IMG/VR virus record: IMGVR_UViG_3300045482_000112
Coordinates: 4,328-68,327 of that record
DNA: 64,000 nucleotides
Reading direction: 5' to 3' (one strand)
DNA from: a virus
In this document: positions 1 to 64,000 of the stretch, one piece after another
How the letters are laid out: every line of letters starts with the position of its first letter
Numbering within the stretch: position 1 is the first letter of the stretch
Notes under the pieces: generated by a model
The model's database searches: none
Told to the model about the DNA's origin: nothing
Seen by the model: the letters and a program-made list of their open reading frames with translations, nothing else
Program-made: the position numbers and the translations under genes

Positions 1-1
1 C

Positions 2-79
2 GGCAAGTCCTCCGGCACCAGGCACATGATAGAAACCGCCAGAAACAAAGGACTCAAGGTCTACGTACACACCGTCTAA
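2..79 (+). CDS. C-terminal end of SLOG/YspA-like (DUF2493-like) protein, partial
   Basis: Frame 2 reads GKSSGTRHMIETARNKGLKVYVHTV*, resembling the 'S.GT..MI..A...G' C-terminus of SLOG proteins. Confidence 0.6.
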   Translation, partial: GKSSGTRHMIETARNKGLKVYVHTV

Positions 80-96
80 CTTACCCAGGGGAGTGC

Positions 97-327
97 ATGC
101 CCCCCATCACCTATGAACTGGTAGCCCCCATCCCCTGCCCGCAGTGTCAGCAGCCCCTCCTCGGGGCCACCCACAAGAACGGAGACCCTGCTGTGGTGTG
201 TCTGGACTGTAGTAAAGCCTGGACCATCGACTCCGACCCCATCCTGCAGCAGGTTGAAAAGGAGACCCATGCCAAAACCCCCCAACACCACCATCATCGG
301 CCTCGTCGGAAACCACGGAAGCGGTAA
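97..327 (+). CDS. small zinc-ribbon protein
   Basis: CPQC...CLDC; GGGGAG RBS. Confidence 0.6.
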   Translation: MPPITYELVAPIPCPQCQQPLLGATHKNGDPAVVCLDCSKAWTIDSDPILQQVEKETHAKTPQHHHHRPRRKPRKR

Positions 328-853
328 GAGTACCCTGACCAGCATCCTGCAGATGGACCTCAGCCTCACCCAGCCCGGCACCCAGGTCCTACACCTGAGC
401 TTCGCCGACCCCATCCGACAGCGCCTCAACAGCATCCTCCCGGTACCCCTGACCCGGACCAAACAACACCCCTACGAAAGAGAAGCCCTGGTATTCCTGG
501 GAGAGATGTGGCGAAGACAGGACCCGGACTTCTTCGTAACCGCCCTCCATAACAAGATAAAGACGGAGCAGCTCCCCTACACCAAAACCATTGTCCTGGT
601 GGATGACGTGTACCATTTCAATGAAAGGGATGCCTGCGACCTGGTTTTCTACTTCCAGAACACCCAGTACCAGGAGCCCTCCGGGTACCGCCCCCTCTCG
701 GTAGCCCAGACCCAGGAGATGCTGGCGGAGGCCGCCATAGTCACTCCCGACCGCTACTTCCCCCTGCAAGACCCTCGGGAACTGGACAACCTCTACCCCT
801 TCGTCTACTCCCAGGTAGCCCTCTTCCTCAAGGAACAAACCCATGCTGCGTGA
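269..853 (+). CDS. deoxynucleoside monophosphate kinase
   Basis: IIGLVGNHGSGKST P-loop, SFADPIR, VLVDDV; AAGGAG RBS before ATG 269. Confidence 0.8.
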   Translation: MPKPPNTTIIGLVGNHGSGKSTLTSILQMDLSLTQPGTQVLHLSFADPIRQRLNSILPVPLTRTKQHPYEREALVFLGEMWRRQDPDFFVTALHNKIKTEQLPYTKTIVLVDDVYHFNERDACDLVFYFQNTQYQEPSGYRPLSVAQTQEMLAEAAIVTPDRYFPLQDPRELDNLYPFVYSQVALFLKEQTHAA

Positions 854-3380
854 CTACATCTGGCAACGCCAGTACGCCCTCCGTCCCGATGAAACCTATG
901 AGCAGGGCCTGCAGAGGGTAGCCAACTTCATCGGTAGTATAGACACCCCCTCCACGGCCCCGCAGTTCCGGGCCCTGATGCAAGAAGGTAAGTTCATGCC
1001 AGGAGGCCGCATCCTGGCCGGAGTGGGAACTGCGCACGGGCAACTCCAGAATTGCTTCGTCCTGGACGGAAAACCCTACGCCGAAGGAACCACTTCCTGG
1101 GTGATGGCCCTGGCCCTGCGCCTGGCCAAAGTCACCAAAGTAGGAGGCGGGTGCGGTCTCAACCTAGACCCCCTCGCTCCCAAAGGTAGCCCCAGCCCCG
1201 AGGCCGGACAACTCCATTTGTACATCGACCCCCACCACCCCAATGCGGAGGACTTCTACAACGGGGCACTGACCGACCCCCAGACCGGGCGGAGGGTTCT
1301 GCGCGGGTACAAGGCAGCCCGCCCTACCCGCACCCTCCACCCCCAGGCCCACCCTGTAGACGACTCCATCCACGACATCTTCTCCTGGGCATTCGAGGCT
1401 GCCAGCCTCCTCTCCCAGGGGGAGGATGTCCACCTGAACCTGTCCAACCTGCGCCCGGAGAACTCCCCCATCTTAGGCAGCGGAGGTACCAGCAGCGGTC
1501 CAGCCTCCTTTGCCCTGGAGGTATTCGACAACATGGCCCACTGGGTCAACCTGGGGGGAGCCCTCTCCGCAGGCCCGGTAGCCGCCCTTCGCTACATCTT
1601 CGCCCCCACCCTGAGGGTTATCCGCCAGGGCGGTACCCGCCGAGGGGCCGGGATGGCCACCCTCTCCATCGACCATCCGGACTGGCAGGACTTCCTGACC
1701 TGCAAGGAACTATCCCGCGAACAGGAGGAAGGGGACATTTCTACCTACAACATCTCCTTCCTGGTACCCGCCTCCTTCATGCTGGAAGCAGCCCAGTCTG
1801 GTACTCCCCAGGAGCAAGTATTACGCCGCATTGCCCACCATGCCCACGCTACCGGAGAGCCCGGACTCCTCTTCCAGGACACCATCAATTTTCACAATGC
1901 CCTGGAAAAGCTGTACGGGCCTATCAAAGCGTCAAATCCATGCGGGGAGATACCCCTTTACCCGGATGAACCCTGCAACCTGGGCGCCCTCAACCTGGCT
2001 GCCTTTGCAGGGCAGGAAGACCATCTAGCCCCCAGCGCCAAACTGGCTACCCGCTTCCTGGACAACGTACTTTCCCTGACCCACGCCCCAATAACCTCCA
2101 TCCAGAAAGCCATTGAAAACCGACGACGCATCGGGCTGGGCATCATGGGCCTGGCCGACTACCTCATTCTCAAAGGGCTGCGCTACGACTCCTCCGAAGG
2201 TCGTCAGGTGGCCCGCAACCTGATGGGCGTCATGACCCTGGCTGCCCTGGAAGAGTCTGAAGCCCTGGGCAAGGAACAGGGCATTCCTAGCCATGTCCAG
2301 CAGGCGGGCCTCCAGCGGCGCAACATCGCCCTGATGACCGTGGCCCCCACCGGTACCACCTCGATGCTGCTGGGGGTCTCTTCAGGTATTGAACCAGTGT
2401 ATGCTGCCTCCTACCAGCGCCGTATAGGCACCGAGTACAAGGAGCTTCTACACCCCCTGCTGGAAACCCTGCTAAACGAGGAGAGAGCCCTTTCCTGGGC
2501 ACGTAACACCCGTACCCCCCTGTTTGATGGAGACTGGAAGCTACCCACCCTCCTCGAGGGTATTCGCCACGCCCACGGTTCCATCCAGCCCCTGGTCAAA
2601 CGAGGCTGGCTGCCCCCCTGGCTGGACGTATTCCTGACCGCCCACGACATCGCCCCCGAGGACCATGTGGCCATGCAGGCCGCCGTCCAGCAGGCCATGG
2701 ATGTTAACTACGCCGGTAACGCCATCTCCAAAACCATCAACCTGCCCTCCCACGCCACCGAAGAACAGGTGTTCAATGCCTACCTGCAAGCCTGGGAACT
2801 GGACTGCAAGGGCATCACTGTCTACCGGGACGGGTCGCGGGGCTTCCAGGTACTCTCTACCGGAGAAGGGGACTTCGACACCTGGGCCGCCCAGTTTGCC
2901 CCCCATCCCACCTCCGCCCTGAGAATAAGAGAACCCGTCATCAATGCCCAGGTACACAAATACGACATCGGCGGGCGGAAACTCTACATAACCATAGGTT
3001 GGAATCAGCAACAAGAGCCCGTAGAGGTCTGGGTCAACCTGGCCCGCCCCACCCCCAACGAGGCAGTCAGCACCGACATCATCGGCAGGCTGTGCAGCCT
3101 GAGTCTCAAGTACGGGGCCTCGGTGCAGGACTTGCAAAAGCACCTGCAGGGGCACTTTGACCAGTCCGGGGGCCTGGCTTCGGGCCTGGGCTTCGTCAAC
3201 TCCATCTGGGATGTAGTGGCTGCGGTACTCAGCGAGTACACGCCCCATTCCACCCCAGCCCCCGTGCTGGCCCTACCCTCCGCCCCCACCGACCACGCCT
3301 GCCCCCACTGCTCCTCCCCCATGGCACGGGAAGAAGGCTGCTGGAAGTGCTACTCCTGCGGTCATAGCAAGTGTGGCTAA
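843..3380 (+). CDS. nrdJ: class II (AdoCbl-dependent) ribonucleotide reductase with C-terminal TSCPD/Zn-ribbon
   Basis: FMPGGRIL, NCFV, NPCGE, PCNLG, TVAPTGT, ISKTINLP, KGITVYRDGSR, C-terminal CPHC..CYSC; no NrdB in window. Confidence 0.93.
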   Translation: MLRDYIWQRQYALRPDETYEQGLQRVANFIGSIDTPSTAPQFRALMQEGKFMPGGRILAGVGTAHGQLQNCFVLDGKPYAEGTTSWVMALALRLAKVTKVGGGCGLNLDPLAPKGSPSPEAGQLHLYIDPHHPNAEDFYNGALTDPQTGRRVLRGYKAARPTRTLHPQAHPVDDSIHDIFSWAFEAASLLSQGEDVHLNLSNLRPENSPILGSGGTSSGPASFALEVFDNMAHWVNLGGALSAGPVAALRYIFAPTLRVIRQGGTRRGAGMATLSIDHPDWQDFLTCKELSREQEEGDISTYNISFLVPASFMLEAAQSGTPQEQVLRRIAHHAHATGEPGLLFQDTINFHNALEKLYGPIKASNPCGEIPLYPDEPCNLGALNLAAFAGQEDHLAPSAKLATRFLDNVLSLTHAPITSIQKAIENRRRIGLGIMGLADYLILKGLRYDSSEGRQVARNLMGVMTLAALEESEALGKEQGIPSHVQQAGLQRRNIALMTVAPTGTTSMLLGVSSGIEPVYAASYQRRIGTEYKELLHPLLETLLNEERALSWARNTRTPLFDGDWKLPTLLEGIRHAHGSIQPLVKRGWLPPWLDVFLTAHDIAPEDHVAMQAAVQQAMDVNYAGNAISKTINLPSHATEEQVFNAYLQAWELDCKGITVYRDGSRGFQVLSTGEGDFDTWAAQFAPHPTSALRIREPVINAQVHKYDIGGRKLYITIGWNQQQEPVEVWVNLARPTPNEAVSTDIIGRLCSLSLKYGASVQDLQKHLQGHFDQSGGLASGLGFVNSIWDVVAAVLSEYTPHSTPAPVLALPSAPTDHACPHCSSPMAREEGCWKCYSCGHSKCG

Positions 3381-3387
3381 CCCCTAT

Positions 3388-3411
3388 CCCCCTCCCGAAG
3401 GAGGGGGTTTT
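3388..3411 (+). terminator. intrinsic terminator
   Basis: CCCCCTCC-CGAA-GGAGGGGG-TTTT right after nrdJ. Confidence 0.75.
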
Positions 3412-3423
3412 CCCTGGAGTCTT

Positions 3424-3702
3424 ATGAAACAAGACAAAGCAACCCTGGAAGTATCCAACATCAAGAAGGGCTTCATCTACAAGGCCGACCTGACCCTCAC
3501 TGAGTCTGCCGAAGGCTGGGGCGTGTACCGCCACCAGCGCCGACTGAGCCTGGCTCCCCAGCGCACCGAAGCCCTCATCCTGGCTGCCGAGAAGGTCCTC
3601 GAAGGCTTCAAGGAGCCCAGCCTCTACACTGCCTTTGTAGACGGAGTTCCTTATGTCCAGCGCGAAGTACTCAAAACCAAAGAAGCGGTGACCTCGAGGT
3701 AG
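3424..3702 (+). CDS. hypothetical protein
   Basis: GGAG RBS, ATG 3424, fits operon. Confidence 0.7.
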   Translation: MKQDKATLEVSNIKKGFIYKADLTLTESAEGWGVYRHQRRLSLAPQRTEALILAAEKVLEGFKEPSLYTAFVDGVPYVQREVLKTKEAVTSR

Positions 3703-3705
3703 TCC

Positions 3706-4392
3706 ATGAGCAAACTACGTCTCTTACAGGCCGGACTGGTGGTCTACATCACTATCCTCATCACCTCCTTCCTGCATGTACTTCACGCTTTCCTGGCCTA
3801 CTCTGACAAGACCATTCAGCTCGGCAGTCTATCCATTCCAGGATGGTGGAGCGGACTGGGAGTGGCTATAGGTCTGGACCTGGCCATCATCTACTTCTCC
3901 TTCGTCTCGGTATTCCTGCAGACCAATGAAAAGGATGCCCAGGGCAAAACCATTCAGTCCCCCGGAGCCCTGGCGGCCCGCTACGGGGCTACCTGGGCCA
4001 TGCTGCTGGTCTGGTTTGCCGTGGTCTACTCCATGGTCTGGCAGCACCTGCAGGCCGGGGAGTGGGTGCCCGCCTTCATTGGGTTCATCCTCTCCCTGTT
4101 TGTCCCCCTGACCTCCCTGCGGGTAGGCCAGGTGCTGGGGGAAATTGCCAAGCTACCCGAGACCGAGACCCGGCCCCAGGAGTACCTGCCCCTGACCTCC
4201 CTGGCCCGAATTATCGACCGGGATGTCAAAGAAGTACTGGCCGCCATCCGCAACTACGAACAGGGTGAGGTGCGCCTGCTACGTCGGGGCAAAGACTGGC
4301 TGGTGCATAGCCAGGATGTGGAGGTGGTGCGTGCGGCAGTATTCGGTTATAACGAACGAAGCAGAACTGCGCAACTTACGCCTGCAACTTGA
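3706..4392 (+). CDS. multi-pass membrane protein (DUF2637-like) with possible C-terminal HTH
   Basis: About four hydrophobic helices, then LPLTSLARIIDRDVKEV HTH-like segment. Confidence 0.6.
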   Translation: MSKLRLLQAGLVVYITILITSFLHVLHAFLAYSDKTIQLGSLSIPGWWSGLGVAIGLDLAIIYFSFVSVFLQTNEKDAQGKTIQSPGALAARYGATWAMLLVWFAVVYSMVWQHLQAGEWVPAFIGFILSLFVPLTSLRVGQVLGEIAKLPETETRPQEYLPLTSLARIIDRDVKEVLAAIRNYEQGEVRLLRRGKDWLVHSQDVEVVRAAVFGYNERSRTAQLTPAT

Positions 4393-6583
4393 AGAAGCTC
4401 CCCTGATAGCCATCGACACCGAAACCACCGGACTGGACATCTACCAGCCCCACTTCCGGCTGGTAGGGGTCAGCCTGGCCCCCAGTGCCTACCAGGGCTA
4501 CTACCTGCCCTTAGACCACCTCAACTTCGCCGGACTCTCCTACCAGCCCCCTATGCTGTCCCAGGAGGCCGTAACCGAGTTGATGAGCTGGGTCTTTGCC
4601 CACAAGCCCACCGTCATGCACAACCGCTCCTACGACCGCAACGTACTGGCCGTGACCCTGGGCCTCGACCACTCCCTGACCCAGACCTCCCAGGACACCA
4701 AGCTGGCCGCCCACCTGCAGGACGAGAACGCTCCCAAGTCCCTGAAGGAACTGGCCAAGCGATGGCTGGGGGTCAGGGATGGAGGGGGAAGGTTCGCCGA
4801 CATAGCCAACACCGCCACCCAGTCCTGGGAAACCCTCTGGACCAGCGAAAAGGTGGGGGCCCTGAACAAGCATGGTCGTACCTACAAGAAGAACCGCTTT
4901 GTCCTGCAGCCGGACTGGCTCACCAAAGCGGAAGCCTTGTACCGCCAGACAGCCGGGGAAGCCTCCAGCCTGGCTTTCCTGTTTGACTACGTGTCCCACC
5001 TGTTCGCCCGCATGAAGTCCCGCACCCTGGTCGAATACTCCGGAGGTATGCCCCAGGACTTCCGGTACCTGCCAGTGAACCTGGCTGCCCATTACGCTGC
5101 CGATGACGCCATGAACACCTACGCCCTCTGGGTCACCCTGTACAACGGGCTTTCCCTGGAAGGACTAACCCCCCTGTACCAGAACCTGGAACTCCAGGTG
5201 GATGACATCATGACCCGCGCGGAACACCGGGGCATCCTGCTACATCCTGAAACCCTCCTCGAGGCCAAGGCCCTGCTGGAGGAACGCAGCATACAAGCTC
5301 GAGAAGAAGCCATGACCGCTCTCTCTCAGGCCCTGGACCCCCGCGACTTCATGGAGGGCAAACTCAACCCCCACACCCTGCTAAACTCCCCCAAACAACT
5401 GGCCTACCTGCTGTATGAGGTCCTGGGATACCCCATCCTGGAGAGAACCGAAACCCACCAGCCCTCCACCAGCCGGAGTGCCTTACAGGGGCTGCTCTCC
5501 CGCCGCAGCAAACCCCGCCTGCGCCCCGACCTCGAGGAACAAGGAGCCCAGTTCCTACAAACCAAACACAAACTGGATGCCATGAAGAAACTGGCCTCCA
5601 CCTATACTGACTCCCTCATCGAAAAAGCCGACCCCCAGTGCCGGGTACACCCCTCCTTCAACATCACCGGCACCGTCTCGGGGAGGATGTCCTCTAACAA
5701 CCCCAATTTTCAGAACATCCCCCGACTCTCCTCTGAAGAGACAGCCAACTCCCCCTGGCTGCACGACATCGACATTCGTAAAGCCTTCGTAGCCGACCCA
5801 GGCTATGTCTTAGTGGACGCCGACTTTGTTTCCATGGAGATGGTGGTCTGCGCCGCCCTCTCCCGAGACGACAACATGACCCGTCTACTCAACGAGGGGA
5901 GGGACCTGCACTGCCACACCGCCCGGTACGCCTTCAAAGTGGGGTTTGACCTGGATGACGCCACCTTCAAGAAGAAGTACAAGGACTACCGGCAAAAGGC
6001 CAAGGTGGTTAATTTCGCTATGATATACGGCGGTACGAGCTGGACCCTCCAAAAGAACTTTGGCTTCACCGAAGAGGAGGCCGAGGCCGCCGTCCAAGGC
6101 TACTTCGAGGGCTTTCCCGGGGTCAAGGTCTGGATGGACCAGGTGTACCAGGAACTCTCCCAGAAGGGCTACGTGGTCTACCCCGAGTACGGATACATCA
6201 AACGCATGGATACCCAGCCTCCCACCAACAAGTGGGATAAGGACGCCGCCAGGCAGTACCGGGCTGCTCTGCGTAGCTGTCAGAATGCCCTCATCCAGGG
6301 CTACAGCGCCTTCATCGTCAAAGATGCCATCGTCCAGCTTAACAAAGCCTTCCTGGAACAGACCCTGGAGTCCCGAGTGGCCTTCCAGGTCCACGATGAA
6401 ATAGGCGTACTGGCCCCCTACCGCGAAGCCGAACAGGTGGGAACCTTGATGTCCAGTATAATGACCAAATGGCTGGGGAAAGTCCTGTTGACCAGTGAGG
6501 TCGAATACAAACGTACCATGTCCAAAAACGAGCCCTCGCTGACCCTGGAGGAACTTCGCGCCCTGGCCCGGTCCTATGAATGA
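4331..6583 (+). CDS. polA: DNA polymerase family A with 3'-5' exonuclease
   Basis: ExoI DTETTG, ExoIII YAADD, TVSGRMSSNNPNFQNIP, motif A DADFVSME, motif B RQKAKVVNFAMIYG, motif C QVHDE; GGAGGT RBS before GTG 4331. Confidence 0.95.
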   Translation: MRQYSVITNEAELRNLRLQLEEAPLIAIDTETTGLDIYQPHFRLVGVSLAPSAYQGYYLPLDHLNFAGLSYQPPMLSQEAVTELMSWVFAHKPTVMHNRSYDRNVLAVTLGLDHSLTQTSQDTKLAAHLQDENAPKSLKELAKRWLGVRDGGGRFADIANTATQSWETLWTSEKVGALNKHGRTYKKNRFVLQPDWLTKAEALYRQTAGEASSLAFLFDYVSHLFARMKSRTLVEYSGGMPQDFRYLPVNLAAHYAADDAMNTYALWVTLYNGLSLEGLTPLYQNLELQVDDIMTRAEHRGILLHPETLLEAKALLEERSIQAREEAMTALSQALDPRDFMEGKLNPHTLLNSPKQLAYLLYEVLGYPILERTETHQPSTSRSALQGLLSRRSKPRLRPDLEEQGAQFLQTKHKLDAMKKLASTYTDSLIEKADPQCRVHPSFNITGTVSGRMSSNNPNFQNIPRLSSEETANSPWLHDIDIRKAFVADPGYVLVDADFVSMEMVVCAALSRDDNMTRLLNEGRDLHCHTARYAFKVGFDLDDATFKKKYKDYRQKAKVVNFAMIYGGTSWTLQKNFGFTEEEAEAAVQGYFEGFPGVKVWMDQVYQELSQKGYVVYPEYGYIKRMDTQPPTNKWDKDAARQYRAALRSCQNALIQGYSAFIVKDAIVQLNKAFLEQTLESRVAFQVHDEIGVLAPYREAEQVGTLMSSIMTKWLGKVLLTSEVEYKRTMSKNEPSLTLEELRALARSYE

Positions 6584-7067
6584 ACTCGTCCAGCCCGTCC
6601 ACACCCTCTTCACCGAACGCACCTTGCGCACCCGACCCTCCCACAAGCACCCCGACCGCCCCAAAGAGGTGGTGGTCTGGTACAACACCGGGTACTGGGA
6701 CATCCCCACCAAAGACCCCGAGAAGGAGGTAAATATGGTCTCCGGGCTAAGGGTCTTCCACTCCGCCCCCAGCCAGGAGTTCCACCAGATTCAGTTCAAC
6801 TGGACTCCCTACCAGCCCAAGGCCCCTGGTCAGTCCGACCCCCTCAAACCGGCCTACTTCCAGTGGGCCGAACAGGGTAAACACCCCCGGCAGGTGGTCC
6901 TTTTTTACCGGGTCTGCGGTCCCCACAACTACACCTCCCACCGGCTGGTGGCCGTAGCTGCCAGCACTCCAGAAACCTACAACCTGCTGAAGAACCGGCT
7001 GGTGGAAGCCTACCTGGACTGGACCCTGACCGGCTACCTACCGGTCATCGGTGGTTCGCGCTCCTAA
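6576..7067 (+). CDS. hypothetical protein
   Basis: Start overlaps polA stop; last gene of + operon. Confidence 0.7.
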   Translation: MNELVQPVHTLFTERTLRTRPSHKHPDRPKEVVVWYNTGYWDIPTKDPEKEVNMVSGLRVFHSAPSQEFHQIQFNWTPYQPKAPGQSDPLKPAYFQWAEQGKHPRQVVLFYRVCGPHNYTSHRLVAVAASTPETYNLLKNRLVEAYLDWTLTGYLPVIGGSRS

Positions 7068-7105
7068 CAACAAAAGCAGGGGGAGGAAACACCCTCCCCA
7101 TGCAC

Positions 7106-7417
7106 CTAAAACTCAGTCCGCACAAAAATACGGAAGATACTCTCCTGGGCCAGCCGGAAGTCGGCTCCCAGGGTCAGACTGGGATTCTCCAGCAGCACCT
7201 GCAACCGGCCATAAAACCGGTCCGGCAGTACTCCCAACTCCGGCAACAGCCACACGTACATCCCCGAGCCCAGGTTTACCTGAGCCAGGGGGTAGTTATA
7301 GCGCAGTAACAGGTAAGGACCTGCTACCGGACGCACCTGATAGCCCGTCTCCAGGCTAAACCGCTGAGCCTGTACCGGCCCCAGCCCCAGTACCAACAAC
7401 ACCAGTAGTAGTTTCAT
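7106..7417 (-). CDS. small secreted/outer-membrane beta-strand protein
   Basis: Signal peptide ending VQA, amphipathic beta strands, terminal Phe. Confidence 0.65.
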   Translation of the reverse strand: MKLLLVLLVLGLGPVQAQRFSLETGYQVRPVAGPYLLLRYNYPLAQVNLGSGMYVWLLPELGVLPDRFYGRLQVLLENPSLTLGADFRLAQESIFRIFVRTEF

Positions 7418-7624
7418 CTAGAACCCCGGTCGCAAAGGGCGAGACGGCCACGGCCCCGTCTCGCCATCTCGCTGAAGAGTCTCACCAGGCGCAGGGCACC
7501 CCATGCTAAACAAAGGCCGACCAGCCAGGCACTGCAGGGACGCCGTAGTAACCCCTGCGCCATACGCCAGCAGCGCTACCAACCCTGCCTGAACCCATCT
7601 ATTCCCCAACAGTTGCTTCACCAT
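7418..7624 (-). CDS. small membrane protein (lysis accessory?)
   Basis: One TM segment, two Cys; GGAGG RBS. Confidence 0.55.
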   Translation of the reverse strand: MVKQLLGNRWVQAGLVALLAYGAGVTTASLQCLAGRPLFSMGCPAPGETLQRDGETGPWPSRPLRPGF

Positions 7625-7931
7625 CAGCTACCTCCAACCCGGAGAGGGTCAGAACCAACTCCGGGTTATCCCGTAAGAGGGCCATCAAGCCCCCGGTAAG
7701 GGCGTGTACCTGGCCCTCCGTAAGCTGAATAAGCAGGGTGTGGTCTAAAGCGTGAATGCACTCGTGTAGCAGGGTATCCTGTACCTGCTCGGGGTGCTGC
7801 TCCAGCAGGGTGATGCGCTGCTCCAGATAGTCCACCTGCCCGGTGACCGACATGCTCAACCCCTCCGAGGACTGTACCCGCACCGTCCAGGTCTTGCCCA
7901 GAATGCGCACCGTCTCGGGCAGGCTACTCAT
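7599..7931 (-). CDS. HEXXH zincin-like small protein
   Basis: TLLHECIHA motif; start ATG 7931. Confidence 0.7.
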   Translation of the reverse strand: MSSLPETVRILGKTWTVRVQSSEGLSMSVTGQVDYLEQRITLLEQHPEQVQDTLLHECIHALDHTLLIQLTEGQVHALTGGLMALLRDNPELVLTLSGLEVADGEATVGE

Positions 7932-8094
7932 CCTCTTCCACCTCGCGGAATGCCTCGTGGGCCTCAAACAGGTTACACATGTCGATAGCCACTTCCACTC
8001 CCAGGCTGGCACACTGTACCTGCACCAGCACTCGAGTCTCGCACTCAATGCCGTAAGGGTCCTTCTCATGCTTGCACAGCTTGCACAGGTCCAT
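7924..8094 (-). CDS. small Cys-rich protein (56 aa)
   Basis: MDLCKLCKHEKDPYGIEC...MCNLFEA; fills operon gap; GGAG RBS. Confidence 0.6.
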   Translation of the reverse strand: MDLCKLCKHEKDPYGIECETRVLVQVQCASLGVEVAIDMCNLFEAHEAFREVEEDE

Positions 8095-8096
8095 GC

Positions 8097-8606
8097 CTAC
8101 TCCACCAGGACCCCCTTGCGGGGCCTGAGACTAAGAAGCTGCGGATGCAGCACTGCCGGGTCCACAAATACCCGGCGAAACTCCTCTAAAGACATCCCCG
8201 CTTCCGGCCAGACCAGAAGACTGCCCCGGCCCATCCGCAGGATGTCGTAGTGCAGGTGGGCCGTCATCCCCGGCCACCCGCCAAAATGACTATTACCGCA
8301 GGTACCTACCGGCTTACCTGCTACCAGCCGGGCCCCCTGGGCACAGTCCACCCGGTCCAGATGAAAGAACCGGAAGACGTAGCCCAGGGCCTCGCTGGTG
8401 GCTACGACATAGTTCCCGTAGCGCCTACGGGCGCCGGTGTCCACCACCCGCAGGGCTACCGGGGCCACCACCGGACGGCCCAGGTCAGCATTGGGGGTAG
8501 CCCCAAAGTTAAGGTCGTATCCAGGATGCAACACCCCCCTGGCGTTGACCTCCCCGTGTCGGTGTCCGATATGGGTAGCTGACATGGGCAGTTGTATTGC
8601 ATCCAT
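8097..8606 (-). CDS. M23 endopeptidase (endolysin)
   Basis: HPGYD (HxxxD), YGNYV, FFHL, AHLHY. Confidence 0.85.
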   Translation of the reverse strand: MDAIQLPMSATHIGHRHGEVNARGVLHPGYDLNFGATPNADLGRPVVAPVALRVVDTGARRRYGNYVVATSEALGYVFRFFHLDRVDCAQGARLVAGKPVGTCGNSHFGGWPGMTAHLHYDILRMGRGSLLVWPEAGMSLEEFRRVFVDPAVLHPQLLSLRPRKGVLVE

Positions 8607-8619
8607 TCCCACCCCAAAC

Positions 8620-8829
8620 CTAAGCCTCCACCCGCCAGTAGCCCGCGTCGTACCGAACCAGCACCCTGGCTCCAGCCAGCAAGGTACCCGCATACCGTAC
8701 CGAGGACAGCACCCGTCCATCCGATAGCCGGATGCGGGCATAAGGCACCCCACTCCACATCCGGGTACCCAGCACCACCCCCCGCAACAGGTCTTTGCGG
8801 GTCTGAATACGATAGTCCGTAGCATTCAA
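8620..8829 (-). CDS. small beta/OB-like tail-tip protein
   Basis: TTG start overlapping the upstream stop; beta-rich ~69 aa. Confidence 0.5.
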   Translation of the reverse strand: MNATDYRIQTRKDLLRGVVLGTRMWSGVPYARIRLSDGRVLSSVRYAGTLLAGARVLVRYDAGYWRVEA

Positions 8830-11375
8830 AAGAAGAACACCTCCTCCGGGGTAGCCTGGGACTCCTGCCAGCGCAGCTGGCCCAGGTCCCGAGTGGTCTG
8901 CCCACCCAGCAAGGTACCCACGTATCCGCACCGCATGGAGGTCACTACATTGCCCCCGGCCTGCAGGCTCACCTCAAAGTCATCCAGCACCAAAAAGTAG
9001 TCCACCGCCTCCACCGGGTGTCCTTCACCCCCTGCTGGACGGCGGGCAATACCCACAAAATCCCCTATCCTCAGTCCCGGATGCCCTACGTAGCGCAACT
9101 CAATTGTGGCTACTTCCAGCATCCTCCGCAGGGCCAACGCGTCGGCCAGCCGTGCCGCCTGGGACTCGTACAGCCGGTAGCCTGCAAGCTCATAGTAGCG
9201 GTCCCCATTCGCATCCTGCTGTACCTGTCCCACCAAAGCCGGGTTGTCCAACCAGTAGTCGGTGACGAAGGGGTTCTCCACCAACTCTTCGTCCTTGGGC
9301 AGCCGGGCCGCCAGGTTCCCCATCTCGGTTACGGCGGTGGGAAACCAGTCCGGCAAATACCGTCCGGTCGCCCGCCGCTTGGTATCCTCCCCTCGCTCCC
9401 CGCTGGCCGAGTACAGCAACAGTCCGTCAAAGCGCAGGGTAAAGGTCGTCCAGGCTACGTGGCTGGTAGCCCGTACCCGCACCCCCAACACCCCCCGATA
9501 CCCGTTGACTTCGCTGATGACCCCGCCTTCGCGCAGGCGCAGGCCCTCGGTAATGAATTCCACCTGCACCTGCGGGTCCAAGAAGGGGTTCAGGTCTACG
9601 GTATCCACCCCCCGGTGAACCAGGCTGACGCTGCCCGGCACGTACACCGCTGCATTTCCCTGAGCATCCGTGAACTGGAAGTCCACCTCCAGGCTGGTCC
9701 AGGCCACCTCCACCACGAAGTCACGGGAAGGTTGCCCCCGGCTACGGTGATGGATAGCTACCGGTACCGTACTGTCCACCCCATCCTCAGTGGTGGCCAA
9801 TCCTTGTACAGCCAGACTCTTGGGAGAGGTCTTGGCCGAATACTCCAGGTTGGGCACATACAGTCGGGATTCCGGCAGGTACCGTCCGCCCACCGCGTTG
9901 AAAACCACGGCCCGAACCTCCCCCAGCCCCGCCTCTGCCTGGGGTACCAGCGGAACCAGGGCCGGATGTCCCGCCACGCTGCCAAACTCCAGCAGGTTGG
10001 CCTGGGCCACGTCCTTTAGCTTGCCCCGCAGGTTCTTGTTGGTGGTCGCGTACAACTGGTACCAGTCCAGGTCACTATCCAGCCGCACCAGCTTGGGGGT
10101 CGCATTCTGCAGCCAGGCATCCACCGGACGAAACATAGCAGGGTCCAGCAGCCAGGGCTTGACCCCCACCCCCGGCGAATGTTGCACTACATGGGCGATG
10201 TACCCACCATCAGTGGAAAACTGGAGGTCCAGCCCCGCCACCCCATCCACATCCGCCCCTACCACATCCCGGTCCAGAGAGTCGGCCAGCAGGTCTGTCA
10301 GTCGACTCACCTCCAGGCTGTAGGAGACCCCGGTAGCATACTCCTCCCGCTGCACCCCGGTTACCCGCCCCAGCACTGCCGGGTTTCCATCCAGCATGAC
10401 CCGCACCAGCGGGGTCTGGTACACCGCCCGGTCCAGCCGAGCATCGGGGACGGCCAGTTGTAGTCTACCGCCCTGCACCGCAGTCACAAACGGAGTCAGG
10501 TCCAGGGTACCATCCAGCAAAACCTGGATACGGGGCACATACAGGTTGGAACTGGAACTGCGCGAGGGCAGGACCGGATTACTGGTCGCATACTCCTCCA
10601 GATACCGTACCCGCAAAGAACTCAGGGCCTGTAGCTGGCCCAGACTGGGCGGGGTCAGGATGCGTACCCTCATGCTGTCATATCCCCGGCGCAGGATGTC
10701 CTCCCGGCGGGGAAGGGCAGTCTGCCAGGCATACCCGGCCTCCCCCCCACTGCCAAAGGCATACTCCATACTCCATCCAGGGGGTAGCCCCGCCACCGAC
10801 TGCCAGCCCTGGGGGGTCAGTACCTGGTGGGTAGCGTCCACCCCCGAAACTTCCAGCAACAGCGAGGAGAGCAGCAGACTCCGGGACACCCAGTGCCCGG
10901 CTCCAGTAGCGGTCTGCTGGAACAGCACCCGGTCCAGGGGTACCGCCACATTGTTAGCATCCAGCACCTCCACCACCCACTCGAACTCTTCCAGCCCGCC
11001 CCAGCGGCGAAACCAGTCGCTGGGCAGACTCAGCGTGTATACCGCGGGGTTGCGCATCTCCTGGGTGCGGGGGGTAGGGGCGGGCACCCAGCGCACCTCA
11101 TCATCTGCGCCCCCAATAAGGTTAGCCCCCTCCACCGAACTTCTCACCCGCAGGGCATGGGGGGAGGGACCGTACAGCGGCAGGAACAGCGCCTCCAGTA
11201 CCGGCTGGGAGTCAGGAAGACGAAGCTGGGTGGCTCCCGGTATAAGGGACACCGGGGGTACCCGCACCCCTGCTGCTTGGGGCACCAGTGCCCCGTACAG
11301 ATAGCGACCCACCGTGCAGTTGGTAGTCTCAGTCGCCTCGATAAAGTTACCGATGGTCAGGTCGAAGGCTGCCAT
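8826..11375 (-). CDS. tail hub/baseplate structural protein
   Basis: 849 aa in tail module; C-terminal GHPGLRIGDFV resembles tail hub proteins. Confidence 0.65.
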   Translation of the reverse strand: MAAFDLTIGNFIEATETTNCTVGRYLYGALVPQAAGVRVPPVSLIPGATQLRLPDSQPVLEALFLPLYGPSPHALRVRSSVEGANLIGGADDEVRWVPAPTPRTQEMRNPAVYTLSLPSDWFRRWGGLEEFEWVVEVLDANNVAVPLDRVLFQQTATGAGHWVSRSLLLSSLLLEVSGVDATHQVLTPQGWQSVAGLPPGWSMEYAFGSGGEAGYAWQTALPRREDILRRGYDSMRVRILTPPSLGQLQALSSLRVRYLEEYATSNPVLPSRSSSSNLYVPRIQVLLDGTLDLTPFVTAVQGGRLQLAVPDARLDRAVYQTPLVRVMLDGNPAVLGRVTGVQREEYATGVSYSLEVSRLTDLLADSLDRDVVGADVDGVAGLDLQFSTDGGYIAHVVQHSPGVGVKPWLLDPAMFRPVDAWLQNATPKLVRLDSDLDWYQLYATTNKNLRGKLKDVAQANLLEFGSVAGHPALVPLVPQAEAGLGEVRAVVFNAVGGRYLPESRLYVPNLEYSAKTSPKSLAVQGLATTEDGVDSTVPVAIHHRSRGQPSRDFVVEVAWTSLEVDFQFTDAQGNAAVYVPGSVSLVHRGVDTVDLNPFLDPQVQVEFITEGLRLREGGVISEVNGYRGVLGVRVRATSHVAWTTFTLRFDGLLLYSASGERGEDTKRRATGRYLPDWFPTAVTEMGNLAARLPKDEELVENPFVTDYWLDNPALVGQVQQDANGDRYYELAGYRLYESQAARLADALALRRMLEVATIELRYVGHPGLRIGDFVGIARRPAGGEGHPVEAVDYFLVLDDFEVSLQAGGNVVTSMRCGYVGTLLGGQTTRDLGQLRWQESQATPEEVFFF

Positions 11376-12499
11376 GCGTTCACCATCCAGTGGTAAGCCT
11401 GGGCCAGGTCCACCCCATCCGTCCGGGCCAGTAGCAGGTCATCCAGGTAAACCGCCCCTCCGCCTACCACCAGACCCTCCGAAGAGGTCTCTATCAGGTG
11501 GGAGGGAAAGGAAGGCACCGTATCCAGTACCCCCGCCAGACCCGCCCGCAGTACCCCGTGGGAATACTGCAGCCCCAGGTAGATGTACTCCCCTGCCGGT
11601 ACTGCCCAGGTCTGGCGGTAATGTATGGTGCCCAGGGCCAGGTCCAGACTAAGAAGCCCTGCGTCCCAGGTCACCTGCAACAGCGCATTCTTACCTTCCG
11701 CCCACAACACCCGGCCTGGGGTTAGGGCACTGTCCACAAACAGCAGAACCCCCACCGACCAGGCGGCATCTAATTGCCAGGGAAACCGGCGTAAGCGGGC
11801 CTCCACCAGCCGCTGGTTGGCTACGCTGGAGTAGAGCCCCTGGTACCGGGGCCCGGTTAGCCGGGTCAGCTCCAGATAGCCCTCCCCGTCCTCAGCGTAG
11901 TACCGGCCCCTTTCCACCTCGTCCGAAAAGGTGGTAAACGTAAACCGCACCCCCTCCCCTGGCCGTACCGTGGGGGGAAGCCCCCTGGAGGCCCTGGCCA
12001 GTACAGGAGACACCTCCGGGCTGGGAACCGGGGGGAGTACCGGGTCTCGAGGGGTGGCAGTTTCGGGGGCGACCAACCTGCCCGAACGCACCTGTCCCCC
12101 GGTACCCAGCACCCGGCTGGTCCCCGCACTGTTAGAAATAACCGGATAGGCCGCCAGTCCGGTGGAGTACAGGGGTTTTCCGTCTCTTGTGCTCACTCCA
12201 GTCAACATGGTCCGGGTAGGCTCCCCAAAAACCACCTGCCACTCCCGTCCGGCTTCGTCCAGCAGCGTTACCACCTCGTCCGGAGGAATCGAGGCCACCA
12301 GGGAGACGAACTCCTCTGGCAGGTCCCGCCACTGTAGCTGGAGCGTGTACGCCGCCAGGTGGGTGTACCCGCGCAGCTCCCGCAACCCCGAGGTGGTCAC
12401 TTCCTGCCGAACCTGCGAGGCCGGTAGGTAGGTCACCTCCGAGGGTGCGGGGAGCAACAGGTCAGCCTCCTCGGTAAACCCCAGGTATCCTATGCGCAT
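11357..12499 (-). CDS. distal tail-like protein with LamG-like C-terminal domain
   Basis: Position; N-terminal YTLQLQWRDL; beta-sandwich C-terminus ending VYLDDLLL. Confidence 0.55.
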   Translation of the reverse strand: MRIGYLGFTEEADLLLPAPSEVTYLPASQVRQEVTTSGLRELRGYTHLAAYTLQLQWRDLPEEFVSLVASIPPDEVVTLLDEAGREWQVVFGEPTRTMLTGVSTRDGKPLYSTGLAAYPVISNSAGTSRVLGTGGQVRSGRLVAPETATPRDPVLPPVPSPEVSPVLARASRGLPPTVRPGEGVRFTFTTFSDEVERGRYYAEDGEGYLELTRLTGPRYQGLYSSVANQRLVEARLRRFPWQLDAAWSVGVLLFVDSALTPGRVLWAEGKNALLQVTWDAGLLSLDLALGTIHYRQTWAVPAGEYIYLGLQYSHGVLRAGLAGVLDTVPSFPSHLIETSSEGLVVGGGAVYLDDLLLARTDGVDLAQAYHWMVNAWQPST

Positions 12500-12505
12500 A
12501 ATTCC

Positions 12506-13885
12506 TCAAAGCAGGGGAACCACCTGAAAGACGTGCTGTTCCGTATAAGGAAGGTACCGATACCCGTCGTAATGGATGCCTTGCAAAGCCCCCCAGCGCA
12601 CCTGGCGGTCTGCGTAGACCGACCGGATACTGGCCCGTTGATGGCGCAGGGACACCTCCCGCCAGCCGTCCTGGTTTACGTCCGGGAGATGCTGGCCATA
12701 AGGGTCGGTAACGGGCACATAGGGCTCCGATACCCAGACATCACTGTCCTTGAGCCAGTACCCTTCGGGCAGCCCCGCACTGCCAAACACCCCAAATCGG
12801 GTCAGGTTCTCCGCAGCATCCAGCAGGGTCACCTCCGCTCCTACCTCCATCCCCTGCAACAGGTGCAGGTACACCCCCGAGGGCCGGAAGACCAACACCC
12901 GGTTGGACCCCGAAATAAAGGCCCCCAGAGCGTCTGTAGGTACCCTAGAAAGCACCGCAGGGTCGGTCGAGGGGTTAGAGGTCATCCAGGCGGGAGAGCC
13001 CGCAGGATTGGCCCGTAAGCCCACCTCAGCCTCCGGTACTGGCTCCACGGTGGCGTTGTGCACCCCGATACGGTGCAGCACCCCGCCCTGCACAAAGGTC
13101 AGGGTATCTGACTGCAGCCGGTGGGTACCCAGGGAAAAGGGGGCGGGAACCACCACCTGTCCGTCCCGAAACCCGGTCCGGGTAAAGGTCTTGAGGTAGG
13201 TCTGGCCCTGGTATCCCCAGGCCAGGTAGCCCTCATCATCTCCCCAGCTCACCAGGCCCGCCGCCTGCACCCAAGCAGTATGGCTAAACCGGGCCCCGGT
13301 GGCCGGGTTCCAAACCGTGAAGCCAGAGGTAGTCGCCACTACCAGCAACTCCTGGACTCCCCCCACCCAGAGAATGCGGTCTGAGGAGGCATGGCCCCCG
13401 TAGCGCCGCACATCGGCAATGGGGTAAATTTCAGTGCCCGGCACCGGAGGCAGGCTCTTATGGGGCCGGTACACGCTGCAGGTAACCTCTATTCGGTAGA
13501 ACTCCGGGGTCTCCTTCAGCGGGCGGTAGGTGGGAGTGAACCCCGAAGTACGGTAGCGTCTCCCCCGGTAGGACAGCCAGCGCTGGGGGCGTACCTCCAG
13601 CAGCAGGCCCAGAACCTGCGAGAGCTGGTCCCTGGGCACGAAGTCCAGGGTAAAGGAGATGGAGCCGCTGGACTCCAGTTCCGGCCAGGCGATGCGCACT
13701 GTCCCGTACCCGGTGTTCTCCGAGTGAATGTCCTTATTGGGCTGGAAGTCCCACTGCACCAGGTCATAGTCCAGCAGGACTCCATCCACATATAGCAGGT
13801 CAGGCGCTGTCAGGTCCGGTTCGGGCTGGGCCTGGCTGTGCCTCACCGTCCCCGGCAGGGCTCGGCGGTACAGGTCTAGCAGCAT
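12506..13885 (-). CDS. minor tail protein
   Basis: Position in tail module; GGAGG RBS before ATG 13885. Confidence 0.6.
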   Translation of the reverse strand: MLLDLYRRALPGTVRHSQAQPEPDLTAPDLLYVDGVLLDYDLVQWDFQPNKDIHSENTGYGTVRIAWPELESSGSISFTLDFVPRDQLSQVLGLLLEVRPQRWLSYRGRRYRTSGFTPTYRPLKETPEFYRIEVTCSVYRPHKSLPPVPGTEIYPIADVRRYGGHASSDRILWVGGVQELLVVATTSGFTVWNPATGARFSHTAWVQAAGLVSWGDDEGYLAWGYQGQTYLKTFTRTGFRDGQVVVPAPFSLGTHRLQSDTLTFVQGGVLHRIGVHNATVEPVPEAEVGLRANPAGSPAWMTSNPSTDPAVLSRVPTDALGAFISGSNRVLVFRPSGVYLHLLQGMEVGAEVTLLDAAENLTRFGVFGSAGLPEGYWLKDSDVWVSEPYVPVTDPYGQHLPDVNQDGWREVSLRHQRASIRSVYADRQVRWGALQGIHYDGYRYLPYTEQHVFQVVPLL

Positions 13886-14345
13886 CTTCCCTCCGAAGGT
13901 GGTGAGCCTCCAGAAACTCGAACATCTCCTCCGCATCGCGGATGAGGCGGGTCCGAGTTCCGGTCAGCGCCTGTAAGTTCTCGAGGATGCTTTTCACCTC
14001 GGTGTAAACAATGGCCGCTAGGGTAAAGCCCAGCAGCATGTTGGCCACTTCCTCAGCCACAAATCCGCTGAGGGTGTTCTTGGCGGTATAGAGGACGGTG
14101 ATGGTAAGCAGGTACTGGATGAGTTTGGGGAAAAACTTACGCCGAAAGGTCTTGGAGTTCCGGGTTCCCTTCTTGCCCGCCACCATCCAGCCCAGCAGGG
14201 TGTCCAGGGCAATGAGTAGGAACAGGCCCTGGTACACCGCAGGCTGGGCCGGGAACAACACAGCCAGTGCCCCGCCCAGTAAAGCCACCGACCAGCCATA
14301 AGGGTCATCGGGAATGACCCGGTGCCAGAGGTCCCGCATGGCCAC
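13800..14345 (-). CDS. holin (Phage_holin_4_1-like)
   Basis: TM helices, LDTLLG, EVKSILENL motif. Confidence 0.8.
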   Translation of the reverse strand: MAMRDLWHRVIPDDPYGWSVALLGGALAVLFPAQPAVYQGLFLLIALDTLLGWMVAGKKGTRNSKTFRRKFFPKLIQYLLTITVLYTAKNTLSGFVAEEVANMLLGFTLAAIVYTEVKSILENLQALTGTRTRLIRDAEEMFEFLEAHHLRREDAARPVPPSPAGDGEAQPGPARTGPDSA

Positions 14346-14348
14346 CCC

Positions 14349-14516
14349 CTAGCGGCTTTCCGAAGGGGTGGCTTCAAGTTCTGCCAGGCGGGCCTGTACC
14401 TTCTCTAGCTGCTCCTGGGCATTCTGCAGTTGTATCTGCGCCCAGTCCAACTCCGCAGTCAGCATCCCGATACGGGTAGCCTGCCTCTGAATAAGGGTGT
14501 CTTTAGGGTCTTGCAT
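14349..14516 (-). CDS. small coiled-coil protein (fibre-associated)
   Basis: MQDPKDTLIQRQATRIGMLTAELDWAQIQLQ..., GGAGG RBS. Confidence 0.65.
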   Translation of the reverse strand: MQDPKDTLIQRQATRIGMLTAELDWAQIQLQNAQEQLEKVQARLAELEATPSESR

Positions 14517-14534
14517 TTCCTACCTCCAGAAAAG

Positions 14535-17303
14535 TTACCAGACTTCGTAAGTGAAGCTGACGATAGGCGCTACGGCATCGTTGTTGCCGCTAAGATGTTG
14601 GCGATGCAGTCTCACCCGGATAATGAAGGTACCTCCGCCCTGGTTGAGAACCCAGTGGTCCACAAACTGGAACATCACGTCTGCCCAGTTATTACCTAAG
14701 GAGTGGGTACCCACCATAATGGCCCCTATCGACCGTATCCCGGTGGGAGCATGAACCCAGCAGTCAAAGTCGTACACCCCTTCCCCGACGTGCTGGGCAC
14801 CAAAGCGACGAGAGTACAGCCGCACTCCGTTGCCCAGGCGCACCTCGCCTTCCTCCACCCGTTCTGCCCCGTTGTAGTTAGCCTGGGCCCAGTATTTAGC
14901 GTATTGGTTGTTGCCATTGGTCCAGATGGCAAAACCACCAATCTGTCCGCTGGTGGGGGTCAAAAAGGTGTTACTCTGATGAACCCGTACCTCGTCCATC
15001 ATCTCTACCGGACGGTTGAAGAAGTAGCGAGGGCGGTCGGTCTCGAAATGGAACCATTCCCCGTTACGGGGGCCCATCTCCCCCCAACCCCAGTCACTTC
15101 TCAGCCCCATGATGCCGTTGGTGTATATCCACAGGCGGTCAATTCCGTGCGTACTGAGGCGGTGACCCTTGTTCTGGTTGATGGAGAAGTGTGGGGTCTG
15201 GTTACTGTACCCCACTGCCCAGGTGGCGCCCTGGTGCCCCGAGGAGAACATAATGCTGGGGGTATCCCCAGCCCCGTCTACCCGGAACTCCGCCACTACC
15301 CCCCAGGAATGGTTTCCGTGTACGTTGCGGAAAAGAACTCCCGGCCCGGCATTGACACTACTGTTGGTGCGTGCAAAGTCTGCCAGTTGAGCATCCGAAC
15401 TGTGCACCGTCAGGGTGTGGCTGGGAGTGACGTTGACCCCAATACCCAACCGCACATTGTACACGTCGAAGATAGTGGAATACCTGGGGTTACCCACCCT
15501 ACCGTCCTGGACAAGCAGCCGCCCATCCGTGGAGAAGGCTAGGCCGATACCGCTCTGAGCATGTTCCACCATAGACGTGTTACCGTTGCGCAGGCTCAGA
15601 CCCACCGGCCAGCCCTGTTGGGCAGTACGGCTGGTAGACGAAATGTCCAGGGTGGTCTCCAGGTACCAGGAGTCGGTGTCCGGGGCGTAGCCGAACTCCC
15701 GTCCCCACTGCCGGGCTCCCTCATCCCAGGGGGCCATCAGGAAACGCCCGTCCACGAGGGTATGGGCCTGCATGGAGTGGGCACCATTGGCCACCAGCAG
15801 GTTGCGTACCGTCAGGTCTCCGCTAAAGGTCCAGGCCCCGGAGATGACCGAGTTGGCGTCCACTCTGGGGAAAACCGCCGATTCAAACCCGTCCAGCAGG
15901 TCGGCATTGAGGTTGGGTATATGGGTACTGCTGGCGACCACCAGGGGGGCAGTACCCGCAGGCGCGCTGCTGACCAACTGCAGGGCCTGGGCATTGCCCG
16001 ACAACACCGCCGCCCCCGCATTGAGGGTAACTCCCCCCGCATTGAAGCTCCCGCCCACCGTAAAGTTCAGGTTACGAACCACCAGGTTATCGAAGGTAGC
16101 TGCCCCTTGCACCAGGCTATTGAGCTGGCTTTGCAGGGCGTCCAGGTACGCCTGTACGTCGTAGCTGAAGCTGTTCTGGTTGGAGGGGAAGTTCAACGAG
16201 TCAAAGGGCTGGGCCAGCACCTCGCGGGACTGCACCCTTGGAGCCTGCACCCCGTCATGGCGGTGGGTGTCGAACAGCGCCTTGAAGGCCGACAGGTCCA
16301 CCCCATCCACCGTGACCCCCGGCGCTACCGTCAGGGGTTGGGCCAGGCTTCCCAGCACCTCCAGGTTCCCCCCTAACCGCAGAGACTGTGTAGCCAGGAG
16401 TCCAGCCCCTGCCTCCTCCAGCCGGGTTCCCTGATTGAACTCCAGGTTTCCGAAGAGACGGCCCCCGCCTCGCGGCAGGTAGGCCCCTTCCAGGGCGGGG
16501 GTCCCGCTGTGCATCAGGGCCAGCCGGGTAATACTGAAACTGGTGGTGGGGGAGTTGGTCCCCTCCAACCGAATCCGCAAACCCCGAGGAGGACCGCTGA
16601 AGGTCAACTCCGGTAGCAAAACACTACGCCCGTCCAGCCCCTGGGTAAAGGAGCCAACAACCGTGTACAGGCTCCCGTCGTAGGAAACCTCTACCTGAAT
16701 GCGGGTCAGGCCCTGGGGAATACCGTCAAAGGCCAGCAGCAAGCGGGCCGTAGCCGCCAGACTGGTGTCCAGTAGGGGAGCACTTCCCGAAACCGTGTAC
16801 TCTATCGGGTACACTTCACTCCCTGCAAAAGAGACTCCCCGCAGGTCAGGAGTAAAAGGATGGAGCCGAACCTCCCCTACCTCCGAGACTCCACCTCGAG
16901 TCAAGGCCACCGAACGAAGGGTGTCCCAGCCCGCATAGACCAGCGCATCGGCCAGGTCGAAGACCAGGTGGGGGCTGGGCCGGTGGTCCCGCACCATGAC
17001 CAGGGGCTTCTCCGCGCTCAGGTGCAGCGACCCTTCCACGTACAGGTCCCCGCCCACCCCGATGTCCCCCGGCTGCAGGGCGCTGTTGCCCCCCGCTGTA
17101 CGGAAAGAGGTGAAGGAAAGGGTACCGTCCAGAATGGACTGTAACACAAAGTCCATCCGCTTGAAGTTGAAATTGAGCGTGTTCTGAGGGTCTACCTGCA
17201 GGGGGCCGGTGTAGGCTGCCCCAGGACGTACATCCTCCACCGCAATGATGGGGTCGTCGTGGTAAAACAGGTTCAGGCCAAACAGCGGAGTTTTCCGCAT
17301 CAT
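14535..17303 (-). CDS. tail fibre / receptor-binding protein
   Basis: 922 aa; YLPRGGG, VDGVDLS, HRHDG, NLNADLLDG fibre motifs; Gly/Asn/Trp-rich C-terminus. Confidence 0.8.
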   Translation of the reverse strand: MMRKTPLFGLNLFYHDDPIIAVEDVRPGAAYTGPLQVDPQNTLNFNFKRMDFVLQSILDGTLSFTSFRTAGGNSALQPGDIGVGGDLYVEGSLHLSAEKPLVMVRDHRPSPHLVFDLADALVYAGWDTLRSVALTRGGVSEVGEVRLHPFTPDLRGVSFAGSEVYPIEYTVSGSAPLLDTSLAATARLLLAFDGIPQGLTRIQVEVSYDGSLYTVVGSFTQGLDGRSVLLPELTFSGPPRGLRIRLEGTNSPTTSFSITRLALMHSGTPALEGAYLPRGGGRLFGNLEFNQGTRLEEAGAGLLATQSLRLGGNLEVLGSLAQPLTVAPGVTVDGVDLSAFKALFDTHRHDGVQAPRVQSREVLAQPFDSLNFPSNQNSFSYDVQAYLDALQSQLNSLVQGAATFDNLVVRNLNFTVGGSFNAGGVTLNAGAAVLSGNAQALQLVSSAPAGTAPLVVASSTHIPNLNADLLDGFESAVFPRVDANSVISGAWTFSGDLTVRNLLVANGAHSMQAHTLVDGRFLMAPWDEGARQWGREFGYAPDTDSWYLETTLDISSTSRTAQQGWPVGLSLRNGNTSMVEHAQSGIGLAFSTDGRLLVQDGRVGNPRYSTIFDVYNVRLGIGVNVTPSHTLTVHSSDAQLADFARTNSSVNAGPGVLFRNVHGNHSWGVVAEFRVDGAGDTPSIMFSSGHQGATWAVGYSNQTPHFSINQNKGHRLSTHGIDRLWIYTNGIMGLRSDWGWGEMGPRNGEWFHFETDRPRYFFNRPVEMMDEVRVHQSNTFLTPTSGQIGGFAIWTNGNNQYAKYWAQANYNGAERVEEGEVRLGNGVRLYSRRFGAQHVGEGVYDFDCWVHAPTGIRSIGAIMVGTHSLGNNWADVMFQFVDHWVLNQGGGTFIIRVRLHRQHLSGNNDAVAPIVSFTYEVW

Positions 17304-17320
17304 GCCCTCCTAGAAAGGAA

Positions 17321-17340
17321 GGAGGGGCTTCGGCCCCTCC
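17321..17340 (-). terminator. intrinsic terminator after tape measure
   Basis: GGAGGGGC-CGAA-GCCCCTCC then TTCCTTTCT on - strand. Confidence 0.7.
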
Positions 17341-17345
17341 GTTGG

Positions 17346-20300
17346 TTAGTCCAGTAATTCCCGGCCCATCTCCTGGTACACTTTCTGCTTGGCCTCGTCT
17401 GCGAGCTTCTGGCGGTCGTACTGCCCGTGCAGGTGGACCTCCACCCTGCGCCGGGCCGACAGGTCAAAGGGAGACTCCTCGAACCGATTGACCCCAGCCT
17501 GGCGGTGGTTCTGCTCCAGGTCGGAGTAGCGTTCCACCAGGGAGGAGACCCCGTTGGCCACCAGCCCCACCACCATCCCGACCGCCAGCGGACCTAAGAA
17601 GGCCCCAGCGGTACCGGCCAGCCCCAGCGCCGACGAGAGGCCCGCCCCCGCCCAGTTGGTAAGGGCAGCAGAGCCTACCTGTACTCCCGCCGCGACCGGG
17701 TTAGGTCCGGCAGACTGTCCAGTTACCATTGTACCAGCAGGGGGATTTTGTGAAACCGGAGCCGGACTCCCCTCTCCTACGCCGGTGGAGGATACGCCTG
17801 GGAAGGCCGCCCCTACCACCCAGCGCACGGCACGGGTGGCCATCTCCTGGGCGATAATCTGCTGAATGGCGTTAGCAAAGGCTTTAAGGAAGTTGGCAAT
17901 GGCCTCCAGCAGGTAGTCGAAGAAGCTGCGGGCCGACTCCTCGTTGGCCCGAAACTCCTCGCTAAGTCCCCGCTGCTCCCCCCGCAACTCCACCAGCTTC
18001 TCGCGGTAGCGCTCCGCCTGTTCGCTGGCCGCCCCGTAATTCTTGACCGCCTCGGCGTACAAGCGCTCATACTCGGCAATCTGCGCGGTCACCAGCCCCT
18101 GCTCGGTACGCAGTTCCCCGGCCCGCGACTCCCGTACCCGCGACTCCTCCATCATGCGGGTAGGAATGCTCATGACCTCCATGAAGAAGCTCTGCAGCAT
18201 CCCCTGCAACTGACCCAGCAGGTCCATCAGCAGGGTTTTCAACTGGTCGGTATTTCTCTTCTGGTCTTCCCTGAAGTCTTTCAGGGCCGCCAGGAGTACC
18301 TGGTGGAACTGCCTGGCCTGCTCAGGACTGGTCTCCAGGCCCAGCCGCTGCATCAGCCCGGCTCCGTCCAGCCCTTCCAAGCTACTGATGAGCTGGCTAC
18401 GGAAGTTCTCTACCTCGGTCTCCCGCTGCTCCTGGGGCAGGTGCTGGCCCAGCCCCCGCTCAAACTCCCGAGTCCGAAACTCCAGGAAAGCCGAGACCAG
18501 CCCACGCAAAGCCTCGGCCCGGTCCAGGTCCCCTTGCGAGTTTTGGGTATCCTGTCTAAGTTGGGCCTGTACTCCTGCCGCTTGCAGGCGGTACTCGCGC
18601 TCTCCCCGCGTCAGGCGGGTATCCCCTAAAATAGCCAGACGGGCCGTATCCAGTCCCTCTCGCAGTTTCTTCAACCGCTGGGACAGGTCTAAGAAGCCCT
18701 TGACCAGCTTCTGCAACTCCTCCTCGCCCATGCCAATGGCCTCGGCCAGGGGACGAAGCTGATTGACCAGCAGGACCGGATTTACCGACAGGCTCTCCAG
18801 GTCCTTGAGGGCCTGGGCGTACTGGGCGTCGGTCAGTAGTCCCTCGGTGAAGGCTTTCTCCAGCCGGTCTACCGTCTCGCTGAGGAAACCTCGATACGCC
18901 GTAAGATAGCCCACCACGGCCTGCTCCAGGTTCACCTGGGCCTCCTCCTTCTCGGCGGAGGTCTTCGCCAGGTCCAGGGCAGTACGGGCCGCCTGTACCT
19001 GCTGGAAGGCTGCCTGCTTGAATTTTGCCACTGCGGTACTGAGTTCCTGTAGGGCCGCTGCCGGGTCGGTTCCCAGCAGGGTCTCGAACCGGGTCCTGTC
19101 CAGTTCATGTCCCTCCACCGCCAACTGAGCCAACCTGCGGGCTTCCGCCACCACCGAGTTGAGGACCGGCTTGAGGGCCGCGTCCACCAAGGCCTTACGT
19201 ACCTCCTCGGACAGCGAGGCCGTCTGGGGCAGAGCCGACAAAGCGGCCTCCACCAGGGCCGTAGCCCGCGTAGCAGGACTGCCTTGCTGTTCTTCCCAGA
19301 GTTCCATCAGTCCTTTACCCAGTGCCTGGGGAATGAACTGGGCATGGCCCACCAAACCCCGGATACGGGCCACCTCGGCCTTCTGTAGTTCCTTCACCGC
19401 ATCCCGGTCGGCATAGGGGGCCATAGACGCCTCCTGCAGCAGGGCCAGGATGCCCAGCCGACTCTCGACAGCCTTGGCTACCTCCTCGTCCTCCATAGCC
19501 AGGTCGGCCTGTTCCTCCAGGGGCTGCACACCCTCGCGTAGTTTACGCATGGTCTCAGAGCCCAGGGACGCTTCGAGCCGAGCCCGAAGCTGCGCCCAGC
19601 GCTGGCGCAGGCGTTCAGTAAACTCCGGTGCCAGACCCGATGCCTCCAGCACCGAGAGGTCCCCCTCCAGTGCGAGTACGGTGTCAATGTTTTTTGCAAG
19701 TTCCTCTTCGGTCATCTCCTCCAGCGCCTCCATGGACTTCTCCAGTCCCCGTACCGCCTCGGGGCCATAGAGGACCTTCACCAATTCTGGAATCAACTCC
19801 TGCGGTATCCCTATTCTGCGTAAACGAGGCAACACCTCCCTGGCTATGTGCTCCTGGAGGTTATCCAGACTGCTGAGGTCTACCCCCTGGTTGCCCACCT
19901 CCGCTCCAAACAGCTTGGCTGCCGCGACAATCCCGTCCCGCATCCGCTTCTCTCTTTCGGCCAGGTCCCTTTCCGAGAGTCCGCTACCTGCAAGGAGGGG
20001 GCGCAGGGTCATCAGGTGCCGCAAAGAGGTCAGGCCCTTGTTACGGGCCTCGGCCTTCTGGGCTTCGGTCAGTACCGAGTCATTCTGAGCTTCGGTTGCG
20101 GTCTGCAGGTCTCCCAGGAAGGTCTCCATGCGGGTGGTCAGGAAAGTCTGTACCTCCTTACGGTGAGCCTGGGTAGCTTCTTCCAGTTGTTTGCGCAACT
20201 CCGCCAGTAGGTGGGGCGCCTCTTTCTGGGCTGCTGCGTCCCCCTGCAGGACGGTAATCCATCCCTGAATCTGGGACAATTGCCGCTGGGACTGAATGTT

Positions 20301-23300
20301 GAAGGTGTTGAGGAACTTCAGGTCCTCTTCCAGTACCCCTACTGCCCGGTCCTGTAAAGTTTCCCGGAGCTTACCCGCTTCCGCCGAATGGAACTCTACT
20401 TGCTGCTTGGCATGGTCAGCACGTACCGCCGCCAGCTCCGCCTGGGTCTGTGAGGCCAGGTTCCTGGAAGCCCGAGCATACTTATCCCGCTCGCCCGCAG
20501 CATGGTCCTTCTTGAGCATCTCCGTCAGGAGGAACCCCAGTTCCCGTTCCCGTTCCCTGGTCAACTTACCGGTCTGCTGCATCCACTGTAGCGTGGCAAT
20601 TCTGCGTTCAATGAGCCGGTCCATCTGCTTGCGCAACTTCGCCTGTAGAGGAGCATTCCCAGCCGACTTACGGTACTCCGCCAGCAGGCTGCGGTACTCA
20701 TCGTGCAACTCGCTTTTCCTCTCGGGGTCGGCCATGGTTTTGTCCAGGCCCCCCCAAGACTCCGCCGCTAGTTCATTCCACGCCTTGATAGAGTCCGAGA
20801 ACCTGTCCGCCAGGTCCTGGGACAGTTCATTTACAGCCTGAAACCGTTCCTCCAGGGGGACCGGCCCCGCCCGCAACGAGTCACGGGTACTGCGCAGGGG
20901 GGCAAATGCCTCCCGAATAAGGCGGTCCGTAGCCCGACTGTCCCGCTGCAGCAATTCATGGAACCGGCCCGCCATCTGAATCTGCGCACGGGCTAGGGCC
21001 TGAAGCTGTTCCTCAAACTGCCCCTGGGTCCTGCGCACAAACTCGGTATACTCAGCCGCTGCGCCGCGTACCCGCGCCTCGAAGTAGGCCCGCATCGGGC
21101 GCAGTTTAGCGATGAGTTCCTGGCTGGACTTAATGGCTGCTTCGGTATCGGCAATGGAGTCTTTGTTCTTGACCCGGTCCTTCTGCAGCCCCTTCAGCGT
21201 TTCGAGCTGGGCTGCCAGCCGGTTCTCGGCATTAGTCAACTCCTCGTAAAACTCATTCAACTGCTTGAGCCGGGTACGCTCAAATGCCTGTTGCATGGCG
21301 GGGAGTTCTTCATCAAACTTCGCCAGAATCTTACCCAGGCTCTGAATCTTCTGCTGACTCTGGCTCAACTGGGCCAGCGGGGCGGATGCCTTGGAGTCCA
21401 CTCGGGGCGCCAGAGACTCTTCCAACGACTCCAAGCCCTTCTCGGCGTCCTCGAATATCCTCTCCAGGTTGGCAATGACCCCATCTGAAGAGAAGAAAAT
21501 ACGGCTGGTCTGCTCCACCAGGTAGGCCAGCCCACTGCGGTTGTTGCGTAGTCCGTCCCTATTTACCCGAAAGGTGGACAGCAGAGCCAAGATGCCCTCG
21601 GTCTCGTCCCGGTGCCTGCGGGCACGGCGGATATAGTCATCCACCATTTGCCGGTCCAGGTCGGTATCCAACGCCACCGTAAACAGGGTGTCAAACCGCT
21701 TCAGTACTGCCGGTACCACGCTGGTCCACTCGTCCGCCGTAGCGTGACGGAACCGCTGCATAATGTCGGTGACATGAGTGGTCAGCTTGTACACGTTGCT
21801 GTTGGTGTCTGCAATGAACTCCGTCATGGGACGGAGGGTATTCTCCAGGCCCATCATGACCTGGGTGCGGGTCTGCTCCAGTTGCAACCGGAAAGCCGTG
21901 CGGGCGGTGTTGGCCTGAATGAGGTCGTTCTGGGCCCGGTCAATATCCAGGGCCAGGGTGCGTATTCTCTCCGCCGAAGCCCCTGAAGCTATGGCCTGAC
22001 GGTGAGCTTGTTGCAGGTTGGCCAGCAGCCGTTCCTGGTTCCTCACACTTTCGTTGAGACGGGTAAAGCCCTGGGGCAGGGTACCGATGTCACTGGCATC
22101 CAGGGAGAACTGCTCCCGGAGCCGGGCCACCTGGACATCGATAATCTTGTCCCTGGCCTCGACAATGGCCTCCTGAAATGCCTGCCTGCGGGTAGGGTCG
22201 GTCTCCCGGGCCAGCGCCTGGGTGAGTACCCGCACCAGGGTCTGGGCTTCCTGGGTCTGCTGCTCAAACCGGTTCAGTCGGGTCAGGTCCACCTCGGCCT
22301 TCAGGCGCTTGACCGCAAACTCCTGGTAAAGCTGGATGGTGGCCATGGCGTCATCGAAATGCTTGATGCGGTCCAGGACCGGTCCTATCTCCTTGAAAGC
22401 GTCAATAAGAACCTGCATGTGGGGGTCTATCTGGTTGTTCGCCCCCCGCCTGTGCAACTGCCGCTGTTGCTCCAGCAGCCGCTGTACCTGATTCTGAGCC
22501 CGGACACGTAGGTCTTCCAGCCGCTGAGTGTCCCTGCCCATGGTAGCCCTAAGCTCTCCCATGAGCCGGATGTCTCCACCCGTGGCCTCGCCTCGAGCCG
22601 CTTTGGCCTGAAGAGCCTGTAGCTGCTGGTACCGGGGGTCGTTGGTATTCGCCAATTCCTGGGTTATCCGGCGCAGCTCCTCCTGGGCCCGAGTGAGCTG
22701 AGCGTTCAGGTTATTCAATTCTGCCGCATGGGTGCTGGCGAAGTTAGCCCGAGCCTCCTGGTAGCGTTTGACCACCTGGTAGAGGTCGCGCATATCCTGC
22801 GCCCCTTCCAGGTCGGCATTGGTAATACCGATTGCCGCCGCCGAAAGGTCCTGGTTTTTGAGCATGGCCAGGGCACGGTCTACATTGATGGCCCGGTTGC
22901 CCAGGGCGTAAGTGAGGCTCCCATTCACCTCTCGGAAGCGGGACTGGCCTCGCTCGTCTTGTACCAGGTTCCGGCCTGTACGTTCGTCCAGCGCCGCCGC
23001 CTCGGCCTTACGGGCCTGGTTGTGGTACATGGCCAGCGCTCCCAGCGCCGAGACCGCCACCACTGCTGCCCCCACCGGGGAGAAAACCAGTTGCAGGGTC
23101 GCCCCCAGCATGGCCAGAATAGGTCCCAGCGCCGAGAGTCCCCCCCGCAGGGCCGAGACCCTCTCCACCGCCTGCTGCAGCGCGGTGCCCAGCACGGTCT
23201 TGGCTCCTCCCTGGGTTCCCAGCGCCGCCCAGGCCCCTGCCGTAGCCACCAACTGGCTGCCCACCAGCTTGCCCAGGAACAGCACCGCCTGCAGTCCCAG

Positions 23301-25241
23301 GGTTATCGCGGTCAGGGCACCGGCAATTCGCAGCAGGTCTCCTGCCGCAATACCCGCCACCTCCAGGTTGTTAAGCCAGTCCAGGAACTCCCCACCACTC
23401 CGGGTCACGGTCTCCACGATGGTCAGCAGTCCCAGCAGCGCCGTCTGCATGGTCAAAATAGAGTTGGAGCCCTGACCCAGCCCCACCGAGTCGAAGGTAG
23501 CCAGCAGCGCCTCATCGATAGCCGCCCCCACCTGCTGCTGGGCCTTGAAGACCTCCCGCCCGCTGGCGTGAAGGAAGCTATCCGCCATCTTCTGCCCGGC
23601 CTTCTCGGCCTCCTCGGCCAGGCGTGGGTAGAGTTCCACCCCTTTCTCCACATACTCCAGCACCTGGGCCAGAGAGTCCGAGACCTCATGCCCGCTCTTG
23701 GCATAGGCCACCGCTGCATTCCGCAACTGTTCGTAAGAAAGGGTCAGCCCAGCCCGGCTGGAGAGGAGCTTGTCGAAATTTTCCACCGCCTTCTCGGCCT
23801 GGGGTCCGGCCAGGGCCACTATTTCGGCCAGCATTCCGGGGTCCACCGACATCCGGCGCTGGCGGATAAGCACATCCTGGCTCTGCTTGAGCATCCCATC
23901 CGCGTCTACCCCGAACTGGTGGTAGACCACGCGGGTACGGTTGAGCAGGTCCGAGAATCCGCTGGTACTCCCGCCCAGCCTGGATATTTCCACCAGAGCT
24001 TGAGACAGCTTGGTGACGGTCTGCTCCGAGGCCCCGGCCAGGGCAATCATCTCCTTACGCAGAACCGATATTTCCTGGGCCTTGGCCTCTTCCCCCCGGC
24101 TCTCCAGGATATTCTCGTACACATGCAGGTTCTTGGTCAGTCCGGTCAGGTCCTCGGCGGTCTTGGCGATGGCCGCCGTGGTCAGGAAAACCACCGCCGC
24201 ACCCAGGCTTCCCAAGGTGTTGGAGAATACGTTGTAAAGCTGGTTCTGGAACTCCTCTACCGTGGGTCCCAGGGTCTCAATGAAGTTATGGAACAGTTTG
24301 TCGTCCTGGGGACTCTGAGGGTTCCGACCATAGAGGAGCGAGAACGCCCGAGCCTGCAGGTTGGCATCCGAGTTGGCCTGGGCGGTACCCAGGGCATTCT
24401 TCAGCCCCCGGCTGCGTCCGGCATCCCCGACCAACTGGGACATGTCCCCCACCCTGGCCGTCTGGAACTGGGTCTGTATCTGCCGCAGGGCTGCCGCGTC
24501 ATTGGTCAGCCGGGTATTCAGCAGCTTCTCCAGCTCATCCAGGTCCTTGAAGGTACTGGACAACTGAGTGGACAACTGGCGCACCAGGGCTGCATTGACT
24601 TGGTGCCCTCCTTTAGGACCGGTAGTCACCCCCAGTTGCTGCACGTTACGCAACAACACCTGAGCGCGGGTCAGGTCGGTCTTGCGGCCCAGCAGCTTGC
24701 TGGCCTCCTTGCTGTCTATCTGCGACAGCACCGTGTCCAGGGTACCCAACTGCTGCACTATGTCCCTGGCGGCGGTACCCGTGACCATTCCCCCGCTGGT
24801 CTTGGAGATATTCCCTACCGCCGTCTGCAGACCGGTCACCGCACTGGTGAAGTCCTTGCGCACCGTGTGTACCCGGCGCATGACGGTACCCAGTTCGGTA
24901 AACAACTGGTTCACCGCAACCGACATATCCTGCATATGGGTCACAGCCATGGCCGAGTTACCACTGCGGATGGCCTCGGTCATAGACTCTTTGGCTGCGC
25001 TGGCCCGAGCAAACAGGGCCTGGTACGCTTGCACATCCTGCTGGGACATTCCCAGGTTGAACCGCTGGTTCATGCCCTGGATGCTCTGGCCCACAAACTC
25101 GGTTCCCGACTCAGTAAACATCACCTTGGCGTTCTTGTTCCCGGAGGCAGTACGGAGCAGGTTTTCCAGGGGTTTGAGGGCCTTTGCCAGTTCGGCTTCC
25201 AGCCCGGCCAGAGACACATTAAAGTCCGCATTCAGGCGCAT
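17346..25241 (-). CDS. tail tape measure protein (~2630 aa)
   Basis: Very long helical Ala/Leu/Glu/Gln-rich ORF with hydrophobic segment, after tail tube and chaperone; GGAG RBS before ATG 25241. Confidence 0.88.
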   Translation of the reverse strand: MRLNADFNVSLAGLEAELAKALKPLENLLRTASGNKNAKVMFTESGTEFVGQSIQGMNQRFNLGMSQQDVQAYQALFARASAAKESMTEAIRSGNSAMAVTHMQDMSVAVNQLFTELGTVMRRVHTVRKDFTSAVTGLQTAVGNISKTSGGMVTGTAARDIVQQLGTLDTVLSQIDSKEASKLLGRKTDLTRAQVLLRNVQQLGVTTGPKGGHQVNAALVRQLSTQLSSTFKDLDELEKLLNTRLTNDAAALRQIQTQFQTARVGDMSQLVGDAGRSRGLKNALGTAQANSDANLQARAFSLLYGRNPQSPQDDKLFHNFIETLGPTVEEFQNQLYNVFSNTLGSLGAAVVFLTTAAIAKTAEDLTGLTKNLHVYENILESRGEEAKAQEISVLRKEMIALAGASEQTVTKLSQALVEISRLGGSTSGFSDLLNRTRVVYHQFGVDADGMLKQSQDVLIRQRRMSVDPGMLAEIVALAGPQAEKAVENFDKLLSSRAGLTLSYEQLRNAAVAYAKSGHEVSDSLAQVLEYVEKGVELYPRLAEEAEKAGQKMADSFLHASGREVFKAQQQVGAAIDEALLATFDSVGLGQGSNSILTMQTALLGLLTIVETVTRSGGEFLDWLNNLEVAGIAAGDLLRIAGALTAITLGLQAVLFLGKLVGSQLVATAGAWAALGTQGGAKTVLGTALQQAVERVSALRGGLSALGPILAMLGATLQLVFSPVGAAVVAVSALGALAMYHNQARKAEAAALDERTGRNLVQDERGQSRFREVNGSLTYALGNRAINVDRALAMLKNQDLSAAAIGITNADLEGAQDMRDLYQVVKRYQEARANFASTHAAELNNLNAQLTRAQEELRRITQELANTNDPRYQQLQALQAKAARGEATGGDIRLMGELRATMGRDTQRLEDLRVRAQNQVQRLLEQQRQLHRRGANNQIDPHMQVLIDAFKEIGPVLDRIKHFDDAMATIQLYQEFAVKRLKAEVDLTRLNRFEQQTQEAQTLVRVLTQALARETDPTRRQAFQEAIVEARDKIIDVQVARLREQFSLDASDIGTLPQGFTRLNESVRNQERLLANLQQAHRQAIASGASAERIRTLALDIDRAQNDLIQANTARTAFRLQLEQTRTQVMMGLENTLRPMTEFIADTNSNVYKLTTHVTDIMQRFRHATADEWTSVVPAVLKRFDTLFTVALDTDLDRQMVDDYIRRARRHRDETEGILALLSTFRVNRDGLRNNRSGLAYLVEQTSRIFFSSDGVIANLERIFEDAEKGLESLEESLAPRVDSKASAPLAQLSQSQQKIQSLGKILAKFDEELPAMQQAFERTRLKQLNEFYEELTNAENRLAAQLETLKGLQKDRVKNKDSIADTEAAIKSSQELIAKLRPMRAYFEARVRGAAAEYTEFVRRTQGQFEEQLQALARAQIQMAGRFHELLQRDSRATDRLIREAFAPLRSTRDSLRAGPVPLEERFQAVNELSQDLADRFSDSIKAWNELAAESWGGLDKTMADPERKSELHDEYRSLLAEYRKSAGNAPLQAKLRKQMDRLIERRIATLQWMQQTGKLTRERERELGFLLTEMLKKDHAAGERDKYARASRNLASQTQAELAAVRADHAKQQVEFHSAEAGKLRETLQDRAVGVLEEDLKFLNTFNIQSQRQLSQIQGWITVLQGDAAAQKEAPHLLAELRKQLEEATQAHRKEVQTFLTTRMETFLGDLQTATEAQNDSVLTEAQKAEARNKGLTSLRHLMTLRPLLAGSGLSERDLAEREKRMRDGIVAAAKLFGAEVGNQGVDLSSLDNLQEHIAREVLPRLRRIGIPQELIPELVKVLYGPEAVRGLEKSMEALEEMTEEELAKNIDTVLALEGDLSVLEASGLAPEFTERLRQRWAQLRARLEASLGSETMRKLREGVQPLEEQADLAMEDEEVAKAVESRLGILALLQEASMAPYADRDAVKELQKAEVARIRGLVGHAQFIPQALGKGLMELWEEQQGSPATRATALVEAALSALPQTASLSEEVRKALVDAALKPVLNSVVAEARRLAQLAVEGHELDRTRFETLLGTDPAAALQELSTAVAKFKQAAFQQVQAARTALDLAKTSAEKEEAQVNLEQAVVGYLTAYRGFLSETVDRLEKAFTEGLLTDAQYAQALKDLESLSVNPVLLVNQLRPLAEAIGMGEEELQKLVKGFLDLSQRLKKLREGLDTARLAILGDTRLTRGEREYRLQAAGVQAQLRQDTQNSQGDLDRAEALRGLVSAFLEFRTREFERGLGQHLPQEQRETEVENFRSQLISSLEGLDGAGLMQRLGLETSPEQARQFHQVLLAALKDFREDQKRNTDQLKTLLMDLLGQLQGMLQSFFMEVMSIPTRMMEESRVRESRAGELRTEQGLVTAQIAEYERLYAEAVKNYGAASEQAERYREKLVELRGEQRGLSEEFRANEESARSFFDYLLEAIANFLKAFANAIQQIIAQEMATRAVRWVVGAAFPGVSSTGVGEGSPAPVSQNPPAGTMVTGQSAGPNPVAAGVQVGSAALTNWAGAGLSSALGLAGTAGAFLGPLAVGMVVGLVANGVSSLVERYSDLEQNHRQAGVNRFEESPFDLSARRRVEVHLHGQYDRQKLADEAKQKVYQEMGRELLD

Positions 25242-25254
25242 ATAACTCCAAAAC

Positions 25255-25286
25255 AAAAAAGGGCGGTAGGCTCTCGCCCACCGCCC
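25255..25286 (-). terminator. intrinsic terminator between chaperone and tape measure
   Basis: GGGCGGTGGGC-GAGA-GCCTACCGCCC-TTTTTT on - strand. Confidence 0.8.
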
Positions 25287-25292
25287 ATTAGT

Positions 25293-25853
25293 TCAAAACA
25301 ACCGCGTCTTTGCCTGTAGCTCCAGTTTGGCCTTCTCCAGTTCGCTGGCCTTTTCCATCAGGCTGAACAGTGAACGCAGAGAGTGGTGCCGCACCTCTTC
25401 CGGCGAGAGTCCGGTGTACAGCGACACGTCATTCAGGAACTCCCAGGTGAACTCGGTCTTGGGGGTAGCGTCTGCCGGTTTGGGGTTCTTGACCCTGCTG
25501 GTCGCAGGGCTGGGCATAAAGCCCTCCAGGTACTTCAGAAACCACTCCACCATGCCCGCGTCGGTAAGTACCCAGTTGAAGCAGGCGTCCTTCCAGGTGT
25601 CCGAAGAGACCTGCTCCTTGAGATAGGGGTAAGTGGCAGTATGCACCAGGCAGGTCAACACCTCCAACAACCGGGCCTCCTCGAGGCGGGTGCCTTTGGT
25701 AGCCGTGCCCAGGGTCTGCTGTACCTCACCAAAGGACTTCTCGTGCCACTCGAACAGCCGCACCCAGAAGTCCACGCTGATGGGAGAGAAACGCACCGTC
25801 CCGAAGGAGGCCTCCCTCGGGACTGGTACGCTGAAGAAGTGGCTGAGTTCCAT
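25293..25853 (-). CDS. tail assembly chaperone
   Basis: Between tail tube and TMP; C-terminal TGLSPEEVRHHSL resembles gpT-like end. Confidence 0.65.
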   Translation of the reverse strand: MELSHFFSVPVPREASFGTVRFSPISVDFWVRLFEWHEKSFGEVQQTLGTATKGTRLEEARLLEVLTCLVHTATYPYLKEQVSSDTWKDACFNWVLTDAGMVEWFLKYLEGFMPSPATSRVKNPKPADATPKTEFTWEFLNDVSLYTGLSPEEVRHHSLRSLFSLMEKASELEKAKLELQAKTRLF

Positions 25854-26836
25854 TACAGCCTGTAGGTGTGAATGATGCCGGGCATGGTGGCACCCTCGGC
25901 AAAGGCCGAGAAGTTCACCGAACCCTCAATGTAGTCCGGTCCGCTGATATTGTGGCCGGGCCACTCCAGGAGGGCGTAGGGAATGTCCACCACAAAACTG
26001 GAGGGAACCGTACCGGTACCGGTGGTCACCGAGTTGGTGGGGTCGATGAAGGAAATTTCCAGCTCCATCCACTCCGCATTCAGCACCGCGTTGTACAGGG
26101 CCTGGCGGTCGGTGAGGGGGTTGGCGTCGGTGGAGAAGCTACCGGTCACCTCGAAGCGTTGACCATTCACATCCCTGCGGAACCGGCTGCCCATACGGTA
26201 GCGGTTGGTGTTGAGCTGGCGGTTGAAAGTGACATCGAAGCTGGAGACCGGAATCTCTTCCAGTACCGCCCCGGCCCGGCCCAGGCGCACGATGGCGTGT
26301 TCAAAGTACAGCCCGTACTCCACCGCGGGAATGTTCCCGGCCAGGGGCACCCCGCTCACTCCGGCCTCAATGCCCGCTACTTCCAGGCTGACCCGAGCAA
26401 GCTGGTTGATGCTGCCGTTGAGGGCAAAGGAGCCCACCTTACAGTCGGTGAACTGGCGGGTGGTCTCCCCGTCCGAAACCCCCACCGTAACGTAAGGAGT
26501 CTCGACAATGGTGGGGCGGTAGGTCTTGCGGAAGTTGGGGGCTACCAGGGAGGAGTCCACCGTCACGTCCGCAAAGATAAAGGGTAGAATGAGGTCCAGA
26601 CCCCGATTGGTGGCTTCCACCTCCAGGCTACCCCCCACATCCAGAGTCCCCAGACGGGCCAGCCTGCGGTCACGTACCGCCTGGGCCCGGAGAGCTTCGG
26701 ACTGGTAGATGGTGGGCCGGGCTTGCAGGCTCTCGCTCAGGAAAGGAACGGCATAGTCGGTAGGGGCCAGAGTAGCGGGTACGCCCCGCCCAGTCTGAGC
26801 CTTCATCTGCAGAACAGAGTCAACGCCTTTAGGCAT
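25853..26836 (-). CDS. major tail tube protein
   Basis: 327 aa beta-rich; ESL, VGGSLEVE, FTDCKVGSF, EVTGSF typical of tube proteins. Confidence 0.8.
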   Translation of the reverse strand: MPKGVDSVLQMKAQTGRGVPATLAPTDYAVPFLSESLQARPTIYQSEALRAQAVRDRRLARLGTLDVGGSLEVEATNRGLDLILPFIFADVTVDSSLVAPNFRKTYRPTIVETPYVTVGVSDGETTRQFTDCKVGSFALNGSINQLARVSLEVAGIEAGVSGVPLAGNIPAVEYGLYFEHAIVRLGRAGAVLEEIPVSSFDVTFNRQLNTNRYRMGSRFRRDVNGQRFEVTGSFSTDANPLTDRQALYNAVLNAEWMELEISFIDPTNSVTTGTGTVPSSFVVDIPYALLEWPGHNISGPDYIEGSVNFSAFAEGATMPGIIHTYRL

Positions 26837-26838
26837 AT

Positions 26839-27054
26839 TTACACCTCAAGAAGGGCATCCGGTTCGGATGCGGTAATGGGAGTCTCAGGACCGGTGTCCT
26901 CGACCACAAACTCGGGGCCGGTGAACATACTCGCGCTCCACTCCGGCATCAGGGTGCGGACCCCTTTGCGTAGGACAAACTTGAAACCGCCCGCCACATT
27001 GACGGCCAGCTCCGGCTGAGGGCCTAGGTAGGTTACGTGGATGGAACCTCGCAT
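26839..27054 (-). CDS. small virion-associated protein
   Basis: In-operon ORF. Confidence 0.6.
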   Translation of the reverse strand: MRGSIHVTYLGPQPELAVNVAGGFKFVLRKGVRTLMPEWSASMFTGPEFVVEDTGPETPITASEPDALLEV

Positions 27055-27055
27055 A

Positions 27056-27532
27056 TTAGTTCCTGTAGCGCCACACGCCCGCCACCGGAATAGCAGCCAC
27101 GCTCTTGAAGCCCCAGTCGGCCTGCAAGTTATCGTCCTCGTCTGCCATCACGTAAGCGTAGTCGGTTTCGCCTAAAACAAATCGCTCGCACCCCCCGAAG
27201 GAGGGCTGCGCCGGGTCAGTCAGCGCGTCCATAACCTGCCAGAGCAGGTCGGACATGTTTCGCATCCCCTGGCGCTGGTCGGGATGCTCGTAGTGAACCT
27301 CTATGAGGACTCCTACGTGCTTGCCCCGGCGCTCCAGGCCCTGAATGCCCAGCACCTCCACCGGGAAGTTGGGTCCCAGAGGCACAATGGCCGCACAGGG
27401 GTAGCCCATTCCCGCAGGTACCTTGCCCAGCCCCACCTCAGTGAAGCGGTCGGTACCTCCATCGGTGTAGGTGAACACCAGCGCCCGCAGCCGGGCCTCG
27501 AGGTCGTCTACAAAAGGTAATTCCAGGTTCAT
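27056..27532 (-). CDS. tail terminator-like protein
   Basis: Position upstream of tail tube; YPCAAIVP motif; 158 aa. Confidence 0.6.
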   Translation of the reverse strand: MNLELPFVDDLEARLRALVFTYTDGGTDRFTEVGLGKVPAGMGYPCAAIVPLGPNFPVEVLGIQGLERRGKHVGVLIEVHYEHPDQRQGMRNMSDLLWQVMDALTDPAQPSFGGCERFVLGETDYAYVMADEDDNLQADWGFKSVAAIPVAGVWRYRN

Positions 27533-28494
27533 GTCCTCGCCTCCAGAGCCGACTCCAGCGCAGCCAGGGCGTACTGCTGGTCCCAGAGAGGGAAGCTGTC
27601 CCGCCGAAGCTGGAACCGTCGCCGGGGACTGAGCAACAAAGCCCGCATCGAGATATGGGTCCGCATGGGCCGGTTCCAGGTCACCTCTACTCCCGGTACC
27701 ACCATGCGAGCAGTCTCGGACAGACTCAGGCCCCCCTCCCCTGCCGCCCTGCGCACAGACTCCGCCGCACTGACCCGCTTGGCTAAGGCCTTCAGGGCTA
27801 CCCGGTTAGGGGTATTCCGGTTCCCCAGCCGCACCTTCAGCTCCACCGGCATCACCAGGAAGGAGCGGGCAAACGCCCCACTCTGCACCCCATAGGGAAG
27901 CCCCATCAGGTGTCCCGAGCGGTGTTGTACCCTCCGGGCCCGCTTGCGCAACTCGGTACGACGGGCCGGGTCTTTGGTCTGGCGGGCCTGCCTCTCCAGG
28001 GAACGCATCAGGTCGGCCTTGACTGCCGCCATCTGCTGGTCCCGTCGCTGTCGCCTGCTGGTCGGTTCCCCCGTCTGGGTCCCCTCCCGCTGGTACTCGC
28101 GGTAGCTGCGGTACCCTCTGCGAGTCAGCCAGGACCGGGACTTCCGCATAGAGGGCGACTTGAAGGAGGCGATGCCCTCGTACTCCTGCTCAAAGGTCCG
28201 CCAGCGATTGACCTTGAATCCAGCAGGACGCCCCTTCTGGGTAATGAGCCGGTACAGGCCCATACCCATCAGATGCTGTACCCGGTCGGCCAGGTCCTCT
28301 TCCTGCTTTACCAGCGCCTCGTACAGCATCTCCTGGGCCATCTGGCGGCGCACCGAGAACTGTCCTTTATGCTGATACATGAAGAGCTTGGCCAAGCCCT
28401 CCTGCAGACTCTGGGTAACCCGCTCCGCTACCTCGCCCGTAAGGACACTGAGGTCCACGGTATGGCGGGGCGTCCTAGAGTTTGGGGAAGCCAT
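27529..28494 (-). CDS. neck/tail completion protein, Arg-rich
   Basis: Position between adaptor and terminator. Confidence 0.5.
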   Translation of the reverse strand: MASPNSRTPRHTVDLSVLTGEVAERVTQSLQEGLAKLFMYQHKGQFSVRRQMAQEMLYEALVKQEEDLADRVQHLMGMGLYRLITQKGRPAGFKVNRWRTFEQEYEGIASFKSPSMRKSRSWLTRRGYRSYREYQREGTQTGEPTSRRQRRDQQMAAVKADLMRSLERQARQTKDPARRTELRKRARRVQHRSGHLMGLPYGVQSGAFARSFLVMPVELKVRLGNRNTPNRVALKALAKRVSAAESVRRAAGEGGLSLSETARMVVPGVEVTWNRPMRTHISMRALLLSPRRRFQLRRDSFPLWDQQYALAALESALEART

Positions 28495-28879
28495 AGTCCA
28501 TCTCCGAACCGTCTACAAACTCAGGGGCCGCCAACGAAATGCCTTTACTGGCCAACTCCAGCCGGATGTACTCGTCCAGGGTGGCGTAGGCTTCCGCCCA
28601 GTATTCCTTACGCAGTACATCGTGGGTGGGAAAGAACCGTAAAATACGGGCCGCTATCATCTGGCCCCGCACCTCGTCCAGAGTCCTCGGAAGGGCCTGA
28701 GTAAAGTTGGGGGCAGATAGTCCGGCCAGAGCCATACGGTCGGTAATGCGGCGCTGGGTTTTGTCTACGAACTGCTGAAAAGTGGTGGGGGTGACCCCCG
28801 CCCGACCATCCTGGGTCACCTGCTCGGGACGGGTGTAGCCTGGCGGCATAAACGCCCAGACGCTATCCAGGAGGGACAT
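28475..28879 (-). CDS. head-tail adaptor
   Basis: 134-aa helical protein downstream of MCP. Confidence 0.55.
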   Translation of the reverse strand: MSLLDSVWAFMPPGYTRPEQVTQDGRAGVTPTTFQQFVDKTQRRITDRMALAGLSAPNFTQALPRTLDEVRGQMIAARILRFFPTHDVLRKEYWAEAYATLDEYIRLELASKGISLAAPEFVDGSEMDYGFPKL

Positions 28880-29031
28880 TACTCCTCCTTATTCTTCTTG
28901 TAGGGTCGGGCCAGTCCCTTTTCTACCAGGGTCTGCGCCAGAACCCTGGACAGGGTAAGCACGTCCCCTTTGTATGCAAAGGGCTTGCTGCCCCCTACAT
29001 AAAGTACCTCAACTAGAATTTCCACTTTCAA
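28879..29031 (-). CDS. small head-associated protein
   Basis: KGDVLTLSRVLAQTLVEKGLA pattern of small post-capsid proteins; GGAGG RBS. Confidence 0.55.
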   Translation of the reverse strand: MKVEILVEVLYVGGSKPFAYKGDVLTLSRVLAQTLVEKGLARPYKKNKEE

Positions 29032-29052
29032 GTACACACCTCCTGAAAAGCA

Positions 29053-29076
29053 GGGGGGGCGCGGGTACGCCCCCCC
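29053..29076 (-). terminator. terminator after MCP
   Basis: G/C hairpin followed by TGCTTTT on - strand. Confidence 0.65.
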
Positions 29077-29087
29077 AGTAGGCAACT

Positions 29088-30269
29088 TTAGATGTAGCGC
29101 AGGAACTTCAGGCGGTGGCTTCTAAGGGTCTTGGGGTTGTAATCGGTTAGACGGGGCAGCCCGTGGAACCCGTGGAAAATCTCGTAGAAGGGGTTGGCCC
29201 GCTGCAACTGGTTGTTGGTCAGAGCGTAGGGGCCGGTGCCCAGACGAATGGCCCCGGTCTCGGTGTTGCTGTGGGCATGGGCAGTGAAGGTGAACTTGCC
29301 CAGAGGACCGCTACCGTCCAGGATGAGGGTCATATGGCCCTGGGGAATGAAGCGGTGGAAGACCCCTGCCGCATCGAAGTACCCCTTGTCATACACCACC
29401 ACCGAGATACCGGTCATGGCCTTGAAGGCGTTGGTCACGAACTCATCGGGGAAGTAGTAGGCCGGACGGCGCTCGCGGTTGGCCTCGGTCTCGGTCAGGT
29501 TGAACTTGTACCAGGTGTCCCAGAACAGGGTGTTCTCCCGCATGGTCTTGATGAACTCAGGGCCCACCAGTACCTCGACTACCTTGTAGGGGAAGCCGCT
29601 GTCCACCAGGTCGTCCTGCAGGTCGGCGAAGAAGCGGATGGGGTCCGCAGTTGCCGGAGTCTGACCGTTGGCGTCCTTCACGTCCCAGAGGGCAGGCAGG
29701 GTAATGTTGGGGTTGTGGAGCATATAGTCCACGTTGTAGGCCACCTTCGCGGGGTTATCGGGCAGGTTGGCGGCCACCGCAATACCACCGGTGGTCAGCA
29801 ACTGAGCCACCAGCCACTCCATCCGGCGCAGACGGCGGTCGCGCATAGCCACCAGCGCCGAGGCCACCTCGGACTGGATGGTCAGAGGGCGCAGCTTGGG
29901 AGCCATGGAGGCCAGGTGCAGAATTTCAGCCTCGCCCCAGCGGGCGGCTTCCTTGAAGTGAGCCCCGGCCCAAGTGGTCTTGTGAACCGAGACGCTGGAG
30001 GCCCGGCTCACGGTGTAGGGGTCGGTGGACAGGGTGTGGAAGTAGGTCATCCCGTAGTCGAAGGGATTCTGGATGGCGTAAATCTCCAGTTCCGAGGAAA
30101 GAATGCTCTCGGTAGGAAAGTATTTACGAACCAGGCTGTAGCTGCCGACATCGGCCTGGCCTTGTTTGTCGGTGTCCAGGTCTTCCAGGATGGCTTCAAC
30201 CTGGGCCTGGGTGGGAAACCGCAGACCCTCGCGGATGGGGTTCACTTCTACAATAGCAGGGTAAGACAT
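29088..30269 (-). CDS. major capsid protein (lambda gpE-like)
   Basis: 393 aa, RRMEWLVAQLLTTG, NVDY, DPIRFF; after decoration gene. Confidence 0.85.
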   Translation of the reverse strand: MSYPAIVEVNPIREGLRFPTQAQVEAILEDLDTDKQGQADVGSYSLVRKYFPTESILSSELEIYAIQNPFDYGMTYFHTLSTDPYTVSRASSVSVHKTTWAGAHFKEAARWGEAEILHLASMAPKLRPLTIQSEVASALVAMRDRRLRRMEWLVAQLLTTGGIAVAANLPDNPAKVAYNVDYMLHNPNITLPALWDVKDANGQTPATADPIRFFADLQDDLVDSGFPYKVVEVLVGPEFIKTMRENTLFWDTWYKFNLTETEANRERRPAYYFPDEFVTNAFKAMTGISVVVYDKGYFDAAGVFHRFIPQGHMTLILDGSGPLGKFTFTAHAHSNTETGAIRLGTGPYALTNNQLQRANPFYEIFHGFHGLPRLTDYNPKTLRSHRLKFLRYI

Positions 30270-30291
30270 CAGTTACTCTCCTCTAAAAGTC

Positions 30292-30930
30292 TTAATACAC
30301 CGCACCGCGAGGGGCCACGGCCATCTTGGTGTCGATAAACACAGCGCCGAACTTCACCGAGACGCCGGGCAGACCCGCCACAAAGGCGCTGTTGCCCCCT
30401 GCAATCTGGTCCGCACGGGCACCGGGAATCTCCAGAGCCATCGAGAAGTTCTGGCTGAGGCTGCTTTCGTAGACCACACCCTGTACCGGCTGTCCCGCGC
30501 CCGCTTGGGAAAGCAGGAGTTCCGCGCCCACCGGCAAGGCCAGTGAGAAGGTGACGGTATCCTCACCGCTCACCAGTCCGGTATCCTCGTTCTTCTGGGC
30601 GAAGGTCGCGGCAGTGACAGTCACAGCCGCGGTAGTTCCCGGACCGGTGGAGACCTCCACCGCCGTACCCACCACAAAGCGGCTGACCGCCCAGTTCACC
30701 CGGTAGGTGGTGCCGGAGACCAGCGCCCCAATTTCTGCCAGTACAATGGGTATCGCCACCCCCGAAGAGTCGAGGGCTACCAGAGCCCCGCGCCGGGGGT
30801 TCCCGTAGGTGGCCACATCAAAAGTAGCGGCCACGGTCAGAGGAGGACGCAACAGGCCCTCGATGGAGTCGTGGTGGGGCTGGGACGCCTTGAGCACTTC
30901 GCGCCAGGGAGTTTGTCCGGGTTTCAACAT
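30292..30930 (-). CDS. head decoration protein
   Basis: Between protease and MCP; Ala/Gly/Val/Thr-rich. Confidence 0.65.
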   Translation of the reverse strand: MLKPGQTPWREVLKASQPHHDSIEGLLRPPLTVAATFDVATYGNPRRGALVALDSSGVAIPIVLAEIGALVSGTTYRVNWAVSRFVVGTAVEVSTGPGTTAAVTVTAATFAQKNEDTGLVSGEDTVTFSLALPVGAELLLSQAGAGQPVQGVVYESSLSQNFSMALEIPGARADQIAGGNSAFVAGLPGVSVKFGAVFIDTKMAVAPRGAVY

Positions 30931-30948
30931 GTCTGTATCTCCTGAAAA

Positions 30949-32004
30949 TTACTTGAAGTCCGCGAGTCTGGCGCGGGCCAGTTTCTTAGCTTCTTCCACA
31001 TTGAAGTCGCCCATCTCGGCGTCTTCGCCAGTGGAGTCGGTACCGGTAGCGGAAGCGGGGGTCTCCTGCGAGAAGAGAGCCACGCTGGGCAGTCCGGCAA
31101 AAACCTTATCCAGCAAGGCCACCGGGGACAGCTTGCTCTCCTTGCCTTCCTCGCTGAAGCTGACCTCCCCCTCATGCTCCGCCGCAAACAGGTACAGGGC
31201 CAGCACCGCCTCCCGCGCAGCGGGGGCAATACGGCTGTGTCCCTTATCGTCCTTGACCAGGCGCCCTACCTTGTCGCTGAACTCCAGGGCCAGGCGGGCG
31301 GTACGGGCTTCCCTCTCGGCCTGCTTGCGGGCAGCCTCCGAGGCTTCCAGGCGGGCCGTAAGCTCGGTCAGCTTGCGGTCCAGGTCCAACTGCTGTTGCT
31401 TGATGTCGTCTACATTCATCTCGGTCCCTTGGGATAAGTGGTCTTCCTCCACCGCGTCGGTAAACTGGTGAAGTTCCTGCATTACCGGGTAGTTGGTGAG
31501 CGCCAGGCCCACCAGGCGCTTCTCGTAGGGGCGTATCTCGGGAGAGAAGTCCCTCAGCCTCCCCTTCTCGATGGCCTCCAGGGTCTCGGGGGTGGCCTCA
31601 AGCTGGGCAAACAGGGCCCACTTTCCGTCCTCGTCCTTGTCCACCTTGAACTCGCCGGTCTTGGTGCGGACCCAGCCGTAGTGGTTATAGCCTCCGCGCC
31701 AGTGGTCCACGTTGAGCGGGACGTCCCGCGCCGCGTTGTCCACAAACGCCTGCAGGTCCTGCTTGGTAAAGGTAAACTTCTTGAGGGTAACCCGCCCCGA
31801 AGCATCCTCGACCGGCTTGGCGTAGGTCCCCTCCTTACACACCACCACCGGCCTCGAGACTGCGTTACCGGTAAACAGAGGCGGAGTGTCCGAGAGGGGG
31901 AACTTGATAGGCATCCGCACTTCCACCGGACGGCCATAGCTCATCTCGAACAACACGTTACCCGTGTCCTGGGTCCCCCGCTGGGGGTCTCTCATCACCT
32001 TCAT
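30949..32004 (-). CDS. prohead protease/scaffold (Mu gpI-like)
   Basis: VPLNVDH, YGWV, FSPEI, LVGLALTNYP; coiled-coil C-terminus. Confidence 0.8.
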   Translation of the reverse strand: MKVMRDPQRGTQDTGNVLFEMSYGRPVEVRMPIKFPLSDTPPLFTGNAVSRPVVVCKEGTYAKPVEDASGRVTLKKFTFTKQDLQAFVDNAARDVPLNVDHWRGGYNHYGWVRTKTGEFKVDKDEDGKWALFAQLEATPETLEAIEKGRLRDFSPEIRPYEKRLVGLALTNYPVMQELHQFTDAVEEDHLSQGTEMNVDDIKQQQLDLDRKLTELTARLEASEAARKQAEREARTARLALEFSDKVGRLVKDDKGHSRIAPAAREAVLALYLFAAEHEGEVSFSEEGKESKLSPVALLDKVFAGLPSVALFSQETPASATGTDSTGEDAEMGDFNVEEAKKLARARLADFK

Positions 32005-33419
32005 CGCACACTCCTCCTGCGGCTCCCTACAAGCTGCCGCCGCTTGTCCGCATCAAAGCCCATCCAGCGCCGAATGGCAGAAGGGGCATGTTCCACTACC
32101 GCTGCAAACGCCTTGGCGTCAAAGCTTCCGTCCTTCTGGCTGGCCGAGACCATCTGGCTATAGGCGTTGAGTACACTGGCAGGGTCGGCCCTCTCGGACT
32201 CGTCCACCTTCAGGGTAGGGAAGTTCACCGCCTCTGGCCAGTTGACCAGCACCAGCTTGGGTATCAGGTAGGTGTTGATGTACTCCAGGAACTGGATGAG
32301 AAGGCTTTGCATGTACCGCCCGGACGCTTTGGTCACCGCATCCGAGAGTTTGTAGTTACCCCCACTGTCCCCTTCGCTGGTCAGGAACCCCAGCCCCATG
32401 CTGCGGTAAATACCATCCACCACCCGGCTCAGGTAGGGCAGGGCGTCGGGCATCTGGGCATTGACTACCTCGATGCTGAACTCGTACCCGTCCGGGACCA
32501 GCATCCCGGTTCGCGGCTTGGCAGCAAAGGCCGTCAGGGTATTGCGGGCCCCCTGCCATTCCAGGGACTCCCGTACCACGCTTTTGGGCAGCTTCAGTAC
32601 CGGAATACCCAGCAAGAACCTCTCGAACCCGGCATTGATAAGCTGTAGCATGGCCCGTTTTATCTTCCAGTTGACCCAGGCTCCCTCCAGAATAGAGTTA
32701 CCCACCAGGTCCCCGTCATCGTCGTGCACAAACAGCACCGACTTGAACATCGGAAGTTTAACCTCCCGGTAGGCGGCAGCCTCGCCCTGTACCAGCCCTC
32801 GCACCACCAGGCGCTGGGGGCCACCTCGAGCGTCCCTCTCCACCTCAGCCAGGTTCACCGGATGGATGGGCACCAGCTTGTCCAGCACCGCCAGACCATC
32901 CTGGCCCAGGGTTAGCACTATCTCCATGGCACTGCGCCGGAAGATGAGGGCTTGGTAGTAGCTTTTCAACAAGCGGCCATAGGGGTATTTCCCGGCCCGC
33001 TTACCGTCTAGACCCAGCGAGTCCGCAATAAAAGCAGCAATATCCAGGTCCCTGGTATCCTCGCTGGCCGGTTCGATGTAGTAGCTGGCCGTCCTGAGAC
33101 TGGAGTAGATGAACTTCATGGCGTCCTGGATGGTGTCATCCCGGAGCATCTTGAAGTATTCCTTGTACCAGTCCTCGAGGCTGAGACCCCCCACCTCCAG
33201 CCCGTCATTCAGAACTCCCGGCAGGTCAATACGCAGGTTCCTGACCCGCGCACTCCCTACCAGCCGCTCCGCCTCTCGGGGGTCTATGGCCCCGGTAGCG
33301 GCCAGCGACACTACCTGGGTGTGTTCCCCATTGGTGATGACTCCGAAATCGGTTGCGTGTACCGGCAACTCAGGATTCGGAGCATCCCGTTGCCAGAACC
33401 TCCATTTAGGCTTAGCCAT
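32001..33419 (-). CDS. portal protein (DUF935-like)
   Basis: After TerL; GNSILE, ERFLLGIPV, INTYLIPKLVLVNW. Confidence 0.82.
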   Translation of the reverse strand: MAKPKWRFWQRDAPNPELPVHATDFGVITNGEHTQVVSLAATGAIDPREAERLVGSARVRNLRIDLPGVLNDGLEVGGLSLEDWYKEYFKMLRDDTIQDAMKFIYSSLRTASYYIEPASEDTRDLDIAAFIADSLGLDGKRAGKYPYGRLLKSYYQALIFRRSAMEIVLTLGQDGLAVLDKLVPIHPVNLAEVERDARGGPQRLVVRGLVQGEAAAYREVKLPMFKSVLFVHDDDGDLVGNSILEGAWVNWKIKRAMLQLINAGFERFLLGIPVLKLPKSVVRESLEWQGARNTLTAFAAKPRTGMLVPDGYEFSIEVVNAQMPDALPYLSRVVDGIYRSMGLGFLTSEGDSGGNYKLSDAVTKASGRYMQSLLIQFLEYINTYLIPKLVLVNWPEAVNFPTLKVDESERADPASVLNAYSQMVSASQKDGSFDAKAFAAVVEHAPSAIRRWMGFDADKRRQLVGSRRRSVR

Positions 33420-33426
33420 CGGTCTC

Positions 33427-34842
33427 CTAGGTAAAAAGCTGCTCCAGGTCATCCACTGCATCCAGAGCGTTATCCTGCATATGTACCAGCCAGCCCAGGT
33501 CCTGGCCCCCTGTCTCCACGGAACCAGACCCGTGCTCGGCCACCTGCCACCAGGCCAGGGCCAGGGAGACCACCCGGTCATCCTTGCCCCTGCCCGCAGC
33601 CTTCATCTGCAGGCGCCCTCCGGGGGTGCGCTCGTACACAAAGTCCCGAAACTCGTCCAGATACTCCTTGTCATCCGGTAGAATGATGCGCTTATGTTCT
33701 ATGGCCAGGGCCAGCTTGTTGATGTACTCCTCTTTAATGTTGGTGGTCTTGAAGGCCACCCCCTCAAAGGGTATCTGCATGGAAGCCATCTGTCCGGCCA
33801 GCACATCCCCGCTACCCTGTACATCGGCTACCACAAAGGCCCGGTACTTCTGCTGCATGTTCTTCAGTCTCTCGAGCTGTCGTTCCCAGGAAACCGTGTT
33901 CACTCGCAGGACCTCCACTACCTTACGGCGGTCCATGTCCACTGCTGTAAACACCGAGAAGTCATCCAGTCGCCCAAAGTCGGCCCCTATCACATAGCGA
34001 GTCATGGAGCGTACCGGCTCCGTGATGATGGAATGTCCCTCATGCTGCACCGGGGCCTTGGGTACCTCCACCAGCCCCTGGAAGACCGAACCCGAGTCGG
34101 GGATGAACTCGGCCCCGTACTCCTGCCGGTAGGTCCTGTCTGGCTGTACCCGCTTCTGTTCCTCGAAGAACTCTCTGGGTACTGTCGGGTTGGCCTCCCA
34201 GGTGGGAAGCTGCCAGGCCGCGTACTTGGTGTAGTTGGGGTACCTGGGATGTTCCGCCATCTCCAGGGCTTCCCGGAACATGGCGTGTACCCAGTTGAAT
34301 CCCTTGGGCGTGGTAATAATAAGTACCCACCCATTTGTCGTGGTTAGTGTAGGCAGCAAAGCCTCGTACCAGACCTTCTCGTCCACCATGGCCGCCTCGT
34401 CCATGATGATGAAGTCCAGACTGGCCCCTCTCAGGTTGTCGGGGGAGTCCCCGCTCTTCCCCTGAAAACGGGAAACCCCCAGAAACTTCCCCTGAGCATC
34501 ATAATGCTCTATACTCATCCGCAGGTTGCGGTACGAGACCTTCAACTTGCGGGTACCTGGCAGTACGACATCTGCCCTGCGGACATACTCCACTACCCTC
34601 TCGAAGATGATGGTGGCCTGTTCGTAAGTGGGGGCCACCACCCAGCCCGTACGTCCCGACCGCATCAGAATTTCAAAGGCCGCCTCCACACTGGCAACCT
34701 CGCTCTTCCCGCTCTGACGGCCTATAATAGCCACCCGGTACAGGCTCCAGGAGTTATGAATGGCTTCCTGGTAGGGGTAGGGCTGGTAGTTGATTAGCTT
34801 GAAGAAAGCTGCGCTGGGAGCAGCCTCGCGTATGTACCTCAC
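33427..34842 (-). CDS. terL: terminase large subunit
   Basis: PYPYQ, GRQSGKS, FIIMDEAA, TTPKGFN, GADFG, DDRVVSLALA. Confidence 0.95.
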   Translation of the reverse strand: MRYIREAAPSAAFFKLINYQPYPYQEAIHNSWSLYRVAIIGRQSGKSEVASVEAAFEILMRSGRTGWVVAPTYEQATIIFERVVEYVRRADVVLPGTRKLKVSYRNLRMSIEHYDAQGKFLGVSRFQGKSGDSPDNLRGASLDFIIMDEAAMVDEKVWYEALLPTLTTTNGWVLIITTPKGFNWVHAMFREALEMAEHPRYPNYTKYAAWQLPTWEANPTVPREFFEEQKRVQPDRTYRQEYGAEFIPDSGSVFQGLVEVPKAPVQHEGHSIITEPVRSMTRYVIGADFGRLDDFSVFTAVDMDRRKVVEVLRVNTVSWERQLERLKNMQQKYRAFVVADVQGSGDVLAGQMASMQIPFEGVAFKTTNIKEEYINKLALAIEHKRIILPDDKEYLDEFRDFVYERTPGGRLQMKAAGRGKDDRVVSLALAWWQVAEHGSGSVETGGQDLGWLVHMQDNALDAVDDLEQLFT

Positions 34843-34862
34843 CCAGCCCCCTTAAATAAGAA

Positions 34863-34906
34863 GACCCCCTTCTTGGAGGGGGTCATTTACGCTACATTAT
34901 ACACCA
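34863..34906 (-). promoter_or_regulatory. -10 box followed by hairpin upstream of terL
   Basis: TGGTGTATAAT then GACCCCCT-CCAAGA-AGGGGGTC-TTCTTATTT on - strand. Confidence 0.5.
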
Positions 34907-34914
34907 TGCTTTTT

Positions 34915-35472
34915 TTACAAAATCTCGTACTCAACATCCTCTACATCCGGCTTGCGAACCAGGTCGTCCTCGGTCTGGGCTGCCGTCAGTCGAGGGGTAG
35001 TACTCCCCGAGGTCTGGCCCTCCGACAGCTTGGTCAGTACCGCTGCCCGGTTCTGGGCCAGCCTCTCCACCCCCTGCAGCATCCCCATCAGGTCCTTGGC
35101 AGTAACCTGCATCACTTTGCTGCCGTCCGCACGGCGTACCTGACCCTTCCGTAAGTGCAAGAAGTCGTTGCGTGCCTCCACAAAGAGGTCCATCAACTCC
35201 TGCTGGGCTACCGCATTGAGGGCCAGGTACTCGCGCACCTCGCCCTCGGCCAGTTCCCGGTAGGAAGCCCCCTCCATCCGGGACTTCATCTCCTTCAGGG
35301 CCCGCTGCACTGCTGTCCGGTTGGTGGAAAACCCCACATTCTGCAAAGTGTCCGCAATCATGTCAATGCTGTAGCCCCAGACATGGTAATTCCAGATGTG
35401 ACGGTACAACTCCACATCCTCGGGAGTGGGGGCACATTGCTCCGCCAGACTGCGAAAGCTAATTTCGGGCAT
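34915..35472 (-). CDS. terminase small subunit (putative)
   Basis: N-terminal HTH plus helical region directly upstream of terL. Confidence 0.6.
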   Translation of the reverse strand: MPEISFRSLAEQCAPTPEDVELYRHIWNYHVWGYSIDMIADTLQNVGFSTNRTAVQRALKEMKSRMEGASYRELAEGEVREYLALNAVAQQELMDLFVEARNDFLHLRKGQVRRADGSKVMQVTAKDLMGMLQGVERLAQNRAAVLTKLSEGQTSGSTTPRLTAAQTEDDLVRKPDVEDVEYEIL

Positions 35473-36184
35473 AGGCCCTCAGAGCCTCAAGCACCCCCAC
35501 ACTGCGCCGGAAGCCCTTCGTGGTGGGAGCCGAGTCCTTGTCCTGGATGACCTTGGCCACCAGGGTTTCAAACTCGTCTACCTCCATCTCCGACTCGAAG
35601 GGCAGTACCACATTCAGAATATTCCGCTCCTTGTTCCCCAGCGGACGGCTACCGGGAGGTACCGCCCTGCCTTTAGCCTGCCTGGCCGCCATCAAGGCCT
35701 CGGTCAGCATCTCCTTGCGCTGTCCGGTAGCGCTGGCCACTTCCTCCAGGGTCCTGCCCCTGGACGTCAGCCACTCCACGATGACCCCGGTCTTTCTGGC
35801 ATCCTCGAGACTTCCTCTGCCCTTATGGTTCAGGGCCTGACCCAACTCGGCCAACTCCGCCTCGGTAAACTCCGACAGTTTGCCCATCACCAGCAACGGG
35901 ATAGTAGGGTCATTCACCAACCCATCCAGGAAGGCCAGCTTGCGGGCAGTGAATTTCTGCTCCCCGTCCACAACCAGGTACCTGCGGCTTCCAGGCTCCA
36001 CGGTAGTGCCCTCATAGTGTACCGGACGGTCAAACTCCACCACCAGCGGGCAGTCCTTCATGTCCCACTTGGCGATAGACGCCTTGAGGTCGTCCATCTC
36101 ATTCTCGGTCGTACCGTGGGGGTTCCAGGGGTTGGGGCTAACCTCATTCATCGGGGCGTATACCAGTTCCATTTTCTTACTCAT
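35459..36184 (-). CDS. ParB/Srx N-terminal domain protein with HTH
   Basis: PNPWNP, LKASI, YLVVDGEQK. Confidence 0.8.
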   Translation of the reverse strand: MSKKMELVYAPMNEVSPNPWNPHGTTENEMDDLKASIAKWDMKDCPLVVEFDRPVHYEGTTVEPGSRRYLVVDGEQKFTARKLAFLDGLVNDPTIPLLVMGKLSEFTEAELAELGQALNHKGRGSLEDARKTGVIVEWLTSRGRTLEEVASATGQRKEMLTEALMAARQAKGRAVPPGSRPLGNKERNILNVVLPFESEMEVDEFETLVAKVIQDKDSAPTTKGFRRSVGVLEALRAYARN

Positions 36185-36809
36185 CGCTAGACTCCATCGC
36201 TAAAAGTTCCTCGTAAGTGAGGTCCTCTCGAAAAACCTCGTTGTAGTAGTAGGGGTAGTGTCCCCCGCCAAACACCTGCCTGGCCGTTACCGAAAGCGCG
36301 TCCTTGCCGTCCAGGTGGATGAGGGAGTCCGCCCGGTCAAAGCTCCACTCCACCACGGGGGAGTCCCCGGCGATACCCACCAGGATGACCCTGTCCACCA
36401 GCAGGCTCAACTGCCTGGAATGGATGCGAAACCTCCAGCGAGGGGCGGGTATGCGGGCATCCCGGTTCAACCGGCTACCCTTCACCTCCACCCGCTCCCC
36501 ACCAATGAAGCAGTCCACTGTCCCATTAGCCCCAGGCATCAGCTCCACCTCCGGGTAGCGGGCCTGAACGTATTCCAGGGCCATGACCCCCGTCTCCCGA
36601 TGGGTCAACGGTAGCCCCCCCAGAGCCAGCATGAACTTGCTCCACCCACCCCACTCCAGCTCAACTATTCTGGCCGAAGGGTACGCCACCCCATGCTGGG
36701 TCTCCCAGTAGGTGCGGTTCTCCCCTCTCCAGTCCAGTCTTACCGGTAGCTTCCCGGTACGCGCTCTAAAGTCTTCGGCCAGACGCATATGCCTTGCGCG
36801 TCTGTCCAT
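36177..36809 (-). CDS. PD-(D/E)xK nuclease-like protein
   Basis: VDCFIGGERVEVKGS; N-terminal YPSARIV..WGGWSKF resembles homing-endonuclease-associated repeat. Confidence 0.6.
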   Translation of the reverse strand: MDRRARHMRLAEDFRARTGKLPVRLDWRGENRTYWETQHGVAYPSARIVELEWGGWSKFMLALGGLPLTHRETGVMALEYVQARYPEVELMPGANGTVDCFIGGERVEVKGSRLNRDARIPAPRWRFRIHSRQLSLLVDRVILVGIAGDSPVVEWSFDRADSLIHLDGKDALSVTARQVFGGGHYPYYYNEVFREDLTYEELLAMESSDE

Positions 36810-36817
36810 GCCCTCTC

Positions 36818-36826
36818 ATTATACCA
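36818..36826 (-). promoter_or_regulatory. extended -10 promoter, near-leaderless
   Basis: TGGTATAAT 8 nt upstream of ATG 36809. Confidence 0.65.
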
Positions 36827-36835
36827 TTCCTCCTT

Positions 36836-37453
36836 TTACACAAAGGTAAACGTCTCATCCAGGTAACGAGCGTACACCGCCTGTCTTAAAATATCCCCCA
36901 CATCCTGCCCCACCCCGGTCAGGTACCCATACAGCGGATAGGGGTAGACCACCTCTTCATCCGCCCAAAACAACCTCACCGCCAGGGTGTACACCTCCAC
37001 CACCTCATACTTCACACTCTCCTCCGGCACTCCCCTCTTCCAGAAGACCTGCTTGTCCCGGTACCGGTTCTGCTGTAGATGGCTCCAGGGCTGGATGGGC
37101 CGGGTAGGACAGTCAATAAGAACCCCGTAGTCCACCGGCACCCCCTGGACCTCCAGCTCATGCCTCATCGCGGAGACATGCTGCAGTCCCAGTATTGGCA
37201 GTACCCGCCGCTGTACCAGGTCGAACAACGACACATTGCAGAACGTCACCAGCGAGGCCGCCTCCTTTTCCGCCAGGTAACCCCTCTGCCGGTAACTCCT
37301 GAGAATAGTAGCCCTGGCTCCCTCCGCCTCTTCTCCTGACCCATCCACAAACTGCATGGTAGGGAGTACCCGCAAACTTACTCCCTCCTCCACCTGAAAA
37401 GAATGCACCACCTGCAGGTGTTCCAGCCGGTAGGTAGTCTGCCAATTCTGCAT
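36836..37453 (-). CDS. hypothetical protein, leaderless
   Basis: TAGAAT 7 nt upstream of ATG; first gene of leftward block. Confidence 0.7.
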   Translation of the reverse strand: MQNWQTTYRLEHLQVVHSFQVEEGVSLRVLPTMQFVDGSGEEAEGARATILRSYRQRGYLAEKEAASLVTFCNVSLFDLVQRRVLPILGLQHVSAMRHELEVQGVPVDYGVLIDCPTRPIQPWSHLQQNRYRDKQVFWKRGVPEESVKYEVVEVYTLAVRLFWADEEVVYPYPLYGYLTGVGQDVGDILRQAVYARYLDETFTFV

Positions 37454-37860
37454 ACCTTCAATTCTACTTCACCCTCTCATAGAAGTCGAACTTGTTATTT
37501 CTAAAGAAATTCCCCCCGTTTTTGAAGGTTGGGTTGGGAAATGGGACTTTAGTGCTGCGTGACGGCATAACGCCTACACTCCATAAACACGATAAAAAAG
37601 GCCCTCCCCGCACCTTGCTGCGCTACAGGCTTTGGTGTTGGTTTTTGCTGCTGCAAGACATACTTATATCAGGAAAGGAGATGACTCCGACCCCAAACCC
37701 AAGGCTAGGGCCGAACCCCTAGCCGCTGACAAAAAATCAAAGTGTGGGACTCTACAGAATCCTGCATAAATCCAGCAAGACAATGCTGGTTGGCGGTCTG
37801 CGGGAGCAGTAGCCAGGGCCACCCTACGCGCCCATAGAAGCGTAGGGAAAAGGAAAGAGT

Positions 37861-38187
37861 ATGAAAAACCCTGCAACAAGAGCAGAAGAGCTCGAAGTGC
37901 TGAACAGCTTCGGCTACCGGGTGATTCTGCCCGTAGCCGTCCAGGAGGGCGAATACGCCCTCCTGGAGTTCAAGTCCATGCCGCCCTTGATGGGCGACAT
38001 GGACGTAGTCACGACGGAGGCGCGGTACATACTTGCCTGGAAATACATCCAGGTGGGTTTTGTCCGGGTGATTACCCGGACAAAAGACGAGCGTACGCTC
38101 GGAGTCCACGTCAGGGTATCTCTCGATACCCCAAAGGAGTTCTCGGTAGTGGGGGAGCGGCTCGCCCGCTCCCTGCACAAAAGTTAA
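37861..38187 (+). CDS. hypothetical protein
   Basis: AAGGAAAGAG RBS; 108 aa. Confidence 0.7.
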   Translation: MKNPATRAEELEVLNSFGYRVILPVAVQEGEYALLEFKSMPPLMGDMDVVTTEARYILAWKYIQVGFVRVITRTKDERTLGVHVRVSLDTPKEFSVVGERLARSLHKS

Positions 38188-38229
38188 CCCCCCCCCCCCC
38201 TGCCCGGAGGGTATCCGGGCAAGGAAACC

Positions 38230-38349
38230 ATGCCCAAAAAGAAGTACTACTGGGTCGTGTCCGCGCGGTTTACCGCGCGGTACGACACATATAACCAGGC
38301 CTTAGCAGCATGGGCCAGCCTCAGGCTGGCCCATATAGAGTACCGATAG
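38230..38349 (+). CDS. 39-aa hypothetical protein
   Basis: AAGGA RBS; MPKKKYYWVVSARF...; followed by terminator. Confidence 0.55.
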   Translation: MPKKKYYWVVSARFTARYDTYNQALAAWASLRLAHIEYR

Positions 38350-38353
38350 TTAT

Positions 38354-38381
38354 GCCCCCAGCCGTAAGGCTGGGGGCTTTT
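38354..38381 (+). terminator. intrinsic terminator
   Basis: GCCCCCAGCC-GTAA-GGCTGGGGGC-TTTT. Confidence 0.85.
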
Positions 38382-38399
38382 CCTTTGGGCCAGGGCAGG

Positions 38400-39000
38400 A
38401 GACCCACTCCCACCGCCCACCCCCCAGTTCAGCGAGGCTTACGCCTCGCCTCACTTCCACCCACCGACAGCAAAGCCCCCCGGCATGGCCGAGGCTCTCT
38501 ACGCTCGCCAGGAAAGACAAAGGCAACACTACGTGTCCCACCGCCCACCCCCCACTCCCACCCCTAGAGAACCTCACTCACCCGCCAACGACCCTCGGGC
38601 CAACAACACCCCAAGGACCCACCGCCCGCTCGGCTACGCCGCAGCCTCAAGGGCAGCGCGACTAGAGTCCCACCTCCCGCTCGGTCCCAAAGGGGCCTCA
38701 AGGGCAGCGCGACTAGAGTCCCGCCGCCCACCCCCGGCCCTGGCCTCGCACGCTCGGCCAGGCTTGCCCACCCTTACGACCCCCCACACCACAACCTGGC
38801 CGCCCAAAGAAAAGCTAGGCTGCGGCCACAGGCCGCACTCGACTGTCCTCACCCCCACCCCCACGCCTCGCACCCTACGCTGAGGGACAAAGACCAGTGG
38901 AAAGTTCTACCCGACCAAGGCCCCACCGCCCGTTCAGTTACTACGTAGCCTCAAGGGGGGCAGAACACGTAGTGTCCCACCGCCCACCCCCGCCTCCCAC
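38400..39000. repeat. C-rich non-coding repeat tract
   Basis: CCCACCGCCC(ACCCC) repeated about six times; exact 28-bp repeat at 38644 and 38695. Confidence 0.75.
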
Positions 39001-39110
39001 ACTACCCAGGAAAGAAAGGTAACAAGAGAGTATGGACAGGGTTGCCTGGGTGGGGAAAGAGGGGTAAAAAGGCAAAAAGGGAGAAAAAGTAGAGGACATA
39101 CAACTCATGA

Positions 39111-39310
39111 CTGGGTCGTAGCCCCAGGGCTTTGATGCGCGACTAGCACGGTCCGTCTGCCGTGTCAAGGCCCCCTCCCCGCTACCTGGGGGCCTCCTCC
39201 CCGCTAGCGCGGGTCCCCTCCCCCAGCGGGTCCCCTCCTTGACACGGTTCGCTTCGCCAGCCGTCCCGTGCTGGGCAGTCGCCAAAGCCCTGGGTCTACT
39301 ACTGACCCAG
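39111..39310. promoter_or_regulatory. 200-nt fold-back hairpin upstream of RNAP gene
   Basis: Nested inverted repeats CTGGGTC/GACCCAG, CCCAGGGCTTTG/CAAAGCCCTGGG, GCGACT/AGTCGC, AGCACGG/CCGTGCT, CCGTGTCAAGG/CCTTGACACGG. Confidence 0.75.
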
Positions 39311-39323
39311 GCAAGGAGTTGTT

Positions 39324-41477
39324 ATGCTAAGCATAGAGAAATTCAAGGAAACAATTAAGGAAAAGAAGGAGCACCTCACAGAAGCCCGTAAAGTATACAC
39401 GGGCTCGTTTTCAGAGAGAGGATGGGAGAGGGACTCGTTCGCTCTCCTTTTCAATAATGACGTAAAAATCGAGGACGTAGTGGTAGGGAAGGAGCCTGCC
39501 ACTGTTTTAGACAACATGGAATTCGTGGGGGGCAACTCCCACCGGGTGGTGTACATGGACCTGAAAGGGTTCATGGCCAAATACCCCATCCTTGGAAAAT
39601 GGTGGGGGGAGAAAGGAGACTCCCACCTCCTGGCCAGTATGTTTTTAAGGCCAGGAAAGTTATTCCAGGGGGAAGGGTATATTTCCCTGCCCCCAAAAAA
39701 CAATAAGGAGGTCAATGATGGCCTCCTGATGACCCTGAGCCGTAAAGAATGGGGTCGTTTGGTAGAGGGGTTTGAACTGCCCCTCGAGACCGCCCTAGTT
39801 CAGGGGACGGTGTTTAGTCCCCAGGACGGAATTGTTGGAAAGGGCACCATCCGGGTGGTACTGCCCGGTGAGAAGCCCCAAACTTTTGTGGGGAGCTGGA
39901 AGTCCCTGCCCGAGGAGGTAGGGTCGCTGCTATTTTCCAGTATTTCGGTGCTGGAAACGGACGCCACCTATCGACCCAGGGCGTCTATCAATTTACAGGA
40001 GTACACCTACTGGGCCAGGGCAAGGGGGTACTCCTTGTCTCCATGGGTCTTGGAAGAGGCCCTGGCCGGGGTCAATAAAATTATGGTGGGGGAAAAGTCC
40101 TCCATCTACAACGGGTGGGGGTACCTCTCCCGTCTAGGGATACCCGCCCCCGACTCCATGCTGAAGGAGATGGAGGAGGGCCTGAAGGGAGGGCTATACA
40201 AGGCCCTCACTCGCTGGGAGCTGTCCCGTGCGGCAGGGTGGAGGGGTAAGGTCTCCGGGTCCGAGAAGTTGGCGGACCGGGAGATTCTGATGCCCAAAAG
40301 CTCAGATACCGTGATAGGGGACACGGTATACGCCACCAGAAACCCCGCCCTACCCATCAATGGGTGGGTGAGATACACGGTAGTGGGCCACGTAGGAGGC
40401 AATGTGGCCTATGTAAGTGGGGCGAGCGATAGCAAGTTCGCCCAAGTTTTAGGGGGAGACTTCGACGGGGATGACCTGGTGGTGCTGTACAGGAACCCCG
40501 TGCAGGGCGAATACGAGCCCGTGGTCAACCTCCAGCAGTGGAAGGCCGAGGGAAGGAAGTACGGCACCTCGGCAGAGGACCGGTTGGCCCGCTGGAACAA
40601 GGAGCGGGAAACCAATATCGGGCAGTGGGACATCCTAGCCCGATACTGTGCCGACTTCAATATGCTGAGCGAGGAGCTGGTCCTGCAGTTCTCCAAACTC
40701 ATACAGTTCAGCATCTCTCTGAAGAAGAGAGTGGGAGAACTGGAAGTGCCCAGAGTGGTATACACGGCCATGAAGATGGTGGGTCCCATGAAGGAGCTAT
40801 CGCCCACCTACTTCCTCCGCACCTTCAGGGATAGCACCAAGGAGTCCCGCGAGGCCGGAATGGTCACCCACGCAGAGGCCCTGGCCGAGCTGATGCCCAT
40901 TGTCGAGGCAGTCTCTGATGGGCTCGAGGCAGTCTCGGTGGGGAAAACCCGCTGGGACTTTTCGAGGGCCAGAGAAGTGGCCTTGAAAGTGAGGGACAAC
41001 GACGCCCTCAAGGTGGTCGCAAAAGAGTACCTTGAGAAGTTTGTGGCCCTCAGCACCGCCAAATTCCAGGCTGCAGAGGCCGAGGATGGGGATGTACGGA
41101 GCATCCTCAATCGGGAGCTCAGGTACCTACTGCAAGTAGAAATGCCCGAGTTCATGCTGGGCCTGGAGGAGGAACAGGCCCTGGAGTTCTCCGCCGAATT
41201 GGTCAAGGTGTTCCCCAACAGCATCTTCTGGGTGTTCGCGGTACACCCGGAATTCCTCAGAAGGGTGGCCATGGCTACCTTCGCTGGAGAGAAGGCCATG
41301 TTGGTGGGGGAGCATAGCTTGCAGGAGGGGGATACAGTTATCATCCCCCCCTACACCCGAGAAGTTGAGGTTGGAGGGCAGATGATGAAGCTCTCCAACG
41401 GAGTAATGCTCTGGGAGGAGGTGAAAACCGCCACCGTGGTGAAGGTGTATGCCAAGTCGGTGGTCCTGAAATTCTAA
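39324..41477 (+). CDS. single-subunit double-psi beta-barrel RNA polymerase (YonO/QDE-1/P23-45 gp64-like)
   Basis: LGGDFDGDDL catalytic loop, upstream YATRNPAL and IVGKG; 717 aa; AAGGAG RBS. Confidence 0.8.
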   Translation: MLSIEKFKETIKEKKEHLTEARKVYTGSFSERGWERDSFALLFNNDVKIEDVVVGKEPATVLDNMEFVGGNSHRVVYMDLKGFMAKYPILGKWWGEKGDSHLLASMFLRPGKLFQGEGYISLPPKNNKEVNDGLLMTLSRKEWGRLVEGFELPLETALVQGTVFSPQDGIVGKGTIRVVLPGEKPQTFVGSWKSLPEEVGSLLFSSISVLETDATYRPRASINLQEYTYWARARGYSLSPWVLEEALAGVNKIMVGEKSSIYNGWGYLSRLGIPAPDSMLKEMEEGLKGGLYKALTRWELSRAAGWRGKVSGSEKLADREILMPKSSDTVIGDTVYATRNPALPINGWVRYTVVGHVGGNVAYVSGASDSKFAQVLGGDFDGDDLVVLYRNPVQGEYEPVVNLQQWKAEGRKYGTSAEDRLARWNKERETNIGQWDILARYCADFNMLSEELVLQFSKLIQFSISLKKRVGELEVPRVVYTAMKMVGPMKELSPTYFLRTFRDSTKESREAGMVTHAEALAELMPIVEAVSDGLEAVSVGKTRWDFSRAREVALKVRDNDALKVVAKEYLEKFVALSTAKFQAAEAEDGDVRSILNRELRYLLQVEMPEFMLGLEEEQALEFSAELVKVFPNSIFWVFAVHPEFLRRVAMATFAGEKAMLVGEHSLQEGDTVIIPPYTREVEVGGQMMKLSNGVMLWEEVKTATVVKVYAKSVVLKF

Positions 41478-41578
41478 GAACCCCGGAGTAGAGGCACCTC
41501 CACAGGCTTTGCCGCGTGGGGGATGCCCACCTATTATAAAAAGACCGTCACCTCGCTCGGTTACTTCGGCACCTAAGA

Positions 41579-41604
41579 GGGCCGCTTCGCGGCCCGAATC
41601 GGTG
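41579..41604 (+). repeat. hairpin module A copy 1
   Basis: GGGCCGC-TTC-GCGGCCC-GAATCGGTG. Confidence 0.85.
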
Positions 41605-41654
41605 AGGACAAAAGAGGGAAAAGAAACAGCCCTCTGGCGTCCGAAGGAGGAGTT

Positions 41655-41972
41655 ATGGAATTAAAGAACTTAACCCCCCATGCCCTGGTGGTTGCAGGGC
41701 GAACCATCGAGCCCTCGGGGGTCGTGGCAAGAGTTAGTGTGTCGTTCGAGGATGCCGGGTCCGTGGATGGCATCCCCGTGGTGTCTCAGGTATTCGGGCA
41801 GGTGGAGGGCCTGCCCGAGCCCCAGGAGGGCGTGGCCTTCATCGTCAGCGGTATGGTTCTAGCGACGATAAAGGGCCGGGCGGACGTGTTCGCCCCGGAC
41901 ACCGGCCCCACCGCCATCAGGAACGAGAAGGGCCACATCATCGGGGTGGTCCGTCTCGTGGCAGCGGGGTAG
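41655..41972 (+). CDS. conserved viral hypothetical protein (NLTPH type)
   Basis: NLTPH, PSG..ARV, GLPEP..G...IVS, RADVFAPD; strong RBS. Confidence 0.8.
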   Translation: MELKNLTPHALVVAGRTIEPSGVVARVSVSFEDAGSVDGIPVVSQVFGQVEGLPEPQEGVAFIVSGMVLATIKGRADVFAPDTGPTAIRNEKGHIIGVVRLVAAG

Positions 41973-41977
41973 TTACC

Positions 41978-42235
41978 ATGGTCCCCACCCTGGCCTCCCT
42001 GGGGCGGGCGGTGTTTGTCTGCCGCACGGCCCAGGGATGGGATGTTAGCCCTCATCAGCGGGTATCCCGTAGCAGGCTGCAGGCATTTACTGCCAGCGGC
42101 CAGCTCCGGCTGCTGGATACCCCCACAATAGCCTTCGTCCAGTCGGGGGAGAAGTGGGTGCCCGCAGGCATCTACGACTCCCCCGATGGCCCCATCGCGC
42201 TGGAGCTGCGGCAGGTAGCCGTGGCTTCGGCGTAG
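41978..42235 (+). CDS. hypothetical protein
   Basis: In-operon 85-aa ORF. Confidence 0.6.
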   Translation: MVPTLASLGRAVFVCRTAQGWDVSPHQRVSRSRLQAFTASGQLRLLDTPTIAFVQSGEKWVPAGIYDSPDGPIALELRQVAVASA

Positions 42236-42253
42236 GTAGTAGTAGGAGGACCC

Positions 42254-42403
42254 ATGTATACCAATATAGAAATAGAAGAGCAAGGGGACGGCTGGGTAGT
42301 TTCCCAGGCGTCCAACGGCATTATAATCGGGGTCTACTCCACCTGGGAACAAGCCTGGGCAGTTGCCACCGCAATCGATGCCGAGCTCGGCGTCCCCCAG
42401 TAG
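42254..42403 (+). CDS. 49-aa hypothetical protein (DUF2188-like)
   Basis: AGGAGG RBS; GDGWVV...YSTWEQAWAVA. Confidence 0.65.
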   Translation: MYTNIEIEEQGDGWVVSQASNGIIIGVYSTWEQAWAVATAIDAELGVPQ

Positions 42404-42410
42404 CCCCCAG

Positions 42411-42442
42411 CCCCAGGGTCCAAAAGACTCTGGGGTATTTTT
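42411..42442 (+). terminator. intrinsic terminator
   Basis: CCCCAGGGTC-CAAAA-GACTCTGGGG then TATTTTT. Confidence 0.7.
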
Positions 42443-42629
42443 CTGTACCCCGGCTTGACCGGTGGTACTCCTGGCAAAAGCCACAGGGCCGCATTCGCGG
42501 GGGCTATAACCCCGGCCCTGGCGATGAAGCTGAGCTTTATCGCCCTCGAGGTTCCACAAGAACCGAGAGTGATGGCTTTCTAAACAACAAACCAAGGTTT
42601 TGGTTGTGGGGTACAACTAAAACCTCGAC

Positions 42630-42746
42630 ATGCCTCTGTGAGGGCCTACAAGGGGCCTAGAAGCGCTTACCCCCCCGTCTCCAGTCTTACCCCTACAACC
42701 GGGGGTGGAGGAGCTTCTAGGTACCCTACAGAGGCTTATAGGGGGT
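42630..42746 (+). repeat. ~117-bp long-hairpin repeat copy 1
   Basis: ATGCCTCTGTGAGG...CTAGAAG...CTCCAGT..CTTACCCCTA...CTTCTAGG...CTACAGAG..TTATAGGGGGT shared with 44076. Confidence 0.8.
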
Positions 42747-42808
42747 GTTTACCCTCGAGGTGTCGGCTCGTCCCCAGAGTTCCCTCGAGGGTACCCCGAC
42801 ACTCTGCA

Positions 42809-42834
42809 GGGCCGCTTCGCGGCCCGAACCGGTG
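42809..42834 (+). repeat. hairpin module A copy 2
   Basis: GGGCCGC-TTC-GCGGCCC-GAACCGGTG directly before RBS. Confidence 0.85.
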
Positions 42835-42848
42835 ATAAGGAGGACAGA

Positions 42849-43355
42849 ATGTTATACGTGGTTTTCAACACCGACAAGCCCACTCCCTTCGTAAATATCG
42901 GGGGGGTCCAGTTCGGCCCCCTGGGTACGGGAAAGTACCTGGGGAACGACTGGAGCTACCTGGTTATCCCCGAGGTAGCAGGGCGCTTGCTTTCCGTGCA
43001 GGTGCCTTCCAGGGCCACTGCCAGGGATGCCAGCTTCCACGGCCAGTTCGGGGATGGCGTATATGCCGTCCTCCTGGCCCGGTACAACGGGAGACGGTCC
43101 CCAACCCTGTTCCTCACCGATGAGGCCGACCATGAGCCCATCGGAACCGGAGGGGCCAAGTGCGTCTGGCAGTACGGGGATGGCCACGGTATGAAGTTCG
43201 GGGCCCTCCTCCGGCTGGACCCCGTAGCTCAGGTAAAACTGAGCGTAACGGGGCACCACGACCACGGCTGGGCCCGTCACATCTTCAAATTTCAGGATGG
43301 GGTAGTCTCCCGCATCCCCAGGAATGGGGGCTGGAAGACTCCCCCAGTAATTTAG
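42849..43355 (+). CDS. hypothetical protein
   Basis: AAGGAGG RBS before ATG 42849. Confidence 0.75.
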   Translation: MLYVVFNTDKPTPFVNIGGVQFGPLGTGKYLGNDWSYLVIPEVAGRLLSVQVPSRATARDASFHGQFGDGVYAVLLARYNGRRSPTLFLTDEADHEPIGTGGAKCVWQYGDGHGMKFGALLRLDPVAQVKLSVTGHHDHGWARHIFKFQDGVVSRIPRNGGWKTPPVI

Positions 43356-43363
43356 GGAGAGTT

Positions 43364-43672
43364 ATGCGAATAGACATAAAGGCCACCCTGGCCGCCCTGA
43401 TGGGGATGCCGGGGGAGTTAGTCACTAGGACAAACCCCGCCAGTAGCGCGGTGGGGCCGTCCACCGAGTTTGCCGTCCGGGACCAGGACGGGGAGGACAG
43501 CCTGGAACTCCTCCTCGACTACCTGGTCATCTCCGTATCCTGGGGGTCCATGAGTTTCTGGGACCGCTGGGAGGGGGAGCCCGGAGAACCCCTGCGGTAC
43601 ACGGGAACCGTAGGGGACGCCCACAGAAGACTACCCGCATGGGTGGTCTTCGAGGAAGGGGGTGCGGGTTGA
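43364..43672 (+). CDS. hypothetical protein
   Basis: GGGAG RBS, ATG 43364. Confidence 0.7.
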   Translation: MRIDIKATLAALMGMPGELVTRTNPASSAVGPSTEFAVRDQDGEDSLELLLDYLVISVSWGSMSFWDRWEGEPGEPLRYTGTVGDAHRRLPAWVVFEEGGAG

Positions 43673-43861
43673 TGCCCTCATAGGGTGGTTTGTCGGGTGG
43701 TACTCGAGGCGAGAGTCCTCAGGATGGCTCCCGCTAGGGGGGCTATACCCCGGCCACACCGTGGGGGGATGACCTGCCTCAAAACTTTCCTAGGCAGGTA
43801 CCGCCAGGTAGACGCCATGGGGGTGCTGAAGAGGAGCGAAGCGACTGTTCCCCACCTGAGA

Positions 43862-43887
43862 GGGCCGCGAAGCGGTCCGAACCGGTG
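43862..43887 (+). repeat. hairpin module A copy 3 (GAA loop)
   Basis: GGGCCGC-GAA-GCGGTCC-GAACCGGTG. Confidence 0.8.
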
Positions 43888-44075
43888 ATGAGAAAGAGCA
43901 GAAGGAGCGCGGAGAAGCGCTCCGGGTAGGGACAGCAAAGGTAAACCCAATCCTGCACCTGAGAAAGGAGGTCACCCCATCTATAAAGTGTGCTCCCAGC
44001 CGCAATTCCTATCCAATGAAGGGGGTAGAATCCCCCCAAATCAGGAAATGCGTCCAGGGCATACTAAAATGCCAT

Positions 44076-44193
44076 ATGCCTCTGTGAGGCTCTGTAGGGG
44101 GTCTAGAAGGCTGACCCCCCCCCTCTCCAGTACTTACCCCTAGACCAGGGGGTCGAGGCGCTTCTAGGGGGTCTACAGAGCCTTATAGGGGGT
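44076..44193 (+). repeat. ~118-bp long-hairpin repeat copy 2
   Basis: GGCTCTGTAG/CTACAGAGCC and CTAGAAG/CTTCTAG stems. Confidence 0.8.
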
Positions 44194-44230
44194 AATGACG
44201 GGGGGCGTAGCGACCCGTCGTTGCCCTTGA

Positions 44231-44254
44231 GGTTCCGAAGGAACCGAACGGGTG
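44231..44254 (+). repeat. hairpin module A copy 4 (compensatory stem)
   Basis: GGTTCC-GAA-GGAACC-GAACGGGTG. Confidence 0.7.
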
Positions 44255-44723
44255 TTTAGGGGTAGCATGTCGGGAAGGTTGGCCGAATGCCCCCCACCCC
44301 AGAGAAGAGGGGGTGACCTCCGGGTTAAAAACTTTCCTGGGCATGTACCGCCGTATAGACGCCATGGGGACCCTACAGACGCCGAGCTAAGGCCCCATCC
44401 AGAGCCCGGAGGCCCCCCCGCCGCAGGGCTCGGGATGCCGGGGGGACTAAAAACTTTACGGAGCGTGTACCGCCCGGCAGGCCACAGGGGGTAACTCCCC
44501 TCAGCCGTGTTGCAGAAAGGAGGCATGGTATACTGGGCAGTACCAGCCCATTTAGTCTGACTCCATAGCCCCCCTCCCATGACAAGTCGCTTCGCTCCTT
44601 GTCTGGGCGGGAGGGGGGTTGGGGGGTGGGAAATGTAACGACTCACCCTAGAGATTCCTTGGGCCGAGTGAGGAATATGCGGTGCAGGACGTAGGGGAGG
44701 CATGTACCGGTGCCACGCAACAT

Positions 44724-44752
44724 CGACCCCTAACGACCCCTAACGACCCCTA
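44724..44752. repeat. 3x10-bp tandem repeat
   Basis: CGACCCCTAA-CGACCCCTAA-CGACCCCTA. Confidence 0.85.
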
Positions 44753-45191
44753 TCCACCCTTTCTCCCCCTTCCCGACCCTCCCCCCTTATCCCCCTCACC
44801 CGTCACTAACCTCGTCCAGGACGAGGTTTCTCTCCTACGGAGGAGATGTCCACAGGACTATACTCAGTACAATTCCAGTTAGGTAAACGGCTACACCACA
44901 GTCTTTTTACTTAACTGAGCATGTACCGCCAGTCCTGCTACCGACATTTCCTCCCTCACCATTCCTACCCTGTGTCTGGGACACACTTCCCCCTCGTCTT
45001 GAAGGGAGCTTCTGCTATTCTCCTTTCTCTTCTAGTACAAAGGACTGGGAGGGAAAAGGTGTATCCAGAGAGAGAAAGGGTTAACTCCATGTCCTTCACC
45101 CTAATACATGTCTTTTACTAGTAGGCATGTACGGGGTCATTGTCTTTTACCCTTAACTCCACGTCCTCTACCAGTAAAGAACAAGGAGAAA

Positions 45192-45278
45192 GGTAAGGAA
45201 CGTAGAGAGATAGTAGAAAGGACTGGGAGATAAAGGGTAAGGGACGTAGAGAGACAGTAGAAAGGACTGGGAGATAAA
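45192..45278. repeat. 2x44-bp purine-rich tandem repeat
   Basis: GGTAAGGRACGTAGAGAGAYAGTAGAAAGGACTGGGAGATAAA twice; AAAGGACTGGGAG also at 45039. Confidence 0.85.
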
Positions 45279-45402
45279 CAATAGAGAACAGAGAGGAGAT
45301 TAGGATTTTTGCTACCCTAGCCCAAGTACCCCCCTGTGTACAATGAGAGAAGCCCCGCGATGTGCCCGCATCCGGGGCTTTGCCATTCCTTGAAAGGAGT
45401 GT

Positions 45403-45963
45403 ATGAAGCTCGGGAACACCCCAAACAAAACCGTGGTTGTGTACCGCCTGTACCCCACAAAGGAGCAAGAAAGTACCCTGCTGCTCACACTAGACCTAAC
45501 GTGGAAGCTATACAACATCGCCCTGACGGAACGGAAGGAAGCCTGGAAACGACACAAGAAGAACCTATCCGCATACGACCAGATGTATGCCTTACCCTAC
45601 CTCAAGAAGACAAGACCCGAGTTCCAAAAGGTCTACGCTCAGGTGCTCCAGCAAACCCTTATCCAGGTGGAACAAACGTTCAACAGATTCTTCGCAAAAG
45701 TCCGCCTGAAAGAGAAGGCAACCTATCCCCAGGTTGTAGAAAGAGGGGAGTGGACTAGCTTCACCTTTCCGCAAGTCGTGGTGGGTACAAAATGGCAAGG
45801 TCCAGGTAAGTTACGAGAAAACGGTACCGTCAAAATTCCCAAGATAGGAGACGTTCGGATAGACGTGCACCGTCCCCTTGAAGGGACACCTAAAGCCCTC
45901 ACCATCAGTTACCAGAACGAGCAATGGTACGCACTGTACTCCTGTGACGTACCACCAACCTGA
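45403..45963 (+). CDS. TnpB N-terminal (WED/REC) protein lacking RuvC
   Basis: YRLYPTKEQ, LYNIAL.ER, VYAQVLQQ, FNRFF, SFTFPQ, KIPKIG, HRPLEG..K..TI..WY; ends before RuvC-I. Confidence 0.85.
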   Translation: MKLGNTPNKTVVVYRLYPTKEQESTLLLTLDLTWKLYNIALTERKEAWKRHKKNLSAYDQMYALPYLKKTRPEFQKVYAQVLQQTLIQVEQTFNRFFAKVRLKEKATYPQVVERGEWTSFTFPQVVVGTKWQGPGKLRENGTVKIPKIGDVRIDVHRPLEGTPKALTISYQNEQWYALYSCDVPPT

Positions 45964-45982
45964 GCCCACAATAACCACAGCA

Positions 45983-46022
45983 ACCCACCCAGAAAGACAC
46001 TCCATGTCCGACTGGGTGGGTT
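45983..46022 (+). terminator. hairpin after truncated tnpB
   Basis: ACCCACCCAG...CTGGGTGGGT then TCTCTT. Confidence 0.5.
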
Positions 46023-46029
46023 CTCTTGT

Positions 46030-46114
46030 GCCGCTTCGCGGCTAGACCGGTGATGAAGGGAAGCGTAGCGACCCGTCATTACCTATGAGGGCCGCTTCGC
46101 GGCCCGAACCGGTG
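46030..46114 (+). repeat. hairpin module A copies 5 and 6 joined by hairpin B
   Basis: GCCGC-TTC-GCGGC-TAGACC-GGTGATGAAGGG..GCGTAGCGA..CCCGTCATTACC-TATGA-GGGCCGC-TTC-GCGGCCC-GAACCGGTG. Confidence 0.85.
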
Positions 46115-46145
46115 GGGAGTAAACAACCCACCCAAGGAGGCAGTC

Positions 46146-46370
46146 ATGTTTGAAGTCTACGGCACCATTACCTACTACACCAACACGTTCGACAACCATA
46201 CCCGTCAAAAGTACATCATCCAGAAGTTTTCCTCCAGGACGAATGCCGAACGGTACCGCCGTCTCATGGACGATACCAACCCGGACACTGACCTGGCCAT
46301 CCGCTCCGTACCCAACTTCCCCCGCCGCCCGGTAGTAAGACGCATCCGGGTAGCATCCGCCGCCCACTAG
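46146..46370 (+). CDS. hypothetical protein
   Basis: AAGGAGG RBS. Confidence 0.7.
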   Translation: MFEVYGTITYYTNTFDNHTRQKYIIQKFSSRTNAERYRRLMDDTNPDTDLAIRSVPNFPRRPVVRRIRVASAAH

Positions 46371-46440
46371 CCACGGAAGCAAGTACACACTTCCACCACC
46401 CCACAGCCCAGGCGCAGGGTTATGCGTCGTAGGAGTTTCT

Positions 46441-46830
46441 ATGTTGACCATTCAAGGTGTTGTTACCCCAGGAAAAGCAGAGTTCTTCAAAGGTCTGCAA
46501 TTCACCCCCAAGGGCCAGCCCTTCACCGAGCTGCGCATCAACCTCGGGGATAGCGACCGTCCGCGCTGGCATGGGGTCACGGTGTACGGTGCCGAGGCCC
46601 AGCTTACCGCCCTGCTAGACTCCCTCAAGAAGCCTGAGGGGGGACACACCAGCCTGCTGGTACGTGCCCCCGCCCAGCCCCGCACCTTCACCGCCTCCAT
46701 CCGCAATGCCGAAGGGGAGGTAACGGGGCAGAAGGAACTCCTCTCCTTCTCTACCAACTTCAACTCCCTCCAGGTATGGAGAAACGACATCCGCAGTTGG
46801 GTGGACTACGCCAACCAGCCCCTGTTCTAA
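46441..46830 (+). CDS. SSB-like OB-fold protein
   Basis: FTPKGQPFTELRI...WHGVTVYG..A resembles SSB. Confidence 0.6.
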   Translation: MLTIQGVVTPGKAEFFKGLQFTPKGQPFTELRINLGDSDRPRWHGVTVYGAEAQLTALLDSLKKPEGGHTSLLVRAPAQPRTFTASIRNAEGEVTGQKELLSFSTNFNSLQVWRNDIRSWVDYANQPLF

Positions 46831-46844
46831 GCCCACACTCCCAC

Positions 46845-46881
46845 GAGGGATAGGTGCCTGCTGCCTATCCCTCAACCTTTT
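46845..46881 (+). terminator. intrinsic terminator
   Basis: GAGGGATAGG...CCTATCCCTC then AACCTTTT. Confidence 0.55.
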
Positions 46882-46890
46882 GAGGTCTCT

Positions 46891-47430
46891 ATGTTGTCAG
46901 TCGCTCCTACGCCCGCCCTGGCTGCTTGGAAATTCCTTGGTGATGTGTACACGGCTCACCGTCACGCCAGAGACGTACTCCGCTACCTCGAGAAACATAC
47001 CCACCCGCAGGAGGACTTCCTTCCAAAAGACCTCATTCAGAAAATCCAGTATTTCCAGTTACAGGACACAAAACTACGCCTGGAGTTCTACCAGCTCACC
47101 CGCCTGTCCCAGAACTTCCAATCCCTACAACTCGCCGCTTACGCAGTTTGGGGGCACGCCCTGGAGTCCGACCGGCCTATCCCGGAAATGTCGGTACAGG
47201 AAACCGATACTTTCCTGTTCCCCACCCCCGCTGCCAACCTCCTGCGCCAGGCCATACGGTACACCCCCCAGGGGGAGGAGCTGCTAGAAGAAGCCCACGG
47301 ATGGCTGCAATATGCCATCGGTACCAACCCTCGCCAACTCGGCTGTGCTGACCCCATTCTCGGGCCAGTACGCGCCATCAAACTGCTTTTACCCACCTGG
47401 ATGGGGAAGCCTTATGAGACTAGCCATTGA
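46891..47430 (+). CDS. hypothetical protein
   Basis: GAGG RBS; overlaps amidase start. Confidence 0.7.
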   Translation: MLSVAPTPALAAWKFLGDVYTAHRHARDVLRYLEKHTHPQEDFLPKDLIQKIQYFQLQDTKLRLEFYQLTRLSQNFQSLQLAAYAVWGHALESDRPIPEMSVQETDTFLFPTPAANLLRQAIRYTPQGEELLEEAHGWLQYAIGTNPRQLGCADPILGPVRAIKLLLPTWMGKPYETSH

Positions 47431-47986
47431 CCCCGGTCACGGGATGAGCAACCGCACTGCGGGAGTACTGGACCCCGGTGCGGTACACGGCACCACCACC
47501 GAAGTTGAGGTGGCCCTGGCTATCGCCCTCACCCTCAACCACGTTTGTCAGGAACAGGGCATCTCCACCTGGCTGTCCCGCAGCAACAACAGCCAGCCCA
47601 CCCCACTTAACACCAGGGTGTCCCGGGCCTTGGCTGCCGGATGTACCCACCTCATCAGCATCCACCTCAATGCCGCCGCCTCCAGTCAGGCCAACGGCAC
47701 CGAGACCCTGTACGCCGACAGTGCCGACCTGGTACTGGCCCGTGATGTCCAGGCGGCTGCCCTGGCGGCCTGGGGCCTCAGGGACCGGGGCATCAAGCGG
47801 GAGAAGTCCCCCGAGTTTCCCGGAGACCTCCTCATCCTGGATAACCGTATTCGCGGAGTCCTGCTGGAAGTGGGCTTCATCTCCAACAACAGGGACCGCG
47901 AAGCCATGGCCAGCCGCGAGGCTCGCCTCACCTTCGCCCGCCAACTAGCTTCGAGGTTAAAACATTATGAACCGCTTGCAAAGTAA
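47414..47986 (+). CDS. N-acetylmuramoyl-L-alanine amidase (Amidase_3)
   Basis: IDPGHG, ISIHLNA, ANGTE, LLEVGFISN. Confidence 0.93.
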   Translation: MRLAIDPGHGMSNRTAGVLDPGAVHGTTTEVEVALAIALTLNHVCQEQGISTWLSRSNNSQPTPLNTRVSRALAAGCTHLISIHLNAAASSQANGTETLYADSADLVLARDVQAAALAAWGLRDRGIKREKSPEFPGDLLILDNRIRGVLLEVGFISNNRDREAMASREARLTFARQLASRLKHYEPLAK

Positions 47987-48179
47987 CCTGGAAATTCTCA
48001 AGCGTCTAGAGGAACATGTACGTCGCCATCCCACCATACGACTGGGGCAGGCCATGGTCAACCTGGGCGTAGTGCAGATGCAGTCCCACGGGGTTGTCCT
48101 ATGCGCCTGCGACCCCTTTATGGAGGAGCCCCAGGACACCCTGGCCCGCATGAAGCTACGGGACCCCATCCCCGTATGA
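47967..48179 (+). CDS. hypothetical protein
   Basis: HPTIRLGQA...DPF.EE small phage protein; coupled. Confidence 0.65.
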   Translation: MNRLQSNLEILKRLEEHVRRHPTIRLGQAMVNLGVVQMQSHGVVLCACDPFMEEPQDTLARMKLRDPIPV

Positions 48180-48595
48180 GACTCCTGCCCCTGCTGTTCC
48201 TCCTGGCCCTGCCCCTGCCCACTCTTCCCGCCCCCTCCCTGCTGCAATTCCAGCCCCTGCCTCCAGCACCCACCTACACCCTGCTGGAGGTCACTCTAAC
48301 CGCCTATAACTCCCTGCCCTACCAAACCGACAGTACCCCCCACATCACTGCCAGCAGTACCCGCACCCGTCCCGGAGTGGTAGCGGTGTCTCGAGACCTG
48401 CTACGAGTCTTCCCCTACGGCACCCGAGCCCGCATCCTCTCCCACACCTGCGGTACCCGCCCACCCAACTCCCACCTCATCGTGGAAGACACCATGCACC
48501 GTCGCAAACAAAACCAGGTGGACATCTGGATGCCTAGCTACTCCCAGGCCATCCAGTGGGGGCGGTGTAAAGGGACGGTGAAGTTCTATGAGTAG
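48176..48595 (+). CDS. secreted 3D-domain (MltA-like) protein
   Basis: Signal peptide; TAYNS..QTDSTP.ITAS, VAVSRD, PYGT, VEDT, VDIWM, AIQWGR. Confidence 0.85.
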   Translation: MRLLPLLFLLALPLPTLPAPSLLQFQPLPPAPTYTLLEVTLTAYNSLPYQTDSTPHITASSTRTRPGVVAVSRDLLRVFPYGTRARILSHTCGTRPPNSHLIVEDTMHRRKQNQVDIWMPSYSQAIQWGRCKGTVKFYE

Positions 48596-49181
48596 CCTGG
48601 ACCGTCTCATAGCCCCCTGGGCAGAGATAATCCCCTACCCTATACAACAGCCCCCCCCAGGACAAACCGCCCTGCTGGAGGTCCCCTTACTAACCTACCT
48701 CGACCACAACAAGGTGAGGAGGTCCTTGCTTCCCCTGGGCCCAAACTTGGCCCTTACCACCACATGGACCTTGGCCGACATCGAACACCTGCCCCACGGT
48801 GTCAGTAGAACCCTGTTGTTGCCCCCGACAGACGTGTCCCCCAACCTGCGGGTTATCTGGGCCAGCGACGGATGGCGCCACATAGCCCCCAGCCCCTACC
48901 TGGAAGTCAGCGAAGACGTTGTACTGTTCGACCATTCGGAAATGCGTATCGCTGTTATTCCAGGCCGGGTAGGCAATGTACTCAGAGCCCCAGAGTCGTT
49001 CTACCCCGAGAAGTATAACTTTACCACCTCGCACCAGTCCGTCGCTCTGGTCTATACGGAGGCCCCATACCAGGCCCAACTGCGCATAGGTGACCAGGGG
49101 ACCTGGCCCGCCGCTGGAGAGCCTCCCTACCCAAACCCATCACCATCGCAAACTTTCTGGATAAACTCACCTTACGGATAG
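48588..49181 (+). CDS. hypothetical protein, paralogue family member
   Basis: LLPLGPNLAL, SFYPE. Confidence 0.7.
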   Translation: MSSLDRLIAPWAEIIPYPIQQPPPGQTALLEVPLLTYLDHNKVRRSLLPLGPNLALTTTWTLADIEHLPHGVSRTLLLPPTDVSPNLRVIWASDGWRHIAPSPYLEVSEDVVLFDHSEMRIAVIPGRVGNVLRAPESFYPEKYNFTTSHQSVALVYTEAPYQAQLRIGDQGTWPAAGEPPYPNPSPSQTFWINSPYG

Positions 49182-49229
49182 GAAAGACCCTGAAGAGGTC
49201 GGGAGTCCAGATATTTGCAGAGAGGCTTT

Positions 49230-49883
49230 ATGTCCATAGACCTAGCGTTTTGGAACAAACACATCCAGAGTCTGGCCTCGGGCCGAGTTCTGGTCGAAGA
49301 GGAGTCCCATTACCGCAAAGACCTGCCTCCACTCATACGGATTCAGGACATCCCTAACGGAAACGCCTACTACCTCCTGCAGCTCTCCCCCAACCTGGCC
49401 CTACAAGCTACCGAATTCGCCCTGATGCACCCGCCGCACGCCAGCTTCCCCATTAACGACTACTACGTAAAAGCAACCACCTTCCACCTATTCACCAGGA
49501 TGTGGTTCCCAGAGGGGTTTGAACATATACAGCCCAGCCCCTGGGTCAGGATAGCCCCCCACGTGATACACATCAACCTTCCCTACCTGAACCTCTTCCT
49601 GTTTCAGGTGCGGGTACCCGATGAGCATCTGCTACTGACCTCCTTCTATCCGGAGCAGTACGCCCTGGGAAACCACCCCACGGAGTTATTGTTGTACAGC
49701 GAGTCCAATGTTCGCCAGGAACTGCTCACCTCCACCCGGCGCACCCTCTACGCCTGGTCCACCCCCATGCCGGGGGACGTGACCGCCAAGAACTTCATCG
49801 ACCGCCTCGCCACCCGAATGGCCAGAAGTTTCGGGGGCCGAGGAAAAAGCCTGTTCCCCGAACGAGCCTTCACCTGGAGATAA
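49230..49883 (+). CDS. hypothetical protein, paralogue family member
   Basis: LLQLSPNLAL, WFPEG, SFYPE. Confidence 0.7.
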   Translation: MSIDLAFWNKHIQSLASGRVLVEEESHYRKDLPPLIRIQDIPNGNAYYLLQLSPNLALQATEFALMHPPHASFPINDYYVKATTFHLFTRMWFPEGFEHIQPSPWVRIAPHVIHINLPYLNLFLFQVRVPDEHLLLTSFYPEQYALGNHPTELLLYSESNVRQELLTSTRRTLYAWSTPMPGDVTAKNFIDRLATRMARSFGGRGKSLFPERAFTWR

Positions 49884-49885
49884 CC

Positions 49886-50302
49886 ATGGTCAAAACCGTG
49901 CAAGAGATGCAGTCCTGGCTGAAAGAACAGGGCTGGAGCACCCCCAAGGTACTGCAGGAGAGTCTGGACTGGTACACCCAATTGGTAGACGAGTCTACCC
50001 TCATCCTCCACACCGATGAAGAAGCCGCCATCTACACCCGAAACGAGGAAGGCTGGCCCCTCAATGATGTACAACTGCGCTACATGGCCCCCCTCGGAGT
50101 AAACCTCTCGTTCGGGGAACTCTGGCTGGCCCTGAACCGTTTCTACAGTCGTACCCCAAGCATCGACGAGATGCGTGCCATCGGTATTCTGGAACGAGGG
50201 AATGCCTCTCCCGCCATGCAGGCCGAATGCGCCCGCAGAATGCCCGCCATTCTCAACCCGGCTATGCAGGTGGTCCTTTCCGACTGGATGGAGACCCTGT
50301 GA
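49886..50302 (+). CDS. hypothetical protein
   Basis: GGAG RBS; coupled. Confidence 0.7.
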   Translation: MVKTVQEMQSWLKEQGWSTPKVLQESLDWYTQLVDESTLILHTDEEAAIYTRNEEGWPLNDVQLRYMAPLGVNLSFGELWLALNRFYSRTPSIDEMRAIGILERGNASPAMQAECARRMPAILNPAMQVVLSDWMETL

Positions 50303-50985
50303 CCCCCGCCCAGTGGTGCTACGAAGCGGGCCTCACCAACCCGGTATACGACATTACCCAGTTCCCCAACGAGGGGCAGTTACTCGAGTTCACCCAGTTA
50401 TACTACGAACAAAAAGACGGGGCCACCTTCGTGCACGAGGTCCGTGGGAGCGCCCACTTCCTGCCTAACGGGAAAATATACTACTTGAAGGAGATACGCC
50501 AGCGAACCCTGGGACTCCTCTACCCACTCAACGACCATCTGGCCCTGGCACATCTCGACCCCCGGCACCCCCTGCCAGGAGAGGTGTACTTCATGCCCCC
50601 CCTGGAGATACCCATCAACAAAAAACCCTACTCCTCTACGCACTGGCGACTCTGGGCCCCCTTCGGTCTGCGGGCCGTGCCTGCGGTAGACGGGGTACGG
50701 GTGGAGGACACCTCGATAAACGTCCGCCTGCCCTCTATACAGTTTACGGTAGGACGTCTCGAGGACGGGGTGTGTCGAGAACTGGGCCTTCCCGCCCAGC
50801 GTAATCAAATATTGGCGCTGGTCTCCTCCCCCCAGGGCACCAACCTATACAACCTGGAAACCCAAACTGTCCTGGCCACCGGACCCCACAAGCCCATCAC
50901 CTACACCAGCCTCTACCGCGAGCTTAAGGAGGAACTGTGTATATTCTCAAGCCTACGCCCCAGTACCTGCAATTCCCCAGCGTGA
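50299..50985 (+). CDS. hypothetical protein, paralogue family member
   Basis: LYPLNDHLAL, LWAPFG; GTGA coupling. Confidence 0.65.
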   Translation: MTPAQWCYEAGLTNPVYDITQFPNEGQLLEFTQLYYEQKDGATFVHEVRGSAHFLPNGKIYYLKEIRQRTLGLLYPLNDHLALAHLDPRHPLPGEVYFMPPLEIPINKKPYSSTHWRLWAPFGLRAVPAVDGVRVEDTSINVRLPSIQFTVGRLEDGVCRELGLPAQRNQILALVSSPQGTNLYNLETQTVLATGPHKPITYTSLYRELKEELCIFSSLRPSTCNSPA

Positions 50986-51518
50986 CCAGCATCCGGCTGG
51001 ACCTGCTGTGCAGTGTCCGGGGAGAGATAATGACCGCCACCCAGTCCATCTCGGTCTCCGCCGACCATATCGGCGCTCACGACCATCCCATGCTCACCCC
51101 TTGCATCCAGGACCAGTTAGACCCGGATGGGTTTGCCGTCCTGCACAGGATGGACTGGTTCCAGCCCCACGCGGATGCAGTAGTACTCCCCCTACCTGCC
51201 CAGTACCACAGTAAAGCTATTCTATTCGACCCCAACAAGGACATCGATAACGCCAAACTCAACAGTACCTTGGGCAAATATCACTCGAGCTTACTGGCCC
51301 ATGTAGCCCAGACCCCTCACGGAAAACTCTACTGGGCTTTTTCATACAGGAAGGGCCGCCACTACATCCAAGAGGTGCGCCAGAACCAAATAACCTACTG
51401 GTTCAATCACCGGGTGGCTTACTGTCGCATCTCCCCCTCAACCATCAACCTAATGCACCGCAAAGGCGGGCTTGACGTCAAAGTAACCCAGCATATCCTG
51501 GAACACGTAGTCGTCTAG
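50937..51518 (+). CDS. hypothetical protein
   Basis: AAGGAGG RBS before GTG. Confidence 0.7.
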   Translation: MYILKPTPQYLQFPSVTSIRLDLLCSVRGEIMTATQSISVSADHIGAHDHPMLTPCIQDQLDPDGFAVLHRMDWFQPHADAVVLPLPAQYHSKAILFDPNKDIDNAKLNSTLGKYHSSLLAHVAQTPHGKLYWAFSYRKGRHYIQEVRQNQITYWFNHRVAYCRISPSTINLMHRKGGLDVKVTQHILEHVVV

Positions 51519-51535
51519 CACCCACTGGAGCGCCC

Positions 51536-52309
51536 ATGAATGAAAAGGACTGGCCCCTGTTGTACCAACTGGCGGTCCACCTGCCACCCTTCCTGGTTAA
51601 AGCTGCAGCCAGCGAAACCCCGTTTACCGACCTCCTCTACGAGCCCATCGAACACCCCATCCCCCACTACCACCTGAGAACCCGAGTCCTCAAGCTGCGG
51701 GTAGAGGACCAGTATGTGCAGGGGGTCTACAACCGGCACATAGTGGACCGCGCCCTCCTGTACCCCCTGGGTCCCAAAGCCGCCCTGGTCACCACCTCCG
51801 AAAATGCCGTACTGCCAGGGCTGTCTATCCGCCTCACCTCAAATACCCTACACGCCATAACTCGAGACCGAGGCCACCCCACCAAACTCTGGCTTCCCGA
51901 AGGACCCGAAGCGGGTCTTCCCGGCATCCCCGGAGTCTCCTGGTACCCCGAGTACGGGGTAGCCACCTTCCAGGTCTTGGGCCTGATGGTGGTCCTCTTT
52001 GCGGCCCGGTTCCTCCCTGGGCAGGAGCATAAGCTCAACCCGGCCATACTCTCCTTCTACCCGGAATTCCACGCCAAGAATGCCTTTGTCGAACATCCTC
52101 CAGGCTGGTTGGCCCTGGTCCGCACCTCCACAAACGAGGTACTGACCCGCTCCGACCTCGCGGAGAACCCGGCCTGGACCTGGGATATGCCCAAAACCCC
52201 CCTGCCCACCCAGCCCGAAGAGCTACTCCGCTACCTGGAAGTCCGGGTCTCCAGAACAGTTAAACAATCATCCAAAGGACTCTTCGCACACCGTTCACTG
52301 ACCCTGTAG
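51536..52309 (+). CDS. hypothetical protein, paralogue family member
   Basis: LYPLGPKAAL, LWLPEG, SFYPE. Confidence 0.7.
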   Translation: MNEKDWPLLYQLAVHLPPFLVKAAASETPFTDLLYEPIEHPIPHYHLRTRVLKLRVEDQYVQGVYNRHIVDRALLYPLGPKAALVTTSENAVLPGLSIRLTSNTLHAITRDRGHPTKLWLPEGPEAGLPGIPGVSWYPEYGVATFQVLGLMVVLFAARFLPGQEHKLNPAILSFYPEFHAKNAFVEHPPGWLALVRTSTNEVLTRSDLAENPAWTWDMPKTPLPTQPEELLRYLEVRVSRTVKQSSKGLFAHRSLTL

Positions 52310-52316
52310 GAGAGTC

Positions 52317-52811
52317 ATGCTAACTCTTAACACACACCCCGTCCTGAACCCCCACAACTCCCCCGTCGAGGTGTCCCTGCTGTACGAGGACTCCTCTGGC
52401 CTGTACCTGCGTACCAGCACCATCGTCACGGGAAACCTGCACCAGACCCTCCACCACACCCAACGGTTCCTGGGCCACCAGCGAGAGGGGGTAGCCCTGG
52501 TAAACGACCTCCACCTTTTCCACCTGAACTCGAGCTGGTACCTGTTCACCTTAGAGGACTACACCCTCATCATCAACCCCAGCTACCCTCTCGACCTCAA
52601 ATGGACCCAGCAGTACCTGCCCAGAGGGTACATTGCAGGGGTGACCCCCTCCAACGCCTTCTGGGTGGCCCACCTGCCCGCCCCGGCCTGTCTCGAGTAC
52701 CGCGCCGAGAACTGTTCCGGTACCCTACCCCTTGACCCCGCCGCCCTGTCTCAGAACCCCCTGGACACCTACCTATCGCAGTTGTTAGAAGCCCACCTGG
52801 AGTCCCTATGA
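52317..52811 (+). CDS. hypothetical protein
   Basis: AGGAG RBS; ATGA coupling to ATPase. Confidence 0.7.
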   Translation: MLTLNTHPVLNPHNSPVEVSLLYEDSSGLYLRTSTIVTGNLHQTLHHTQRFLGHQREGVALVNDLHLFHLNSSWYLFTLEDYTLIINPSYPLDLKWTQQYLPRGYIAGVTPSNAFWVAHLPAPACLEYRAENCSGTLPLDPAALSQNPLDTYLSQLLEAHLESL

Positions 52812-53878
52812 CCATCACCAAAGCTGCTGCCACCCTTCTCAAAGTCCTCAAAGCCAACACCGCCCGCAAGCGGGGAGAGTACAAGCTGACCCCCATGCTC
52901 TGGGGACCCCCCGGAGTGGGCAAGTCCGCAGTGGTGCGCCAGGCCATGCGCCACCTCAACGAGTACGCCCTCAAGGACCTGCGCCTGTCCACCATGCTTC
53001 CCGTGGACGTGCGGGGGGTTCCGGCCCTGCCCAAGGACACCGATGCTCCTGACGCCCGGTTCCGCTTCATCCCCCCGGAGTTCCTGCCCCAGGACTCCCA
53101 GAAGACCCTACTCTTCTTCGATGAAGTGAACACGGCCCCTCCATCCAACCAGGTAGTGGCCTACGAAATAGCCCTGGACTACGCCATGGGGGGACACCCC
53201 CTGCCGGAAGGAACCCTGGTCGTCCTGGCCGGAAACCGTACCGAGGACAAGGGGGCTACCTTCGATATGCCCGCCCCCCTGGCCAACCGCCTGCTGCACA
53301 TCCAGGTGGAGCCGGATGTGGACTCCTTCTTTGACTACGGCATCGAGCGTAACCTCAACCCCATGGTACTGGGCTTCCTGAAATTCCGCCGTCCCCTGCT
53401 GTACGTACCCCCCAGCGGCAAGGAGAAAGCCTTCCCTACCCCCAGGAGCTGGGAGTTTGTCTCCATCCTCTTGCAGGCCGAAAGCATGGACCACCAGCGG
53501 GTGGACGTGGAGTTACTGGCTGGAGTTGTAGGTCAAGGGGCCGCTACCGAGTTTGCCTCCTACATCAAGATGCACAAACACCTGCCCGACCTGGACGCCA
53601 TCCTGGACAAGGGGGGCGTGTTCACCCACCAGGAGGACAGCGTTAAGTATGCTTACCTTATCGGGTTGACCGCCCGGTTCATGGAGCGACCCACCGAAAA
53701 ACGGGCCAATCACTACGTCACTGCCCTCACTACCCTCCCCGAGGAACTGCAGGCCATGGGCGTGTACATGACCCGCAGCCCCCACAAACCCTCCAACGCC
53801 CTGGTCCACGTCACCAAGGCCCCCGACTTCATTAAAATACGGGATGCGGTACGGGGCGTACTGTCCCCCGAAAGCTGA
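52808..53878 (+). CDS. MoxR-like AAA+ ATPase
   Basis: WGPPGVGKS, DVRGVP, LFFDEVN, AGNR, PLANR, FPTPRSWE. Confidence 0.9.
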   Translation: MTITKAAATLLKVLKANTARKRGEYKLTPMLWGPPGVGKSAVVRQAMRHLNEYALKDLRLSTMLPVDVRGVPALPKDTDAPDARFRFIPPEFLPQDSQKTLLFFDEVNTAPPSNQVVAYEIALDYAMGGHPLPEGTLVVLAGNRTEDKGATFDMPAPLANRLLHIQVEPDVDSFFDYGIERNLNPMVLGFLKFRRPLLYVPPSGKEKAFPTPRSWEFVSILLQAESMDHQRVDVELLAGVVGQGAATEFASYIKMHKHLPDLDAILDKGGVFTHQEDSVKYAYLIGLTARFMERPTEKRANHYVTALTTLPEELQAMGVYMTRSPHKPSNALVHVTKAPDFIKIRDAVRGVLSPES

Positions 53879-53886
53879 AGGTGCCC

Positions 53887-54249
53887 ATGGATGTCCCAAG
53901 TGAACTACAACCATACCTGGTCTACGACACAGCGAAAAGCCAGCCCCCCAACCAGCTAACCCCCCTGTGCAGGGGGCAGGTCCGACGCCTCTTGTTCAAG
54001 CTGCGAGAAACCTTCGCCCTAGAAGTCGTCATCCGATACAGGAGTTACCCCACCTATCCCGCTCAAATGTTTGTACGGGCAATAGGCTGGAACGGTCACA
54101 GATGGGTTCACCTGGGACGCAGGAACCGGACACTGAAAGGACCTCCCCGCATGGAGCCCATCCTGCGGGACTTCATGGGTCAGCGAGACCCCCAGTTTCG
54201 GGCTGAAAAGCAGGAGCCGTTCCCCCCAGATTACCGCTTCTACTTCTAG
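53887..54249 (+). CDS. hypothetical protein
   Basis: In-operon ORF. Confidence 0.6.
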   Translation: MDVPSELQPYLVYDTAKSQPPNQLTPLCRGQVRRLLFKLRETFALEVVIRYRSYPTYPAQMFVRAIGWNGHRWVHLGRRNRTLKGPPRMEPILRDFMGQRDPQFRAEKQEPFPPDYRFYF

Positions 54250-54257
54250 GGTGCCCT

Positions 54258-54578
54258 ATGCAGAACTTCAACGCCCTGCTCTGGAGCTCCCACATCCCGG
54301 AAAGCTGGTTCCAGTACTGCATAGGCTCGAACTGTAAGGGCCTGGGATTCCAGCTCAATAACGCTCGAATCTGGGTCACCTACAGCCAAACCAGGGACTA
54401 CAATGTCCGCATGGAATACCGCCACAGAATAACCAGAGCCTGGAGAACCTTCTTCAGAACCCACTGTTTCAAGGATGAGCTGCCCAAAATCTATCAGAGT
54501 GCCCTGTACCTGCTGAAGCACCACTACCAGGACCTGGCCCACCAGGAGACTCCCCATGACCCCGGAACAGAAACTTAA
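54258..54578 (+). CDS. hypothetical protein
   Basis: In-operon ORF. Confidence 0.6.
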   Translation: MQNFNALLWSSHIPESWFQYCIGSNCKGLGFQLNNARIWVTYSQTRDYNVRMEYRHRITRAWRTFFRTHCFKDELPKIYQSALYLLKHHYQDLAHQETPHDPGTET

Positions 54579-55668
54579 GTTTGCCCGTACCATTCTCCCC
54601 ACAGTGGAGCCTTTCTATGGCTCCCTGGTGTTCAATGCCCGCACCGAGTTTGTGGACGAACCCGGTACCGCCTGGACCGATGGGAAAACCATCAAATTCA
54701 GCCGGGAGTTCGCGGAAGAACTCACCCGCGAAGAATTTACCGGAGTCCTGTTACACGAGGTACTGCACGTTGCGTACCTGCACATCCCCCGGCTAAGGAG
54801 TGGGGGCCTCAACCCCCTAAAGTGGAATTACGCCACCGACTACGTGATAAACCTGCAGATACAGAAGCTGACAGACGGCTACTCCAACTCCCGTCGCAAG
54901 GACATTATCCTACCCAAAGGTTGTCTCTATGACGCCAAGTTCGAGGGCATGTCCGCCGAACAGGTCTATGCCCTACTGTCCGATAGCCCGAGCAACCCCT
55001 CCGACACCCTTAACGGAGACCTTCAAAAGGAGCAGGTCTCAGGCGAGGAACTTCAACAGGCCGCCGAGGAGTGGAGAGGGCTCGTAGCCCAGGCTGCCAA
55101 TCAGGCCCGAATGCGAGGTACCTTACCTGCCGGGGCGGACCGGGAACTGCATGACCTCCTCTACCCCAAGATAGACTGGAGGGAACGCCTCAAACAATTC
55201 CTGCAAACCTTCCCCATTGACTACGACTACATGCACCGGGACCGCAGGTTCCTCCACAGCCGGGTTATCATCCCCTCCCTGACCGGCGAGAGACTCACCG
55301 GGGTTCTGGCCATCGACACCTCGGGCTCCATCGACGAAGACCAGGTACGCCAGTTCATGAGTGAGGTTTACTCAGTGGTGGAGAGCTTCGCCCGTGTAGA
55401 CCTATGGGTTTTATGCTGCGACACCGAAGTGCTGAACCCCCAGCAGATAACCACCCGCAAAGAGTTGGAGGGATACCAGCTTACAGGGAGGGGCGGTACC
55501 CGCTTTGAGCCGGTATTCCAGTGGGTGGAGACAGAGCAGCCCGGCACCTCCTTCGTGGTCTACTTCACGGACGGACACGGCTCCTTTGGGGATGCGCCGG
55601 ATGTACCCACCCTGTGGGTCATGACCACCGACACCATTCCACCTTTCGGTAACCACTGTCGTCTGTAG
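54556..55668 (+). CDS. metallopeptidase-vWA protein (DUF2201-like)
   Basis: TAWTDG, HEVLH, WNYATDYVIN, MIDAS DTSGS, GRGGT.F, YFTDG. Confidence 0.9.
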   Translation: MTPEQKLKFARTILPTVEPFYGSLVFNARTEFVDEPGTAWTDGKTIKFSREFAEELTREEFTGVLLHEVLHVAYLHIPRLRSGGLNPLKWNYATDYVINLQIQKLTDGYSNSRRKDIILPKGCLYDAKFEGMSAEQVYALLSDSPSNPSDTLNGDLQKEQVSGEELQQAAEEWRGLVAQAANQARMRGTLPAGADRELHDLLYPKIDWRERLKQFLQTFPIDYDYMHRDRRFLHSRVIIPSLTGERLTGVLAIDTSGSIDEDQVRQFMSEVYSVVESFARVDLWVLCCDTEVLNPQQITTRKELEGYQLTGRGGTRFEPVFQWVETEQPGTSFVVYFTDGHGSFGDAPDVPTLWVMTTDTIPPFGNHCRL

Positions 55669-55680
55669 GAAAGGAGACAA

Positions 55681-55706
55681 GACAGGGGCTTCGGTCCCTG
55701 TCTTTT
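55681..55706 (+). terminator. intrinsic terminator
   Basis: GACAGGGGC-TTCG-GTCCCTGTC-TTTT. Confidence 0.8.
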
Positions 55707-55709
55707 GCT

Positions 55710-56423
55710 ATGGTTTTTACCCTGACTGCCAGTAACTTCGAGTATGCCCGAGCATTCAGCGAAGGCCCCCATGCCTACTCCACCACCCTGAAGCTGACCA
55801 ACAAAACCTTCGGCCTATTAAAGCACGCCCCATCCACCTTCCTGAAAAGACTGGCCCGCCAGTTGATGAAGGTAGGACGGGAAACAGTGCCTGTCGAAAA
55901 AATCTCCGACGCCCCTGCCCGCTACGGCCTACACATCAGACTCACCGGTCCCTGCACGAAAACCGAGTACCTGTTCCTGCCCTCGTACCTCATTCACGCC
56001 ACCGGACAGGATTACTATCGCAACACCGCCCATATAGTACGCTTCTTGTTTCAGGTCCTGGTGCGAATCTACTCCCCCTACTATAGGCATACCCGCACCG
56101 AGGCCCCATACACCTACCGTAACAAGGGGGACCAGGTGTACATGAATTACGGAGGAAAGGGCCAGATTCGCATCACCCCCAAAGAACAGCTTATTCGCTA
56201 CACTTACACCCACCTCAGCGCCTATAAACCCCACGCCCTGGTCTACCGACTGATGAACCAGTACCCCCACTGGACCCACGAGATAAACGTGCAGGGAGTA
56301 ACCCACCCCCAGGTTTTCCACCACCATTTGGAGAACCTGAAAGTGGCTTCCCACCTGACCGGAGGCGACGTGTGGATACGGAAATTCCTGCCCCAGACCC
56401 CCCCTGACGAACTCCCCTTCTGA
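55710..56423 (+). CDS. hypothetical protein
   Basis: 237-aa ORF with typical codon pattern. Confidence 0.65.
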   Translation: MVFTLTASNFEYARAFSEGPHAYSTTLKLTNKTFGLLKHAPSTFLKRLARQLMKVGRETVPVEKISDAPARYGLHIRLTGPCTKTEYLFLPSYLIHATGQDYYRNTAHIVRFLFQVLVRIYSPYYRHTRTEAPYTYRNKGDQVYMNYGGKGQIRITPKEQLIRYTYTHLSAYKPHALVYRLMNQYPHWTHEINVQGVTHPQVFHHHLENLKVASHLTGGDVWIRKFLPQTPPDELPF

Positions 56424-56481
56424 TACCCCAGTCCCGCCCCCACCCCTGGTAGAATGGAGGTACTTCCCTGCTGGAGGCCCG

Positions 56482-56943
56482 ATGGGGCTGGATAGACTGC
56501 TGCATAACCTGCCCGCCCGGCAGCGTACCCACCTGCGGAGCTCCTACCAGGACTGGATGGAGCAGGTACACCGCACCAACCATGCCCTGATGCTGACCAG
56601 TGACGAGGGCCTGCGCTGGTGCATGAACAACCGTCCCACCTGGCAAGCCTACCGGATACAGCCCTATACCCCCAACCAAGGCATCAGCTTCAACGCTCGA
56701 GGCCAGGTAACCCCGGTTGCGGTAGACCTGGTAACTAGCGGTCAGACCGTAGAGATACTGGACCTGTCCACCTTCCCGACCGAACTCAGGCCCCTTCTCC
56801 TCTCCCCCCAACGGCCCAGAACCCTCTGCGCGCTCCTGAAACAGATGGAGCGCAGCTTTCCCATTTTGCGTGAGGCTCCCTATGAACCAAGAATTCTTCA
56901 CCCCCGAACAGCTCGCAAAACTCCAGGCCAAACTCCCCAGTGA
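56482..56943 (+). CDS. hypothetical protein
   Basis: TGGTAGAAT extended -10 at ~56448; GGAGG RBS. Confidence 0.65.
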   Translation: MGLDRLLHNLPARQRTHLRSSYQDWMEQVHRTNHALMLTSDEGLRWCMNNRPTWQAYRIQPYTPNQGISFNARGQVTPVAVDLVTSGQTVEILDLSTFPTELRPLLLSPQRPRTLCALLKQMERSFPILREAPYEPRILHPRTARKTPGQTPQ

Positions 56944-57526
56944 CCTGGTGAAAACCCGCTCCCAGTCCGGTCAAACCTTCTCCTACATCGAGGGCTACCA
57001 GGCCATCGAACATGCCAACCAGATATTCGGCTTCGGTCACTGGAGCGGTACCGTAGAAAGACTCGACCAGGTAAGCGCCACTGCCACCGAGAACGCCAAA
57101 GGCGCCCAGTACCGGGTAGCCTACCTGTGCGTGTACCGGGTCCGGGTGGACAGCCCCATCACCGGAGACTCCACCGATTTCTCGGATGTGGGGTACGGTT
57201 CCGGCGTCAGTTACAACAGCATGGGGGACGCCGTCGAGTCTGCCGCCAAGGAGGCCGTGACCGACGCCATGAAGCGCACCCTGCGCAACTTCGGTAACCA
57301 GTTCGGTCTGACCCTCTACGACAAAGAGCAGAAAAACGTGGAGCGCTACCCCACCTACGCCCAGGTATCTGCCGCCTTTAAGCTAGTGCCCGAAGCCCTC
57401 AAGGAAAACGCCAAGAAAAAGATGGCCGACATCCTGACCGCCAACAACCAGACCCAGCTCAAAGACGCGGACGGTAAAACCCTACAGGAGGTGTTCCAGG
57501 CTTTCCAGCAGATGGCTAGAGCATGA
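56882..57526 (+). CDS. sak: Rad52/Rad22-family single-strand annealing protein
   Basis: SYIEG..AIEHANQIFGFGHWS, DVGYG, AAKEAVTDAMKR.LR.FGNQFGL.LY. Confidence 0.9.
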   Translation: MNQEFFTPEQLAKLQAKLPSDLVKTRSQSGQTFSYIEGYQAIEHANQIFGFGHWSGTVERLDQVSATATENAKGAQYRVAYLCVYRVRVDSPITGDSTDFSDVGYGSGVSYNSMGDAVESAAKEAVTDAMKRTLRNFGNQFGLTLYDKEQKNVERYPTYAQVSAAFKLVPEALKENAKKKMADILTANNQTQLKDADGKTLQEVFQAFQQMARA

Positions 57527-58701
57527 ACACCGAAACCCTCGAACTACAGTTCCTGGCGGCAGTACAAGCCAACGAAAAGGCAGGGCACTGGCTTCGGCTG
57601 GTGCCCGAGTCCTATTTCCAGAACGCCACTGCCCGCCGCATCCGCAACAAGATACTCTCCGGGGAGACCCTGACCATCCAGGAAGCGGCCTTCCTGCGCC
57701 AGCAGCGGGTGGACTACACCCCGGACATGTACGCCCAGTCCCTGGTCACCGAGGGCTACCTTAAGGAAACCGGACAGTACGCCGAGAGCCTGGCCGAGCA
57801 GGTACGCAGTCGCAAGGTAGCCCAGGTGGAACAGCTACTGGTCACCTCCCCCGTCCGTCCCAGCCTGGAACCGGCCCTCACTGCCGAGGAGCGCTTTCTC
57901 CTCGAGGGAGAGAAGGCGGTGGAGTATGCCTACCCCCTTCCGACAGCCCTGGCGCAGCTACAAACCTACTGGGGCCGTCTGCTACCAGGGGCCATCCACG
58001 TAGTGGCCGCCGATAATGGAGTGGGAAAGAGCCTCCTGCTGGAACAGATGGCCCTGGGACTGGCCCTGAATAATGTACCAGTGGTGGACTACAGCGTAGA
58101 GATGCCCTTCATCCCCCGCATGTTGCGTTACCATCAGCACGTTTACGGTCCCGGTCACAGTGTCAACGAGTTCTACGAGAAGTGGGCCAACCAGCAACTC
58201 TCCTCCGAGGAAATTAAGGGCATTGTCAAACCCTTCCACCAGAAACCGCTGTACGTGCAGACCATCGCCCGCACCAACGAGATGCTGGTACACGCCGAAC
58301 AGATGTACCACAGCCGGGGAGTCAGAGTTTTCGGGGTGGACTTCCTGCAGGCCCTGCAAGGTCCCAGCAGCATGACCAAGTTCGAGGCTATCGCCTACAG
58401 CATCACCCAGATATTCAACTTCACCAAGCGTAACCCCAGCACCTGGATGGTGGTATCCACCTACAACCGCGAGGGGAAAAGTGCCCAGCGGATGGACAAG
58501 CAGGGCCGACGCCAAATGCCCGCCAACCAGGACCTGATGGGGGCCAACGAAATTGAAACCTACGCCTGGACCATCACCCACCTGCTGCGGGAAGAGGGTC
58601 TGGGGGACAACCGCAGGTTCTACATGACCAAGAACCGCTTCGGACTCCTGGGAGACTTCCAGTTGCGGTTCAATGGCCTGACGCTAACCTTCGAGCCGTG
58701 A
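57523..58701 (+). CDS. DnaB-like replicative helicase
   Basis: ADNGVGKS, SVEM, VDFLQ, STYNR, KNRFG. Confidence 0.85.
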   Translation: MNTETLELQFLAAVQANEKAGHWLRLVPESYFQNATARRIRNKILSGETLTIQEAAFLRQQRVDYTPDMYAQSLVTEGYLKETGQYAESLAEQVRSRKVAQVEQLLVTSPVRPSLEPALTAEERFLLEGEKAVEYAYPLPTALAQLQTYWGRLLPGAIHVVAADNGVGKSLLLEQMALGLALNNVPVVDYSVEMPFIPRMLRYHQHVYGPGHSVNEFYEKWANQQLSSEEIKGIVKPFHQKPLYVQTIARTNEMLVHAEQMYHSRGVRVFGVDFLQALQGPSSMTKFEAIAYSITQIFNFTKRNPSTWMVVSTYNREGKSAQRMDKQGRRQMPANQDLMGANEIETYAWTITHLLREEGLGDNRRFYMTKNRFGLLGDFQLRFNGLTLTFEP

Positions 58702-58710
58702 GGTACAACC

Positions 58711-58815
58711 ATGGAAATTCTGCTTCTGCTGCTAGTCTGTACAGCCGGGGTACTGTGGGCGTTACTCCTCAGAACCTACTACCACCGCCTTCGCAAGGAG
58801 GCCCGAAAGAGGTAA
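58711..58815 (+). CDS. 34-aa single-TM protein
   Basis: MEILLLLLVCTAGVLWALLL...; GAGG RBS. Confidence 0.55.
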   Translation: MEILLLLLVCTAGVLWALLLRTYYHRLRKEARKR

Positions 58816-58816
58816 C

Positions 58817-59092
58817 ATGGAAATGATTCTCGCAATAGCCACCTTCTTCGCCGGTTTTATGGCCTTCCAGTACGGAGTACAGGTCAAGTACCTGGAAAAC
58901 CAGCTACGCCAGCGCCCTACCGGTACCTACACCCCCGCCCAAATGTGGGTGGGCATCGACTACAAGAAACAACTCACCCTCTCGCTGGACCGTAAACTCG
59001 CGGCCCAGGCTGCAGGGGCTATGGGTACCGTGCGTACTCTGGAACAGTACCTGCAAGAACTTACCCAGGAAACCCCTGTTGAACACAATTGA
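58817..59092 (+). CDS. membrane-anchored hypothetical protein
   Basis: N-terminal TM; GAGG RBS. Confidence 0.65.
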   Translation: MEMILAIATFFAGFMAFQYGVQVKYLENQLRQRPTGTYTPAQMWVGIDYKKQLTLSLDRKLAAQAAGAMGTVRTLEQYLQELTQETPVEHN

Positions 59093-59921
59093 AGACGTAA
59101 TGCTGGCAGTCAATGCCCACCTGGTAGAAGCCGAACAAACCCAGGGCAGTTCCCTACGCCTATCCTCAGCCGGTACCTGCGCCCGCAAACTGGCCTGGGC
59201 CAATCACCTGTGGGAGGAGATGCCCCCCATCTCCTCGAGGGCCGCCTCCATCTTTGCCCTGGGCCACCTCCTGCACGACGCAGAAAGGAACCTCATCCGC
59301 GAAGTAGCCCCCCTGGTGCGGGAAGAGGAAAGAGTCTACCTGAAAATACCGGACCTGACCCAGGACCTGCACCAGCTACACCCCATCATCCACCCCCAGA
59401 CCGTAAGAAACGGGAACGGATACACCCTGATGGTACCCGGTCATGTGGACGGAGTGCTGGAATTGGACGACGGCCCCGTACTGGTGGACATCAAAACCAC
59501 CAGCACCCGCTCCTTCGGGGAGATGGTCAAGGACGGTCCTAGCTACGAGTACCGGGCCCAGTTGAATGCCTATATGGAAGCTACCGGCATCCACCAGGCG
59601 TGGCTCTGGCTATACAACAAGGAGACCTCCCATCGGGCGGCGGTGCCGGTACCCTACGACCCCCGCATTGTGGAGGAGGTCAAGGCCCGTTTCCGCAGGG
59701 CCGCCCTGGCTACCCCGGACAGCCCCCCTCCCAGGGAGTACGCCCCCAAGCAAGAAATGAGGAAAAAGGAACCCACCGGACGGGAGTACCTGCCCTGGCA
59801 GTGTTCCTATTGCAGCTTCACCAGCCGCTGCTGGTCCTCAGAGGGTTTCGAGATGGTGCTGGAAAACAACAAGCCTCGCTGGCTCCGCAATACCCCATCT
59901 GACGAACTCGAGCTAGTGTAA
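59079..59921 (+). CDS. Cas4-like PD-(D/E)xK exonuclease
   Basis: N-terminal C, G..LH, GHVDG, DIKT, QLNAY, C-terminal CSYC....C. Confidence 0.85.
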   Translation: MNTIEDVMLAVNAHLVEAEQTQGSSLRLSSAGTCARKLAWANHLWEEMPPISSRAASIFALGHLLHDAERNLIREVAPLVREEERVYLKIPDLTQDLHQLHPIIHPQTVRNGNGYTLMVPGHVDGVLELDDGPVLVDIKTTSTRSFGEMVKDGPSYEYRAQLNAYMEATGIHQAWLWLYNKETSHRAAVPVPYDPRIVEEVKARFRRAALATPDSPPPREYAPKQEMRKKEPTGREYLPWQCSYCSFTSRCWSSEGFEMVLENNKPRWLRNTPSDELELV

Positions 59922-59981
59922 ACTACCCAACACTTGTAATCAGAACCATTACACTTCATAACGTCCCCGTAAGGGGACCTG

Positions 59982-60030
59982 TGGGCCATCGGGCGACATA
60001 GGGGAGGTTCAACTCCTCCCTGGCCCAACC
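59982..60030 (+). ncRNA. tRNA-like minihelix (acceptor stem + T arm, no anticodon arm)
   Basis: TGGGCCA/TGGCCCA stem, GGGAGG-TTCAACT-CCTCCC T arm, then ACC. Confidence 0.5.
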
Positions 60031-60099
60031 CGGAGGTTCGCCGGAGACTCCTGACTGCAGCAGGAGCCCCCGACGAGCCCCACTTACACAGGATAAACC

Positions 60100-60660
60100 A
60101 TGAGCGCAGAATTCATCTACACCGGTAAAGTAGAAGGCATCATAGAGAGCAGCAAAACTGGTAAGCCCGTCTTCAAGGGTAGCGTAGGAGGCATGGGAGT
60201 CTGGGTATATGGCCGAGCCGCCGAAGCCCTGGACACCCTGAATGGCCGCTACGCGCTGGTGAAGGGGCTCATCGAGAGCCGTGATAGTAACAATGGTCGG
60301 AGCTACCCCAAGTTCCGGGTGTTCAACGCCATGCAGGCTGACCCCAAACACCAGGTCAACCTGTTTGTGGCCCAGGGAGAGGTAGAGGCCAACAAGCGTA
60401 TCAAGGATGGTCTGTGCGAGACCGTTGTGTCGGTCAAAGGCAGCGACTTCCAGAACGGCCAAAAGATGGAAGTACAGTACAGCCTGCCTATCTCCAACGC
60501 CAGAGCTACCGACAGCGACATCGGTAAGAAGGTCACCGTTACCGGACGCCTGGCTTTCCGCGACAAGTTCACCGACCTCCTGGGGGAAGGGATTGCTTTT
60601 GAGACTGCCTCTGAGCCCGGCGAAGACCTCTCCCTCCCCGAGGACGAGGAACTGCTGTAG
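60100..60660 (+). CDS. ssb: single-stranded DNA-binding protein (probably two OB folds)
   Basis: Two beta-rich halves (ALVKGLIES; KVTVTGRL) and acidic tail PEDEELL. Confidence 0.65.
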   Translation: MSAEFIYTGKVEGIIESSKTGKPVFKGSVGGMGVWVYGRAAEALDTLNGRYALVKGLIESRDSNNGRSYPKFRVFNAMQADPKHQVNLFVAQGEVEANKRIKDGLCETVVSVKGSDFQNGQKMEVQYSLPISNARATDSDIGKKVTVTGRLAFRDKFTDLLGEGIAFETASEPGEDLSLPEDEELL

Positions 60661-60663
60661 GCC

Positions 60664-61122
60664 GTGAGCGCATCCAAGCGTAAAGGAAGTGCCTACGAAC
60701 GCGAACTGGTAAGGCACTTTGAATCCCAGGGTCTCAGTGCCCGACGAGTGTACGCCAGCGGAGCCGTAGGCACCGTACTCAAGCAGACCACCGGTACCGA
60801 CCACCAGGACCTGCGGGGGGATGTGCAGGTGGAAATACACAACCAGACCCTGTGTCTGGAAGTGAAGTTCCGCAAGCACGAGTTCCCCCAATGGCTCACT
60901 ACCATCAGCGAACCAGGACAGACCGGCGACTGGCTGGTCTATCCTGGGCCCGACCTCAACCTTGCCCTGGAAGTACGAAGGGACCCATGGAATCAGAAAA
61001 AACTCAAGAAGCTCCTACCCCGAACCCTAACCCAGATGCTGGGGAACTCGGATATACTAGCCCTGCGGTTTCCCAAGAAGCCTCAGAATCCATCGGGGTG
61101 GCTGCTGCTCCTGCCTCTGTAG
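60664..61122 (+). CDS. Holliday junction resolvase (Hjc-like)
   Basis: KRKGSAYERELV, GDV, LEVK. Confidence 0.82.
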   Translation: MSASKRKGSAYERELVRHFESQGLSARRVYASGAVGTVLKQTTGTDHQDLRGDVQVEIHNQTLCLEVKFRKHEFPQWLTTISEPGQTGDWLVYPGPDLNLALEVRRDPWNQKKLKKLLPRTLTQMLGNSDILALRFPKKPQNPSGWLLLLPL

Positions 61123-61142
61123 ACCCCCAGCCGGTGTTCAAC

Positions 61143-61448
61143 ATGGACACCTTCATGGTGGACTACCTCAACTCCATCAACGAGCACTCCCTCCAAACCG
61201 TGGAGAGCGGGGTTCATGAGATGGTGCAGCACCATGTCTCCTGGTTCCTGAACTCGGTCTTCGTGTCGGACCAGGAGCTCCTCAGCATGATGAGCCTGGG
61301 GTTTGGACTGGGGGTTATGTTCACCTCCATCCTGACCAACCCCAACGTCACCAACCGCCCGGAACTGCTAAAGAAGCTGGGCAACGAATACACGGTGGCT
61401 GCCATATACGCTCTAGTCCAGCCCCCCAAGGAGACGATAAAAGCATGA
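61143..61448 (+). CDS. hypothetical protein
   Basis: Fills gap, ATGA coupling; start uncertain. Confidence 0.55.
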   Translation: MDTFMVDYLNSINEHSLQTVESGVHEMVQHHVSWFLNSVFVSDQELLSMMSLGFGLGVMFTSILTNPNVTNRPELLKKLGNEYTVAAIYALVQPPKETIKA

Positions 61449-62437
61449 GCCCCCTGCGTTACGAAGCCGTGGTCTCTCTGGACGCAGGTGCGGTGTGTCC
61501 TGGATGTGGGGAGGGAAGGTTGGAGCCGGAAGACGCAGGCTATCGTCTGCGCTGTCCGGTCTGCAGCGGCCTCTACCGCCCCACCACCCGCCGCTACGCC
61601 CTCCGATACCCACGGGTTCCTAACGCCCCCGGACATGACGTATTCCTGCGTACCTACGTAACCGACGCCCAGGGCATCGACCTGGCCATGTTCGCCGTAG
61701 ACATCGACACCGGCAAGCTGGAGGATGCCGAGACCGCCTACCAGGCCCTGGTCTCGGTCTCTGGCCCGGTGGTGCAGATGTACTTCTCGGGAGCCAAAGG
61801 TTACCACCTGGTCATACCGCTGGAAACCTGGCACTACCGGGGCGCCAACTGGCCCTCGGTATTCCGCAAACTCACCGAACTCCTGGGTATAGATGGCCTG
61901 TGCGACCGCAGCATCTACAAGCACCGGGCCATGCTCCGTGCTCCGAACACCACCAACACCAAAACCGGCAAGCCCAAGACTCTCCTGCGAGACGCCTCCA
62001 GTACCACGGTAGACCCCGCCTGGGATGCCCTAGTACTACAGGCCCAGCAGCAAGCCGCCCACGACCCAACACCCCTGATGCCGGACGACGAACCCTGGTT
62101 CTTCTTGCAGGAGTTTCAGCCCCCGTGCATCACAAAACTATGGCTGAACGGTCTCCCCTACCAAGGTAGCAGGCACCTGGCCTACCTCCATCTGGCCTCC
62201 TACTACATCCGCAGGGGGGATGCACAAATAGAAGCTAACCAGTACCTCGAGGACTACGCCTCCATCTTTGAGTTCAACACCGAGACTCCCGAGGCCGCCA
62301 GAGTATCTGCAGCAAAAAGGATAGTCCAAAGTGCCTACAACAACGGCCTGCGTTTTGTTTGTGAGCGAGGGGAAACCCTCCGTGTCTGCGAGGATACATG
62401 CCTGCTGTACAACAAAACGACTTCTCCAAACCCCTGA
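61445..62437 (+). CDS. AEP primase with Zn ribbon and PriL-like Cys-rich C-terminus
   Basis: CPGC..CPVC, VDID, FSGAKGYH, RAP, PPCI...C...C..C. Confidence 0.82.
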   Translation: MSPLRYEAVVSLDAGAVCPGCGEGRLEPEDAGYRLRCPVCSGLYRPTTRRYALRYPRVPNAPGHDVFLRTYVTDAQGIDLAMFAVDIDTGKLEDAETAYQALVSVSGPVVQMYFSGAKGYHLVIPLETWHYRGANWPSVFRKLTELLGIDGLCDRSIYKHRAMLRAPNTTNTKTGKPKTLLRDASSTTVDPAWDALVLQAQQQAAHDPTPLMPDDEPWFFLQEFQPPCITKLWLNGLPYQGSRHLAYLHLASYYIRRGDAQIEANQYLEDYASIFEFNTETPEAARVSAAKRIVQSAYNNGLRFVCERGETLRVCEDTCLLYNKTTSPNP

Positions 62438-62931
62438 GCCTGGACGCCTGGTGCCCTCCCCCAGGTACCGATAATTCCTACCTGCCGGATGAGCACTTTA
62501 TTCGCTATACTGAGGAGATGCAGATGCGGGGGGATGCACACTGGCCCCCGAGCATTATCTCCTTCAACGGGCACCCCATTCCCTTACCCAACGTAGACAT
62601 ACAATATATAGGACGAGGAAGCACCTTTCTCAAATGCCTGGTTACCTTCAAGAAAAGAGCCCTCGACCCGCAGTTAGGACTGCTGGTGGAAAGCCACTAC
62701 CATACCCTCCCGGCCTGGCAGGGGGATAACAACATCATCCACCTGATGGAACTCCTCCCTGCCGAGGACCACCGGGACGTGAACATGCAGGAATTCTACG
62801 AGTCGGAACAAGAACTGGACACCGATTACCTGAACCGCCTGAGAAGGTTCTACACCGACGAGGAACTGTTGGAAAAGGTACCCGAGGTGTTCTACTACCT
62901 GGACCCGGCCTTGACAACCATTTCAGACTGA
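62398..62931 (+). CDS. hypothetical protein
   Basis: GAGGA RBS; 177 aa acidic. Confidence 0.65.
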   Translation: MPAVQQNDFSKPLSLDAWCPPPGTDNSYLPDEHFIRYTEEMQMRGDAHWPPSIISFNGHPIPLPNVDIQYIGRGSTFLKCLVTFKKRALDPQLGLLVESHYHTLPAWQGDNNIIHLMELLPAEDHRDVNMQEFYESEQELDTDYLNRLRRFYTDEELLEKVPEVFYYLDPALTTISD

Positions 62932-62992
62932 ACTAATATACCCGTACACTCCCTGTACGGAGTGAGGATTGAAACGAACCCGTAAGCATCAA

Positions 62993-63024
62993 GAGAAAAG
63001 CCACTCAAAAAGAGTGGCTTTCTC
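62993..63024. terminator. bidirectional terminator
   Basis: AAAGCCACTC-AAAAA-GAGTGGCTTT between convergent genes. Confidence 0.75.
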
Positions 63025-63025
63025 G

Positions 63026-64000
63026 CTATTCCCGCTGCCCCTTGGCCAACCTCACCGGAGAGGCCGCCTGCAGTACCTCCGTCAGGTCTTCCAGGTTCAG
63101 GCGCGAGTATCGGTCCGTCATGTGAGTGGTGGTATGCCCCAGGACAGCCTGAGTGACGGTACGGGCCACTCCCTGCCTGTCCAGGGCGGTTACGAACCCC
63201 CTGCGAAAAGCGTGGGGGGTCATATGCTCCACCTCTGCAACCCTGCACAGCCGGGTGATGAGCTGCAACAGAGAACTCCGTCCCATAGGCTGTACCTCCA
63301 CCCCGGTACCCGCCAGAAAAACCCGCTCGCTGTCGCTGGGGGGACGTTCATGCCGTATGTATTGATACACTTTACTCTTCACCTCCCTTCCTACCGGCAC
63401 GTAGCGGTCCTTCCCGCCCTTGGAGGCCCGGATATGCACCACGTTGGGCTGTTCCAGGTCTTTAATGGTAAGGCCACAGAGGTCGGAAGCCCTCATACCG
63501 GTTGCGTACAGTAGGGTCAGGATAGCCTGGTCCCGCAAGGGCTGGCGGGTCTGTCCTGCGGCCCTCAGTAAGCGGTTAAAGTCGGTAGCCCGTACCACCG
63601 GGAGGGTCTTCTCCGGTACCCTGGGGAAAAATTCCCGGCAGAACTGCTGGGTAGCGAAGAGGTTCTCAGGAACTATCCTCTGGCGGTAACACCAGATGGC
63701 GAAAGTCCTGACTGGGCGGAGCCGTACATGCACCCCTCCGGCGGTCAGTGCCTCCACTACGTACCCATTCTCCGCCTTCATGATGTTGGGCACATTGCCT
63801 TTGGGTTGTTCCGCAGTCCAGGCTGCAAACTTGAGCAGGTTGCGCTCCGTAAGGCAGTCTGTCGTGGTCTGCCGCAATACTTCCCGCATGTACCACTCCA
63901 GCTTCTGCAATGCAAAGGTGTACACACGCTGGGTATTGGGCGAGAGATTCTTGCGCTTGGCTTGTAAGAACTCTGCAATGACCGAGGCCAACTTCTCCAT
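63026..64000 (-). CDS. tyrosine recombinase/integrase (start at window edge)
   Basis: LRDQAIL.LLYATGMRASD, KGGKDR, TPHAFRR, LGH, TDRY; N-terminal core-binding domain. Confidence 0.92.
   Translation of the reverse strand: MEKLASVIAEFLQAKRKNLSPNTQRVYTFALQKLEWYMREVLRQTTTDCLTERNLLKFAAWTAEQPKGNVPNIMKAENGYVVEALTAGGVHVRLRPVRTFAIWCYRQRIVPENLFATQQFCREFFPRVPEKTLPVVRATDFNRLLRAAGQTRQPLRDQAILTLLYATGMRASDLCGLTIKDLEQPNVVHIRASKGGKDRYVPVGREVKSKVYQYIRHERPPSDSERVFLAGTGVEVQPMGRSSLLQLITRLCRVAEVEHMTPHAFRRGFVTALDRQGVARTVTQAVLGHTTTHMTDRYSRLNLEDLTEVLQAASPVRLAKGQRE

Follow-up and report, generated by a model that had tools for sequence, protein, structure and literature searches.

The 186-amino acid protein described here is the WED+REC lobe, i.e. 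the TAM-binding lobe, of an IS200/IS605-family TnpB, and it is incapable of acting as a nuclease or as a mobile element. Database searches find one sister of this protein (P0002) and no family of same-length homologues. Judged from sequence, we give about an even chance to the reading that an immobilised IS remnant persists here as a selected, guide-less nucleic-acid-binding truncated protein.

The window, i.e. the whole stretch of DNA that was analyzed, comprises 64,000 nt of a 68,327-nt IMG/VR record that is classed as a provirus. Its genes include a P23-45-type portal, a large terminase, a major capsid protein, a family A DNA polymerase, and a ribonucleotide reductase. Because the portal is 39–44% identical to the portals of the Thermus Oshimavirus group and phiFa, the phage is a distant relative of the Oshimavirus-group/phiFa siphoviruses.

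Coordinates (in the window) of the TnpB stump gene and of the features around it.
Feature	Position	Strand	Remarks
Upstream hairpin AAGCCCCG...CGGGGCTT	45350..45380	+	-15 kcal/mol, z -4.2; 0/200 shuffles as good
Ribosome-binding site GAAAGGAG	45388..45395	+	7 nt 5' of ATG; read from sequence
TnpB-stump ORF, 186 aa, WED+REC (REC-lobe) half without RuvC/TNB	45403..45963	+	Family and structure matches
In-frame read-through tail AHNNHSNPP	45964..45993	+	Translation past TGA
Downstream hairpin AACCCACCCAG...CTGGGTGGGTT	45982..46022	+	-15.7 kcal/mol, z -4.15; 0/200 shuffles as good; 19 nt 3' of stop codon
Stem-loop element that recurs in the island (one copy), outside the IS remnant	46049..46122	+	Families D3/D4; alignment A4
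Next gene 3', 74 aa, no function assigned	46146..46370	+	Soil contig resumes at 46128, just before it

The stump ORF starts with ATG, contains no internal stop, and runs in the same direction as all neighboring genes. The initial annotation had reported such an ORF with its ribosome-binding site, and both are present as described. The GC content of the gene is 0.50, compared with ∼0.6 for the phage. The protein is matched by PF12323 (HTH_OrfB_IS605; 6.8e-10 in Pfam), by positions 8–175 of the 403 in phrog_506, and by positions 2–184 of the 389 in the NCBIfam model guided_TnpB (NF040570), the latter with 79 bits and below the cut-off of 100. In phmmer, residues 9–176 align with residues 5–167 of ISDra2 TnpB. 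According to the available text of Nakagawa 2023 (PMC10097598), ISDra2 TnpB is divided into WED (1–12 and 117–176), REC (13–116), and RuvC (from 185). The phmmer alignment and these domain limits place the cut in the WED–RuvC linker. The C terminus reads ...WYALYSCDVPPT (CDVPPT and the stop), and in the alignment seven full-length relatives continue as ...CEVPxxPLPxTGxxVGIDLG. The stop codon thus lies ∼13 residues ahead of the RuvC-I motif GIDLG of these relatives, and the clean cut after WED and before RuvC, which had been noted from the sequence alone, holds.

The AlphaFold2 (AF2) model of the protein reaches a pLDDT of 95.4 and a pTM of 0.89 (110-row alignment), although the high pLDDT stems from the full-length relatives in the alignment and is not proof that the half folds alone. 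The best Foldseek match of the model is ISDra2 TnpB (8h1j_A; TMq 0.81, rmsd 2.5 Å). Foldseek also matches 8ex9_A, a 166-residue form titled as having the RuvC domain unresolved (TMt 0.87), and the rmsd to the ISDra2 TnpB entries (PDB codes 8H1J, 8EXA, and 8EX9) ranges from 2.4 to 2.5 Å.

No remnant of the missing half was detected. When the seven full-length relatives were searched against the window with tblastn, each gave one significant match that covers only its N-terminal ∼185 residues, and all remaining matches have E ≥ 0.19. Six-frame searches of the 68,327-nt record found neither Y1_Tnp (TnpA), nor OrfB_IS605 (RuvC, PF01385), nor TNB (PF07282), with control genomes positive in the same family searches. 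The earlier statement that neither a RuvC or zinc-finger remnant nor a tnpA is visible nearby extends to the whole record as searched, which is estimated to be 64% complete. For an omega-RNA or guide RNA, no Rfam match at gathering score was obtained. The lone Rfam match at E ≤ 1 in 41400–46500 belongs to a eukaryotic UTR family and was rejected as chance-level. The 3' end of the gene, where an omega-RNA would overlap, is deleted.

We searched for relatives at the protein level in several databases. In a word-indexed search of 5.8 billion clusters, proteins of similar length gave 20 matches from 42 candidates, and among these 20, the query aside, only P0002 (128 aa, 69%) exceeds 41% identity. 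For longer proteins, the same word-indexed search yielded 83 matches from 345 candidates, with P0021 (409 aa, 52%) on top, and every longer-protein match listed carries the RuvC and TNB Pfam domains. A HMMER search of 1.84 billion representatives returned 3551 matches at E ≤ 1e-3. Among the best 150 of these, P0002 is the only protein above 54% identity, and the others are mostly full length. In the phage collection, 25 records match the stump, all with ≤43% identity, and the tnpB copies of the Thermus phages TSP4 and phiLo are full length. The initial annotation had suggested a search for same-length homologues in related phages; this yielded the one sister, at 69% identity, and no family.

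Neither the 186-aa protein nor its 129-aa and 216-aa neighbors led to a relative among viral contigs, and an alignment-based search (A2) of metagenome and genome contigs returned none. An endolysin query led to 80 loci with no more than 50% identity (19 viral, 61 metagenome), and a tblastn run over 83 loci in all detected a relative of the stump in 0 of these 80. Megablast of 43000–49000 against the phage collection gave no match, and the 74-aa neighbor as query returned only its own cluster, with no tie to the contig of P0002. In the ESM Atlas, predicted proteins of 181–189 aa carry PF12323 as their only domain (all 30 feature matches) and form clusters of 78–131 members, one of which is named "putative Transposase (Fragment)". 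Such PF12323-only stumps of ∼185 aa may be routine debris.

P0002 aligns to residues 61–186 of the 186-aa protein and ends with ...CDVPSNPA, at most two residues from the same end point. Random breakpoints together with a dN/dS near 1 had been named beforehand as refuting an exapted function; the one close homologue (1/1) gives no sign of a random breakpoint, ending within 2 aa. The predicted P0002 protein starts at M61, i.e. without the first 60 residues, and alignable DNA continues 46 nt further upstream. Its contig measures 1173 nt.

In a soil metagenome run from another study (X2), small contigs match the flanking genes and the non-coding island at 85–90% identity. One of the X2 contigs (depth 9.27, both joints) lies on 45285–45399, 45537–45710, and then at least 174 nt from 46128 onward; the evidence is limited to the part bridged by a contig joint, and metagenome joints below 95% likeness can come from other organisms or repeats. 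This contig skips 45400–45536 (137 nt, not a multiple of 3; codons 1–45) and the 417 nt after 45710. The bin depths of X2 agree with the contig layout, with no cover in 2 of 30 bins (45015–45215 and 45819–46019). Most of the stump gene, including the bridged 45711–46127, is not aligned at 80% likeness in X2, whereas the flanks are 85–90% identical. Therefore, the gene evolves faster than its surroundings, the non-coding island included.

A sequence at least 80% identical to 45537–45710 must encode a close relative, and the protein searches know only P0002. We infer that P0002 is probably the orthologue at the same locus, encoded on the X2 contig. The length of 1173 nt fits this layout and is too short to hold the ∼620-nt RuvC/TNB half as well, which suggests that the stop of P0002 is real. 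On these grounds, the gene was probably truncated before the two phage lineages diverged. The start of P0002 at M61 together with the skipped 45400–45536 makes the N-terminal third of the relative look broken or replaced. In the AF2 model of the 186-aa protein, the corresponding third contains strand 1 of WED and the first, long helix of REC.

The two proteins differ at 38 of 124 ungapped columns. For comparison, we mutated the codons of the 186-aa protein until the same number of amino acid differences was reached (3000 neutral runs). Only 214 runs (7.1%) remained free of stops, and at the observed amino acid divergence the simulations predict ∼85% nucleotide identity. The observed replacements have a mean BLOSUM62 score of +0.58, compared with -0.52 (sd 0.26) in the neutral runs, and 0 of the 214 stop-free runs reach it. 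We also built a MAFFT alignment of the two proteins and 156 full-length relatives (340–450 aa; 94 of 252 proteins were dropped by length). Here, 40 of 126 columns differ between the two, namely 9 of the 49 that are family-conserved (≥70% consensus) and 31 of the 77 that are variable (Fisher p = 0.011). Other consensus thresholds give p = 0.126 (0.6), 0.018 (0.8), and 0.091 (0.9). The differences of the pair thus look filtered by selection, being conservative, rarer in conserved columns, and free of stops.

Conservation is uneven along the protein. The 186-aa protein is as consensus-like as full-length proteins in residues 1–60 (18/21 consensus matches) and in residues 119–186 (16/20; P0002, 18/20). 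In residues 61–118, it matches the consensus at 14/29 positions and P0002 at 15/29, with only 0.6% of the 156 full-length proteins below that level. Neither copy retains R88, R99, G103, G107, R110, or F111, whereas the nearest full-length proteins, P0021 and P0022, keep the canonical residues. Q88, K99, K103, and E116 are common to both copies and absent in P0021 and P0022; at G107 (T/P), R110 (Q/K), and F111 (V/L), the non-canonical residues differ between the copies. As a result, the nearly invariant G[FY]PRF motif is gone and reads TYPQV in the 186-aa protein and PYPKL in P0002. The released residues cluster in the latter half of REC and around the REC–WED junction. In a tree of columns 61–184 (34 rows: the pair and 32 of the best full-length matches), the two copies are sisters with 100/100 support; the inner branch that leads to them is the longest of the tree (1.4), and their own tips are short and equal (0.25 and 0.26).

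In ISDra2 TnpB, Y52, F77, Q80, and Q121 contact the TAM or phosphates (available text of PMC10097598). By our mapping, their equivalents (Y58, Q80, Q83, and Q124) keep the family consensus. We found no mention of R108, F109, or related residues in the available text of PMC10097598. Taken together, the fold appears conserved, the TnpB-specific positions released, and the frame kept. The loss of R88, R99, G107, R110, and F111 argues against a TnpB-like RNA-guided binding and would be compatible with other nucleic-acid binding.

Both hairpins that flank the gene beat 200 of 200 shuffles, in line with the initial annotation, whose range of 45350–46022 comprises the ORF and both hairpins. The upstream hairpin sits 23 nt before the ATG, and a similar one is found ∼60 nt 5' of the full-length tnpB in Thermus phage TSP4 (L002 2897–2923). 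Moreover, the tblastn alignment of P0021 extends upstream into 45352–45402. The upstream hairpin is probably the subterminal left-end hairpin of a one-time IS200/IS605-type element. The downstream hairpin is possibly a terminator or a deletion junction. Its 5' arm repeats the 22 nt directly before the ATG of the next gene (D10: 45981–46002 versus 46124–46145). The residues SNP in the read-through tail agree with the tail of P0002 (VPSNPA) and with the S/K-Q/N-P of full-length linkers; by this three-residue, weak likeness, TnpB-derived DNA may reach ∼45990, inside the downstream hairpin.

The gene also lies in a repeat island, as had been described, with stem-loop and AACTTT repeats far above expectation. 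The stem-loop core GGCCGCTTCGCGGCCCGAACCGGTG occurs in four copies on the + strand (0.01 expected), and AACTTT...GTACCGCC likewise has four + strand copies in the island (0.02 expected). Five copies of the stem-loop followed by CGAACCGGTG show compensatory stem changes, and the stump gene lies directly 5' of one stem-loop copy and of the 74-aa gene. With five structured repeats in the island, adjoining such a repeat is not specific to the stump gene. GC is 0.47–0.51 across 44800–46000, compared with ∼0.6 in the surroundings. A sigma-70 promoter scan returned 0 sites, and a terminator scan returned 5 sites against 3.3 expected, which is uninformative.

The preferred course of events starts with an IS200/IS605-type element, consisting of a left-end hairpin and tnpB, that would have inserted into an intergenic repeat region of a P23-45-like phage. 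One old deletion would have removed all past WED, namely RuvC, the TNB zinc ribbon, the omega-RNA, and the right end; because everything after WED is gone, the element can neither cut DNA nor move. This deletion would precede the split of the two lineages, the groundwater phage and the soil-metagenome relative. Since then, the stump would have been kept as an open frame, preceded by a ribosome-binding site and co-oriented with its neighbors. Relaxed but real purifying selection would preserve the WED+REC fold, with the residues for RNA-guided TnpB function lost.

The WED–REC cleft of TnpB holds the TAM duplex. Through this cleft, the stump may work as a small, guide-less nucleic-acid-binding protein, a possible role being that of a site-specific DNA binder or of a competitor. 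The exapted factor that the initial annotation proposed fares accordingly in part: the shared end of P0002, its probable position at the same locus, and the selection-like differences speak for it, whereas the single homologue and its missing 60 N-terminal residues do not. The particular roles suggested there, namely a DNA opener for the RNAP, a binder of the island RNAs, or an inhibitor of TnpB/Cas12, are conjectural. That only two members are known counts against a function. A bolder version, which we consider rather unlikely, would make this REC-lobe-only TnpB derivative a new guide-independent domestication, kept as a site-specific DNA binder that could serve as a decoy at TAM-like sites, sequester partners of host TnpB/Cas12-type nucleases, or regulate the promoter- and stem-loop-rich island.

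A plain pseudogene is a serious possibility, if short of probable. The gene would then be a non-functional IS remnant that is stop-free so far here and already decaying in the relative, and the apparent constraint would come from too little data or from divergence partly older than the inactivation. Decay would explain why P0002 lacks residues 1–60 and why the soil contig skips a 137-nt segment that is not a multiple of 3, and it would fit the poor consensus match of segment 61–118 (14/29 and 15/29, with 0.6% of the 156 full-length proteins lower), the faster divergence of the gene than of its flanks, and a GC content of 0.50 that is still below the ∼0.6 of the phage. Fragment-like clusters of ∼185 aa are common as well, and the 7.1% of neutral simulations without a stop are not negligible. 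Drift alone, however, does not readily account for replacements so conservative that 0/214 neutral simulations reach their score, for the depletion of differences in conserved columns (p = 0.011), or for segments 1–60 (18/21) and 119–186 (16/20) agreeing with the consensus as well as full-length proteins do. Drift would also hardly yield a stem branch of 1.4 changes per column that is free of stops and frameshifts, and the ribosome-binding site and the frame are intact across 186 codons.

In another reading, the similarity to P0002 would not go back to a single truncated ancestor: the truncations would be independent, or recombination with an active host IS copy would have overwritten one of the two; the differences of the pair would then reflect selection on working TnpBs. 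This phage group does acquire tnpB repeatedly (full length in TSP4 and phiLo), and the end and locus of P0002 are themselves inferred. Nevertheless, we hold such a history to be improbable, as the end points agree within 2 aa, the derived Q88, K99, K103, and E116 are common to the pair and absent in P0021 and P0022, the soil contig joins the same flanks, and no full-length protein exceeds 54% identity among the best 150 of 3551 matches (1.84 billion representatives). Least credible is a split gene, with the RuvC/TNB half encoded elsewhere and both halves jointly forming a nuclease. With an estimated completeness of only 64%, the 68-kb record leaves room for such a half elsewhere in the phage, but it contains no OrfB_IS605, TNB, or tblastn match, and motifs nearly invariant in TnpB are lost.

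Compared with IS200/IS605 TnpB such as that of ISDra2, the phage protein shares the WED+REC lobe by sequence and fold, and its upstream hairpin resembles an IS left end. Unlike TnpB, it has no RuvC (with the D-E-D triad), no TNB zinc ribbon, and no C-terminal tail, and the searches turned up neither an omega-RNA nor a right end or tnpA. It also falls below the NF040570 cut-off (79 versus 100 bits) and is devoid of G[FY]PRF and of the subfamily arginines R88, R99, and R110. As it falls short on RuvC, on TNB, on the curated cut-off, and on the invariant motifs alike, the protein is TnpB-derived but not a TnpB in the functional sense.

Similar to TldRs and other inactivated TnpB derivatives, the protein is TnpB-derived, immobilised, nuclease-free, and possibly kept by selection. 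In the available text of Altae-Tran 2023 (PMC10691335), the described inactivated derivatives retain the RuvC scaffold and have their catalytic residues mutated, and a flagellin-associated clade at most lacks RuvC-III; TldRs use a guide RNA (available text of Wiegand et al., 10.1101/2023.11.30.569447). The earlier remark that nuclease-dead derivatives such as TldR retain the RuvC scaffold agrees with these portions of both sources. The phage protein, in contrast, is without the whole RuvC lobe and no guide RNA was found; on these grounds, it is not a TldR. In the literature searched, we met no account of a TnpB derivative that consists of WED/REC only, without RuvC; the supplementary tables of PMC10691335 may list truncated forms.

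The PF12323-only proteins of ∼181–189 aa in the ESM Atlas resemble the stump in length and single-domain make-up. None is close by sequence, P0002 alone exceeding 54% identity among the best 150 of 3551 matches. Truncated transposase-derived inhibitors, such as Tn5 Inh and IS1 InsA, are DNA-binding stumps that compete with the full-length protein. They share with the phage protein only this general idea, by analogy, and differ in that TnpB is not the transposase.

Cas12, TldR, and the sigma- and flagellin-associated forms, i.e. the TnpB domestications described in the available sources, retain the RuvC scaffold. Should selection truly maintain a half that has neither RuvC nor guide, the REC lobe would stand on its own as a functional module, exaptation would have a new route in a very abundant gene family, and some "transposase fragment" entries in databases would deserve a second look. 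Further members of such a REC-lobe-only domestication would then be included in the PF12323-only ∼185-aa clusters of the ESM Atlas. If the stump is debris, it would be an ordinary IS scar, yet a dated marker of an old insertion common to two phage lineages.

The region around the truncated TnpB gene (a 186-aa ORF, 45403-45963, encoding the WED and REC half of an IS200/IS605-family TnpB) contains a recurrent stem-loop element. This element consists of a stem-loop followed by CGAACCGGTG and is found in five copies within 4.6 kb of the window, all on the + strand. Its sequence, GGCCGC-TTC-GCGGCC, also occurs as the compensatory variants GGCCGC-GAA-GCGGTC and GGTTCC-GAA-GGAACC, and the exact pattern gives 4 matches versus 0.01 expected. 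Three of the five copies are preceded by a second hairpin, and two are followed 25-35 nt downstream by an RBS and an ATG (about 42849 and 46146). The 60 nt at 44190-44249, covering the stem-loop copy located there, are missing from a related phage, 85-90% identical, that is represented by small contigs in a soil metagenome from a separate study. The element may act as a leader, as a terminator or in processing; alternatively, it may be a small unit of insertion.

One copy lies inside the ORF at 42705-43355 (+), which is listed as 216 aa with a GTG start. Within this ORF, the stem-loop is followed by AAGGAGG and the ATG at about 42849, which is probably the true start of the gene (protein MLYVVFNTDKP...).

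Coordinates of repeated elements and of a long ORF in the window
Feature	Position	Strand
Stem-loop element, copy 1	41580-41604	+
Stem-loop element, copy 2	42810-42834	+
Stem-loop element, copy 3	43863-43887	+
Stem-loop element, copy 4 (divergent)	44234-44257	+
Stem-loop element, copy 5	46090-46114	+
AACTTTNC..GC..GTACCGCC repeat	43783-43805	+
AACTTTNC..GC..GTACCGCC repeat	44330-44352	+
AACTTTNC..GC..GTACCGCC repeat	44452-44474	+
AACTTTNC..GC..GTACCGCC repeat	44908-44930	+
2636-aa ORF	17346-25256	-

A second repeat, AACTTTNC..GC..GTACCGCC, has four + strand copies in the gene-poor stretch 43700-45400 (0.02 expected by chance). These copies may serve as promoters for a phage or host polymerase; a sigma-70 consensus scan of the region containing them returned zero sites. 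The segment 44800-45400 has a low GC content of 0.47 and is devoid of credible ORFs. A 44-nt unit is duplicated in tandem there (45189-45232 and 45233-45276, 93% identical), and a partial third copy of it lies at 45033-45060. The soil relative provides no cover of 45015-45215. The 10-nt repeat CGACCCCTAA occurs three times at 44724-44763.

Downstream of the truncated TnpB gene, the 22 nt directly 5' of the ATG of the next, 74-aa gene (CAACCCACCCAAGGAGGCAGTC, 46124-46145) are repeated with 77% identity at 45981-46002, right after the TnpB ORF; this second copy makes up the 5' arm of the downstream hairpin. The repeat pair may be a rearrangement trace from loss of the remaining IS.

Proteins of similar size are found in the ESM Atlas. 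In a feature search with the truncated TnpB, the nearest clusters (30/30; about 181-185 aa, 78-92 members) carry only PF12323 (HTH_OrfB_IS605), the domain also matched by the query, and a structure match was obtained to a 189-aa cluster of 131 members, whose commonest phylum is Chloroflexota. Such WED/REC-only proteins may be genuine genes of a recurring type, or they may be an artefact produced by fragments.

Among metagenome runs, the whole stretch is present only in one groundwater metagenome, from which this DNA may originate. The phage itself is distantly related to the Thermus Oshimavirus group, with 39-44% amino acid identity in the portal protein.
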